A DNA stretch of 64,000 nt from the NCBI GenBank assembly GCA_002633005.1, contig NMRA01000270.1:394345-458344 (forward strand), given 5' to 3'. Origin of the DNA: Phoronis australis. Its lineage: Eukaryota > Animalia > Phoronida. The notes beneath the pieces are model-generated. The model was given only the letters and a program-made list of their open reading frames with translations. It was not told the DNA's origin and made no database searches. Within the stretch, counting starts at the first letter, position 1. The number at the start of each line of letters is the position of its first letter. Positions 1 to 64,000 of the stretch are shown here, piece after piece. Both the position numbers and the translations under genes were made by a program.

Positions 1-91
1 AAGTTGAGACCACAACTCAACTGTTTGTTTCTTTGAAGGCACCATGGATTTATACCAGTTTTTGAGTTTGTACAATCTAAGAGGGTTTCAC

Positions 92-202
92 CTTTCCTTG
101 TTGTAGCCTTCTCTTGACCAACTTAGAACAACACACATTGACAGACTTGTGGATGTTGGACGTGTTGAACTCCAAGAAGGACCGGCTGTCAATCAGCAGA
201 AA
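92..202 (-). CDS. Coding exon 2 of a DUSP8/DUSP16-like dual-specificity MAPK phosphatase (rhodanese/KIM domain); gene continues left of the window
   Basis: 111-bp AG..GT-bounded exon, phase 0/0, reads FLLIDSRSFLEFNTSNIHKSVNVCCSKLVKRRLQQGK, matching the DUSP8/16 motif LLIDSRxFxEyNxxHIxxxvNvxCSKLxKRRLQQxK. Confidence 0.92.
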
Positions 203-814
203 CTGAAAAAGAAGAAATTTACATCAGCTGAGCATAGGACACAGTAAACAGCAAGACACACCAGTCAACGCTGCGACTGCATAAACTGTGATCACTAACA
301 AAAAGCATCCTAACCATGGTATTTTTAATTACGTTAGGAAAAAAACACGATTGGTCTCATTGTTTAACGAAAAAAGCATCCCCCTGCATCACTTTCCGGA
401 AGCTCTGGACTGCTAAATCTGGAAAAAGAACAAAAATGTGTAGGACTAAAAACACCACAGCAATTCTCAAAAAACAGACCAGAGCTAATTATGCTCTTTT
501 TGTCCTTATTATTGGTGTGGCCTTAAAGGTGCTGGAACTGCTAGAAAAATAACCTTGATAGTGCAATAGCGGGATATTACGTGACCATATTTTGAGAACC
601 AGTTTCCAAAATGCAGTTTAGTTAAAGCTGCTATAAAACCCTCTGGGGTTCTGCAAGTTTATAAACATTCATTGACTAAAACCCATTGTTAGCCTGCTAG
701 CTGAGAATGTCCACCCTTCAACATCCATTTTTGTTTTAAAAGAATGCGATAACAAACTGCTGGCAAAAAAAATCCTACGGCCACAGCACGCCCGTCACTG
801 AAAAACTGCAAGCA

Positions 815-908
815 TTTTAACCACCCATGTGAACGTAGTAATTGTTTTAACCACCCATGTGAACGTGGTAATTGCTTTAACCACTCATGTGAATGAGGTA
901 CTTGTTTT
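815..908. repeat. 30-bp minisatellite, about 3 copies
   Basis: ttttaaccacccatgtgaacgtagtaattg repeated with period 30. Confidence 0.9.
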
Positions 909-1310
909 GTTCGATCATTGTTTCGACCATTCGTAGATCATTAGAATGTGGTGCTTGTTTCGACTCAAACCAGACAGGAAGGTATGTCATGGCCTTGTCA
1001 TGGCTACAGTCCCCTTGTATTGAACAAGTATTGACCACTTTCATTTGCTATCAATTCAATCCAGGTTTTTCAACCTCTGCTGTTGTCACCTGTTTTTGTC
1101 AACCATATATTGCATCTGTCTGGACTTTCACATATTAAAACTCCCATCAATACTCAAGGAGAAAACACTCTAACCCTGAGAAATATGATTCAGAATGTCT
1201 AAAAAACTGTCCACTACGCAGGCGGGTGAAGAGAGAAATAACCGAACACCACAGGAAGCCTTGAGTTGCCCACCGTCCATCACAACCGATAGAATGTCCC
1301 CTTAGCCATA

Positions 1311-4300
1311 CGGTAAAGTCGCGTGATTTTCGGACGGCCCGCCATTTTCGACCAAGAATAAATATTTCCGAAATGAGTTTTTCATGGTCCACGAAATTCG
1401 TACAAGGTCCAAAAACTGTTTTTCAATGATCCTCGAATTTCGGACAATGTCATAAACGTCGGATTTTTGTCCCGCGACTTTCGGACAAGGAAAATTTTAG
1501 AAACGCTAATTTAGGATCGACGCAACTCCCGTGTCACTAAAGCGTTCAACGGATGATTACTACTCGATAAGGCTTGAATCTGAGAATTGGGGTAACGGGC
1601 TTTGTAATTTTTACCTTGTCTTGACGATGTCATGACCGTTACTCGATTGTCTTGCGTTTAGCTTGAGTTTGGCGCTTTAGCTATGAAAAAAGTCACCGAG
1701 TCTCGCATGACGAAAATTTCTGATGAAAATACAAATGGGAAATACACGGAAGGCTGCAGTTTTTCGTTGTAGCGTAACATGTGCTCTGGTTTAATTAGAC
1801 CGTGTTGTTCAACTTCCGACTGTGACATTGAACTTGCACGCCTCAACTTGCGTGTTTACGAAGCGTTTTTATTTTTAAAACGTCCTGGCCTTTGCAAATG
1901 CCCTTGTTAGTGGCTAAAATCTCCCGACGACGTGTCTGGATTTTATTCTTGACGTGATGAGAAATATTTTTTGTTTAGGCCCCCATACACAATAGGTCAC
2001 AGCTAAGTATGTCCGTAGGATATCGCGCGTTCAAAGTAGTGTAGATAGTGAACAGCAGCAGCCGAATGAGACGGAGCCAAAGTAAAACTGGTTAAAAATC
2101 AAACATAGCGCAAGGCCCAGCACTCAGAAAGGGGCGCGGCGCACACGCAATTGTTACAGAGACATTGCATCCCTGTCCTATGTTGTGTAAGTGCCGGTGT
2201 GCTATAACACATATCAAAAACTAATGTACATCCACGTAACCACGTTTCACTACCCTTACAAATTGTCTGTTGCTCTCTGATAAGCATCGCAGATGCAAGA
2301 ATCTCGCTAAAGAAGATAGTGTGATCGTGTGCTTCGTTTGCAATGCCTCACCATACGTCTCGACGTCTTAAGTCTAGCGTGTTCGTGAGATTCTCACCCT
2401 TGCGCCCCCGATCGCAGACTAGGGTAGAGTTCAGTAGCTGTCTTGGGAAATACAAAAATCTAGCCAAAATCACGCTTTCAATTAAAAAACACAATACATC
2501 ACGTAATTTCATGAATTCGTGCTTTTTAGCGAAGTTCTAGCGTTACGAGCTTAACCCCAGATGTAAACCTAAAAAGATTTAACTTGCGGCGACCCAATTT
2601 TGCTTGCTCATCCACTGGTCTGTGTACTTGTGGTCTTGTTAATTCACATCCTAGCTGTACCGTCTGAGGTACAACACCCTGAACTCCATGGTGTCCCGAG
2701 ATTAAGATGAATCCCGACAAGGACACCGGGACCCTGTGGCACTCTCTGTCTGCGGCGACTAAGAAAATCCTCCACCAATCATTTCGAAAAATGACAAGTC
2801 AGTTGAATCAGATTTGGTAGTCGTTGCTTCTTGTGGTCCTAGGGGTAGGCTAACAAGAATACAGGACCTGGAGTCCGATGCAACGGGCCTGGAACCTGAT
2901 AGGTGTTTCCGACCGGAGTTCCATATCTACTTTCCACAGGACCTTGTCTTCATGTCTATGTTACCGCCTTCAGTTGATAGTTTTGAGACAAAAAAGAAAC
3001 GTGATCTTAAACTACAGACCATGTTTTTTGTATTACTTAATATAGTTTTAGAGGCATTTCAGCTGTAAGTGTGTTTAATTGTGTTGACTGTTACATTGCT
3101 AATTATTATTGTTCTATTTTTACCCGAGGTGATGCCTTACTTGCAGCAAGGGTAAATAATTTTGGGAAGTATTACTAGCGATTTCCGTATATAAGTTGGG
3201 GAAACCAAACGTCTTATGTAAAAATACACCAGGGCCTATACTCAGCAATGCCGAATACACGAACACAGTATAAATACTGTAGCTCACCCTAATTATATCC
3301 TAGTGGGAATAGCATTATTTTTAGATTTCAAGCATGCATTTTTATTCTCAGATATGCATCCCAGGTATATTTTAGGGAAAAATTTAAGATACGCAAATTG
3401 GCCATATATTCTCCTGGACTTATATACGGAAATCTACGGTGGATCTTCTTAAACCTGTCAACCATGAAAATTTCATTGAGACAGTTTTGTTCTACTAACA
3501 TGTTCAACTAACATTCCGTTCATGCAAGTCGGTCAGTACGTTCGCATTTAAGGCGTTATTGCAACAGGTAAGTGTTGTTTTGATTTTTGTTTGGTGTTTC
3601 CATATTTTATTTTGTTATGTATTCCTGTCTTCAGATAGTCACTGTTATTCTTCAACAACATTTCTGTACTTATAATGAGACTTCAGTAAACTCGCGACTG
3701 TTCATACTTTAAATGTTAGCAGAAGTGTGTAATGTCCATCAGCAGAGACCTGTGGGAAGAACTATTTTCCGTAACTGTAGCAAATATATGACGAAATGAA
3801 ATGAAAACGGTCGACATAGATGAATTGTAATTGGTTAAATATACATTAAGAAAGAAAATTAAGTATATAAATAGTAGAATGGTACTTGAATTGCCTGGTT
3901 TACGTCCTTCATGAGTTCACCTGTCCCAAATTGAGTGCTTTCGTTTTTCTTTTCAGGTCGTCACTAGTCGATTCTTCTAACAGTCGTGATCTGCCCAGTA
4001 TCCTATTGTATCAACGTGCGCAACAACGGTCTTGGCAGGGGGTTGCACCTAGTAGACTCCCTTAGAATTAGTGGCGCAAAATCGACATTGGTGTGCAACA
4101 GGAGGCCGAGGGGGGGGGGGGGGGCGGCGTAAATTAGTAGTGACTGACGGAGACTGAGCTGCGCGAAATTGGTGACGACCGTTGACGGCGCTAAACTGGT
4201 GACGACCAGAAGAAACGGCCCTGTTATCTTCCACGCAGATTACCAGAAAATGTTAACGATTATCAGTTTCATTTCATCCACAAAAAGATTTCACAAGTCA

Positions 4301-5636
4301 GAGTTTTCACTGTGGTTAAAAACGTAAGCGAACCCAGATGTGTTAGGTCACCTCAGTTGCATGAAGACGCGCCAGTGTATCACTGAGTTAACATCGGGCG
4401 TTTCAAAGGCTGTGGATGAGAAAGGTTTTAATTGTAAAAAAAAAAACGGTTGGGTGAATTTGATGTTGGTAGCATTTGAAATTGCATTTGCTTTCTAGAC
4501 AACGCCCTTATATATACAATATGTTAGTTAATCGTGTCTTCAGCCGCGCAGCACTGTACTAGTCGACGCATTCCCATCGTTTGCCGCAGTAGGCCTAAAC
4601 ATGTAGAACGACAGCGCTTCTTCAACAATTCAGACGACTACCAGGACGACAAATGGGGATCACAAGTCGATGAGAAACTACTCGTTTTATTATCATGATT
4701 GTCTTTGTTATCTATTTTGGGTAATTGTTCAATCGAAGTTTTCATGTTGAAACTGAGCTTTCAGTTAATATGGAAATAAATGTGTCAGAGTTAACTTGCG
4801 TTTCGGTTTGTAACCAGCAGACAATGCATGGATACGTTTAACAAACATAAATATATGCTATGTTCTTGTCATTGTTCGTCACTTTCTTCATTGAACTCGT
4901 TCCCACATCCATTACTGTTACGTTTAATGCAAAATTCGTTAAAATTGAGAAAGCGCATGTTTTGATGGTCGGGAACCCTCTTTGTGCGCCGAATACGCAA
5001 TTCCAGCATTTTATTGGGAAACCATGCGTTCACAGCGCAAACTCGACATTTTTGTTATTGAGAAAACGCATTTTTACAAAAGAGAATCGGTTGTCTAACG
5101 TTTCATGTGCGTCAACAACGCAAACCAGACCCACTCATTGAAAAGCCCATATTTGTCACCAGGAAGACTCTTCGCAACGCAGCCCGATATTTCAAGTGGG
5201 ATAGCGCAGTTTTGAAAAGATTCCGTCACTTGCGGAGAACGGTTTTTGAGCATCGGCAATGCAAGCCGAATATTTCATATTGAGAAAGCACATCTTTGAA
5301 AAGAAGAACCAACACTTGTTGGGAACGGTCTTTGTGCGTCGACGGCGCACATTTCTTATTGGGAAAGCCAGATTTTCAAAAATTAATCGCTCAGACCATT
5401 TGAGTCTCATTTACCTGCAATTATACTGCTATCAAATGACCGAGCCAGCATTGTTGATACTACGACCGCTCATCGAAATAATGTACACCCACGAAATTCG
5501 GACACTAGCGGAAACCCAAATTTGGAGGTCCGCCAAATTCGGACACCACAAAATGATATTTCGCGAGATTCGTCCAAGAATGAATTTTTTCTATTGGAAT
5601 TAATTTTCAGTGTCCGAAAATCACGCGACTTTACCG
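1311..5636. mobile_element. 4.3-kb non-autonomous TIR DNA transposon with TA TSD (Tc1/mariner-pogo type)
   Basis: Perfect 25-bp TIR cggtaaagtcgcgtgattttcggac (1311-1335 / 5612-5636); TA on both sides; subterminal ttcggac repeats; no transposase recognised. Confidence 0.85.
3180..3439. mobile_element. Nested MITE of about 260 bp
   Basis: 17-bp perfect inverted repeat gatttccgtatataagt (3180-3196 / 3418-3434); right end reads CCGTA on the minus strand. Confidence 0.6.
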
Positions 5637-5830
5637 TAGCACATTAGGCGATACACTATGCTGTAGCTATCCCAGGTATATGAACCGTTGTAAGGTATCT
5701 TAACCATATGCCAACCTCCGAAAAAGCAAAACATACGTAGTATAGTCTCCATGTAAAACAAAAGGAAGATTGGAAAAGCAAAGTGGTACCATCAAAAGCA
5801 AATTATCCCTTGAACAGTTATACTAAGGAG

Positions 5831-6309
5831 CAGGCCTTTATCCAGGATTTCGAAAATAGGGTGTCCAAAATGGGGTTCCCAATATTCCAGGGTGTCCATG
5901 ATTCTGACGCGTAACCCCCCCACCCCCAACAATCCCCCCAAACACACAGATTTTTTTATAAAAAAATGCATAAACCAAGGTTTTTACATCTAAGTTTACA
6001 AAACAGCCTTCTGTGGTGAGCATTTTTACTAAAAAAATGTAGATCAAGACTTTTACAATGCTATCAATCAAGTGTGAACATAGCAACATTGTATATACTT
6101 TGTATATACATTGTATATTTCTTCCTGCTTTGAAAAAGTGCCTCCACTGTGAGCCTTCAGAGGCTTCCTAGTATTCATTACAATGTGTGAGTCCAAACTT
6201 GAAAGGTTCCTATTGACAGTGGGTGTCCAAATGACACATTGTGCTCCTGGCAAGGACCTCCAGATTAGTGCTAGGGCGTCCATTTGGAGGTATGCTGCAT
6301 AAAGGCCTG
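5831..6309. mobile_element. hAT-type MITE (479 bp)
   Basis: 11-bp TIR caggcctttat; perfect 8-bp TSD ctaaggag (5823-5830 / 6310-6317). Confidence 0.9.
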
Positions 6310-9300
6310 CTAAGGAGACAGTTTTATATTTGTTTCAATCGAACATTAGTGGCACATTAATATGGCTGCATCTCATGAAATCCACTTACTATGAAAATTA
6401 ACTTTTACCTACAAAGAAACCAGGATATATATGAACTCAGCAGAATGACTTGTATATCTGAATCATACTTTTATCTATTCAATTCTAGATGTGTCATTAC
6501 AGTTCAACTGTTGACTGTTCGTTCTCAGGGTTATAATTTTGATTTGTACCGTTAGCCAAATTGTCAATGAGTAGTCAACATTGATATTGTTTCATACATC
6601 ATTGCAGTCCATGATTGTTTAATTTTCAATAACGATAGAAAAAATACACACTGAGATCACATAAAATATCCACTTCATAATGATAAAGACAACCACCTGC
6701 TGAGTATATAAAAACTGCATGTAGCCCTCCCCCACACACACAACACTGGCCAAGCATAACATACGTTATAGAAAATTACAATTTCCTGCTCAATCACTTT
6801 TGATGTTGGGAATAACAGCTGACAGAAAGTACAAGAAGCATACCATTATAAGTCATAAGTGAGTGGTCATCTAAGACAGTGTTTAGTAATATCAACAGCA
6901 GAGCATGACACCAGAACAGCCTTTTGAATGTCATGTACTTTACTGCCTGGCTGGAAAACATTACAATATCTTAATGAGTAGATCTCAAACACGGTGATCT
7001 ATCTTTGAAGTTCACCAATATGATGGATGGTGACAATCAAAATACATTTTGTTTGAAATATTATGACGTTTTTCAAAATATACAACCTGTTTCATCTTTA
7101 GGCATACAGAAGATTTGTGGCATTTAAGTGTATTGCTAACATTAAAACTGCAAGGGGAATTCATCATTTCAAACACTGCCACTAGGGGGAGTAACAGTAG
7201 CTAGTAGGCAATAAAATCTGCAATGATTATGGAACCTTTAGAAGTTTTAAAAACACTATGCAATATCCTGCCAGTTGGTCAAGAAATGAGATGCAGGTGG
7301 TCAACCCCCAAATAAGACTGTGTCTGTTAAATTTTCTAAGCTCTTTGGATTTGTTCAGGAGAAAGACTTGGATGGCCACACACTGAGACCAGGTCATATG
7401 CATCCAACGTCCACACACTGAGATCAGTACATATGCATTAATAGTACTTTCATTTTCATTGGCGAAACTTGTTGTGAACTTAATGCACTTTTAAACTGCT
7501 TCAAAATTTCAGAAAAGAACACTAGAAATAGTGACATGGAATAAACTGGTTGAGGTGAATTTTTTCTTTGACGTAGCAGTTGTCTATCAGGGTTATAAGT
7601 AGCTGCAGCATGAAAAGTGAGGGACAAACTTAATGCTTATAAATATACTTGGCGAGGGTGACAAGATGTATATTACCGGCATTGACAGGTGTTGTATGTA
7701 ACAGTCGATAAATAAAAAAGCAAAAATGATTCAAGGCTCTTTCATACCAACTTAACTCTGGTCTGAGCAGAGCGTTGACGTAAACTGCGAAGTTGATTGT
7801 ACCGCTCATACCGGCTTTGGTAGTTAACGGTGGACGATGCTGTTGTCATTGAAGTAATCGCAAGGTAGTGCTGACGCATCGCATGCACACTAAGATTTTT
7901 TAATGTGACAATTTGGGAACATTTACATGTGCTTATTGACATAAAACTTAATTTCTAATTCGATTAGTGATTATTCGATCAAAATATAAGCACTTATTAG
8001 TGACAGCACCACCCTTTAATTGTTGATGGTAACAGTGGCCCCTGGTGACAACTTCGATTGGACCAAAGTTAACTATTCATAATTAATGCAACTCCTCAAA
8101 ACATCGATGTGTTGACATTAGTATGAAAGGGGCATAAATCATTATCCAATACTGTCAGTCTAAGCTGCTTAAAAGAATAGCTTACACTGTAAAAAACAAA
8201 AAAGATATGTTAGTGCATTTCTTAGGCACATCAGGAGAGCATATGGGTAGCTCAGCGCATCCCGAGTATGGTGCTGACGTTGAAACCCTTGGTAGAGAGT
8301 TGCCTCACTTTATATAGGCCTGGGAGAGAGCTAGATGGTGGCACCATAACACGTACATGCCTACAACATACAGTGCTTGGCAGCAAGCGAGCGGCATAGC
8401 CAGTCCATTTTCTTAAAATAGGCAGACTTTTTTCAAAAAGAACCTGTTGATCGATAACAGGACTTGTGAATTTTAGCTCAGGTGTTTCGTGCAAGGGGTA
8501 CAACCACGAGGTCCGCGCACGTCTGATGCACCGCAAAACACATCAGGCCACCATCACTCTTTTTTTTGATGTGTTTCTAAATTTTTGACGGCACATATCA
8601 GTAAAGCAAACATGATAGCTCAATAACAAGACAGTCATGAGTTAGAGTAACAGGTTTTAGATTTCATCGAGTTAACAGTTGGATACCAGGCAGCGCCGAG
8701 TCACAGATTACGGTTCCCTTGCTGAGACAGTGCCACTACCATCGACCTGTAGTGTCATTTCTCCGTAACACAAGAAGAAAATTACCCACACCACAAAACC
8801 AACATTCCCACAAGAGACAATGCCTGAGAGAGTAAAATAACCACCGGAGTTGCCAACCCCTCCTATAGGAAACTCCCTCTTCCCATAATTTTGCACCGGC
8901 CTAACTACACCTCGCATCTTAAGTTGCATTTACATGTGAGACAGCTGTCACAGAGCAACTAATATGGAACACCTGATTGGGTGAAAGTGTGTGTAAACAG
9001 AGTGACACGGAGCAAGTTGACGATGTGGCAGCCATTTTTGACACAAGTTGGAGAGTTAGAGGAGTTGCACTCAATCACTTGTTCTAGTTTCAAGTACACG
9101 TCTTAACACAACTGGGGCAGGGTGGAAAGGGATCATCTTCCGATACGCTTGTGCAATGTGTATATACTGTTGATCCGCTTACGTTTACGCTCCTCATGGT
9201 TTGGACGTTCCCTATTGTTTATGCGAGCATGCCCAGACAGTCTTGGTGTAAGTGACTCATGCTGATCCAGTTTGTGCTCTAATGTTGTGTAAATATGACT

Positions 9301-11589
9301 TAAGTCAGGACTTGGAATGACCAATGACAAAAAAGAGTTAAAGTTTCCATGTGATGTACCGTTCCACAGGTATATAGGCTTGTGGGATAGAAATATTTTT
9401 TGTGTTGTAAAATTTAACTAAAATAAACATTTTTACACGAATAAAGTCAAAATAATGATGAAAAGAGACAAAAAAAGAGGAAACTGGAAATCAAATAAGA
9501 GGAAATCAAAACCAAAAATGAGGAAAATTCCAAGCCCTGTAGAGTCACACCCTGACAACTTACGGTGACAACTCCGTCTGTCTGTAAAATCCGCATACAT
9601 GCTGTGTTCATTTTATCAGAAAGGAATACAACTGTCCTGGACAGAGAAGGCCCTGGCAGTTTTAATAGGGAGCAGATGTCCAAAGATGATCTAATAAGAC
9701 TCTGTGATCTTATTTAATTAATCACTGGTCTCTCCTAATTAATTACATCTAGTCACACCACCTGGTGACTAGTTAACTCATATGGACAGCTGAGGGACAC
9801 TGCATCCTTAAGTAATGATCTAATTAGTTCCTTGTCACTTCCAGTTCACCTCAGTTGGGGACACTGCCTTACCTTCCTAAGTCAATTTTAAATTACTGTT
9901 GAGGACATATTTTTTAGAGAAGTCACTCCATAAGAAGATAAGATTATCTGTGTCATAAACTGATACAAAGTTGTTTGAGCATATTTCATGTATAATTGGA
10001 TTAAGCTGGGAAGAATTAAGGTTTGAGAGCTGACCATGAAACACAATTATACACTGCTGAGTAAAAAGCTTAATATTATTCAATTATCTGTCATAATCTT
10101 GTTTCGTAAATGAGGAGCAACATTCTTATAAGAATTGTCATTAATTATCAATTTCGCTGAAATCTGTTGGACTGCGCTTGGACCTATGTTGATTACATTG
10201 TTTCATTGCACAATGGCATTGTATTGGTCCAGAGCTCATCAATATACTCACAATGTTCTTCTAGTTCAGGGCTTTATTTGGCAACCTGCGATCTGCAGGT
10301 CAATAATGGGACCTCCGATTTTTGCAACCTGGTAAAAACCCCCAGTCACTACACACACATTCTATCATGAGCTCAAAATACTACAAGAAGCAAATGGGTG
10401 GGAGTTGGCGGTGTAAGGCATGCGATATTCTCCTAATTTCTATTCGACTCCGGCTGTTTCGACGGATATTGGCCCAATTTTTTAATCAGATATCTTGTTT
10501 TTCTATTCTTGTTTTGATGAACTCATTTCGTGTTTAGCTACCTGGGAATATTGCCAGGTTACATTTAGTGAGTTAACATTGAAGCGGTGAGGCCTGTTGT
10601 TGCTATTTCATGTTTCTTAGTGTAAAAACGCTGTTTCAACAAACATTTGTCATGCTATGGCTTACCTATCCACATAAAAAAACTGCTATTTGCTGTATCA
10701 GCGCCCAAAGCAAAGAAAAGCTTATTTCACAACAACAGAATTGACAACAGTGTAATCTATCAACAGCCAGGTCAAGTCTTCAAATACGCTCAAGGCAAAA
10801 ATCCTCAATTTAAAATATAAAAGATTATTTTCCTGTAAATTAGGAGTCGTGATAATTTTTCAATCAAATGAAAAAATTTGTTTGTTCAGAAATGTAAAAT
10901 AACATTGTCTAAAATACAGAAATGGTCACCACAAGTATCAGTGTGTGATTAAAGAAAATGTCTTTAAAGAGTCCTGGAACGCGATAACCAGACTAAATTG
11001 CAATATTGAAAGCAGTTCTCTGCCACTAAAACAGAATTCAACCTGCTCACCAAGTATTTTTAGGGTTTTTTCGTAAAGATTTTTAATTCCTGTTGATATC
11101 AAAGCCTTTTCTTTTAGTTTCAAATTTCAAAAAATCGGTCTGTCAACTAGTCGCCGCTTCGTCGATTTTCCTCCAACAAGGCAAAGCACGTTTCCTTATT
11201 TGGTATGTCAAGACATAGACGTAACACATTTCCCTTACATGGAAAATATGACCTTTGACCTCAAGAGACTTCAAGCGACTAACTGACAGCATGCACGCAT
11301 TTATCATAATTGGGAGGGAGATTACAAACTCTGTGATAGCCACAGAGTTTTTCCTTTGAAAGTATTTCAAAATTCATGAATTTTGCAATTCATTCTGGAA
11401 ATGGTCTCACAAGGGAAAGTGAATTACTCTGTACTAGACGTTGCAAGATGGTATTTTTGTCAGGAATTGTTTAAAAGATATTTTTGATGAGCTTTCGCAT
11501 TCCATGCGTCTTTTAAGATTTTTTCCTCAATCTAGGTGACAAGGTAATTCACACCACAGGTGTCGCTACACGAGTCCAACTGCTCATAC

Positions 11590-11700
11590 CTGGTCAACTC
11601 CACTTCGTATCTTCTCCGCCAGACTAGCGACATCTAGCAGCTGGTACTCCATGCTTAATGACTCTAACCTCTCAACATCACCTGCAACGACCAGAGGCAT
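11590..11700 (-). CDS. First coding exon of the same DUSP8/16-like gene
   Basis: ATG at 11700 with an in-frame TGA immediately upstream; reads MPLVVAGDVERLESLSMEYQLLDVASLAEKIRSGVDQ; phase-0 donor CAG|GTATGA joins in frame to exon 92-202 and completes the rhodanese N-terminal helix. Confidence 0.8.
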
Positions 11701-12135
11701 TCATGAATGGCCAACGTCTTGCAGTGTGGGTCAAGAACTCTGACATGAGATCAACTGGATCACATTCAGAACTTGGAAATAAATAGGTGAATGGTGATGT
11801 CAGCGTATTCAGATACCGTACATTGGTTGGATTACCATACATCAGAATTCAGGATTCAAATGAGGTCTTGTGAGTCAGCTAATGTGAGAAGACATAAACT
11901 GGAATGAATGGCATGGCCCGCTTCCTCAACACTGAAACCCTTAAATTTCCACTACACACAAATGAAATAGAGTTGTTATCAATCAGAAAGAATTTTGAAT
12001 GTTCCCTTCCACGTTGACAAGATTCTATGTCCAATCCTAGTATTAGTTTCGCGAATTTACACTGGAGCTGTCGTACATATTCTACTCTATCATCAAGTTC
12101 AACACCAGTCAGTATCACTTTACAGGGTTGCACAT
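11701..12135 (-). other. Probable 5' UTR portion of the DUSP start exon
   Basis: Pyrimidine-rich acceptor tatcttaattttctAG ending at 12136 on the minus strand; no transcript evidence. Confidence 0.35.
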
Positions 12136-15100
12136 CTAGAAAATTAAGATACCCACCATTTCAAAGAGTGGGCTCAAAATGTACCATAAATAAAGAGTTT
12201 CTGTCAAAAAATTATTCTCTTGTTGATTACCATTCCACTGAGCAGATTTCTTTCTATAACTCCGAAAGCGACCACTTTAACAGGAAATTCAATCATAAAA
12301 GGCAGCCATTAATAGCGTACCAGCAGCATCTCCCATGAACAACGGAGTCCCTCCTCAGGAGTCACCAAATTGATGGTGAGATATACAGCCGTTTCATGAA
12401 TAACGTCCTATGAAATATGAATGAAAACAGCCAGGTATCACGTGTCTATGATCGTGACAAATAACAACTGAACCACCAGGGAGAGCTAATAGACGCACTT
12501 GTCTGTTGGGCTGATCCATTTCACCTCGTTAAGCCTGCCTTAATGGATCATTACCATTAGGCATAAACAATGGCGGAACAATAGATATTGCATACACCTG
12601 AGCCTAGACATGCGCAGGTGAGCCAACTCTTTAAGGCTTATTCTCTAACAATCATTAAAGGAAAAACCCAGGGGGCGCCACACACAAATGCGTATCTTAC
12701 AACATTTTTCAGTTTCTAATGGCAGCAGTGCGTAATACTTTTGTGCTTCTTTCATAATGACAGACGCAACTTCTAAAATAATTCTTTGTCAAAACTTACG
12801 TCTTTCTGAACCCATTTCAAACTCCACACGTGCTGGCACTAAGATGACTGAGTTTACTTTCCATAACTTGAATACTTCTCCTGGGACCCAAGTTGTATAT
12901 CAGTCAAACAAACAAATGGTAGGCCTACTGCTCACAGACATTGGTACAGCCCAAGGCAGAATAATGTGTGGGAAGGCAACAAATATGCGTAGGTTCAAAC
13001 AGACTGACTACTTAAAACATGCCAGCTTTGTACTATAAGATCAACAAGCATGACTCACAGGGTGCATGAAGCCATCTCAACAACAGTAGTTACAAATACC
13101 TGTCACGGGGTGTATTCCAGGTATTCAGGGCAGATATTTAGAAAGTGATAGTCCCAATAACCATCCCCTCTCTCTGATGTATTCAAGGTAAGACTCGCAT
13201 CAGCAGTTGGCCATTGATAGTCCTATACATGACACATCAACACAAGCCACTCAGTGGTATGCATTGAGAAAACTACTGAAAGGTATTATAAAAGCAATGA
13301 CAACAATATCATTAGGGACACCTACATACAGTCTATTATAATACAATGTTCTTCTTGACCTGTTTTAAAGCCTCACCACAACCTATTTGCTTGTACTTGT
13401 GCCACATTTGAACCCCACACCCCTCCTGACAGGTTTAAATGTCCTCCAGAACATGTTTGTATTTTAAGTTGTGAACACTACCAAGTACTGCTTGTAAATA
13501 ATGTCATTACTTTGTGAAAAAAGATGTGATCAGTTTTCAAATAAAAAATGTTAAAATAAATATTACAAACTTATTTTTCTGCACTGCAGTATATTAATTA
13601 TTTCTGTACTATAATGAGTCAGCACGGTTGGTGGGGTTTACACACTTCCAACACCTTTGAGTCTACAGTTGTGGAGAGCGTTGTTCTAGATGACCAATTC
13701 ATCATCTACACAAGGTGAAAAGGTTTGTGTAAACTGTTAATAGATCATTTTATCCACTATCATGAAAGAGTGATCTCTTTGCACAACACTGCAAATACTT
13801 TCAAATTCATCATGTTTTTTTCAGTGCAACAACAAACCTCGCCCACATATACACGCCCACCTTCTCTGCCCGGGCCCAGGCAGACAAGCACCGGACTTTA
13901 ACTAAATATTTGCTCATGTTGCTCACGTGACTCATTTCAAAAATTTCCATCAGGATTTCCTACCAGAGTAGAAACATTAAAACTCAAGCAATCTTTTAGT
14001 TCTCCAGACAACACGGCCGGCCGCATGGCGTGTTTGAATTTGGAAACGTGTTGGCAACAGTGTGCAGACTTCGTTGCTATGTCATTTATAATGTTCAGCT
14101 AAAGATTTTCCAGGTTGAATATACTTTACTTAATTGCTTCCTCATTCCTTCAAATTATATTTAAGTACATCACCTTTAGCCAGGGAACTACTTTAGTTGA
14201 AAGATTAACCGAAAACCAATTCAGCCACATTTGCACTAAAAAGAGTCTAATTTTGCAAATGAACTGCAAAATATTTAGCTTCTTCCAAACCCCGGTACAT
14301 GAAAACAAGAAGAATGGCAAAGACTGGCTGAAAATGAAGCTTTAGTTTGAGAAATTCTTAAGCATACAGTTCATTGTTAACGCGATTCCAAAACATCATT
14401 TTGTAAAATTCGGAATAATCACAGCTGCTGTGTTGTGAACCTTAAAACACAGAAAATCGACTAGGGTATTTCCAATAATCCAATCAAATGAAAAACTGCG
14501 TAGAAGCATACCTGTGTCCAAGTTGATCAAACTTCAAACGGAGGTTCACTTGGCAGGGCTCCCATGTGCTGACTCATACTGCACGGGCCTGCAATACAAT
14601 ATGACAGATGACTCTCTGGACTACTGATAATATGCAAACCATGATAACATGTGGGGAAGTCCTTCAGCAGCCCAGCCATATCAATGACAAGACAAATAAC
14701 ACACAGTCATTTTTGTGGCCCCTGAATACATTTGGGTTTATCTTATTGTTATCATTGCTTCTGGAAATTTCACTGGAATGCTGCCAAACTATTTACTTGT
14801 ATAGACTTGTTGAGCAAACTTGGCCACACAGAATATGGATTGCGCAACAGAAATATGAAATTACAACAACTGTTGAAGAATTGCATAATACAAATATTTA
14901 TCAAATAATTAAACTGAATCAGAGTATTACACAATGATGTCCTGAATGGCAGAACAGTTCCTTTCATTGGACTCTGGTAAAAATCCACAAGGTATTGGTC
15001 AGGTGTTAAAATATGGTATTGCTAAACTAGTAATTGATGCAGCGCATGCAAAAATTCACACATCATTCAGAGCATCGGCCACACGCTCGTGCGTTGAAGC

Positions 15101-15867
15101 AAAGAAGGGAATAAAAAACAAGCCATATTCAGCTTTAATACAAGGGAATGAGTTGACACGACGCGAGTTGATCCATGTCACCTTTTAAACATGACTCTGT
15201 TGGAAAACACGACAACGCGGAAGTTGTTTGTGCGTGATCAGCTTTACAAAATAAGAAAGTAAACAAAATTTCAAATTCAAAAAAAATTCTTTGGGATTGA
15301 GCAAATCAGCAAGGTGCTTACACTTATTGGCACCCAATTTGTCAAGTCCGGGATGATTGCAATGGTAATATAGGTAAGCGCAAATGAAAGCATTGGTTGC
15401 GCCTTTATACTGTTTTGCGTTTGGACATATACTTGACGCGGAACAAGATGACAAAACTTGCTCTACCTCATTGCAAAGAGTCTTACACAAACATTTTTTT
15501 CAAACGAGTATTGTAGGTAATCACTGGACTTGTGACTTTCAACCTCAGTTTACCCTCTCCCTCCTAACAATATCAGTAAATTCTTGTAGACTGAGTATAA
15601 AATCAACAACTACTCTGTTCACAACCTGAAAATGCTAGTATTTTTGCTAGTAGTAGCATAAACACTATACTCCTCCCAATTCTACAAAAGCACCACAAAA
15701 ACCTCCCATTTCGTTCTAACTCGTTGCATCAGCAGTTTTTAAATCCAGACTAAAGCCAGATAACAATCAGACCATTGCTGAGGTCTTTTGTCCAACATCA
15801 CAGCTCACAAGTCAATTGTTCAATAGGCTTCAAAGTGTTACAAAAACCAAATGTAACTTTTTTCATC

Positions 15868-15984
15868 AACAGGTACCAGAGAACCAAACAGGTACCAGAG
15901 AACCAAACAGGTACCAGAGAACCAAACAAGTACCAGAGAACCAAACACGTACCAGAGAACCAAACAGGTACCAGAGAACCGAAC
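15868..15984. repeat. 19-bp minisatellite, about 6 copies
   Basis: caggtaccagagaaccaaa tandem units with no spacers. Confidence 0.95.
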
Positions 15985-18900
15985 GGCCTTATATCAGGCT
16001 TCCTGACACAGGGTTCTTGAGGACAGCAGTTCTTGTACAAATCTACAAGGTGCCATGAAACGATCACAGTTTCTAATGATAGAACTGTAAAAAGACACGT
16101 AACAATTGCGCCTCGTTGATTAACAAAATGAATTTTCTGATAGACTGGAAAACAACTTTCTGACATTCCGATTGGATAGATGTTGAGAAGTACAGAAGTA
16201 TACAGGTATATCTATGGTTTTCAGATATGCCTTTAAGGCTCGTGGCTACTAGAACAACAAGAGACTAAACTGATGTGTTCCACACAAGTCCATTTGGTGT
16301 TACTTGCCCAAGATCACACCACCTAGAATAAAATGATTCCTGCTAAATCCTGGACAAAATGTTTACAATAAACGACCAAACGAGACAAGAACACTGATGC
16401 CCACACACAGATTTCTGCGTATTGTTCATCATCTTCTCCAGAGATGGCGCTGAGAAAGAAATTGCAAAATTTGGCAATTATTTTTTCCGATATTGGTTCC
16501 GATGGTGTGGAAACTATGGAAAATTCAAAGTTATTTAGCCAAATTTCAAACAAAGATTAAGAAAATTTTAGACTATTATTATCCTGGCTTGTACCGTGTA
16601 CTATTATTATAAAACACCCTTTGGACAAAGTTTTCATTTTTACAGCCAGACAATCAGACTTTGAAAAAACAAATTGATAATTTTGTTATTTTTGGGCAAA
16701 ATACGAGAATTACTGCAACTGCTGGCGAAAATTACCATCAAAGCATTGGTAGCAATTTATCTCCCTTAGAATTAGACGAAGGCGAACTGACTCCGAGGCT
16801 GTGTTTGATATATTATTCAGTTTTTTAGTGCAATCCAATAATTGGACCAGAGAAAGTTCAGAAATCAAAAGACGCATGCTCTGCACATGCCAATGCCCGG
16901 GAAATTAGCTCAATTAAGGGAAATGATTGACCAACTTTGGGATTGCTAATAAGACGGGGTCAGATAAATTTTTAGTACCATCTCATTTATCAAATACCAG
17001 ACAACTGTGACTGCGATGGTCAGGAAGTGAATTGTAAAAATGCCGTAAGTACAACAGACAGGGGATTATCAACAGGACTCCACGTTTTTTCAACTGGGAA
17101 TTATATAGATTCATCATCCAGAACAGCCAGTATACCAGTAGCGACACCTAATGGCAGAAAAAAACTCCCAGCTCAGTCAATAGCCAAACAAAAGTCAAAA
17201 GAAACTTTACAAATGTAAAACAAGTTGACGACCAGTTGAAAAGTCGCCAGTGTTTCACTCACGCCACCTCAGGTTCCAGTTTGAACACATCCTGGCAGCA
17301 CATGGTATAGAGTATTTACGCAACATTTAAGTTCACAAAACACAATTTAGCAGCTACCTGTTACCATCAGAGGAAAAATCTACCAATACATTAGAGGGGT
17401 TTTCACAGGTATCAAAAGGCTTATCAACAAGCTTGTACAAGCTCACAATTCTAAAACACAATTCAGTAAAGGTGACTGACCCCCAGTGGTCAATACTGTA
17501 GTACTACTTTCTAGTTAGTGTCTTAAAGAGCGACATTCACTACGCGTGTAAATATATGGCCGGCAGTTATTAACTTCATCTCTTCTTAACAACCACCTTT
17601 TCTGGTTCTCATTAACGATCAATATCGTGGGCCTGAGTCAATGAACGATGAACAGTTCATTCACAATCATGTTCACAACCAATCTGTCACAATAATAACA
17701 TTGACAAAATGAAGTAATCCATACAAAAGAGACCCATTGATACACATTCTAAGAAAAAATACATGACATTAGTCAAAAAATAATCATTTTTTACAAAATA
17801 CCTAATAACTTGCTATAGTGTATAAGTTTGGTATCAGATGAATTAAACTACTGAAAGCATTCAGTGAACGCCCCTACTGACATAAGCACCCATCCCTACT
17901 TTTTAAAATTTCAGATCAAGCACTCACTGGTCAGCAAAGCACCCACATGTATTACGCTCACCAGAATTGATTTTCAAAATGGTAAAACATGCTTTCAACC
18001 GTAGAAACTGACCAGTGTAGGTGTAGCCAGGTGTTACAGTCATTGAACGGACATTTTTTTTCTCTTACTGTCTTGTGCAGTGCATAAAAAACAGCCACAA
18101 ATACCAACACTATAGTCAGCTACAACCTCTCATAATTATTTTTCCAAAAAAGAACTATTATTTTTCCATGGCTTTAAGAGCCCAGCTTCGTTTACCTCCG
18201 AAGCCAAAGTGACAGGCATGTCAGTGTTGGTAACATTGGAAGGTTGAACACAATGCAGCCCCATAAAAATTTGCAAAAAGCAAGACACCTATGTCAGATA
18301 ACATAAGCAACTCCGATAGCACGAAAATCAGGCTTTACAAGTGCTCGATGGATAGTGCAGCATTGTGAGTTCTCAAGTGCCGTGTACATTCAGGATAGGA
18401 GTTTTACGATTTTTTTTGAAGCTAAGAAGGAGCATAAAACAAAAACGACATCAGACAAAATCTAGTCATGACGTCGATACTTCTGCTTTGCTACCAACAT
18501 ACCTTCTTGCTGCTGAATGTACCTATTAGGACATTGTGACATGATCAAACTAGAGTAAAAATTCTTCATTTTGGGACAAAAGTGATTGCTAGTTTTCAAT
18601 TTTAAGAGGCTCGCCATATTGTTGCAAATGCTCAAAATTTTACCAAAGGTAGTTTGGTAATAACTACACCAAACAAACCGTGCTTAAACCAAAGTAGACT
18701 TTCTTGAGAAGTTATTTTTGTTGGCAAACTTAAAAAAATCAAATTTCGCATGTCCACCATATTGTATCCCGAAAAGAAGAATTTTTAATCTGTAGGTTTG
18801 ACTTTCAGAAAACGCATGCTTTTTCTGCATTAAAACCTACAGTCTTCTCCACAATTGGCTAAGTACAGACTGGTGGATAAGGTCCTAAATAAAATTCATA

Positions 18901-19332
18901 AAATAAAAATCCCAGTCCACCAAAGCCCTAACATAAGACTAGACACACACACAGTGTCTGTGCTCATGGAGATGATCCTTCCAATATATTCCTGACACTT
19001 CAGGCCAGTTATTCTTGGCTCCACTTTGGCCTACTTACAAGGACAACATGTGTTCTGGGTTGAGTTTAGCATGACCTTCCACAGTCATCAGGCCATAACT
19101 GATGGTGAAAGTGGAAAGACTTCTTTGAGCACTGCAAAGCTTTAAATAAAAGCTGGCTCTTTAATACTACAGGAGTCTAACTCTGTAATATATTGTCAGG
19201 ACTAAATGAGTGAAAGAACAGCAATCAACGATTTTCTTTACTTTTGTAATTTCGACTTTATAAATCACTGTACTCCAACAAATGTTGACCTACAAAGGCC
19301 TACAACACAATTGGTATCAGAGCTTAGGTTAA

Positions 19333-19642
19333 GGTAAAAATGCTCCAGTTTGGGACAGACTCCAGAATTTGGGACAGGCTCTAGAATTTGGGACACAGAA
19401 ATTCCAGCAAAAATTGGATTTTCATCCTTTTCTAATTTTGTACAATTGTGATTTTACCATTCACCATATTTCTCAAATTTCAGACAATGAGTTTTCAATT
19501 TATGAAGTGGTTAATTTTGCCCTCTGTTCGGTGATTCTTGAATTTGGGACAGCCAAAACTGCGTATTTCTAAAATTTGAGACAGGCTCTGACCTTGAGTT
19601 AATGGATTAATTTTTCACTGTCCTAAATTGAAGAATTTTCGC
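19333..19642. mobile_element. Degenerate MITE-like element
   Basis: Multiple (aa)tttgggacag motifs and an inverted copy ctgtcctaaatt at the right end. Confidence 0.4.
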
Positions 19643-20254
19643 AATAAAAATTTCAGTCATAACACAAGAGATAGAAGTGTGTAATACATGATGGGTGTGT
19701 ACTGGAACAAAATGGCATCCTACACTAACCACAAAAATCTTGGCACACAAATCATTTTGCCACAAACAACACCTTTCAAAATATTGCCCTTAGCTTATTA
19801 AACTATCAAAGTGACAAACATGTTTTTAAGCTTCCAACACAACAGTGATTTTAGCAGCACTTTTCTCTAAAGGATTTAGCATAATTTAAACAATTCTGCA
19901 ACACATTGACTTAAAACTGATATTGAAATTATTATTAAAATAACAGATAATAAACAACAAACAATTTGGGAAATTCTAGCTCTTACTTTGATCTACTGAA
20001 ATTTTCATTCAAGTGCATGATAAACAGTTTAGATTACAGCTTATTCATGTGATACACCACTAATGCGCTACAAATACATTACGGCTGACATCATTTCCTA
20101 ATTTGGAAACTGACAACCAACACGTGCTTTCCGAGAAAAAAATGGAGGATCAATGAGTCTGTATTATTGCATAGCAGTGGGTATTTAATAAGAAGGGATA
20201 GTAATGACGCTTAATTACAACTGCATAGAGTACAACAGGTTACACTGTTACAAC

Positions 20255-20693
20255 GGAACTTTCCATAGATAAGCCCACCTGATGAAGCACTCATGGGCAT
20301 TTATTCGGAAAATTATGCCTAATAAACGTCCATGGGCGTTTATTTGGCGTTACAACTTCTGGTGTCACGTGTCCAGATAATGAGGGGGTTTATTCGGAAA
20401 ATTTCCGCTTAAAAGCTCACTCAGTGTCAACATTATGTCTCAAATTCAGTTTTGCAGAAAATTTATCATTTATAAAAATGAACAAGGCTTTAGCGAACTA
20501 TGCATTTGTTAACATAAATTTAAAAACACACTTTTAAGTAAAATTGTCAAAGTCAGCAAAACTATGACTTTCCGTTTACAAGTTCCCCTTTTTCAAATAA
20601 ATGCCCAAGTGTTTATTTGGTGTTACTAAAACACTTAAAAATTTTCGTTTTCCAAATACACGCCCATGGGCGTGGGTTTTTCTAAAGAAATTC
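20255..20693. mobile_element. Degenerate MITE-like element with internal gggcgtttatt repeats
   Basis: Repeated gggc(g/a)tttatt(c/t)gg and inverted aataaa(c/t)g(c/t)cc motifs. Confidence 0.35.
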
Positions 20694-22240
20694 CTTATTC
20701 CAGGTACTTATAGGCACCTAAAGATGTGTAACCAAAACTAAATACACTAATAAAAGAAAATTGAAAGACCTATGAAAGACAAAAAGTATTCTAAAGCAAT
20801 ATACCGACATCAAGAAATAAAGACCATGTGATTTACGAATCTGTTGTATCTTCACAAACACCACACAGATATGACCATGACTAATACAATCAACAGGTCT
20901 TGAAGACTTCCATGTGGCAATATTGCAGACGACAGTATTTCAAATGGGCAAAAAAACAGCAGAAATATAAAACTCGAGATGGTATTTTACAATGTTGTAC
21001 AAATAATTTTCACCCATAGTCGTTCTTAAACAAAATCAACAACCCCTGGCACAGCTTAGAACGAAGCCTCAATATTACTTGTGATGTGGCATCTGCAGTG
21101 CTCAGTGGTAGGAGGGAGTGATCGGGAGGAAGACAACTGTGTAACAGAATTCGATTGAAAACAAAAGTTTAAACGCAGTATTTTTGTAAATACATTGAGC
21201 ATTTTGACGCATCATTCGTATAAAATTAACATTTACTGATAAGTTGATAAAATGTAAAGTGAAGCAACAGAGCAGTAAACTATCAGATACCTGCTTACGT
21301 CGTGAAATCAATGCACTCGAGATGCGAGGTCGAAGAATAAATCGACGACGGCTGGTCAGTTCCTGTTCTTCTCGATTCGCCAAGCCACCCAACTAACTTT
21401 TGGTCCCCAGATACGTCAGAACAAAACTTGATTAACAGTCACCTGGGTATTACTTTTCACAGAAATTACTTCGAGCATTTCATTTCTCAAGCGTAATTAA
21501 GCAGCGAATACCATTTTGAAATCGATTCAGTGACACATATTATTCCATAGTTAGAGATGAATCATCTGTAGCCAATCAGGGAGCTTGAGAAAGTTTGGCT
21601 CCGTCGACTAATTAAAATGAAATTTTCAACAGAACCGTTTTCCTGAGGACATTGTTCCGAGGTATCGAAAAACATGCGACTGTCTTACGTTCTACGGTGC
21701 ATGGAAAGAATAACCACCCTTTCACTTTTGTTTGTTGATTGTTATTAAAAATTTATGATTGACATGAGGGGTATTTGGCATAGCAATGGAGGGGTTTATG
21801 AAAGGTGTGTTTCCGACATCATCAGTGTTTTTACAGTCTGACCGCACATTTAGCCACGATAAAGTGCAACGTTCATGTGAAGAAAACCTTAAGGTCATAA
21901 GCAACATACGCAGTGATAGGTACGATGGTACGGCACTTGGGTTTTGGTTCCTTTACAATGTGTTTCAATTTCGTGCCCCATATCTGGACCTCAATCAACA
22001 CGTGTCACGTGACAAGTTGGTTTTGCACTTATTTGTTTTTGCACTTATTTTCTGCTTTTTCCCGAGCTTGCACTGATGCCATGAAACTTGTGAAAACTTT
22101 TTTGAATTTGCTATTGAAGCATGTAATCACATTTTTTCACTAGCGCTAGGTTAGGTTAGGTCAAGGGAATGTAGACCGTCCGTGACCAGCCATTCAGGAA
22201 GTTTTGTAAGAGTTTGTTCTCCGGACCAAACCGGGCGTGC

Positions 22241-22366
22241 GTTCAGTAGACGCTAGGACCTAGCTAAAACCTAGTCAAAGTCACGTGTTCTCATTTAAAA
22301 TGCACGGCAATATCTCACGTAATCTCGCGAAGTCTTGTTTTTTGCGTGGTCCTAGCGTTACTGAAC
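22241..22366. repeat. Short inverted-repeat element (mini-MITE)
   Basis: gttcagtagacgctaggacc ... ggtcctagcgttactgaac imperfect inverted repeat. Confidence 0.55.
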
Positions 22367-22539
22367 TGGAGGCTGCCCTTTGTCCGGCTCTGCTAATGCT
22401 ATGGTCTGGTGGTTCTCATGGGTAAGTCTCCTACTGGTAGTTATCGCTGCGAGGCCTAACAAGTTAAGATTTACCTGCAGTCCATAAACTTTTTCCCATT
22501 TTGATATTCTCTCGCTATTCTTTACTTTGTCTTTGGTGC

Positions 22540-23902
22540 CAGGGCTCGACATAACGAGCTGCTCGCATTTGCGACCTGAAATTTGGAAATGCGAGCTGAG
22601 ATTTTGGCCAGCTCGCATTAAGTCGCAAAATGCGACCTGGAATTTCCAACCTATGCGAGCTGAGTTTTTAAACTTCGCGGCAGATACCTGGGAAATGTTG
22701 AGCAACTCGGGTGATTCCGACCGTTATTTGATTGTTGCCAAATCAAGTTCAAAAGAACATTCATTGAGAAAAGCGCTCCCGATGACTTGTAAACATGTCG
22801 TATGAACAAGGGAATGCAGAATTGGTCTTAGACGCATTTTATTGACCAATACTTTCGGCTTTTTGCTAATTTCCGGAGGTGCCGAAGAAAGTTTCAGACC
22901 TCGGAATAACATGTGATAGTACGTCAGAAAGCAGCGGTGTTTCTACTAATTCTTAAACAACGAAATTACCAAACTTAGTGGTGGAAAAACATTTATTTTA
23001 CATGTAAGGTGTCCTTAATATCAAATTACGGCAACACCCACGGCAATATGCCTGATTGCACTGCGGCACTGGTCGGTTCCACTGTTAGCGCCGGAAAGCG
23101 GTCCCGGCAGACGATCGTCGTGACTTGGAAAAATGCGTCTCGTTTTTTTACGACGGGCATGCCTTTACGCGCTTTCGGCAGAATAGTAGAAACCCGCACC
23201 GTCGGAAATCATTTCGAGGCTTTTTATTTCATGGAAAACCAATTGGCTACGTACCGATAAACAGCATAAGTCCCACATTTTTTGTTGTGAAATTTGCACT
23301 GAATTGTTTCCGCGTATCAATAAGTCATTCAGCGAGTATGGCAACGTTTCACGAATTTCTTCCGACAGGATGTTTTTTCAAACGCCAAGTTGAAAAATTT
23401 GGCCTGCGAACAAATGGAAGGACTTCGCACTCAGAGTTATCAATCTTTGGATCTTTAACGACTTTGATGACAGTCATATAGCAAGTCCTAGAAAAGTCGC
23501 AGATACTTTTTCAACAAGTATTTTCTACTTTTTCTCGTTGCACACTTAGCTAATCGAATGCATGTGTCGGTTAGAAAGCACTGATTTAACTTTCATGTCG
23601 GCAACTGCCTTGCGCTCCAGGGTCTTTCACTGGTTGGCGCCAGTGAAGAATGGTAACCGGTGCATGCATGATATGCTTGTAAGAACTCAGTTTTGCGACA
23701 TAAAATTTGTGAGTATTTACCGTCGCAAGAGCATAATCTAGGCATTTTCTGATGACTTAAAAGCCAATTTTGGTCCGTAAAAATGGCGGGAAATTTTCGC
23801 GACCTGGAATTTATCAATGCGAGCTGGATTTTGAAAATGTGACCTAGGATTTTGGCTTGGTTGCAAAATGCTACCTGGCGATTTTCATAGCGTCGAGCCC
23901 TG
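22540..23902. mobile_element. Non-autonomous hAT-like element with 5-bp TSD (hAT5-like)
   Basis: 11-bp TIR cagggctcgac; flanking direct repeat ggtgc (22535-22539 / 23903-23907); many subterminal tgcga(c/g)ctg motifs at both ends. Confidence 0.8.
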
Positions 23903-23907
23903 GGTGC

Positions 23908-25017
23908 TTTTTATGCGCCCACATATTTATATGTGGACGCATTATGCCGTCATCTCTGTCCGTCCGTCCGTCCGTCCGGCGTCCGCGGCTCTATCTCCAA
24001 AACCCTTTGACATACGTTCATGAAATTTGGCACATATGTTCCATTCATGAATGGGACGGCATGTGCGAACTTTCGGACGGATCCGACTACCGGTGTGCCC
24101 CCTAGTGGCAATTTTAGTTTTTTACGCTTACCTTTGTATCTTCAAAAGTCCTGAACGGATTTTCATGAAATTTGGTATGTAGGCACCTAGTNNNNNNNNN
24201 NNNNNNNNNNNNNNNNNNNNNNNNNNNNNNNNNNNNNNNNNNNNNNNNNNNNNNNNNNNNNNNNNNNNNNNNNNNNNNNNNNNNNNNNNNNNNNNNNNNN
24301 NNNNNNNNNNNNNNNNNNNNNNNNNNNNNNNNNNNNNNNNNNNNNNNNNNNNNNNNNNNNNNNNNNNNNNNNNNNNNNNNNNNNNNNNNNNNNNNNNNNN
24401 NNNNNNNNNNNNNNNNNNNNNNNNNNNNNNNNNNNNNNNNNNNNNNNNNNNNNNNNNNNNNNNNNNNNNNNNNNNNNNNNNNNNNNNNNNNNNNNNNNNN
24501 NNNNNNNNNNNNNNNNNNNNNNNNNNNNNNNNNNNNNNNNNNNNNNNNNNNNNNNNNNNNNNNNNNNNNNNNNNNNNNNNNNNNNNNNNNNNNNNNNNNN
24601 NNNNNNNNNNNNNNNNNNNNNNNNNNNNNNNNNNNNNNNTAGTATTTTACATTGACCTCTGTATTTTCATAGGTCTTCAGGTGTATACTTTGTGTTACTT
24701 CGTGACTGTGAAGGAAAAGTTCCAAGTAGAAATTTGTTTCTGGCATTCTAATGCTATGCTAATCTCGTATGTTGGTAAATTTGTTTTTAATTCTATGTTT
24801 CTGTGGTGCTTTAAGCAACTGGTGTATAGGATGTGCTTGTATTGTGAAGATTACTCACATTTTGCCCCTAGCCTATTGAGGAGACAAGGACCATGCCTTT
24901 CCATTTTGCAAAGTATGCCCTCTACTGGCCACTTTATGGTACCAATAAACAACCCTAGAAGGATACCGTATGCGGTGCAATTGTGGGCGCATTTCAACGC
25001 TCCGCGTTGCTCTTGTT
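23908..25017 (+). mobile_element. Helentron-associated HINE (DINE-1/pearl-like) non-autonomous element
   Basis: T-run start; subTIR atgcgcccac with adjacent partial IR; (gtcc)n microsatellite; 3' subTIR gtgggcgcat (24983-24992), hairpin caacgc-tcc-gcgttg and cttgtt end; N gap in the core. Confidence 0.85.
24192..24639. other. Assembly gap (others at 28369-28559, 48124-49080 and 60902-61407)
   Basis: Runs of N. Confidence 1.
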
Positions 25018-25239
25018 ATAATATTACCAGGAAAAAGTTGGATATAATGCCATTAAGCTCGGACCCTGATTTAGAGAACCAGGCAATCACTAAATAACGG
25101 CCATGTTATTTAGTAGGTGAAACTAGTTCTCTAAATTATGGTCCATTATATCGGACTTGTGCCCTTTACCGTTGCAAATAAGTCTGATTCAATCCCGTTG
25201 CTGGTGAAATTTACTTGGCTACATGTTAAAAATCACCCT

Positions 25240-25725
25240 TTTTCTTCAATAAGTAAATGTTTTATTTCTCAAAAGAAAGAAAATAACAGCAAATGCTAAC
25301 TAATAACTATCTAGTAATGGAGAAGGTACAACATTCACACACCATTCATATACCTAAGCTGTTACTTCCAAAATTATACATGTGCCAGTAAATATATATC
25401 TAAATATTTACAGAGGGCTTCCCAAAAGGTGAAATTCAGGCATTTTTTAAAACTGATGATCAGCTTTCGTCTAACTTTGATATAATGATACAAGGAATAT
25501 AAAAAAATTTTAAATACAAGCTTGCTGCGGTCCAAAGATGATTGAAATATAAAGTACTGACAAAAAGTTAGCACAGTATTAATCTCTTCAAAATTATGTC
25601 CAAAATACACGTTTAAAATGTCAGTCTTTACTAAATCTATGGTTTTTGTTACATTACTTAACAAAGCTTGAACTTTGGACCATAGGGTCAGTACAAGTGA
25701 ACAATCACGAAACAAATGATCAAAA
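25240..25725 (-). mobile_element. 3' fragment of an L1/Tx1-type LINE ORF2 (zf-RVT C-terminus) plus 3' end
   Basis: Reads TFDHLFRDCSLVLTLWSKV...INTVL..QYFIF; downstream AATAAA and A-rich tail. Confidence 0.6.
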
Positions 25726-25740
25726 GTTTCAACAGCATTA

Positions 25741-26277
25741 CAGAAGTGTGTTCAACATAGTGAGCACCCGCTAGCGTGTACTCGCAAATACAAGGAACAG
25801 CTCCTGAACAGCTGTGAGCACTCACTGTGCAATCCAGTATGGTGACTCTGAAGCAGATTGTGTTGAACGTCTTAGCCAATGAGCTTAACGTCCTTCCTAT
25901 AACGTACTGAGCGATGACTATGATGGATCTTTGCCAATATTAATATCGGCAGCCCAAGACAACAACCGTGAAGTCCTTGGAACGACCCGAATCGAAAATT
26001 ACTTCGAGGAAGCTGTTCCTCGCTACAGCGACCCGCGATTTAAGTCGCACTTTCGGATGAGTCAGTCAACTTTTGATTTTAGTTTTCGTGTTGCAGAACC
26101 ATAATGGGTTCATATGTTGCAGACGTGAAGCTTTCGCTGGACGCCATCTTGGAAATCTAAGCAAACATGCTCTCGAGGTCGTTTGCAAACGCTCATGAGC
26201 GCTAACGTAAACACACCTGTTCAGGACGAGGGCGCTCAAATCGCTTGTGGGTGCTCGCTCTATTGAACACTCTTCTG
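25741..26277 (+). mobile_element. PIF/Harbinger internal-deletion derivative
   Basis: Imperfect TIRs of about 30 bp (cagaagtgtgttcaacatagtgagcaccc / gggtgctcgctctattgaacactcttctg); 25982-26080 encodes TRIENYFEEAVPRYSDPRFKSHFRMSQSTFDF, typical of a HARBI1-like transposase N-terminus. Confidence 0.75.
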
Positions 26278-26879
26278 GACAAGCAACTATCATCTCTTAT
26301 AATCTTCATCTTTTCAAGAGATACTTTGTGTAAACTTTTCTATGCACTTAATAATAGTCGAGTACAAGTATGAATGGCAATGCGTAAATCTTATCAATTT
26401 GTTGTTATGAATAAATTTCACTTAATCTGTGTTCTATGTCAGGTTGCGAATTCGTTTCATATAAAAAGTAATTTTTATTTGATTGTGTGTTAATCTGACT
26501 ACTGAAAGTCGTCCATTGAATTTGTCTTGGAAGTGTTCATTCTATTAGGTAAATTAAGTGCCTTCCTCAAAGCGTATTATTGTATCCAACTAAGTAATTT
26601 GTATCTTTGTTTCATAACTTCCCAAGAGCCATCTTTTTTGTATAGCTAAAGTCACAACATTTTTGTTCTGGTGGCTGAACTTTATCCACTCTGTTATCAA
26701 TATGGACAGTTTCCAGACATATTGCTTATTTATTAGTATCCTTCATTTTATAAATTTTAAAGTAACTCATTTGTGCAGTTGCTATAAACGTTGCAGGATT
26801 ATCGCCTGTATGCCACCGTTATTCACTGGCAATTTTTGTCTAGTCTGGGGTGAGCTTTAGTAGTAGTGAGCTGTTTATT

Positions 26880-26983
26880 GGTAATAGTCTGATATAACGT
26901 GCCTGCATTTTGAGAACCAGTTTTCTCCACTAACACATCAAACTGCTTCTCAAAATACGGGCACGTTATATCAGACTATTGCC
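26880..26983. repeat. Foldback hairpin (44-bp arms); related half-copy at 563-606
   Basis: ggtaatagtctgatataacgtgcctgcattttgagaaccagttt pairs with 26940-26983; similar sequence caatagcgggatattacgtgaccatattttgagaaccagttt at 564. Confidence 0.8.
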
Positions 26984-28154
26984 GTTTTATTGGTAGAGCG
27001 TGTTGTGTCAAGGAAACTGAGTTTTGATGAATACCTCTTAGACTATAAATTTGGTCTCTGCTTTTTCATGACTCAGCTGGAACTGAATGTTATGTGCACG
27101 GTGTCTGTGTATATTTTAAGTATGTTTTTTTAAGTGTGTGTTTGGGAGATGGGCGCATTATGCTGGCCAATTTCACATCACGAACTACGATTAACTATTG
27201 GCATGCAGTCACAGTTTGGACCCTGATCTTGATTCAGTGAAAGGGTCGTAGACTAAACTTTTTTGGTGCAAAGACTTTGGTTTAATGCTGAACATGTTTC
27301 AGCAATGTTATCAACTTCGTGTTCAGGAATTGAAAAACACTTGTGGTTGTAAGTCTCAAATATTAGGACTGTTATGTTGGGAGCTCAGTACTTCACATAG
27401 GCATGCCATGGGCGGCACTGCACTGAAAAAAGTGGGGGGCTGTAGCCCCCCAGCCTCCTATGGTGCGCCGCTCATGCATGCACACCATTGTGAAGAGATA
27501 CAGAAGCATTTTCACCATGAATTCACGTGGATGCAAGGGCCTAAATATGTGCTTTCTACTGTTTGTTTAACAACAGGTTGCGTGCAAGTTTACTATTCCA
27601 ATGTTGTGTAACGTCTGCTGCCGCTGGTGTACCTACGACCTTCATATGCAAGCAGCCATTGTCAACCCTGCCCATCCAAGTGCATGGCATGCCTAGGCCA
27701 GATTCGCATATACTAAAACTTATCAAATTCCTGTAAGTGAAATCAAGCATCTTGTTCATTGTTACATGTTGTGTTTATTGGTCCTGCATTGTTGATGTTC
27801 ACCTGTTGCTATGGTGACTATTTTCTTCCTTACTTATTCTTAGTGGGTCTCCAGTTACTATAGTCATGGGGTCAGTAATCGAATTGGCATTTTGTCTAGG
27901 CAGTCATGGCGTCATCATGTAGGGTGACATGGAAATGTATGCAAAGAACCATAACTAGTATTGTATCCTTATTTTACTGGATTAGGGAACACAGATATCC
28001 CCTAACTACTAAGCCTGGTTCTCACTTTTAAAATTGGTACGAATTGGATTTGATATTGAGTCTTGTATTGGTCAATAGGCGGTGTGTAAAGAAATAGTTT
28101 CACCTTCGCAGTCTACCTTCCATTATTTTAGGTTTAGTACATTTACTTAAATTT

Positions 28155-28364
28155 TTGAATGATGAAAAAGTCTATTCACATGTAAATATTCACCTGCAGA
28201 GCTCCAATCATTGTTATCAGCAGTGCTCTTTCAATGACTTTGCAATAATAGACCAGGCAGTAACAACAAAGGAGCTTAAAATTCGTGAGGCTTTACATAT
28301 CAGTTGGTGCAAGCCCAATCTCAATAGGCAACTGACACACCACAGGTTGTCATTGTTGGTATAG
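28155..28364 (+). mobile_element. Penelope-like element fragment (C-terminus of the GIY-YIG endonuclease)
   Basis: HL...C..F.IIDQA....ELKIREALHI...KPNLNRQL motif; abuts an N gap. Confidence 0.75.
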
Positions 28365-28708
28365 TTCANNNNNNNNNNNNNNNNNNNNNNNNNNNNNNNN
28401 NNNNNNNNNNNNNNNNNNNNNNNNNNNNNNNNNNNNNNNNNNNNNNNNNNNNNNNNNNNNNNNNNNNNNNNNNNNNNNNNNNNNNNNNNNNNNNNNNNNN
28501 NNNNNNNNNNNNNNNNNNNNNNNNNNNNNNNNNNNNNNNNNNNNNNNNNNNNNNNNNNNTACTTCACAAAGCCCAGCCCAGACGATTCGTGATGAGCTGC
28601 GTGGTCAGTCAACGTAGTAGAAATGCTAGCTACCAGTGCAGATGAATAACTCCGAACAAAATGCTCACTGACCTGTCACTTTCTTAGTAAACAGCGTAAA
28701 TATAGTAT

Positions 28709-28981
28709 CAAGGTACCTAAACTACACGGTCAACGGACTCATAAACACGGGTCACGGACTCATCGGCTTCCTGGGTCAGCTGACATCTTCATTTTGTCCG
28801 TGACCCGTGTTTGGCGGTCCGTTAACCGTGTTTCCTCGTGAATGTGAGTCCGTGTCCCGTGTATTTGGGTGCGTGGATCGTGTTTTTGAGTCCGTTCCCG
28901 TGTTTGTGAGTCAGTGGACGGTGTTTGCAGGTCCGTGAGTCGTGTTTATGAGTCCGTTGACCGTGTAGTTAAGGTACCTTG
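28709..28981. mobile_element. Palindromic MITE with internal repeats of about 20 bp
   Basis: TIR of about 40 bp caaggtacctaaactacacggtcaacggactcataaacacg; internal gagtccgtnnnccgtgttt repeats. Confidence 0.85.
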
Positions 28982-31900
28982 TACATGGTCATCCAAAATT
29001 TTCCACTTCTTAGCTCTGCTCCGTTGTTATCACTCATCATCATGATATAACCCCCTGTCCAGACTCTTATTAGGCCATCACCCCCCTCCAGTAAAATTGG
29101 CCTTGACTTCTTCCTTTGCTCAGATGTGAAATAATTTGTGATTCTGCAAATGACATGTAGTTGAGACCATGGTCAGCAAATAAAGTGTTGTGGCCAGTCA
29201 ACTTGTAGAGGTTGGCAATAATTAACTGGTTTCTTATCTTAATTGTCTGAGGAGTGCTATGTTAGGCAATGATATTGCATCATATCAACTTGTTCTATGT
29301 GGTCTGTTCTATGTGAATCACTGTGGTGTAAACTTCACTTTAGATGGTATCACTGAGCAACTGTATGCATTGGCTTTATACTGGTCAGCTGTCAGACAGT
29401 TCCCTATGCCAGCCTGTACCTATTGTTTGTATTACACTGTCTCCTATTAGCCACTAACCTATTAGATCTCTTGAACATTTAGCTTTGATTTATTCAATCA
29501 GTACATGTTGTACCTTAATCTACCCTCATTTCTGCCTGGGACTACACTAGGCCTTTTGTTCTCTGTTGTTCCCTTGTTTACATCTTTGACACTTCTTTTT
29601 CATTGGCTATTCCTTCTACACTTCTACCATATGATTGGTTGGTTGTTGGGTATCTTCCAGTAAGGTTTTGATGAGTTTTCACTTTCTCCCAAACTTCTGC
29701 CCAAGATACCAGTCCTGTATTATGTCTCAATAGACATTCTCTTATCTCCATCCTTGGAACTGATGGCTGGTTTTACTATCACATGAACACAGGATGCAAG
29801 CAGAACTTTCAGGATGTGGTGATGGGGAATTGTGTCCATTTTTTGTGTTGTTTTAGGATTCTTGTGCTGATCAACAGTTTGCGAGACTTTGTGCTTTGAT
29901 GGTGGATGCAGCTAAGTTCATAGAGTCCAAGCAAAGGTAACGTGTGCTTTGAAATTATGTGTGGTGAAATTTTTCTTCTAACACATTTGTTAACTTGATT
30001 TAAAGTTGGAGGTGCCATTTACTGCAAGTTTGCACTTTCAGAAGTGGTGGCCTAAGTTTTGTAGATATTTAAAATAATTGTTAATAGTGATTGTCATTGT
30101 TTTTAATATATTTTGGAACATTTCACCACTCAATATTTTGGAACATTTCACCACTCAGTTTATCTGTGACTATATTTATCTAACCTTAAATTGCTGATTT
30201 TGTTACAATAGGGGGATAATACCTGTAACTGTGCTAATAAAGCACTGGCAAATGATTTACAGTATTGCTAGACAGTGACCACCATTTCTAGTCAGCTCAG
30301 TAGAGACTGTGTAGCGCCTATAGTAGCTTCATATGCTGAAAGCTTTTCAGCGAATTTTGCCTTACACTGACTAAAACATCAAGGTCGTGTTGTTAAAAGT
30401 ATCTTTTGGGCATAGATAATTCCTTCCAACTCGAACAAATATGCCCGTTATCAAACTTTTTCTTTGAGCAGTCCTTCGTTCAGTTCCCAAAATCGGCAAC
30501 TGAATATTTTTACACTGCATACGCCAGGGGGTATGAGGTCATACCACCTGCCATATCAAAAGTGGCAACTTGCAAATTTTGAAGTGGATATCAAAAGGTT
30601 CCTGAAGTACAATAACATGCATTTTTAATGTAATTTAATTGATGAATAAAGTCTATATCAGAAATCACATCTTTGTTACTTTTTCACATTTTGGTAAAAA
30701 AGCGTTTTTCCAATGTTAATTCCTATTGGCTAACGCGCGTCTGACGTCACTGAGGCTGTACCGAGGGTGAAGGCAATAAGATTAATCAAGCTTGTTATGT
30801 GTATAGCTCATTGGGTGAATGCCTCTTGGCTACAGAACTATGCGCAATGTTTATAATTCGTCTGCGATCTGGGCTTTCAAAAGTTCATTATACAAGTTTA
30901 TTGCCGTGAAGAGTTGACCATTAGTGGAACGATGCGGTTCTCGGCACGGGCCAGGTAAGGGCCCCGACAGCGTAGCCTTGCCTTGTGCAAGCAGTATAGT
31001 AAATATACAGCGGTCGTTGCACCAACATGGGTAAAATTGATCAAATAAAATCTGACACAAATTTAGTGTCATTAAAAATTACATTCTTCCTTTAGTAAAC
31101 TAAATTATTGACTGGTGTTGAAAAAATTGGTGTTCTGCCATTCACTCTGCTGCTAAAATTTGGGTGCGCTCTTTAAGGTCAGCTTTCGGCGCCGTCACCT
31201 GTTGCCGTATTGGCCAATTTCGTTGCCCGAGTTTTCTTCTTCCAAGCGATCGAACTTTCTTCAAAGTTGTGTACAAGTCATAAAAAATTACTACAGCTGA
31301 GTTCATTTCCTTACAAGTTTTTAGTGTTTTAATACTGTGAAACCGAATTTCATAAAAAATTTTGCTCTTGCGAAGCTGTCACCATTTCCCGACAGATGTC
31401 GCAAAATTTTAGGAAGTAGCGTGTGTTGATCGTACTATTTTCTTTGTTACAAAATGCTGAGAATTATGAAGTAAAATAACCTTTACTAGATTCTTTATCA
31501 CTTAAATGGCTCCAGTGGGCAAGGTGAGTGTCGATTGACATCTAGATATTTGCTCGCTGATGAGGTGTCGAGCAGAACTATCCAATTTTGGAGTCCAATG
31601 GAGCTCAACACACAGTGCTACTGGTACCTAGTTGTATTTTGAAGATAGTCTTCATAGAGCTTGCTGGCTGGCTCTTGCAATGAATCAAAGTCAGGAAAGA
31701 TAAACAAAAGAGGTTGTTACTATGCACATGTTGGTCTGTCTGAATGACCTATATCTCTTTGTGCTGTACAGCCTCAGTTACGTCACGAAAAACGGCGCTC
31801 GCAGTGGGGCTTTACGAAACTAATAAATTTTTACTTTTCAAAGTAAAAAAGAAAAATACTGTGCACCAGTTAGGAATATGTGGATGCCAGTAACCAACTT

Positions 31901-32043
31901 TTATACTTTCAAAATTCATATTATAATGCTGAAACATGTAGTTCAGGCCTCTTTTAAGCCCGACTAGTAGGCTGTGCCTATTTTGTGACTCTCTTGCTTC
32001 TTTCTATAGTCAGACTCCTGTTATAGTAATGTTTTGTCTTTAG

Positions 32044-33204
32044 GTCACCAGCGTCTATTGTGATGTCATCGTCCACGACAACCAAGAACTGGAGTGTATG
32101 TAAACAGTTCTGTGTCAGTATGTGGGAAAGTGGAGGTAAGTGGAGTCTTGTTGAAACTGTGTATGGCAAACAGTGAAATATCAACAAGTGGGTTGTTCAC
32201 GGTGATTGTGATGTTCTTGAAGATTCAAACGACAAAGTGCTGATTTTCAACTAGAGTGTAATTCACTTGACACTGTAAAAATTAAGATACTTCAAAATTT
32301 CCTAAATAACTACCAGATTTTATTTAGCAGGAAAAAAGTGCCACAGTCTTGTATATTTATTATTCCATTGTTGAAACTGATAATTTCATGTTGAAATTGA
32401 GAGTGTTTCTTGCATGTTATCCAGCTTCCAGTCATTGCCTCCCCTAGCTAGGGGCAGGGTTCTCAGGGACAGCTAGGGGCAGGGTTCTCAGGGACAGCTG
32501 GTGCAGTGTTCACAGATCCAACTGCCTATGTGACCTTAATAAGGGAGAACTTACAGACAAGTCTGTGTTTAGCAAGATATATTCAAACCCATAGATTTTA
32601 ACTGTAAAACTTCATATTGCCTGAAATTTCATTTCTTTTTTTACGTAGCTTCTATTAATTTGGTCACGTGACCATGATTTTTTTAGTAAATTTAGGAAAA
32701 AGAGAGGGACACTGATAAGAAAACAGCCGCATCAATAACTTCGCCAACTTTTATTTTGTTTTAATGGTCAGGGTGATATTTCAAAGTCGTTGTTGTTGTT
32801 TTTTAACTATTTCGTGTTAGCTTTTTTCAACGTTTTAGTTCTTTTTATGAAAATAGTTAAATGCAACCTTTTGACAGCCTGGTACAAAAGTGGAACATTT
32901 TAAAAACAATTCCTATGCAGCGGTCTGGAGAATGGTGCACAAGCATGGTGTAGGAATGTGTCGTATGAACCGTATCTGAGATACGATGTTGGAAATAAGC
33001 CAACTTTTTATGGTGCTGCTTAACCTTAAAACGATGGACTGACCTGTATATTTTAGAAGAGGTACAACCTGAATGTGCAGATGGTGATGGTGTGCTGTCA
33101 AGACTGGAGCTAAAGGTTGAACCCAGACAAAACAACAAGTTGGCGCTAGTGTATAGAGTAACTGACAAGACGATCTTCCTGGACAGAGTCGAGCAAGCGG
33201 TCAC
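32044..33204 (+). other. Two phase-compatible candidate exons (32044-32135, 33057-33204) of an unrecognised gene
   Basis: Canonical AG/GT sites; spliced frame MSSSTTTKNWSVCKQFCVSMWESGEEVQPECADGDGVLSRLELKVEPRQNNKLALVYRVTDKTIFLDRVEQAV is open; no family recognised. Confidence 0.3.
32447..32500. repeat. 25-bp tandem duplication
   Basis: agctaggggcagggttctcagggac twice. Confidence 0.9.
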
Positions 33205-35088
33205 GTGAGATTAGTTACCAGTTGTGGGTTGCATGAAACTTGGTAAAATGTTTCGAATGTTGCGTGGCACCACAAGCGTTGTTAGGCAACGGTTTTGTGA
33301 GTTGCGTTAGTGCGATTTCATTGTTATCCAGTGTAATCCACTTTTACGCAAGAGAAGCCAGCTTCTGCATATACCGTGTCATTAGGATGTGCTGTTGTAT
33401 AGTGTGGTAAGATGCCAGTATGGAGAAAACGAGCGTTAACACTGATAGCGATGACCCACGTCTGCTATATCAGTCGTCGGTGTTTTAAACCACACAACTT
33501 CTTATAAACCCAAACCATTGGTTCTTAGGACTTCTATTTTGGACTTGATTTTGATTGGTTAATATTGTTGGTCCCACCTGATACTGATGAGGTCATCTTA
33601 TTAACTCGCAAGGTTACACTCAGGCCATGCTTATTCTGTTGGTTGTTTCTTTTACTCCCAGCTGTCACTGTATACATCTGCAATTTCTGTGTGAGTTGTA
33701 GAACACTTTGAACTATACAGCTGGGCCGTGGAGTGCAGTCCACATGTATCCTCAGAATGACCATGGTTTGGGGTCTTGTTGGGTGAACGTTTGCGTTCAT
33801 TTTGTCTGAAATGGGTTTTATCAGCTTGACATTCCATTGGAATAGGAAATAATCTCTTACTTAGAGACGATTCAGGTTAGATGCAGACATTTCGACCTGG
33901 TCTGCCAAGCCTTTTTGGATGAATGTATGTTGCAAGACCACACTGCTTGGTGAATACTGACATCTTGTCATTACTTTGGCAAGATATCTTTGATAACTTT
34001 GAGGGATTGAGTGGCAGTATAAAGAAGCATAACTTTCACCACTTATGATACCTGGGATATTTTTTATTTTATACACCCATAACATGCATTCTTGGGTGAA
34101 TTAAATCAGCATGCTGTCCCTTGTTCGTCCAATGTCACTTTTACAGTTCAGCTTTGCAAATTCAAACTTGTAAAATACTTAAGTTTCCAGTCTGTTAAGA
34201 AAATAGTGAAGAAAAATAGATTCAAACCTAAGTCGCTAACTTGTAATAGAGTAATGTGCTTTGGGATGTTGAGTTGGGGGTTACTGCCCTGGTTGGCTGT
34301 GAATGATTGATGTGACTACTCAGGCTCTGTGTTGGGAAACCAGCATTTCTTTTAAGATGTTAATAGCCAGATAAACGTGGGTGATAAACAGTGACCCAAA
34401 TCGCAGCAACTCCGGTTGTTTTGTTCATTATCGTAATTGTCGTCATGACCATTAACACATTGCGCTAAAAATACTGTGAGGGTGTGCGTGGATGTGTGTG
34501 TGTTCTTCAAAGTTTACTCAACATAATATTTGGTAAATGTGACTTAACAATAATTGACGTTGGCTAAAGAGTAATATCACCGCGACTGCAGGTACAGCAT
34601 TAAAAAGCTAATTCAGACAGTTGTTATCTTTTCAAAGCCACAACAGTTGAGGATTATGTATCCTCATAAACGATGTAGTGCAAAAAATCCGATTTCGATT
34701 ACAAGAAAAAAGTAATGTCACCGACTCTATGCACATCATTCAAAAGCTATCTTAGACAATTTTTAACTTTGACTGTATGCACATCACAAAAGTGACGTAT
34801 TTAGACTCTTAGTCAACATACTGCCGCACTATTTTTGTGAGCATTTTTTACACTCAGTCTATTTTAACCCTTGGAGCCACATTTGTTATGTGTACAGCAT
34901 CTGTAAGACATTTTGTGGGGGGGCAAGAATGGAAGTGAACGTAAAAACGCAAATCAGAAATTTGCCAACAAAGTTTAGACTAAGAAACATCATGACTGTC
35001 CATCCAATATCAAGTCGTATTTTCATTTCAGAGTTTTGAAACTTGCTTACTGAGCCTATCTAAACATTATGATGTTAACACAAAAAAA

Positions 35089-35830
35089 CTAAAACTGTCC
35101 AGCTCCATAAGTTACCCCCTCCGTTGCAGAATGACGGGCTCGCTCTTTGCAATGCACGTTCTCTGTAGCCTCTCGTCTTGTGTGTGCTTTGTCGCTGCTT
35201 TTTCTGCTACCTGAACAGACTCTCAACTCTTTCAACATATGTCTCAGCACATTTCCCACCAATAACATCAAGTTCCAGCAAGACATCTAACAGAGCAGAG
35301 GAACCCTTGTTGTATCTCTGAACACAAATGGCTACTGCTGTGTAAACTGCGCATTAATGCCCACTTCTCCTTCGGACATGTCCGCCACAGAACTGAATGA
35401 AAAGCTTCATTTGAGTTTGATGTCTTCCCATTCAGACATCTCTTTAGTAACTGTGGGTCACCCAGTCTCTTGTAGAGAGGCACCATAGCAAGGCAGATGT
35501 CCCTGGGGAGAGGATGGGAATGAGAGGGAGGGGCTACACCTTCAGCTTTGGCTCGCTGCTAAAAGCACCACGACTCCTTGTGGTTAGCGTAAATGATGGA
35601 GGTCATTGTCTGTGCTCAGTGTATGAAAGAAATAGGCCCACAGCCTACTCCATTGCATCTATATTTCCTGCATTGTCTTTTACTGCACAGCCATAGTAAT
35701 TGGTGAGCTTCTTTATTCTCTGCTCTGTAGTTTCCCTCTGCCACCTGTCAGCTGTTTTTGAGCTGTCCTTTGCTCCATCAGTATTCTCAACTCTATCCCC
35801 ATACGCTTGGCTACATGGTTAGTGCATAAC
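35089..35830 (-). pseudogene. Kolobok-type (Pfam 'Mutator-like') DDE transposase remnant
   Basis: CTNHVAKRMG...GGRGKL, IKKLTNYYGCAVKDN and KRCLNGKTSNSNEAFHSVLWRTCPK motifs, broken by stops and frameshifts. Confidence 0.75.
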
Positions 35831-35839
35831 GTTTTATTC

Positions 35840-36947
35840 CGAGAAGGGATATTGCAACCCCATCCCTGTAAACTAGCATCGGTGTAGAACACACAGTCAG
35901 GGTCACCGAGGTACACTGGAGCAAAGCAGTGAACAACATTAGTGGTTCACCAAGATAGATCTTGATAAGCAAGTTGACTAAGGACATGAAACTCTCAAAG
36001 TTATGGCCGGGTTGCTGCAGAGCAACGTTCTTGTCTATTTCTAGCTGCTTTGTAAACAGTTGCGCATAGCGATTGCCAGGTTGGGTTGCCAGTAATGTAC
36101 CCACTAACTTTGCAACGTCCCGTACGGAGACACGATTCATACCTAAAAAATCATTAAGTGGAGAGATAATCTTCTCGGCTTTGGAGGATTGTTCTCGAGT
36201 CAATATGGAACCCTAAAGAGTCTATTTCCTGAGAAGGTGTCGAAACACTCTTAGTCTTACTGAGTGTGAAACAAAGATCTTGTAGTAATGTTGCTGTCAG
36301 TACCCCATCATTTTCACTCTTGCCAGGGTCAGAATTCACAATTAAGGTGTCATCTATGTAGGCCGTTATAGTGACATGAATGCGGCGAAGTTCCGCCAGG
36401 GGCACCTTAAGCAACTTAGTGAAGATACGCGGTCCTGAACTTAAACCATTCGGCAAAGCCGTAAATTGGTAAAGCGCGTTATCATGCCTGAATCGCAAGT
36501 ATTTCCAGTGATGTTTGGCTATTGGGATGCTATAATAAGCGTCGGACAAATCTAAGCTGATTAAGTAACAATCCTGCGTCACTAAGCGAAGTGCCGATTC
36601 AAAGGTATCCATTTTGAAATGATGATAAGTAACATGGTGTTTAAGGTCTTCAAATTAAGAATAAACCGAAACTCATTTGCAACTTTCTTAGGTCGGAGAA
36701 AAACGGGAGTCATAAATTGTCCAGGAGAGTGAGGACAGCATTCAATGACTTGTTTAGCCAGCATGGATTGAATTTCCCTACGCAGGAACTGTTGCTCAAG
36801 TGGCGAAAATTTTGCTTTGATACCTGGTTGTGTTTGGGTAGGAAGCAGGTCAAATTCAATTTCATAGCCGGTGACAATGGCCAGTATGCGAGGATCCTTA
36901 GTAATTTGACGCCACTTAGGGACACAGTAATTAACCCCTCTGGCCAA
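35840..36947 (-). pseudogene. DIRS reverse transcriptase and N-terminal RNase H, frameshifted
   Basis: ORFs 36582-36947, 36154-36612, 35811-36203 and 35713-35916 carry consecutive RT/RH motifs in different frames. Confidence 0.9.
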
Positions 36948-38876
36948 GGAGGTCTCAAGGTCAGAGAGGATATTTTACTTACGGAGGATGAGTCTATTTC
37001 CGGTTGGCAGTCGGTCTGGTGGCTGTGTTTGGCTTCCATGACGGTTGCTGTTTGTGTGTGTACTGTTGGCCTGTCAAGAGACAATGCAAGAGCATTAGTA
37101 GCAGATTGACAAACGTGTCCACTACAAGCTGCATCCCGCATAAAATTCGGTGCATTCGACAGTACAAAGTAATGCTTACCTAAGAAGGGGCGATAGCCGT
37201 GTTGTGTCTGGCGCTGATAGGCCCATCTGTAGGAGGCAGGGTAGGGCGACGGCCGGCGTGTCGTGTGTCTCGCAGTAATGGGAGACCGGGCCAGATTAAG
37301 GGCCTGAGAGGCCTGCTTACACTTCTCCCCCAACTGGTCTCCAAACAGGAGCTTGTCGGAGGTACTGGCCCTGTTGAGCGCCGAATGGTACTTGGAGTTA
37401 AGATTTGGTTTGATAATGTCCCGTCGAGTAGAATTAATCTTTGCACTAGCATACCCCAGGAGACCTAGCGCGTCCACAGTATTATCCACCAAGTCCTTGG
37501 CATTTAGGTGTTTGGGAGCTGTGGTTATCAGGGTGTCAACGAGTTTAGTCTGGGGAATGGCCGCCCTGGCTATTGCCAATAGCGGAGTTGCAACGCCGCC
37601 ATATTGGAAATGGGTCAGAATGTTGCATTGTGGTTACAATGGTAAACTTCAGTAAACAAGTATGTTGGCAACCGTGCGGGCGAACGGGCTACGGGGAGGT
37701 TATACGTGTTGTGTGCCTGGCATGCTATAATACCAGTTAGCGAAATAAAAAAATTAGTTACTACCTGTTTCCCAAGGATCAAGAACTGCGTTAAACATGG
37801 GTCAGAGACATCGGTAGAGCTGGTAGCAAAGGCCGACTTCGTGAATTCTTTCCGACTTCGTAGCATAAAGTGTGCAGCGCTCATTTTGAGGGCGGCAAGA
37901 AAACGTATCTTAGAAACTGCCCAACAATATCTCCCTTCAAAGAAACAGTAACAAATACTCCACGGCGGTTGGTAGTNTTAGGTCGGAGAAAACGGGAGAC
38001 ATAAATTGTCCAGGAGAGTGAGGACAGCATTCAATGACTTGTTTAGCCAGCATGGATTGAATTTCCCTACGCAAGAACTGTTGCTCAAGTGGCGAAAATT
38101 TTGCATTGATACCTGGTTGTGTTTGGGTAGGAAGCAGGTCAAATTCAATTTCATAGCCGGTGACAATGGCCAGTATGCGAGGATCCTTAGTAATTTGACG
38201 CCACTTAGGGACACAGTAATTAACCCCTCTGGCCAAGGAGGTCTCAAGGTCAGAGAGGACCATGGATATTTTACTTACGGAGGATGAGTCTATTTCCGGT
38301 TGGCAGTCGGTCTGGTGGCTGTGTTTGGCTTCCATGACGGTTGCTGTTTGTGTGTGTACTGTTGGCCTGTCAAGAGATAATGCAAGAGTATTAGTAGCAG
38401 ATTGACAAACGTGTCCACTACAAGCTGCATCCCGCATAAAATTCGGTGCATTCGACAGTACAAAGTAATGCTTACCTAAAAAGGGGCGATAACCATGTTG
38501 TGTCTGGCGCTGATAGGCCCATCTGTAGGAGGCAGGGTAGGGCGACGGCCGGCGTGTCGTGTGTCTCGCAGTAATGGGAGACGGGCCAGATTAAGGGCCT
38601 GAGAGGCCTGCTTACACTTCTCCCCCAACTGGTCTCCAAACAGGAGCTTGTCGGAGGTACTGGCCCTGTTGAGCGCCGAATGGTACTTTGGAGTTAAGAT
38701 TTGGTTTGATAATGTCCTGTCGAGTAGAATTAATCCTTGCGCTAGCATACCCCAGGAGACCTAGCGCGTCCACAGTATTATCCACCAAGTCCTTGGCATT
38801 TAGGTGTTTGGGAGCTGTGGTTATCAGGGTGTCAACGAGTTTAGTCTGGGGAATGGCCGCCCTGGCTATTGCCAAT
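36688..38876. repeat. Near-identical duplication of about 0.9 kb of DIRS gag/pol (36688-37580 vs 37978-38876)
   Basis: Direct sequence match; a single n at 37977 marks the junction. Confidence 0.9.
37581..37976. mobile_element. End of a DNA element inserted in DIRS gag (possibly ISL2EU/Harbinger-like)
   Basis: Copy A reads gccaat|agcggagttgc, copy B reads gccaat|tgtgc (empty site); family call is an inference from the AT|AG terminus. Confidence 0.45.
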
Positions 38877-39735
38877 TGTGCAGACTTCAACTGGCCCTCT
38901 TTGAATTTCAGTTTTGTGGTTTTGCACTACGTCTGCGATTTCCTCGTTCAATTCAGTCTTGTGGACTGTGATGTTGTCGGGCCGGGGATGTTTATCATGC
39001 GCCTACTTTATGTCGAAGGACTTATCACGCTCCCACAGGGAGTTGACGAGGGACGCAACAGCGTCCGATACTGGTGGCGCTTGTTCCTCGGATTGGTCCG
39101 CCAAATGGGAAGCCAGCAACCCGACAAACGGCGGCTCAGAACTGTGGGGGAGAGGCGCTCCAGAAAGTGGCAGGTCCGGCGAGGTGAGAAGGAGGACATG
39201 TGCAGTGTCAACTTACCATATTTGAAGGCAAGTACCCCATCCCGTTTAACTCAGGGCTTTTAATCACCTGGGCCTGTGCACAAGATCCCGAGAGATGCGC
39301 ACCCATCCTCCAGGAGGGTACCCTTTGTGTACTGAAATCTCGTGATTTCAAATGCCACTTGTGTTCTTGTTAAATATCTTTGTCAATTCCCTTTTGGTCT
39401 GAGGTTTCTTGTAACAACCCAACAAAACGCAATTTAACTTGATGAAAGGTAGACATTAAATATCAACAGGACGCAACAGCTTAGAAAAATTTTATCCCTA
39501 ATAGGATCGACAACCAAATATCCCGACGAAGCCAAGCTGAAGGAAACTTCAGCTTAAAGGTGTTCGTGCTTTTCTTTAACAACAGTTATCCAAGTGTAAC
39601 TCGAGTACATTGACTTTTTGGGGTGCGTGTATTCGAATGAAACATACTATTGCATCAAGGTGTATGCAGTGTTATCAAACATACAATTATGAAACTGCAT
39701 TTGACATTTTACATTTAATGCTTAGAGAAATCTCT

Positions 39736-39920
39736 TACTGAAGCCACACCAAGGAGTGGACGCTCTTGCACCCGCAGTGCACGTGTGCAGCCTCGCATTG
39801 TTCGGTGGGATTCACGCTCAGGCAGTATTGGTGTAACCACATCCCACAGTCGTCACATTGGATCCAATCCCGCTAGGTGCAGTTCTGGCAGTGACCAAGC
39901 GACTGGGCTTAGCAGCTGTT
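39736..39920 (+). repeat. Interspersed repeat of about 185 bp, copy 1 (others at 47424-47608 and 54035-54219)
   Basis: gtggacgctcttgcaccc...gtgaccaagcgactgggct shared by three loci; flanks of copy 1 differ. Confidence 0.9.
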
Positions 39921-41721
39921 TTTGCGAGTGTTTCTTCCGCGTGACATACAAGGTACTATGTGACATAGCCTGCAAAATACATTGATGATTGAATGCACTT
40001 GGGTGCTCACATGTTATACATGGTTTATATTCTTCCGTGATTTCACTGGCTTCAAATTGTTTGTAATGTTACATAAACTTTGTCGCCATTCACACTCACT
40101 CCCCTGTTCCCCAAAGTTACGGACAATTATTACTTCATCCAAACACTTACTAGAGCGGGTGTGACCTAACAGGTACAAGGAGCCCTAACGATTATGAAAT
40201 TTTGTTGCTACCTGATAACTGTAGAGTCAAGCTGTTTGTCACTCCGTATTATCTTTCTCCACAGTTGTGGACAATACCAGTGTGATAGCCATTGTGCATT
40301 TTTGATATGAAATTAACTTAACGGAAGATTATTTAGAACGTTGGGAATCCTCACATCCACAGCGACACAGCGTTTTATTTATTAAATGTGACCTTTTCCC
40401 CTGCACCTTGAAAGAATTGTAGGCATATTGGATGTTTATGCCTACAAAATTACTTTTTGCGACAATCCAAACTTAATTCAAATAGCAAGGAATAATATCT
40501 CATTGTAATTAACAATATCTCAATGGCAATTTCAAGAAGCAACCATTACCACTCCGTTGGGCACATGTATATCTTTAGGGTGGATAATATGGAACTGTAC
40601 CCGGATGAAAGAGTCAACATTTCATTTAACGCATTTTATTTAACACTACAACTAATATCATACAACAAATTGCTGGTAGTTTAGTTATCCTCTACGACAG
40701 TCATTTCTGTAATCAAACCTCTTTTTATGGTAGCGATAATGGCGAATGGATAATTTGGCATCTCTTTCGGCTTTCGACATTCGCTGTCAATCTTAAAAAT
40801 ACTGTGATCCGTTGAGATAATGGTGCTGCAAACGATATGTTTTAGAAACAGTAAATCTGACGATATTTTCAATAAATTCTTTCATTATTCAAAGTGAATA
40901 ACTGTCACTTTAGCATCCCCACCGGTTTGTGCGTTCCATGCCTCTATAAAGTCGCAAAGCAAAGCAGTCCAAGTACCTGAGTGGCAGCTCCCCAGTCTTG
41001 AGTGTCTCCTCTCGGAGTACTCTATGAACAAGGCTTTACCTTGACATGGAGCCAGTTTCAATGGTACTCATAATGTCGTCTGTTGTACTTTCGTAGCAAC
41101 AACTTGTTGCTTCATCTCTTTCTTGATATTTATCAAGTACCTTTAGGAATGTGTTACCACAAGAGAATAGGTTACACTGGTTATTGCTTTTCCATTTTTA
41201 ACACTTAAAATCTTGCTCCAAAATTTCTAATCCAATGACCCAGTTTAGGTAAAGAATGGACGTTGATACACTGGGCACGGGCTAACTTGTACAAAAAACA
41301 GGTATTGGAATGACCAACGAAAAAAAGGAAAAATCTCCCAGATGATGTTTCGTTCCACAAATATATACGTTTGTATGATAGATATAGGTTTAACAACCCC
41401 CTCACCTATAAAATTTGGCACCTTTTAACTAAACATTCGTAGTGCGCTATGTCGCCTCGTTTACCGTGCTAACATGCGAAAATAGATTTTTTTCTTAACT
41501 GTGTGAAAAAATCTCATATTACTCAGTGTGACTTCATTAAATTTATGTGTGCATCATTAATCACAGGCACTGCATGCACTGTTATGCGACACTTTTAGTT
41601 TTGCAGTTAGCTTATGTGTGACAAAATCCAAAAACCTGGAGCAGTTTAATGTAGGCTGTGCATTGATGCTTTTGCTGTCCCTGCTCATAAGCTAAAGTGA
41701 ACAGTTCATTTTAAGCAGTTG

Positions 41722-41756
41722 CTGACTTCGACATTTGCTACATTCCTCCCTTCCCT
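41722..41756 (-). other. Polypurine tract plus truncated 3' LTR
   Basis: AGGGAAGGGAGGAA (41743-41756) directly followed by TGTAGCAAATGTCGAAGTCAG, 20/21 identical to the start of the 5' LTR at 46372. Confidence 0.8.
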
Positions 41757-42614
41757 AAAGAAAAGGAGTGGAGCCCTTATAGCAAATGGCGGACGTCATT
41801 CCAAACATCTAAACATAAACCCTTGACTAAGATAACAGTGACAAGACCTTAAACCCTATAACTAACATGATGAGGAGTGACCTTGTAAAGTAAGAATTAC
41901 TGGTTAAAATTTAATCCAACTATTCCCCCCCACCAAAAAAAAACAAATACTAATGAGACACACAGTCATAGCATATATCCACTATAGTAGTCGAACATGA
42001 CTAAAAAATAAAAAAAGAAAAATATGCTCCACTAATACCAGTACCAGGGAGCATAGAATTTCTGGACTATGCTATGACAACACTCTGATTGTTGGTGATG
42101 ACCTGGCGCGAGAATATATACAAAAAACTGAACAAAGAAATGCATACTGGCCATAAAATGAGTATTCATTATACTTTAGTAGTGATGCACTGAGATATAA
42201 AATGATATAGTCTTTCATAACATATATAGACTATATAGAAAACTTAACTTAATATACAAAAATAAACTATATAGTAACAACTAATACATAATACTATAGA
42301 AAGTAGTCTTGAATATTTAAATAGACTATATATATATATAGTATGAAAACATAACTTGTAACAAAAATATACTATATAGTTTTAACGAATAAACACTACT
42401 ATATAAAAATGGACCAGTACGCTACTTAACTTCTTATATTACTTAATACGGACATCACAATTCTCCTAGTACCAAGGGTAAGTCACAAACCCAGAGACCG
42501 TAGTCAGACTCAGAGTTTATAATAACGGGCAGTTACCCAAGGGACTAGAAGAAAACCTGGGGCATAGGTTATGACCCTGGCACACCAGGATGCTAAATCA
42601 CTTCTAACAATTTG

Positions 42615-43750
42615 TTAGAGATGGTAAAGCCGCCTGGCATTCCTGGTGGAAACAGCCAGGATGTCACGAAGCGGACGACGAGAACGCTGCGCCACCTCCA
42701 TAGCTACTTCCCCCAGGTATTGGGGCTTGCCCAATGGCGAGGTGCGGTGAATCAGATTCCAGGAGGAGTCGATTCATGGGAACCTCTTGTAACCCCTTAT
42801 TTTGGAACTTTAGAAACTGCCGCACATGACCGGCGAAGCCGAAATGGCAGTTTCTAAAGAACCCCGTCCACCGGAGTACATCCTCGGGCGCACCTCCAAA
42901 ACAATGGAGATGCAAACCCAAGTCTGCATCACAGTGGCGCTTCAGGAGATCAAAGACAAAGTCTTGTCCCTCCAAGAAGCGTGGATTGTCGGGGGAACCA
43001 CGAAGGTGGAACACCACGACTTTGTTTTTTGAAGCTGGGGGAGCTGGCCGGAACCTCTGCAAAGATCCGCACCATCTCCTCCAAAGCGTCTTTTTGGATG
43101 GCCAAGTCTTCCCGGGCCTCCAGACTGACCTCGCCTACGCCAGCTACAAAGGGCTCCTTCAGTAGCTGGGGGAGACACTCTAGAACACCGGGATTCGTTG
43201 TTCCAACCAGTTTGGGGTGGATGCCCACCACAGCCTTCCAGCCATGTGGGAAACGGGAAGCCTCAACGTACTTCCAGTTTTCCACATCGCAGAAAACTGC
43301 AATCCCACCAACCAACCGTACAGGTTTTTGAGGAACCCGTGGCAGCTGGGTGCTGAGCATCTGGTCGATCGTCAGCATCCTGGTCTCAGTGATATGACGC
43401 TGAGCCCAGGATGCCGACAAGCGATCCAGATGGAAGTGGGCATCTATAGCCAAATCAGGAGGTGGTCCTGATTTAGCTTTAGACGCGGACGGCGAAGCCC
43501 CCGATGAAGGTCGACCCTTTAGGGGCCTGCCAGGTGGCTGGCGGGCTTTTGTCACACACGACATCCGAGGGTACGAACCAGCATCCCGCACCCTTTGTGG
43601 AGGAGTGATCTTCTGCCTCCAGTGAAGCAGACGGCCAGCCTGATGGTTTAGGGTGTTACCAGAAGACGCCTCCTGAATATTAATAGTGTCCATAGGGGCA
43701 TCTACAAATTCAGGAGGTGAATCCTTCAAAACGGCAGGGTTGTGGGGCAC
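42615..43750 (-). pseudogene. TatD-family metal-dependent DNase ORF, element-encoded, two frameshifts
   Basis: DAHFHLD, VFCD, GIHPK, GVGEVSLE, VFHLRG, HLHCFGG, LLLESDSP, then PQYLGEVA..VA.R....L..STRNARRLY* in another frame; intronless. Confidence 0.9.
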
Positions 43751-44304
43751 CTTTGACCCCCTGAAATGGGATCCGGAACCAGGGTGTGCACAAAATCTAA
43801 TGACTCAGAATTAGTAACAACCTGGGTACTAGATACCGCTTTACCACTCAACTCAGACTTATCTATCAAATTAACCGGAACTAACACTGGGGTATTAATC
43901 ACATCAGTATCAGTAATGGGTAATTCAATCGGACCATTCTGAGTGAGCACAGAACTTTGGGAGGCTGGACACTTCATATCACCAAGGGAATTCTGAGCAC
44001 AAGGAATATCAGTAGACATGTCAACCAAATCATGAACTACATCATAAGATCTAGCCAAGACAGGTCGACCTCTCCCCCGACACTCATCGTGCACAGAAAT
44101 ACCTCGAGAAGAAGTGGACAAACTCCCTGCCCTAAAACAGTCTAACAGATTAGTCGATAGGCGTTTGATGTTTTTATTTAATGAACCTAATAGACCATCT
44201 GTGGGACTGAATTTCTTACTTGGGCGGTCTGAGGATACCCTACTATTGGTATCACGAGATTGGTCTGGAGTTAGACCTGATCGTCCATCCCCAACTCGTT
44301 TAAA
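43726..44304 (-). other. -1 frame (pol-position) ORF starting at slippery heptamer TTTAAAC; no enzyme motif recognised
   Basis: T TTA AAC (44298-44304) lies in the Gag frame 8 codons before its stop; the -1 frame is open from there to 43726. Confidence 0.65.
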
Positions 44305-45728
44305 TCATCAGACTTATCCCCAAAGGATGTACGACAAATTCTAGCAGACTGCGGGCTACGGCACGCAGACTGGTTGTGACCAAACTTACCACACTTAAAA
44401 CACAATACTGAAGGTCTCTGTGGGGAAGTTTGGGGGGACCTAGATAGTGGAGGGGATCTAACTGGTTTTGGATTAGAATCCAACAATTTTAATACCCTCG
44501 ACAAATCTGAGGTAATGCCCCTAAAATTCGAATTCATAGTCTGGGACATACTCTTAAGTTCTCGATGTATCAGGGCATTGTCTTCTTTAAGACCTCCTAT
44601 TTCCGAGTTGACCTTAGCCATCTGAGACTCTAAAGCATGCAGCCTAGACTCAACCGCAGAGTTTGAAGCAGAGGATGCTATTGGACCGAATTTAAGTGCA
44701 GGTTTTTTGTGCTGCGAAAGCAGGTTGACAGAAGCTTCGTCATTGCGCGATGGTGAGCCCTCGAACCAAACAGACCGACGGTTTTGATTTGCCATCAATT
44801 GCTGGGTCGTTGCGAACCATGCAGCTTTAGACTCTGCCTCAGCTAGGGACACGGGATGAGTTCATCACCTGCGTACCTACAACCTTATCCCGTAACTCAA
44901 GGGAGAAACGGAATACAAGATCTACTGTTTCTTGCTCCGAAGGGTTCGGGAAGGCTTTTAAAAACAACCTGTTTAACCTACACGCCCAGTTCTCAATAGA
45001 TTCCCCCGGCTTCTGCTTGGCGTATTGGAATTCAAGGCGTAGGACCTGGGTGCAGTCGGTCGAAGAAAAATGTTCTGGCGTGTGCAACCACGTCATCGAA
45101 ACCAGAATCTGGGTTCGTTCTCATGAAGTTAAGGAAGAAATGCAAAGCCACATTGTCCAAACACATTCCTAACTCCGAGACGCACTTGTCTTTGGACCAT
45201 AAGTTGTCCTTGGCTAAGCGCTGAAATTTCCAAAAAAAGTCGTCCCACTTGCCTTTTTCCCCTTGAAAAACTAGCTTAGACGGGGCATTTGGCCTTAAAC
45301 TATAGGGACGGGTGTGGGTAGACGGTAACCGTTCGGCTACCAGAACTCGGGGCAGGCACAGACGAAGAAGAATCCTGCTTAGTGGAGTACTTCCATCTTA
45401 TTGTAACAGGGGATTTGTTTAACCTGTCACAGGCCTGGGCAATGCCACTTAAGTCCTGGGGCAAACGGGTACGTACAGGACTACCCAGAGGAGAGGAATC
45501 TCGGGACTGAACATCATCATACTGGGTGAAATCAATGCCAGAAATAGCACTCCTCGTCAACCTCCATCCGGAATGGATGTGGTTAATATTTTCTGGGGTT
45601 ATCGGCTGAGTTTGCCGAAAAGCCAGAATGGATTGGGCAATATCTTCTGTCATGCCCGAGAGCTTGAATAACTCTTGGGAAAGACAGAAGTTTACCGGAA
45701 TCCTGTCTTGGAAAGACATCCTAAACAC
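44271..45728 (-). pseudogene. Gypsy-type Gag with N-terminal HhH, capsid-like region and CCHC zinc knuckle (frameshifted)
   Basis: PVNFCLSQELFKLSGMTEDIAQSILAFRQ (HhH-like); PSKLVFQGEKGKWDDFFWKFQRLAKDNLWS; FQYAKQKPGESIENWACRL; CFKCGKFGHNQSAC. Confidence 0.85.
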
Positions 45729-46056
45729 ACGGGGCTTCGTCTTAGGAAAACCACGTGGTCACGTGACCTATTCTATAATTTTTAGAAAGGTTCAAAACTC
45801 TAACTAAAATACAAAATAATAAATACAAACCATACTATATACAATTATACCAATAATAAATACCTATTTACATAAACCTACAATTCCTACACTAAACTAA
45901 TACCAAACGCTTGAAATTCTGGTAAACCTGAACTCGGGCACTGCAAAAGCAGTGACGCACGTGGCTGTCAAAATGGGTACGAGAAAACAAGTTATGAAAA
46001 GTTATTTCCCTCTTCCACCGAAAGACATGCACGCCGCTCCAACACTGGGAAATAGG

Positions 46057-46070
46057 TGCCGACTGCGCCA
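46057..46070 (-). promoter_or_regulatory. Primer-binding site complementary to the tRNA-Ser 3' end
   Basis: TGGCGCAGTCGGCA (copy 2: TGGCGTAGTCGGCA, 52672-52685), 2 nt after the LTR end ...ACAACA; complements the metazoan tRNA-Ser end TGCCGACTRCGCCA. Confidence 0.85.
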
Positions 46071-46072
46071 AA

Positions 46073-46372
46073 TGTTGTAATAAAGGGGTCGGCTGGCCAA
46101 GCAGACACACGAGTTTGGCCTATTAACGCGGTGCCAGAGAAAAGTCCGGAGTATACTCACATTACGTCCGTACAGGAAGGCAGCGAACTCCAGAAGGCCC
46201 AGATGATCTTGTCACGTGGTCTTGAAGGGTGACTGGTCACGTGATAGAAGGGTGAACTCGGCTGGGCTCTTCTGGCGTTAGATGTCGCACCAGGCCTAGA
46301 CCAACATTGTTAACAAAAGGACATCACAACATAGAGACGCCACAGCCGAGACTGACGTCGACATTTGCTACA
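46073..46372 (-). repeat. 5' LTR (300 bp, TGT...ACA)
   Basis: Bounded by the PBS on one side and by the break in the RecQ reading frame on the other; its start matches the post-PPT stub; contains two CACGTG E-boxes. Confidence 0.8.
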
Positions 46373-46930
46373 CTGTCAACAGACTTGCAGACAACAACAG
46401 TGTCATACGTAACTAGTCCAATCTGGATGTCTTCGCACATGGTTTTGCAAGCCGTGGCAGTCAGAGCAAATACTTATGCTTGGGGGAAAAATGGCTCCTA
46501 AGTCCTTAATACGGGCGTAATCCACGCCAAAGTCATCGCCCCACTGGACAACGCAGTGTGCTTTTTCAACCACAATGGTCAAATCCTTGTTTTGCCATAC
46601 CTCACATAAGAACATGCTCATGACCGAGTCATGCAGAATGTCTACAGGGTGACCTAACACAAAAGATGGACTCATCAGCTTTAACTTTTCACCCATACCT
46701 TTCCCTACGCGCACGCACAAGTCTCCCAGCCTTTGCTCCTGTTCCTCAATGATAGCAGTCAAGGGACTCAACAGGATGACACAACAATTGCCACGTCCAG
46801 TCTCGTCAAGATAGTGTGGCAAACATTCAAAGATTTATTACTTGCCGTAGTCTGTTGGCAATACAGCTTAAGTGTCCTTGGCTACAGATATCAAACTCTG
46901 AAACTGACCAGGCCGCAAAAGAGGGTATTG
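46373..46930 (-). pseudogene. Intronless RecQ-type SF2 helicase N-half (AcademH-like), cut by the LTR
   Basis: LRPGQ (Q motif), AVLPTDYGK (I), SPLTAIIEEQ (Ia), VVE(K/E)AHCVVQWGDDF (II), ALTATA (III), ends at KSVD; contains stops and frameshifts. Confidence 0.85.
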
Positions 46931-47423
46931 GGTCTTTCTGAGGTTATTAACGCTATATAGAGAAAACTTCGTGTGCAAAGACCTCGACAACGCTTTAAGT
47001 CCACTCAGCAACAAATGTATTTCCACCATTTAAAATGTAATTAATCGTATTTACTAGTAATACACCTGAAAAAATTGCTCACGGACTACCAAATTCCAGG
47101 AGCTTAGGTGCTAGAATTGCGCTGAACACCTTCTTAATGCGCAACAGCTTGGTAGGAGGACTTCCAGATGCCGTGCCACGCGTCGCAGGTCTCTATAACT
47201 TCGTGCTGCACGAAGTAAACCCATCAAGGACAGCACCCTCATTAAAGTCCTGAAGGTTAATATTTATGAATATGCATCGGTTAAGTAAACTTTCCGTCAG
47301 TTTTTTCTGCGTGTAACGTTATAAGCCAGCATCCCTTACAAAAACCCATTTCATATTGCACATCACTTACTCAGTTCACCTGTAGTAATCATTTCTTTCT
47401 TGCCCCAAAGCACGTGATTTTTG

Positions 47424-47608
47424 TACTGAAGCTACATGAAGGGGTGGACGCTCTTGCACCCGTAGTGCACGTGTGCAGCCTCGCATTGTTCGGCGTGATT
47501 CACGCTCAGGCAGTATTGGTGTAACCACATCCCACAGTCGTCACATTGGATCCAATCCCGCTGGGTTCAGTCCTGGCAGTGACCAAGCGACTGGGCTAAG
47601 CAGTTGTT
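47424..47608 (+). repeat. Interspersed repeat of about 185 bp, copy 2
   Basis: Matches 39736-39920 and 54035-54219. Confidence 0.9.
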
Positions 47609-47733
47609 GTTCCAAGTGTTGGGCATGTTTTGCCTTCATTCTTAAACCCTGTTAACTTGGTTCCTTTTATTTATAGGGGAAAACAGTAGACTGGGGCTCG
47701 GTAACGCTACGTCCTTGTTAAAAAGAAGAGTCC

Positions 47734-47766
47734 ATTATTGTCATAGCATGACAATAATCTTTCTAG
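47734..47766 (+). mobile_element. Helitron-like 3' terminus (hairpin then CTAG|T); copy at 54345-54377
   Basis: attattgtcat-agc-atgacaataat perfect 11-bp stem followed by cttt CTAG t. Confidence 0.55.
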
Positions 47767-47983
47767 TTTGTTTTTGTTCTTGCGTATTTTAATCTTTTTT
47801 ATTGCTTCAGGCTTTGTAATAAAGTTTGTTTTGGGGGAATTGATCAGCACTGTCCTTGAAACCTCCATATTTTGTGTGCAAGCTCTAGAACAAACTGATA
47901 CATGTACTTATGTTGTGGTGCGTGTTTCTTTGAGGTTCACACAATGTATCAACATTTCATGATAGTAACTTCATAATGAACTA

Positions 47984-48123
47984 CCGTAATCGTTCGGGTT
48001 AACGCCCTGGGCCGTTAAATTGGCGACTTCAAAAAATCGGGGGAGGGCGGTTAACCGAGCAGTGGGCGGTTAAATCGAAAATCCACCTAAAGTAGGGGAT
48101 GGGCGGTTAACCGAACATGGGCG
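47984..48123 (+). mobile_element. Left end of a TA-inserted CCGTA-type (Tc2/pogo-like) MITE
   Basis: TA|ccgtaatcgttcggg; empty site aacTA|cattgg at 54593 in unit 2; internal gggcggttaa repeats; identical sequence at 61410. Confidence 0.7.
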
Positions 48124-50569
48124 NNNNNNNNNNNNNNNNNNNNNNNNNNNNNNNNNNNNNNNNNNNNNNNNNNNNNNNNNNNNNNNNNNNNNNNNNNNNN
48201 NNNNNNNNNNNNNNNNNNNNNNNNNNNNNNNNNNNNNNNNNNNNNNNNNNNNNNNNNNNNNNNNNNNNNNNNNNNNNNNNNNNNNNNNNNNNNNNNNNNN
48301 NNNNNNNNNNNNNNNNNNNNNNNNNNNNNNNNNNNNNNNNNNNNNNNNNNNNNNNNNNNNNNNNNNNNNNNNNNNNNNNNNNNNNNNNNNNNNNNNNNNN
48401 NNNNNNNNNNNNNNNNNNNNNNNNNNNNNNNNNNNNNNNNNNNNNNNNNNNNNNNNNNNNNNNNNNNNNNNNNNNNNNNNNNNNNNNNNNNNNNNNNNNN
48501 NNNNNNNNNNNNNNNNNNNNNNNNNNNNNNNNNNNNNNNNNNNNNNNNNNNNNNNNNNNNNNNNNNNNNNNNNNNNNNNNNNNNNNNNNNNNNNNNNNNN
48601 NNNNNNNNNNNNNNNNNNNNNNNNNNNNNNNNNNNNNNNNNNNNNNNNNNNNNNNNNNNNNNNNNNNNNNNNNNNNNNNNNNNNNNNNNNNNNNNNNNNN
48701 NNNNNNNNNNNNNNNNNNNNNNNNNNNNNNNNNNNNNNNNNNNNNNNNNNNNNNNNNNNNNNNNNNNNNNNNNNNNNNNNNNNNNNNNNNNNNNNNNNNN
48801 NNNNNNNNNNNNNNNNNNNNNNNNNNNNNNNNNNNNNNNNNNNNNNNNNNNNNNNNNNNNNNNNNNNNNNNNNNNNNNNNNNNNNNNNNNNNNNNNNNNN
48901 NNNNNNNNNNNNNNNNNNNNNNNNNNNNNNNNNNNNNNNNNNNNNNNNNNNNNNNNNNNNNNNNNNNNNNNNNNNNNNNNNNNNNNNNNNNNNNNNNNNN
49001 NNNNNNNNNNNNNNNNNNNNNNNNNNNNNNNNNNNNNNNNNNNNNNNNNNNNNNNNNNNNNNNNNNNNNNNNNNNNNNNNCTGATAACTGTAGAGTCAAG
49101 CTGTTTGTCACTCCGTATTATCTTTCTCCACAGTTGTGGACAATACCAGTGTGATATCTATTGTGCATTTTTGATATGAAATTAACTTAACGGAAGATTA
49201 TTTAGAACGTTGGGAATCCTCACATCCACAACGACACAGCGTTTTATTTATTAAATGTGACCTTTTCCCCTGCACCTTGAAAGAATTGTAGGCATATTGA
49301 ATGTTTATGCCTACAAAATTACTTTTTGCGACAATCCAAACTTAATTCAAATAGCAAGGAATAATATCTCATTGTAATTAACAATATCTCAATGGCAATT
49401 TCAAGAAGCAACCATTACCACTCCGTTGGGCACATGTATATCTTAAGGGTGGATAATATGGAACTGTACCCGGATGAAAGAGTCAACATTTCGTTTAACG
49501 CATTTTATTAACACTACAACTAATATCATACAACAAATTGCTGGTAGTTTAGTTATCCTCTACGACAGTCATTTCTGTAATCAAACCTCTTTTTATGGTA
49601 GCGATAATGGCGAATGGATAATTTGGCATCTCTTTCGGCTTTCGACATTCGCTGTCAATCTTAAAAATACTGTGATCCGTTGAGATAATGGTGCTGCAAA
49701 CGATATGTTTTAGAAACAGTAAATCTGACGATATTTTCAATAAATTCTTTCATTATTCAAAGTGAATAACTGTCACTTTAGCATCCCCACCGGTTTGTGC
49801 GTTCCATGCCTCTATAAAGTCGCAAAGCAAAGCAGTCCAAGTACCTGAGTGGCAGCTCCCCAGTCTTGAGTGTCTCCTCTCGGAGTACTCTGTGAACAAG
49901 GCTTTACCTTGACATGGAGCCAGTTTCAATGGTACTCATAATGTCGTCTGTTGTACTTTCGTAGCAACAACTTGTTGCTTCATCTCTTTCTTGATATTTA
50001 TCAAGTACCTTTAGGAGTGTGTTACTACGTTATTGCTTTTCCATTTTTAACACTTAAAATCTTGCTTCAAAATTTCCAATCCAATGACCCAGTTTAGGTA
50101 AAGAATGGACGTTGATACACTGGGCACGGGCTAACTTGTACAAAAAACAGGTATTGGAATGACCAACGAAAAAAAGGGAAAATCTCCCAGATGATGTTTC
50201 GTTCCACAAATATATACGTTTGTATGATAGATATAGGTTTAACAACCCCCTCACCTATAAAATTTGGCACCTTTTAACTAAACATTCGTAGTGCGCTATG
50301 TCGCCTCGTTTACCGTGCTAACATGCGAAAATCGATTTTTTTTCTTAACTGTGTGAAAAAATCTCGTATTACTCAGTGTGACTTCATTAAATTTATGTGT
50401 GCATCATTAATCACAGGCACTGCATGCACTGTTATGCGACACTTTCAGTTTTGCAGTTAGCTTATGTTTGACAAAATCCGAAAACCTGGAGCAGTTTAAT
50501 GTAGGCTTAATTGATGCTTTTGCTGTCCCTGCTCATAAGCTAAAGTGAACAGTTCATTTTAAGCAGTTG

Positions 50570-52987
50570 CTGACTTCGACATTTGCTACATTCCTCCCTT
50601 CCCTAAAGAAAAGGAGTGGAGCCCTTATAGCAAATGGCGGACGTCATTCCCAACATCTAAACATAAACCCTTGACTAAGATAACAGTGACAAGACCTTAA
50701 ACCCTATAACTCAAATGATGTGGAGTGACCTTGTAAAGTAAGAATTACTGGTTAAAATTTAATCCAACTATTCCCCCCCACCAAAAAAAAAACAAATACT
50801 AATGAGACACACAGTCATAGCATATATCCACTATAGTAGTCGAACATGACTAAAAAATAAAAAAAGAAAAATAGGCTCCACTAATACCAGTACCAGGGAG
50901 CATAGAATTTCTGGACTATGCTATGACAACACTCTTATTGTTGATGATGACCTGGCGCGAGAATATATACAAAAAACTGAACAAAGAAAAGCATACTGGC
51001 CATAAAATGAGTATTCATTATACTTTAGTAGTGATGCACTGAGATATAAAATGATATAGTCTTTCATAACATATATAGACTATATAGAAAACTTAACTTA
51101 ATATACAAAAATAAACTATATTGTAACAACTAATACATAATACTATAGAAAGCATAGTCTTGAATATTTAAATAGACTATATATATATAGTATGAAAACA
51201 TAACTTGTAACAAAAGTATACTATATAGTTTTAACGAATAAACACTACTATATAAAAATAATGGACCAGTACGCTACTTAACTTCTTATACTACTTCGAT
51301 GAATGTTTTCAGTCATCCAGTTGGGTAAAAGAAACAACGTAGCCATCTCTACATAGCGTAAGTCCAGTAGTAGATTTATTTATTGTTTCTTATACTACTT
51401 AATACGGACATCACAATTCTCCTAGGACCAAGGGTAAGGCACAAACCCAGCGACCATAGTCAGACTCAGAGTTTATAATAACAGGCAGTTACCCAAGAGA
51501 CTAGGAGAAAACCTGGGGCATAGGTTATGACCCTGGCACACCAGGATGCTAAATCACTTCTAACAATTTGTTAGAGATGGTAAAGCCGCCTGGCATTCCT
51601 GGTGGAAACGGCCAGGATGTCACGCAGCAGACGACGAGAACGCTGCGCCACCTCCATAGCTACTTCCCCCAGGTATTGGGGCTTGCCCAATGGCGAGGTG
51701 CGGTGAATCAGACTCCAGGAGGAGTCGATTCATCGGAACCTCTTGTAACCCCTTATTTTGGAACTTTAGAAACTGCCGCACATGACCGGCGAAGCCGAAA
51801 TGGCAGTTTCTAAAGAACCCCGTCTACCTTAGTACATCCTCGGGCGCACCTCCAAAACAATGGAGATGTAAACCCAAGTCTGCATCACAGTGGCGCTTCA
51901 GGAGATCAAAGACAAAGTCTTGTCCCTCCAAGAAGCGTGGATTGTCGGGGGAACCATGAAGGTGGATCACCACGACTTTGTTTTTGAAGCTGGGGGAGCT
52001 GGCCCGAACCTCTGCTTGTAACAGGGGATTTGTTTAACCTGTCACAGGCCTGGGCAATGCCACTTAAGTCCTGGGGCAAACGGGTACGTACAGGGCTACC
52101 CAGAGGAGAGGTATCTCGGGACTGAACATCATCATACTGAACATCATCAATGCCAGAAATAGCACTCCTCGTCAACCTCCATCCGGAATGGATGTGGTTA
52201 ATATTTTGTGAGGTTAACGGCTGAGTTTGCCGAAAAGCCAGAATGGATTGGGCAATATCTTCTGTCATGCCCGAGAGCTTGAATAACTCTTGGGAAAGAC
52301 AGAAGTTTACCGGAATCCTGTCTTGGAAAGACATCCTAAACACACGGGGCTTCATCTTAGGAAAACCACGTGGTCACGTGACCTATTCTAGAATTTCTAG
52401 AAAGGTTCAAAACTCTAACTAAAATACAAAATAATAAATACAAACCATACTATATACAATTATACCAATAATAAATACCTATTTACATAAACCTACAATT
52501 CCTACACTAAACTAATGCCAAATGCTTGAAATTCTGGTAAACCTGAACTCAGGCACTGCAAAAGCAGTGACGCACGAGGCTGTCAAATTGGGTACGAGAA
52601 AACAAGTTATGAAAAGTTATTTCCCGCTTCCACCGAAAGACATGCACGCCGCTCCAACACCGGGAAATAGGTGCCGACTACGCCAAATGTTGTAATAAAG
52701 GGGTCGGCTGGCCAAGCAGACACACGAGTTTGGCCTATTAACGTGGTGCCAGAGAAAAGTCCGGAGTATACTCACATTACGTCCGTACAGGACGGCAGCG
52801 AACTCCAGAAGGCCCAGATGATCTTGTCACGTGGTCTTGAAGGGTGACTGGTCACGTGATAGAAGGGTGAACTCGGCTGGGCTCTTCTGGCGTCAGATGT
52901 CGCACCAGGCCTAGACCAACATTGTTAACAAAAGGACATCACAACATAGAGACGCCACAGCCGAGACTGACGTCGACATATGCTACA
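50570..52987 (-). mobile_element. Second, further-deleted copy of the TatD-carrying LTR element
   Basis: LTR 52688-52987, PBS 52672-52685, HhH region joined to the TatD C-half near 52015, PPT and stub 50570-50604. Confidence 0.85.
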
Positions 52988-53545
52988 CTGTCAACAGACT
53001 TGCAGACAACAACAGTGTCATACGTAACTAGTCCAATCTGGATGTCTTCGCACATGGTTTTGCAAGCCGTGGCAGTCAGAGCAAATACTTATGCTTGGGG
53101 GAAAAATGGCTCCTAAGTCCTTAATACGGGCGTAATCCACGCCAAAGTCATCGCCCCACTGGACAACGCAGTGTGCTTCTTCAACCACAATGGTCAAATC
53201 CTTGTTTTGCCATACCTCACATAAGAACATGCTCATGACCGAGTCATGCAGAATGTCTACAGGGTGACCTAACACAAAAGATGGACTCATCAGCTTTAAC
53301 TTTTCGCCCATACCTTTCCCTACGCGCACGCACAAGTCTCCCAGCCTTTGCTCCTGTTCCTCAATGATAGCAGTCAAGGGACTCAACAGGATGACACAAC
53401 AATTGCCACGTCCAGTCTCGTCAAGATAGTGTGGCAAACATTCAAAGATTTATTACTTGCCGTAGTCTGTTGGCAATACAGCTTAAGTGTCCTTGGCTAC
53501 AGATATCAAACTCTGAAACTGACCAGGCCGCAAAAGAGGGTATTG
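52988..53545 (-). pseudogene. RecQ-type helicase fragment, copy 2
   Basis: Same motifs as 46373-46930, with VVEEAHCVVQWG. Confidence 0.85.
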
Positions 53546-54034
53546 GGTCTTTCTGAGGTTATTAACGCTATATAGAGAAAACTTCGTGTGCAAAGACCTC
53601 GACAACGCTTTAAGTCCACTCAGCAACAAATGTACACCATTTAAAACGTAATTAATCGTATTTACTAGTAATACACCTGAAAAAATTGCTCATGGGCTAC
53701 CAAATTCCAGGAGCTTAGGTGCTAGAATTGCGCTGAACACCTTCTTAATGCGCGACAGCTTGGTAGGAGGACTTCCAGATGCCTTGCCACGAGTCGCAGG
53801 TCTCCATAACTTGGTGCTGCACGAAGTAAACCCATCAAGGACAGCACCCTCATTAAAGTCCTGAAGGTTAATATTTATGAATATGCATCGGTTAAGTAAA
53901 CTTTCCGTCAGTTTTTTCTGCGTGTAACGTTATAAGCCAGCATCCCGTACAAAAACCGATTTCATATTGCACATCACTTACTCAGTTCACCTGTAGTAAT
54001 CATTTCTTTCTTGCCCCAAAACACGTGATTTTTG

Positions 54035-54219
54035 TACTGAAGCTACATGAAGGGGTGGACGCTCTTGCACCCGTAGTGCACGTGTGCAGCCTCGCATTGT
54101 TCGGCGTGATTCACGCTCAGGCAGTATTGGTGTAACCACATCCCACAGTCGTCACATTGGATCCAATACCGCTGGGTTCAGTCCTGGCAGTGACCAAGCG
54201 ACTGGGCTAAGCAGTTGTT
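54035..54219 (+). repeat. Interspersed repeat of about 185 bp, copy 3
   Basis: Matches 47424-47608. Confidence 0.9.
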
Positions 54220-56033
54220 GTTCCAAGTGTTGGGCATGTTTTGCCTTCATTCTTAAACCCTGTTAACTTGGTTCCTTTTATTTATAGGGGAAAACAGTTG
54301 ACTGGGGCTCGGTAACGCTACGTCCTTGTTAAAAAGAAGAGTCCATTATTGTCATAGCATGACAATAATCTTTCTAGTTTGTTTTTGTTCTTGCGTATTT
54401 TAATCCTTTTTATTGCTTCAGGCTTTGTAATAAAGTTTGTTTTGGGGGAATTGATCAGCACTGTCCTTGAAACCTCCATATTTTGTGTGCAAGTTCTAGA
54501 ACAAACTGATACATGTACTTATGTTGTGGTGCGTGTTTTTTTGAGGTTCACACAACATATCAACATTTCATGATAGTGACTTCATAATGAACTACATTGG
54601 CTACAGAGTAATTTCACCGTGGCGGTATGCACATCATTAAAAACCTAACTTGGCAATTATTAACTGGTAAAACCAATAACTGTCAGTGACTATGTATCAT
54701 AAACGATACTAATTACACGGAAAAAACTATTGTCACTGCCACAGTAGTCCACTTTCTTCCTCAGTGCTGAGATCTTCCTTTCCTGGGACTTGATAATAAC
54801 TTTGCTGACAAAGGGGGTCAACACTGACTTGGAACTAGCAGGTGGTGACGAAATAATGGAAGTAAAAAGAAGCGTGTGGCTTAGGATCACTGTTATGACA
54901 GGAGGCTGCAAATATTCTTTAATAAAAATAATTGAATATTCACGCAATGTTACGAATTAGTGTAACCGCACTTTAATAGTAAACATGGTTAATTATCTGA
55001 TTCGCGTAACATAGCATGGAAACAGTAACCACTGTTAATTTTAGGACATGTAAATATATATGTATAAACTTAACTATTACACAACACATATGTTTTTGAT
55101 GCAACAACTGTAGAGTAATAATTACCTTCGTTTCTTGGTTAACAGATAACCATGTCTAGACTGCGTTGACTTAAACAATGTGCAGAATTTGCCCTTCACT
55201 AATCCTTCAGACAGTTTATGTGCGTTGACAAAAAAGGGAAACTTTTTCATCGTTATGACTTGGAATAGTTTTGGCAATGAATGTTTTCTTTCGACTGCAT
55301 AGGCTCAGAATCAGTTTACATATATGTCTTCCATCTCTGTAGTTACTTGGTGTTCTGATAAATATTTCTGCATTTCTGTTATTATCTGTTATAGTATGAG
55401 AACGGCTTTTACTCGAAAATTCTGTTCACAATAATAAATAAATAAACAAAGAATATGCATCACACATCTAAATAGCATTTAATTGAAACAAATCACTGTA
55501 AGCTTGGCGTTTTTTTTTGGTTTTTTATAATGTAGCAAGTAAAACCTTGACAAGCTTATAATAAAAAAGCTGTTTGTTGCTTTTATCATGAAAAGAACCT
55601 CTCTCTTCCTCTACCAGAAAATAAGAACCAATCATCGTATTTAGATTCTTTATCTTTTGATGCTCATCTACTTCAACTGCTCTTATCATAAGTAAATCTT
55701 TCGCTTTCTTGAGCTCCAGTGTTTAACATCGACATCGTCATCGAGCCCGTTGATTTTTCTTAAAGAACTCTACTTAGTTTCCATTGCACCCACTTTTTGT
55801 GACAGTACTTGCATCTTGTACAGACTTCTTTTTATGTCGTCCAATGGCATGTTCAGGGGACACAGATATTCATCTACGATATCTTGGCTGTAGGCGAAAG
55901 GAGCAGCATTAGGAAAGAACGAAAAATTTAAAAAAGGGCTCAATGTTGTATCATGACTCATTAAAAATAAATTCTATTAATCACGTTAGGAAACACCATA
56001 TGCGAAACTTATTCTAATGACATGCGAATTGTA

Positions 56034-56790
56034 TTAGTTTGGAAAAATCGCCTTCGTCTGAAAGTGCACAGTCAGTCCGTGTTTGCTAACATTGTTTTGT
56101 GGAAGAAGATCCACAAGTGGGTGATCTAGGATATTTAAATATTCATGACCTTTTCTTTCTACAGTATGGCGGATGGCTGTGCATTGGTTTTCATGAGATC
56201 TAGCAACTTCGAATCTTCTAGAAGGGCACATGTGATATGTTTGCTTATAAAAGACGATGCATCCTCTTAATGTGTTCATTGAGCTTTGATGCATCCTTAA
56301 TTTAGTCTTTTCACTTTTGTCGTATTGACAACCGTCTCATTAACAACGTTTTCTAGAAAAAGATCCACAACTGGGTGATCTAGGATATTTAAGTCTACCT
56401 GACCCTTTCTTTCTACAGTATGACGAATGACTGTGCACTTGCTTTCCACGAGATCTAGGAAATTTTAATCATCTTCAGGAAGGGCACATGTGATATTTTT
56501 GCTGATAAAGGTATACACTTCCTCATCAGCGTGTTCATTGAGCTTTTGTGCCTCCTTAATCCACAACAGAATGCGTGCTTGTGGTGAACCACGAGCTTGA
56601 AATTCTATACGCGAAACATAGTCAGTGATTTCTCCCAGTGGACGAACATTTGATAACAGAACATCTCTGAAGAAAAAATCAAGTCTACTGAAAGTGCCGA
56701 GCAGCAGTCACAGGGATACATCGCAACCAGTTTGAGCGCTCAGTAACGGACAGGTTCTTCACATCTAAATCCCTCATCACTGTATCATAC
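56034..56790 (-). pseudogene. Helitron/Helentron Rep (HUH) domain remnant with a diverged internal duplication of about 250 bp
   Basis: ERSNWLRCIPVTAARHF, PLGEITDYVSRIEFQARGSPQARILLWIKEA (decayed EFQxRGSPHxH), ITCALP, HSHSSYCRKK, KYPRSPS; segments starting at 56107 and 56361 are duplicates. Confidence 0.85.
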
Positions 56791-57499
56791 AGTCTGAGAT
56801 TTGAGAGACAAGGCGTGATTGAGCTATATGAACTGACCTACGCGACGAATAATTAACAATAGTGATAGTTGATTAAGTAAAACTACGCAATGATTAAAAT
56901 ATATGCTTTGAAAAAGAAAAGAACTGTGATTGGATAAGAACTTTACATTTGTTTAAACAATACAATGCGTTGATTAAGCGGATATCAATGCTCAGAAATG
57001 TTGCTACTCGTTTATGATCCCTTTAGCGCTTCATAACATATAGAAAAGAAAAGAAAGCACGGCACACTAACATAAGAACTGATTTAAGGATGTAACATGT
57101 TATGATCTAAAAGATTAAATCTACGTAACCAAATTCCTTTCAGTTGATCTCGACGAGATAAATTTCAGTGACTGCACCCCTTTGCATGCACCATGGCTCT
57201 AACCGCCAGAGGGCGCTTATCGCTGTGAATGGAGCATGAGAATGGGTAAGATTCATCACCCATCTTTCTCACTCTAACATAGGAAAATAATTAACGATTA
57301 AGATACGAAACTTAATAACAAAAAATTTATTGAAAATAAACGCACACATTTAATATCTCATAATACAGTTAACAAATCTTTATAACTGCATGTAAATTCA
57401 GAATAATAACAAAAGGAATCAATTACTAACACTGTACCTTAGAAAACTTTCGCATGAATGAAGTAATGTACCTGTTTGTGGCTTTAATTTCAAGAAGAA

Positions 57500-57810
57500 G
57501 CTCTTGTTCATCGTGGACGTTGAATGATGTGCTGGGTGTATTGCTTCACTCATCTACTTCGACTACCGAAATTTTCATAATGTCCTGCTCTTTAACATCA
57601 ACGTAACTTTTTGATCCCCACAACTTCACGTCCAATTTATTATTGAGTATGATAATTTTCCTCATCAATCCACTTTTAAAAGTCTGTCTCACCAACTGTT
57701 GTTACGGTCTCTCGAATTGAAACTCTCCTTTTAAAAAGACTTATGACTTTGTCGATGCAAACGACAGGAGGCCGTAAATACTCTTTAGCAAGGCAAGACA
57801 GTTGCTCAAA
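57500..57810 (-). pseudogene. OB-fold-like (RPA/SSB-like) coding remnant; paralogs near 54860-54950, 55660-55920 and 62100-62460
   Basis: KEYLRPPVVCID...RKIIILNNKLDVKLWGSKSYVDVKEQDIMKISVVEVDE; the EYL(R/Q)PPV motif recurs. Confidence 0.45.
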
Positions 57811-60472
57811 AACTATGATGTCGGGCCACCATTTTTGGGGCTGAATATCGGCCACATTTTCCTCTGAAAAAATATTGAAAAATCATGCGAAAGTTCCCTC
57901 ATGAAGCCGAAAAATTACCTTCAAGTGATTGAAAATTCCCCCTGAGATTTGAATTATTGAAACTCACGCATGTGACATCGCAGTGCAAAATATTAGTTTC
58001 GGCTGCTTGAGGGCTTCAGGCAGAGCCAATGAAGGCTTGGCAACAGGTTGAGGGTTCTATTGATGATGATCAAGACATAGAATTTTCCCCTCACCCCACA
58101 AAATTCCCGTCTCAAAATTTGCATGCACTTTTACCTCGGATGAACGAGGTCCATGAGTGTCTTAGCTAAACTAATGTGAGTGAGGCTTGCAGAACACAGA
58201 CCTCAAATACTGATTGATTAAATCAAGATGCAGGACATGTTAGCAACCTATTTGAAACCTTAAGAATTACGTTTAAATAACAGACTACATTTTGTGCAAG
58301 TTAATCTTTCTGATCATTGTTGTTTAGTATATAAGGGGAATCCAAAGTTTAATAACCTTGACAAAGAAGTCCTGCAATATTTTACTCGATTCTATACTTT
58401 ACCTCTAGCTGCCTTCAGGTCATATTCTACAACTTTTAACCTATGGGTTAAAGCCGCTATCTGCTCATCCTTGAAAAAGCAAGGACAAGAATTGTGCAGG
58501 GGATCTAAGAAACTACAGGATGTGGATGGAGGGTTGGCAGTTGGAAAAAGCTGATGAGGTGATGTTCCTGGGGGTGCAGAGGGGTTAGTAGGGGCAGGTG
58601 GAAAGTGGTGGTATTTAAGGGGGGACAAGACGCTGGTTAAAATCTAGGGACAGGGGCCCACACGGAGGTAGGACAAGTAGAACCATGTGAGACAGCTCAC
58701 AAGAGAGGCATAAGGTGCTGGGTAAGCTACTGGAGGGGGCACAAACAAGCAGGGCCAGTCACGGGTGAGGTGTGAGCAGCAGGGGTGGACACAGGTGGAG
58801 CATAAAGCACAGGAGATCTTGGGAGGGGAGCAAGGTGTAGGTGTGGTCACAGAATAGGGAGGATGAGAAGCAGAGCCATTTATGGAGGGAGGGTGACAAG
58901 ACGAGGTGAATGGAAAAGAGGGAAGAACATTATATTGGGCACATGAAAGGGGATAGGAAGGAAGAGATGAATCGATAACCAGTAAAGAAGAGGACTGTGG
59001 TAAGTTATAACACTCCACAGCAATTGTCCCAGAAGCAAAGGGAATGAGTAGCTCAACAGCACACTGATACGCTGCTTCAGCAGTGGCTTCCACTCTCTTT
59101 TTCTTTTTTTTGGCAGCTGAAAGTACAATGATCACTAGGATAACTTCTGGCAATTAACGTCATTCAAGATTTTTCTGCAAAACGAACATAGTCTAATATT
59201 CTATAAAACTATTTCATTAGTTTTTATTGGTAGAATTTGAAATTTTAAAACCACATGCAGCACTCTATGAGAACCACTAATTTGTCTCATGTTTGTCTCC
59301 ATAGTGGATTCATTTACTAGCAAAGACCTAGTAAACTCTTTTATCGAACGTACCATTTAAATTTGTGTACTGCATCTGTGGATAACTTACCTTGTTCACC
59401 TCCATGGTTTTGCTTCACATTTTAACCTTTAATTTGAGAAAATATAAACAAACTTGAGGTAAAAGAAACATTATATTCATACAGTATTGCAATGAACATT
59501 TTATTGTTTTTCTAAATGTAAGTACATGTAAAAACTGTTGACCTCCGTTGAAGGTAGTTGTGTAACATCCCATAAAAGTTGCTGACTTCCATTACATATG
59601 AATTGGCAATTAGCTGTATAATTTTTGATAAAGACCTCTTGTGTTTACTCACTTATAGGTTCACCTTTCCCCGTCATCAGCATCGTCTCCAATACCTTCA
59701 CCAGCATTAGTCTTTTTCTTGTTGGTGTCTTTTCTTTTACACCTAAACAACAAAGTAAATAAAAAAATAGAGAGCTTCACGAGATCTAAACGTATACCAA
59801 ATTTCCAAAATATCCATCAAGTTATGCAGGAGATACACGACTTATACTCTAGCTTATGTTAAACTTAAACTGCACTTGGACTTTGTTGTACCGCATCAGC
59901 TGGTCCCAAATCGTTATGTTCTCTAACTGTTTCCCGTTATCTCTTTCAACACATCCATATCTATTGCAGGGTCACAAAAAAGCTACGATGGTCCGTTGTT
60001 AGGACTTTGCTGTAATAAAAACAGAAGACTGTTAACTTTTTAACCTGGTAACTAAATTATTTCGGTAATATGCAACACAGGAAATTTATTATTTATTATT
60101 GATGTGTTATTCAATTACCTTTCCCTCAATAACCTGAAACATTGATTATTTTCTTGAAAACCATCTGTCATGCAGTGGCAATAAATGGTTTAATCATTTT
60201 CCAACAGTTATCTTGAACAACAGTCGAGTTCATGCCAGTATTTAAAACAATTAATTTTGTTATTTTGTACATTCTCAGAAGATGTTGAAGAAGTAAGATA
60301 GGATATTTAGAAAAGCAATTATACATGATTGTCAACACATTGTTACTAAGTCATCAATATTTGAATAAATTCAATGTTTTTATAAGGCATGAATAAGTTA
60401 AACTCAGTCACGTCCTTTTAAAAAAGAAAACGTTAGCATGGACAATAATTACCGTGATCCTCCTCGTACAGG

Positions 60473-60901
60473 ACGGCAGCGAACTCCAGAAGGCCCAGAT
60501 GATCTTGCCGAGACTGACGTCGACATTTGCTACACTGTCAACAGACTTGCAGACAACAACAGTGTCATACGTAACTAGTCCAATCTGGATGTCTTCGCAC
60601 ATGGTTTTGCAAGCCGTGGCAGTCCTTAATACGGGCATAATCCACGCCAAAGTCATCGCCCCACTGGACAACGCAGTGTGCTTCTTCAACCACAATGGTC
60701 AAATCCTTGTTTTGCCATACCTCACATAAGAACATGCTCATGACCGAGTCATGCAGAATGTCTACAGGGTGACCTAACACAAAAGATGGACTCATCAGCT
60801 TTAACTTTTCACCCAAACCTTTCCCTACGCGCACGCACAAGTCTCCCAGCCTTTGCTCCTGTTCCTCAATGATAGCAGTCAAGGGACTCAACAGGATGAC
60901 A
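60473..60901 (-). pseudogene. Third copy of the LTR/RecQ junction, with two internal deletions
   Basis: Matches 46169-46781 but lacks about 135 bp of LTR and 42 bp of RecQ. Confidence 0.85.
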
Positions 60902-61409
60902 NNNNNNNNNNNNNNNNNNNNNNNNNNNNNNNNNNNNNNNNNNNNNNNNNNNNNNNNNNNNNNNNNNNNNNNNNNNNNNNNNNNNNNNNNNNNNNNNNNN
61001 NNNNNNNNNNNNNNNNNNNNNNNNNNNNNNNNNNNNNNNNNNNNNNNNNNNNNNNNNNNNNNNNNNNNNNNNNNNNNNNNNNNNNNNNNNNNNNNNNNNN
61101 NNNNNNNNNNNNNNNNNNNNNNNNNNNNNNNNNNNNNNNNNNNNNNNNNNNNNNNNNNNNNNNNNNNNNNNNNNNNNNNNNNNNNNNNNNNNNNNNNNNN
61201 NNNNNNNNNNNNNNNNNNNNNNNNNNNNNNNNNNNNNNNNNNNNNNNNNNNNNNNNNNNNNNNNNNNNNNNNNNNNNNNNNNNNNNNNNNNNNNNNNNNN
61301 NNNNNNNNNNNNNNNNNNNNNNNNNNNNNNNNNNNNNNNNNNNNNNNNNNNNNNNNNNNNNNNNNNNNNNNNNNNNNNNNNNNNNNNNNNNNNNNNNNNN
61401 NNNNNNNTA

Positions 61410-61620
61410 CCGTAATCGTTCGGGTTAACGCCCTGGGCCGTTAAATTGGCGACTTCAAAAAATCGGGGGAGGGCGGTTAACCGAGCAGTGGGCGGTTAAA
61501 TCGAAAATCCACCTAAAGTAGGGGATGGGCGGTTAACCGAACATGGGCGCTTATTACGACAGACAACTGCCCTGGGCGGTTAATCTTACCTGGCGATCTA
61601 AATCCCGACACGACAATCAT
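61410..61620 (+). mobile_element. CCGTA-type MITE left end, copy 2
   Basis: Identical to 47984-48123 and continues further. Confidence 0.7.
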
Positions 61621-63229
61621 ACCCGGAACGCGTAGCCCTTTTCAAAGAGCTTTATCGTCACGTCGCCAAATGACTGTGAAAACATCATAACAGCAGATGA
61701 TCTCAACAAAGGTTCACATATTTTAAGTGGTGATTATTTTGTGGTTCAGTAGCAGTTGCCACACTAGTGACTTTATTCTGTAACTTAGTTTTGTCAGTTT
61801 TATGTTATTGACAACTGTCACATCGGCATACTTTTCTAAAAATCCACAACTGCTGGTACTTGGTAATGATCAAATGATTTAGTTTCTCGGAATGGGAGAT
61901 CAGAATGGTTAAGATTCACCACCCATCATAATGATTTTACTATAACATATGAAAATAAATATCGAGAAAGATAGAAAACATAACAACAAAAAATGTATGT
62001 AAATTCAGAATAACAAAAAAATCATTTATTACCATTTTACCTTAGCAAACTTTCGCTTGTAAAAGTAACTGAACCTGTTTTTTTGTGGCTTTAATTTTCA
62101 TGTTCATCTTCTTGGACATCGAATAGTGTGCCGAATGTACTGTTCACTTATAACTTTACTTGTGTACTTCGACTGCTTTTATTTCCAGAAGAAGTTCATG
62201 TTCTTCTTTGACGTCATATGTTGTGCTGAAAGTTCTGTTTAGACTGATGACTTTCTCCCATTCGTCTTCCTCTACGGCAGAAATTTCCATTGTGTCCCTT
62301 CTTTTTTGCCAGTGTTACTTTTGAAACCCCATAATTTGACGTCGAGTTGATCGTCAAGTCTTCTGATCTTGCGCATTGATCGATAGAAACAACTGGGGGC
62401 CTCAGATATTCTTCAACAACTGCTTTGTTGTTGTTGAAGGGTGCCACGTCATGAAAAATCTGAAAAATAATTGAATATATACTCAATACTAAAACTATTT
62501 TTACTTTCCGACTCAAAATGTCTTTGGCCATAAAAGTTTCTTTTGACTGTTTAGGCTCAAAATCGGTAATTGCATCAATATATTCCATTTGGATAGTTAC
62601 TTGGCGCAATGTTAAAAACTTCTGCAAGTGTCTTCTATAGTGTAAGAATGGTCCCTGTTTCGAAAAAGAGGTTATCTTACCCTCACAGTCAAACCATCTC
62701 TCGCATTTGTTTTGCATTCAAGCAGCTGTATCTTTTGCTTCAGTGGTCACGGTCATGGCGAATTTAACGGACGACTTGACTTCCTTGACCTCATTCACTA
62801 ACCGCAATATTTTGACTCATGGCCGGTATTAAACCAAAGTGAGATTTCAGCGCTGTCAGCCATGTTGGTTCATGTGTCAGAGGATCACTATCAGTTTCTT
62901 GCTCTACTGAATCACTCATTTCAAAGTCTCTCACCTCGTTCCCATCTTGCGTTTGCTCACTATCGCTCGCAGTTGTGTTTAGTCGTTTTCCTCGTGTTTT
63001 ACCCATGTATATTTTACTTATTTTTGGCTGAGAAGTTGGAGCCCAAAACCTTAATTGACTTAACAGTATGCGCATGCGCAATCATCTCCCGAACTTATGC
63101 TTAAATTTGATACTACACCAACAGGGAAAGAGCACAACACTAGAACGTTATAGCAAAGTTGACTGACATTTTCACTGTTCTGGTGAAGTACTGCCTTACC
63201 ACACATTGTGGTTAACATTCTTGTTTTAC

Positions 63230-63290
63230 CTGGTTAGCAACCGTGGAATCAGCACCCTTTTCAATGAGGAGTTTCACAACTACCAGTTGG
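63230..63290 (-). pseudogene. Isolated ankyrin-repeat exon fragment
   Basis: LVVVKLLIEKGADSTVANQ followed by a GTAAAA donor. Confidence 0.45.
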
Positions 63291-64000
63291 TTAAACCTAG
63301 ACAAGTCGTGGGGTGATGTGTCTTCATCCCACGCAGAGTGAAACGGTTTTAACGGAACAGACGAAATGAGCCATTTCCTATTTCGTAACAGGGTCGTGGA
63401 ATTGTATGTGGCATAGAAATGCCGGTCAAAGTATAGAAGCAAATTTGCCAATATTAAGCAAAAATCAAAATAAACCACATGTAATTTATTTCAATGTCAA
63501 TTCCCATGAACAGAACGATTTTTCTCTTGCTGAACCGAGTGAGGTGTCCCTTTCAGTAAACACCTTGTAATTAGACAAGTTCATCCGGTTTTGCAGTTTT
63601 ACGCAGTTCACGGTATAATCAACAAAGTACAGACTTTGTCCTTTAATCCTTTGGTTACTTGGTGTGCATTGACAAAAAGTGAAATACTTGTTTATTATGA
63701 AAAGCTTTACACAAAATACTGCAAAAAACACGGCATATTGACATCAAAACTAAGAAAAGGTTTTTCTGAAACCAACTTCCTTAAACTTGCAGGCACATTT
63801 CGATGACTAACCCTTTGTATCGTTGCTTTAAACATGAGAGGGCGTTCATCACTGGGTATGTTACATGAGAAAGGGTAAACTTCTCTACCCATTTTAACAA
63901 TTTCGTTGTAACATAGGAAATTAAATACCAATTAAAATACACAACGGCAATAAATGAATTGAAAATAAACTTACCACAATTATAAAGAAAACCATACCTA

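Follow-up and report, generated by a model that had tools for sequence, protein, structure and literature searches.

A probably pol-less LTR element family of Phoronis australis with a TatD nuclease domain behind Gag

The locus and its features

The window, which is the whole stretch of DNA analysed, comprises 64,000 nucleotides of contig NMRA01000270.1 of Phoronis australis. It carries a minus-strand LTR element at 41722-46372, having the LTR, primer-binding site (PBS), Gag, slippery heptamer, TatD and polypurine tract (PPT) in order. The features are the following:

46373..46834, minus strand, target of the insertion: reading frame of a RecQ-like helicase (TIGR00614, E=2.8e-7), broken off by the LTR
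46073..46372, minus strand, 5' LTR of 300 nt with TG...CA ends
46059..46070, minus strand, PBS starting TGG, 2 nt beyond the 5' LTR
44271..45719, minus strand, Gag (ATG at 45719, stop at 44271) with HHH N-terminus, capsid-like helices, coiled coil and CCHC knuckle
44298..44304, minus strand, -1 slippery heptamer T TTA AAC in the Gag frame
44267..44292, minus strand, predicted hairpin 5 nt after the heptamer, a possible stimulator
43454..44304, minus strand, low-complexity linker of about 285 codons, without stops in the frame that continues into TatD, with one break near 43756
42615..43453, minus strand, TatD domain of class II (HxH), with breaks near 43025 and 42718
41757..42614, minus strand, A+T-rich 3' untranslated region
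41743..41756, minus strand, PPT of 14 purines
41722..41742, minus strand, 3' LTR remnant of 21 nt, 20/21 matching the 5' LTR start
50570..52987, minus strand, second copy in a segmental duplicate that shares the flanks (about 99% similarity), with the part corresponding to 43061-45400 missing

The first-pass annotation had described an LTR element with a PBS, Gag, a -1 slippery site and a PPT, and all of these could be located on the minus strand. The PBS presumably matches tRNA-Ser. The cis signals of an LTR element (TG...CA LTR, PBS and PPT) are present, with the 3' LTR cut in the window copy, where its remainder is lost and the left junction deleted; a target-site duplication (TSD) is unreadable here because only 21 nt of that LTR are left. 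Joints from the PPT into further LTR sequence are present in other copies, as seen in DNA and RNA reads, and the depth of DNA reads from another individual peaks over the 5' LTR. The flagged copy is a decayed, broken relic with six frame breaks, three in Gag, one in the linker and two in TatD, and the copy at 50570..52987 is not an independent insertion.

Neither protease, reverse transcriptase (RT), RNase H nor integrase was found in the element by domain profile searches. It has neither the pol with PR-RT-RH-IN of an autonomous Ty3/Gypsy (Metaviridae) element nor the separate third ORF downstream of pol of the Juno/Vesta layout; cis signals and gag kept with pol absent are what a non-autonomous Gag-bearing LTR element has. 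TatD had been assigned to the 3' position of env or extra ORFs, but as there is no pol and TatD is reached through the -1 frame opening at the heptamer, it occupies the Pol slot. Membership of a Gypsy lineage is suggested indirectly, by the PNMA/Arc-like Gag and by a Mytilus model joining a relative to a retroviral-type protease, there being no RT to place the element.

Gag, slippery site and linker

Gag has weak Pfam matches, arranged as expected (HHH_3, E=0.004; PNMA, E=0.007; zf-CCHC, E=0.04), and the Arc2 capsid profile gives E=0.52, the PNMA, zf-CCHC and Arc2 matches all being below the cut-off. The CCHC knuckle is visible in the sequence at 44402-44376. A Gag piece had 0 matches against PDB sequences, and its single-sequence structure model reached a pLDDT of 49, a low confidence at which the fold search gave nothing clear. 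The breaks in Gag lie near 45326, 45080 and 44850, where other copies differ from the window.

Among the 10 slippery-type heptamers between 46060 and 42400, T TTA AAC alone is in the Gag frame, shortly before its stop, and leads into a long open -1 frame. This frame has stops at 44316, 44310 and 44307, followed by 192 stop-free codons; over 44304-43757 it contains 0 stops, whereas the other two frames contain 12 and 26, and a stop-free -1 frame was obtained in 0/20,000 shuffles. The hairpin is not stronger than those of shuffled sequences (z -0.8 to -1.4). The linker contains neither a pol domain nor anything matching the N-terminal domain of TatD relatives; a resemblance to that domain seen by eye was rejected, as the domain profile had no match on the element at E<=10.

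Regarding the break near 43756, the deep contig of another individual differs from the window by an indel in 4/4 DNA runs, and so do 10/11, 28/31 and 9/9 reads of three RNA runs. Indels are also listed in some runs at the other five breaks, and the listed sizes fit frame changes between stop-free pieces.

The TatD domain and its relatives

TatD as cargo of an LTR element, as first proposed, is upheld, but not as a single intact ORF, since the domain lies in three pieces in three frames. Its halves score 27.3 and 34.8 bits, both passing the PF01026 cut-off of 27. The metal-ligand motifs that had been recognised earlier are confirmed (HxH at 43444, GE at 43135, HxR at 43011, HCF at 42912 and ExDxP at 42762), with the ligand residues H, H, E, H, H, E and D all present. 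Class II TatD proteins are defined by the HxH motif in passages of PMC10085689, and TatD enzymes are described there and in passages of PMC10711561 as digesting ssDNA and the 3' ends of RNA. As a tentative proposal, the TatD of the window family would act in particles as a 3'-5' exonuclease or an AP endonuclease. It reads GEVSLE where the alignment of relatives has near-invariant G and D, and it lacks the N-terminal domain that 51/60 long relatives have.

A HMMER scan at E<=0.001 recovered 538 clusters of TatD relatives, forming a large invertebrate family. The nearest relative scores 169 bits and the best prokaryote TatD 71 bits; the closest relative is 38% identical to the window TatD, and prokaryote TatDs are about 26-29% identical. 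With the family profile, human TATDN1 and TATDN3 obtain much lower scores than bacterial YcfH. Three locus scans with alignment A2, covering genome, viral and metagenome sequences, gave 12, 80 and 80 loci at 24-37% identity. A quick tree, built from 50/102 family rows and 35/80 prokaryote rows (the outgroup being 35 of 80 prokaryote genome loci), places the window and the Mytilus edulis 'tatD' gene model CAG2255195.1 (P0160) on the same side against prokaryote TatDs, a grouping that is partly circular because likeness to the window had decided which family rows were included. The window branch is long in this tree, 1.15 against a median of 0.58.

In the Mytilus model, a TatD of the window type is joined to a gag-asp protease (E=1.4e-7) and to an integrase-H2C2 fragment with a weak match (E=0.017). 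An Atlas search with it gave no usable match. Of the long TatD relatives scanned, 0/36 carry Gag or pol domains, and thus the fusion layout is without a second example. Word-indexed searches of each TatD half among longer proteins left 0/463 and 0/386 candidates, and a degenerate motif scan of viral contigs returned 0 matches.

Copies in another individual

DNA contigs from another individual, the one sample on which all DNA support for other copies rests, reveal a multi-copy family with varied flanks and full 3' LTRs, mostly without the breaks of the window copy and with no listed sign of pol. In run X4, 7 contigs run from the 5' LTR into dissimilar flanks. Dispersed copies with the same layout are therefore seen in this sample, with flanks that may include those of solo LTRs, and no contig or read outside the window spans Gag to TatD. 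Depth over TatD is similar to that over Gag. Two contig records of run X3 (19 and 20) tile 43658-44404 over the heptamer at depths of 485 and 644, against 31-64 for divergent contigs; the deep contigs, about 10-20 times the depth of the divergent ones, are colinear over the slippery site, and none of the 24 listed loose ends (of 390) falls in 43450-44400. Because contigs range to <90% identity, the family is not only recent. Other copies may have stops elsewhere, or a rare pol-bearing partner may exist.

Proposed mode of action and alternatives

The favoured reading, with a probability of about 0.55, is that the window holds a decayed copy of a multi-copy, pol-less LTR family whose intact copies would make Gag-linker-TatD by a predicted -1 frameshift and be mobilised by a helper. 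The ancestor would have been a Gypsy element of the gag-pol-TatD type that lost pol as well as the N-terminal domains encoded by its third ORF, and in most copies the frames would be continuous. Gag would then be produced together with a low ratio of Gag-linker-TatD, standing in for Gag-Pol, so that particles would contain little nuclease relative to Gag. The step most open to doubt, and a tentative one, is that TatD would trim 3' ends and leftover RNA of reverse-transcription intermediates. As the element has no copying enzymes of its own, it would need a helper element to move, being mobilised in trans. That pol was lost while TatD stayed behind a frameshift signal suggests a nuclease acting within the particle and important enough to have outlasted the replication enzymes. 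A bolder version is conceivable, though doubtful: an animal LTR lineage would have replaced Pol entirely by an active TatD nuclease and kept the Gag-Pol frameshift, forming nuclease-armed capsids of fixed stoichiometry and spreading as a parasite of pol-bearing helpers, which would make it a natural capsid-targeted nuclease under selection.

It is unlikely that TatD is instead a separate protein made from a spliced or internally started message, the -1 continuity being a by-product of pol loss. Among relatives, TatD does occur in long proteins of its own with neither Gag nor pol domains, and the linker carries four in-frame ATGs; however, the frame is open from the heptamer itself, about 95 codons upstream of the first ATG, and the linker has no strong acceptor-like splice site. 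The RNA reads also speak against it, with no splice joint and no read excess over TatD in three runs, at low depth. Expression of the element is low (357-629 reads in 1.6-1.8 Gb). In run X7, the first mates are nearly all from one strand, which is the sense of the element given the usual stranded library. Coverage in X7 is even across the whole element, with a mean depth of about 10 for Gag, 9 for the linker and 7 for TatD, and 0/5 listed joints are internal splices. In runs X5 and X6, opposite-strand reads outnumber sense reads over the 3' half. A joint at 43554-46630 in X5 was rejected as a splice and is read as a genomic deletion allele, because it reaches into the flank and has non-canonical ends.

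About equally unlikely is a TatD frame that is only a passenger, where a deletion derivative, in frame by chance (1 in 3), was recently amplified in trans with the nuclease functionless for the family. The long branch, the lost N-terminal domain and the weak hairpin would agree with it, as would a further TatD frameshift at 42845 in 12/25 RNA reads of X5. The substitutions, counted among those listed, with 503 further ones outside the list, point in both directions. In TatD, 10/17 fall at third codon positions (p=0.027), an excess that argues against a passenger and comes from a pre-filtered list on which three such sub-tests were run; all coding parts taken together show no enrichment at third positions (18/48, p=0.32), and the linker (3/17) and Gag (5/14) have no such excess, as expected of a passenger. 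Against it also stand the seven ligand residues, all retained although the closest relative is only 38% identical, the linker, stop-free over about 285 codons yet without a match to the sequences compared, and the contigs diverged to <90% identity.

Less probable still is that Gag-TatD acts as a natural capsid-targeted nuclease in the particles of helpers or competitors, degrading their nucleic acid to the benefit of element or host. The layout resembles engineered capsid-nuclease fusions, first tried on Ty1 according to passages of PMC5035972, and the activity of TatD enzymes on ssDNA and RNA 3' ends (passages of PMC10085689 and PMC10711561) would suit such a role; however, LTR, PBS and PPT are kept and many sites have been reached, and thus the element's own genome is not efficiently destroyed. 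That a processed host TATDN copy was dropped once into a dead LTR element, the case named beforehand as refuting the cargo, is barely credible even with a tree holding only family and prokaryote rows and no host TATDN1/2/3: it is contradicted by the many copies with varied flanks, TatD depth like Gag depth, the large divergent family of relatives (169 against 71 bits), the low scores of human TATDN1 and TATDN3 relative to YcfH, and the lack of poly(A) or TSD around TatD.

Comparison with known systems

The plant TR-GAG elements are gag-only, non-autonomous LTR elements with LTRs, PBS, PPT and gag without pol, presumed to be trans-mobilised. The window family shares this composition, but has in addition a slippery site, from which a long -1 frame leads to an enzyme domain. 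The Mytilus edulis model CAG2255195.1 has the same TatD type in an LTR-element-like context, and it is implied that many 'tatD' models in marine invertebrates and some in symbiont MAGs are element-derived.

Regarding cellular enzymes, the HxH and the E, H, H, E and D positions are common to the window TatD and class II TatD proteins (E. coli YcfH/YjjV, human TATDN2/TATDN3; passages of PMC10085689 and PMC10711561), and the window protein has a long disordered N-terminal extension, as TATDN2 does. In contrast to its cellular counterparts, the window TatD is intronless and lies in a mobile element.

Juno and Vesta, LTR retrotransposons of bdelloid rotifers, carry a DEDDy 3'-5' exonuclease as ORF3, with catalytic residues kept and a role in 3'-end processing proposed, not shown, in passages of PMC5408684. 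Like the window family, they are LTR elements with a nuclease whose catalytic residues are kept; their DEDDy-fold enzyme, however, has an ORF of its own, the third, downstream of an intact pol, whereas here pol is missing and the -1 slot holds a TIM-barrel TatD. Troyka elements, which have CG ends, were discounted (passages of PMC12440569). Nuclease cargo of LTR elements has thus been described for DEDDy enzymes in rotifers, while TatD in a retroelement was not found in the literature search, passages of PMC6962438 included, nor was a pol-less frameshift element. The role of enzymatic extra ORFs is directly testable in a pol-less TatD family.

Defective retroviruses carry gag-fused cargo replacing pol. 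Capsid-targeted viral inactivation uses engineered capsid-nuclease fusions, as described in passages of PMC5035972. In both, Gag is combined with a foreign enzyme and depends on a helper, as would be the case here; the engineered fusions are joined in frame, whereas the window family is natural and multi-copy, joined through a predicted -1 frameshift, and this pol-less Gag-TatD fusion layout is the new part.

Organization of the window copy

The element lies on the minus strand and interrupts a RecQ-like frame at its insertion site. The LTR, PBS, Gag, slippery site, TatD and PPT described in the first-pass annotation are all found on that strand, as is every TatD ligand motif that it named; however, the copy is decayed, with six frame breaks (three in Gag, one in the linker that follows the slippery site and two in TatD) and a missing 3' end.

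Features of the window copy
46372-46073, minus: 5' LTR, 300 nt, with TG...CA ends
starting 2 nt past the LTR, minus: PBS, TGG-initial
between PBS and Gag, minus: leader of about 340 nt
45719-44271, minus: Gag, recognised via weak domain matches
44304-44298, minus: slippery heptamer
between heptamer and TatD, minus: long low-complexity frame (linker)
about 43453-42615, minus: TatD domain, both halves above the Pfam cut-off
3' of TatD, minus: A+T-rich tail, then a polypurine tract of 14 purines
after the purine tract, minus: second LTR remnant, 21 nt

The HHH_3, PNMA, zf-CCHC and Arc2 matches of Gag are all weak, but their order is as expected; a helix-hairpin-helix motif opens this frame (45662-45560, HHH_3 E=0.003-0.004 in both window copies). 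No TSD was found at the window copy, whose 3' end is missing. The second copy in the window, which carries an internal deletion and has both flanks in common with the first at about 99%, is a segmental duplicate.

Domain searches between Gag and TatD found no resemblance to protease, RT, RNase H or integrase. In the -1 frame relative to Gag, three stops stand directly ahead of the heptamer and are followed by 192 codons without a stop, the other two frames having 12 and 26 stops over 44304-43757 vs 0 in this one, and such a stop-free frame arose in 0/20,000 shuffles. The frame is broken near 43756, past which another 102 codons, again without a stop, reach the HxH motif. A hairpin is predicted 5 nt 3' of the heptamer, its strength being no greater than that of shuffles. 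Thus TatD occupies the Pol slot of the element, and not the env or extra-ORF position proposed earlier, as pol is absent and TatD lies in the -1 frame opening at the heptamer. The element does not qualify as an autonomous Gypsy; it does as a non-autonomous, Gag-bearing LTR element.

Regarding the surroundings, the flanks (39736-39932, 46373-47620 and 52988-54231) contain a RecQ-like helicase frame and a Cys-rich, PHD-finger-like frame in three copies, suggesting that the element inserted into DNA that is itself a large repeated element. Another retroelement relic, unrelated to this one, is located at 36154-39263, minus strand (RT domain, RVT_1 E=7.9e-17 at 36157-36654), with about 0.9 kb duplicated (36688-37580 and 37978-38876) and upstream frames of DIRS-like appearance. 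Also present are a 19-nt tandem repeat and, with arms of 51 nt, a small inverted-repeat element (15849-16000 and 28709-28981).

Copies and transcripts

The whole element is covered by contigs from four DNA runs, all of one other individual; their summed depth is far over that of the flanks, although summed depth is not copy number. In one run (X3), single deep contigs reach 485-797 vs 31-64 for divergent contigs, suggesting at least ten near-identical copies. Seven contigs run out of the LTR into dissimilar flanks, and a PPT-to-LTR joint indicates a longer 3' LTR in other copies. A third LTR fragment in the window (60465-60534) is internally deleted, with the same right flank, and LTR deletions of this kind are present as joints in these contigs.

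Overlapping deep contigs tile 43658-44404 through the heptamer and no loose end falls inside the linker among the 24 listed of 390; thus, the usual layout in the family is the one without pol, and a rare pol-bearing partner could be among the remaining loose ends. An indel separates the window from deep contigs or RNA reads at each of the six breaks, at the linker/TatD break in 4/4 DNA runs and 47/51 RNA reads, so most copies appear to read through them, judging from contig and read pieces rather than any whole copy. Among the substitutions listed, third positions account for 10/17 in TatD (p=0.027), 3/17 in the linker and 5/14 in Gag, and for a non-significant 18/48 overall.

Three raw RNA runs (X5, X6 and X7) contain 357-629 reads each on the element, mostly 90-95% like the window. 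X7 reads, nearly all of one orientation, which is the element's sense if the usual stranded protocol was followed, cover Gag, linker and TatD evenly; X5 and X6 have many additional opposite-strand reads across the 3' half. No internal splice was found among the five joints listed from these runs. Due to the low RNA depth, the evidence for one genomic-length message is modest. At a loose end in X7 (43300, 12 reads), mid-TatD runs straight into a PBS-like sequence that has a different LTR-like end in front of it, a hint of either a shorter derivative or a second LTR subfamily with the same TatD.

Relatives of the TatD domain

With the C-half of TatD as query, a full HMMER scan retrieved 538 clusters at E<=0.001, the best identities being about 40-50%. 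At least 430 aa are present in 60 of the best 150 relatives, and 51 of these 60 have a common N-terminal domain that the window TatD lacks, according to a profile made from the same set. This conserved domain (P0004-P0109 and other relatives; roughly 130 aa upstream of the linker) has no Pfam match, starting with C-x-x-x-x-C...H...H, followed by a helical body and ending in NSPA-x-L-x-HWR; some relatives possess an additional helical domain at their N-terminus. Gag or pol domains were found in 0/36 long relatives scanned.

Among 20 relatives looked up, the named records comprise Mytilus and Pinctada entries, 'TatD DNase family protein' from JGI, and three proteins of 'Sedimenticola' MAGs. The family members filed under 'Sedimenticola sp.' MAGs (P0004, P0012 and P0162, contigs of 3.7-6 kb) are probably DNA of the animal host that fell into symbiont bins; for the relative P0005, the nearest structural cluster in the Atlas is 97% eukaryote, Mollusca being commonest. 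Among 3,936 candidates of 1,160-3,310 aa, only P0160 passed; this Mytilus gene model combines the same TatD type with a protease of retroviral type and a weak fragment of an integrase zinc finger, which supports a parent layout of pol then TatD. In a quick tree of the family and 35 prokaryote TatDs, host TATDN1/2/3 not being included, the window TatD has a long branch and groups with the family, apart from the prokaryotes (support 100). E. coli YcfH fits the family profile much better than human TATDN1 and TATDN3 do.

Possible origin and role

In the most likely scenario, a Gypsy element of gag-pol-TatD type was deprived of pol and of the start of its third ORF, which would have left TatD in the frameshift frame, and this derivative would have spread by the RT and integrase of a helper. 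Through the predicted -1 frameshift, a Gag-linker-TatD protein would be made as a minority product and co-assemble into particles, where the favoured role of the putative TatD activity is the trimming of reverse-transcription intermediates, by analogy with the 3'-5' exonuclease action against ssDNA and the AP endonuclease action against dsDNA attributed to TatD enzymes in part of PMC10085689, and with the removal of R-loop RNA by TATDN2 in an excerpt of PMC10711561. Alternatively, TatD may be translated separately, or its frame may be a passenger. It may also interfere with helper particles, in a manner similar to the engineered capsid-nuclease fusions outlined in a section of PMC5035972.

Comparison with known systems

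No report of TatD in a retrotransposon, Gypsy, LTR or retroelement context was among the listed results of full-text literature searches, repeat libraries being outside that scope. The closest published case is the DEDDy exonuclease encoded as ORF3 by the Juno/Vesta elements of rotifers (PMC5408684); however, those elements retain pol, whereas the window element has none.
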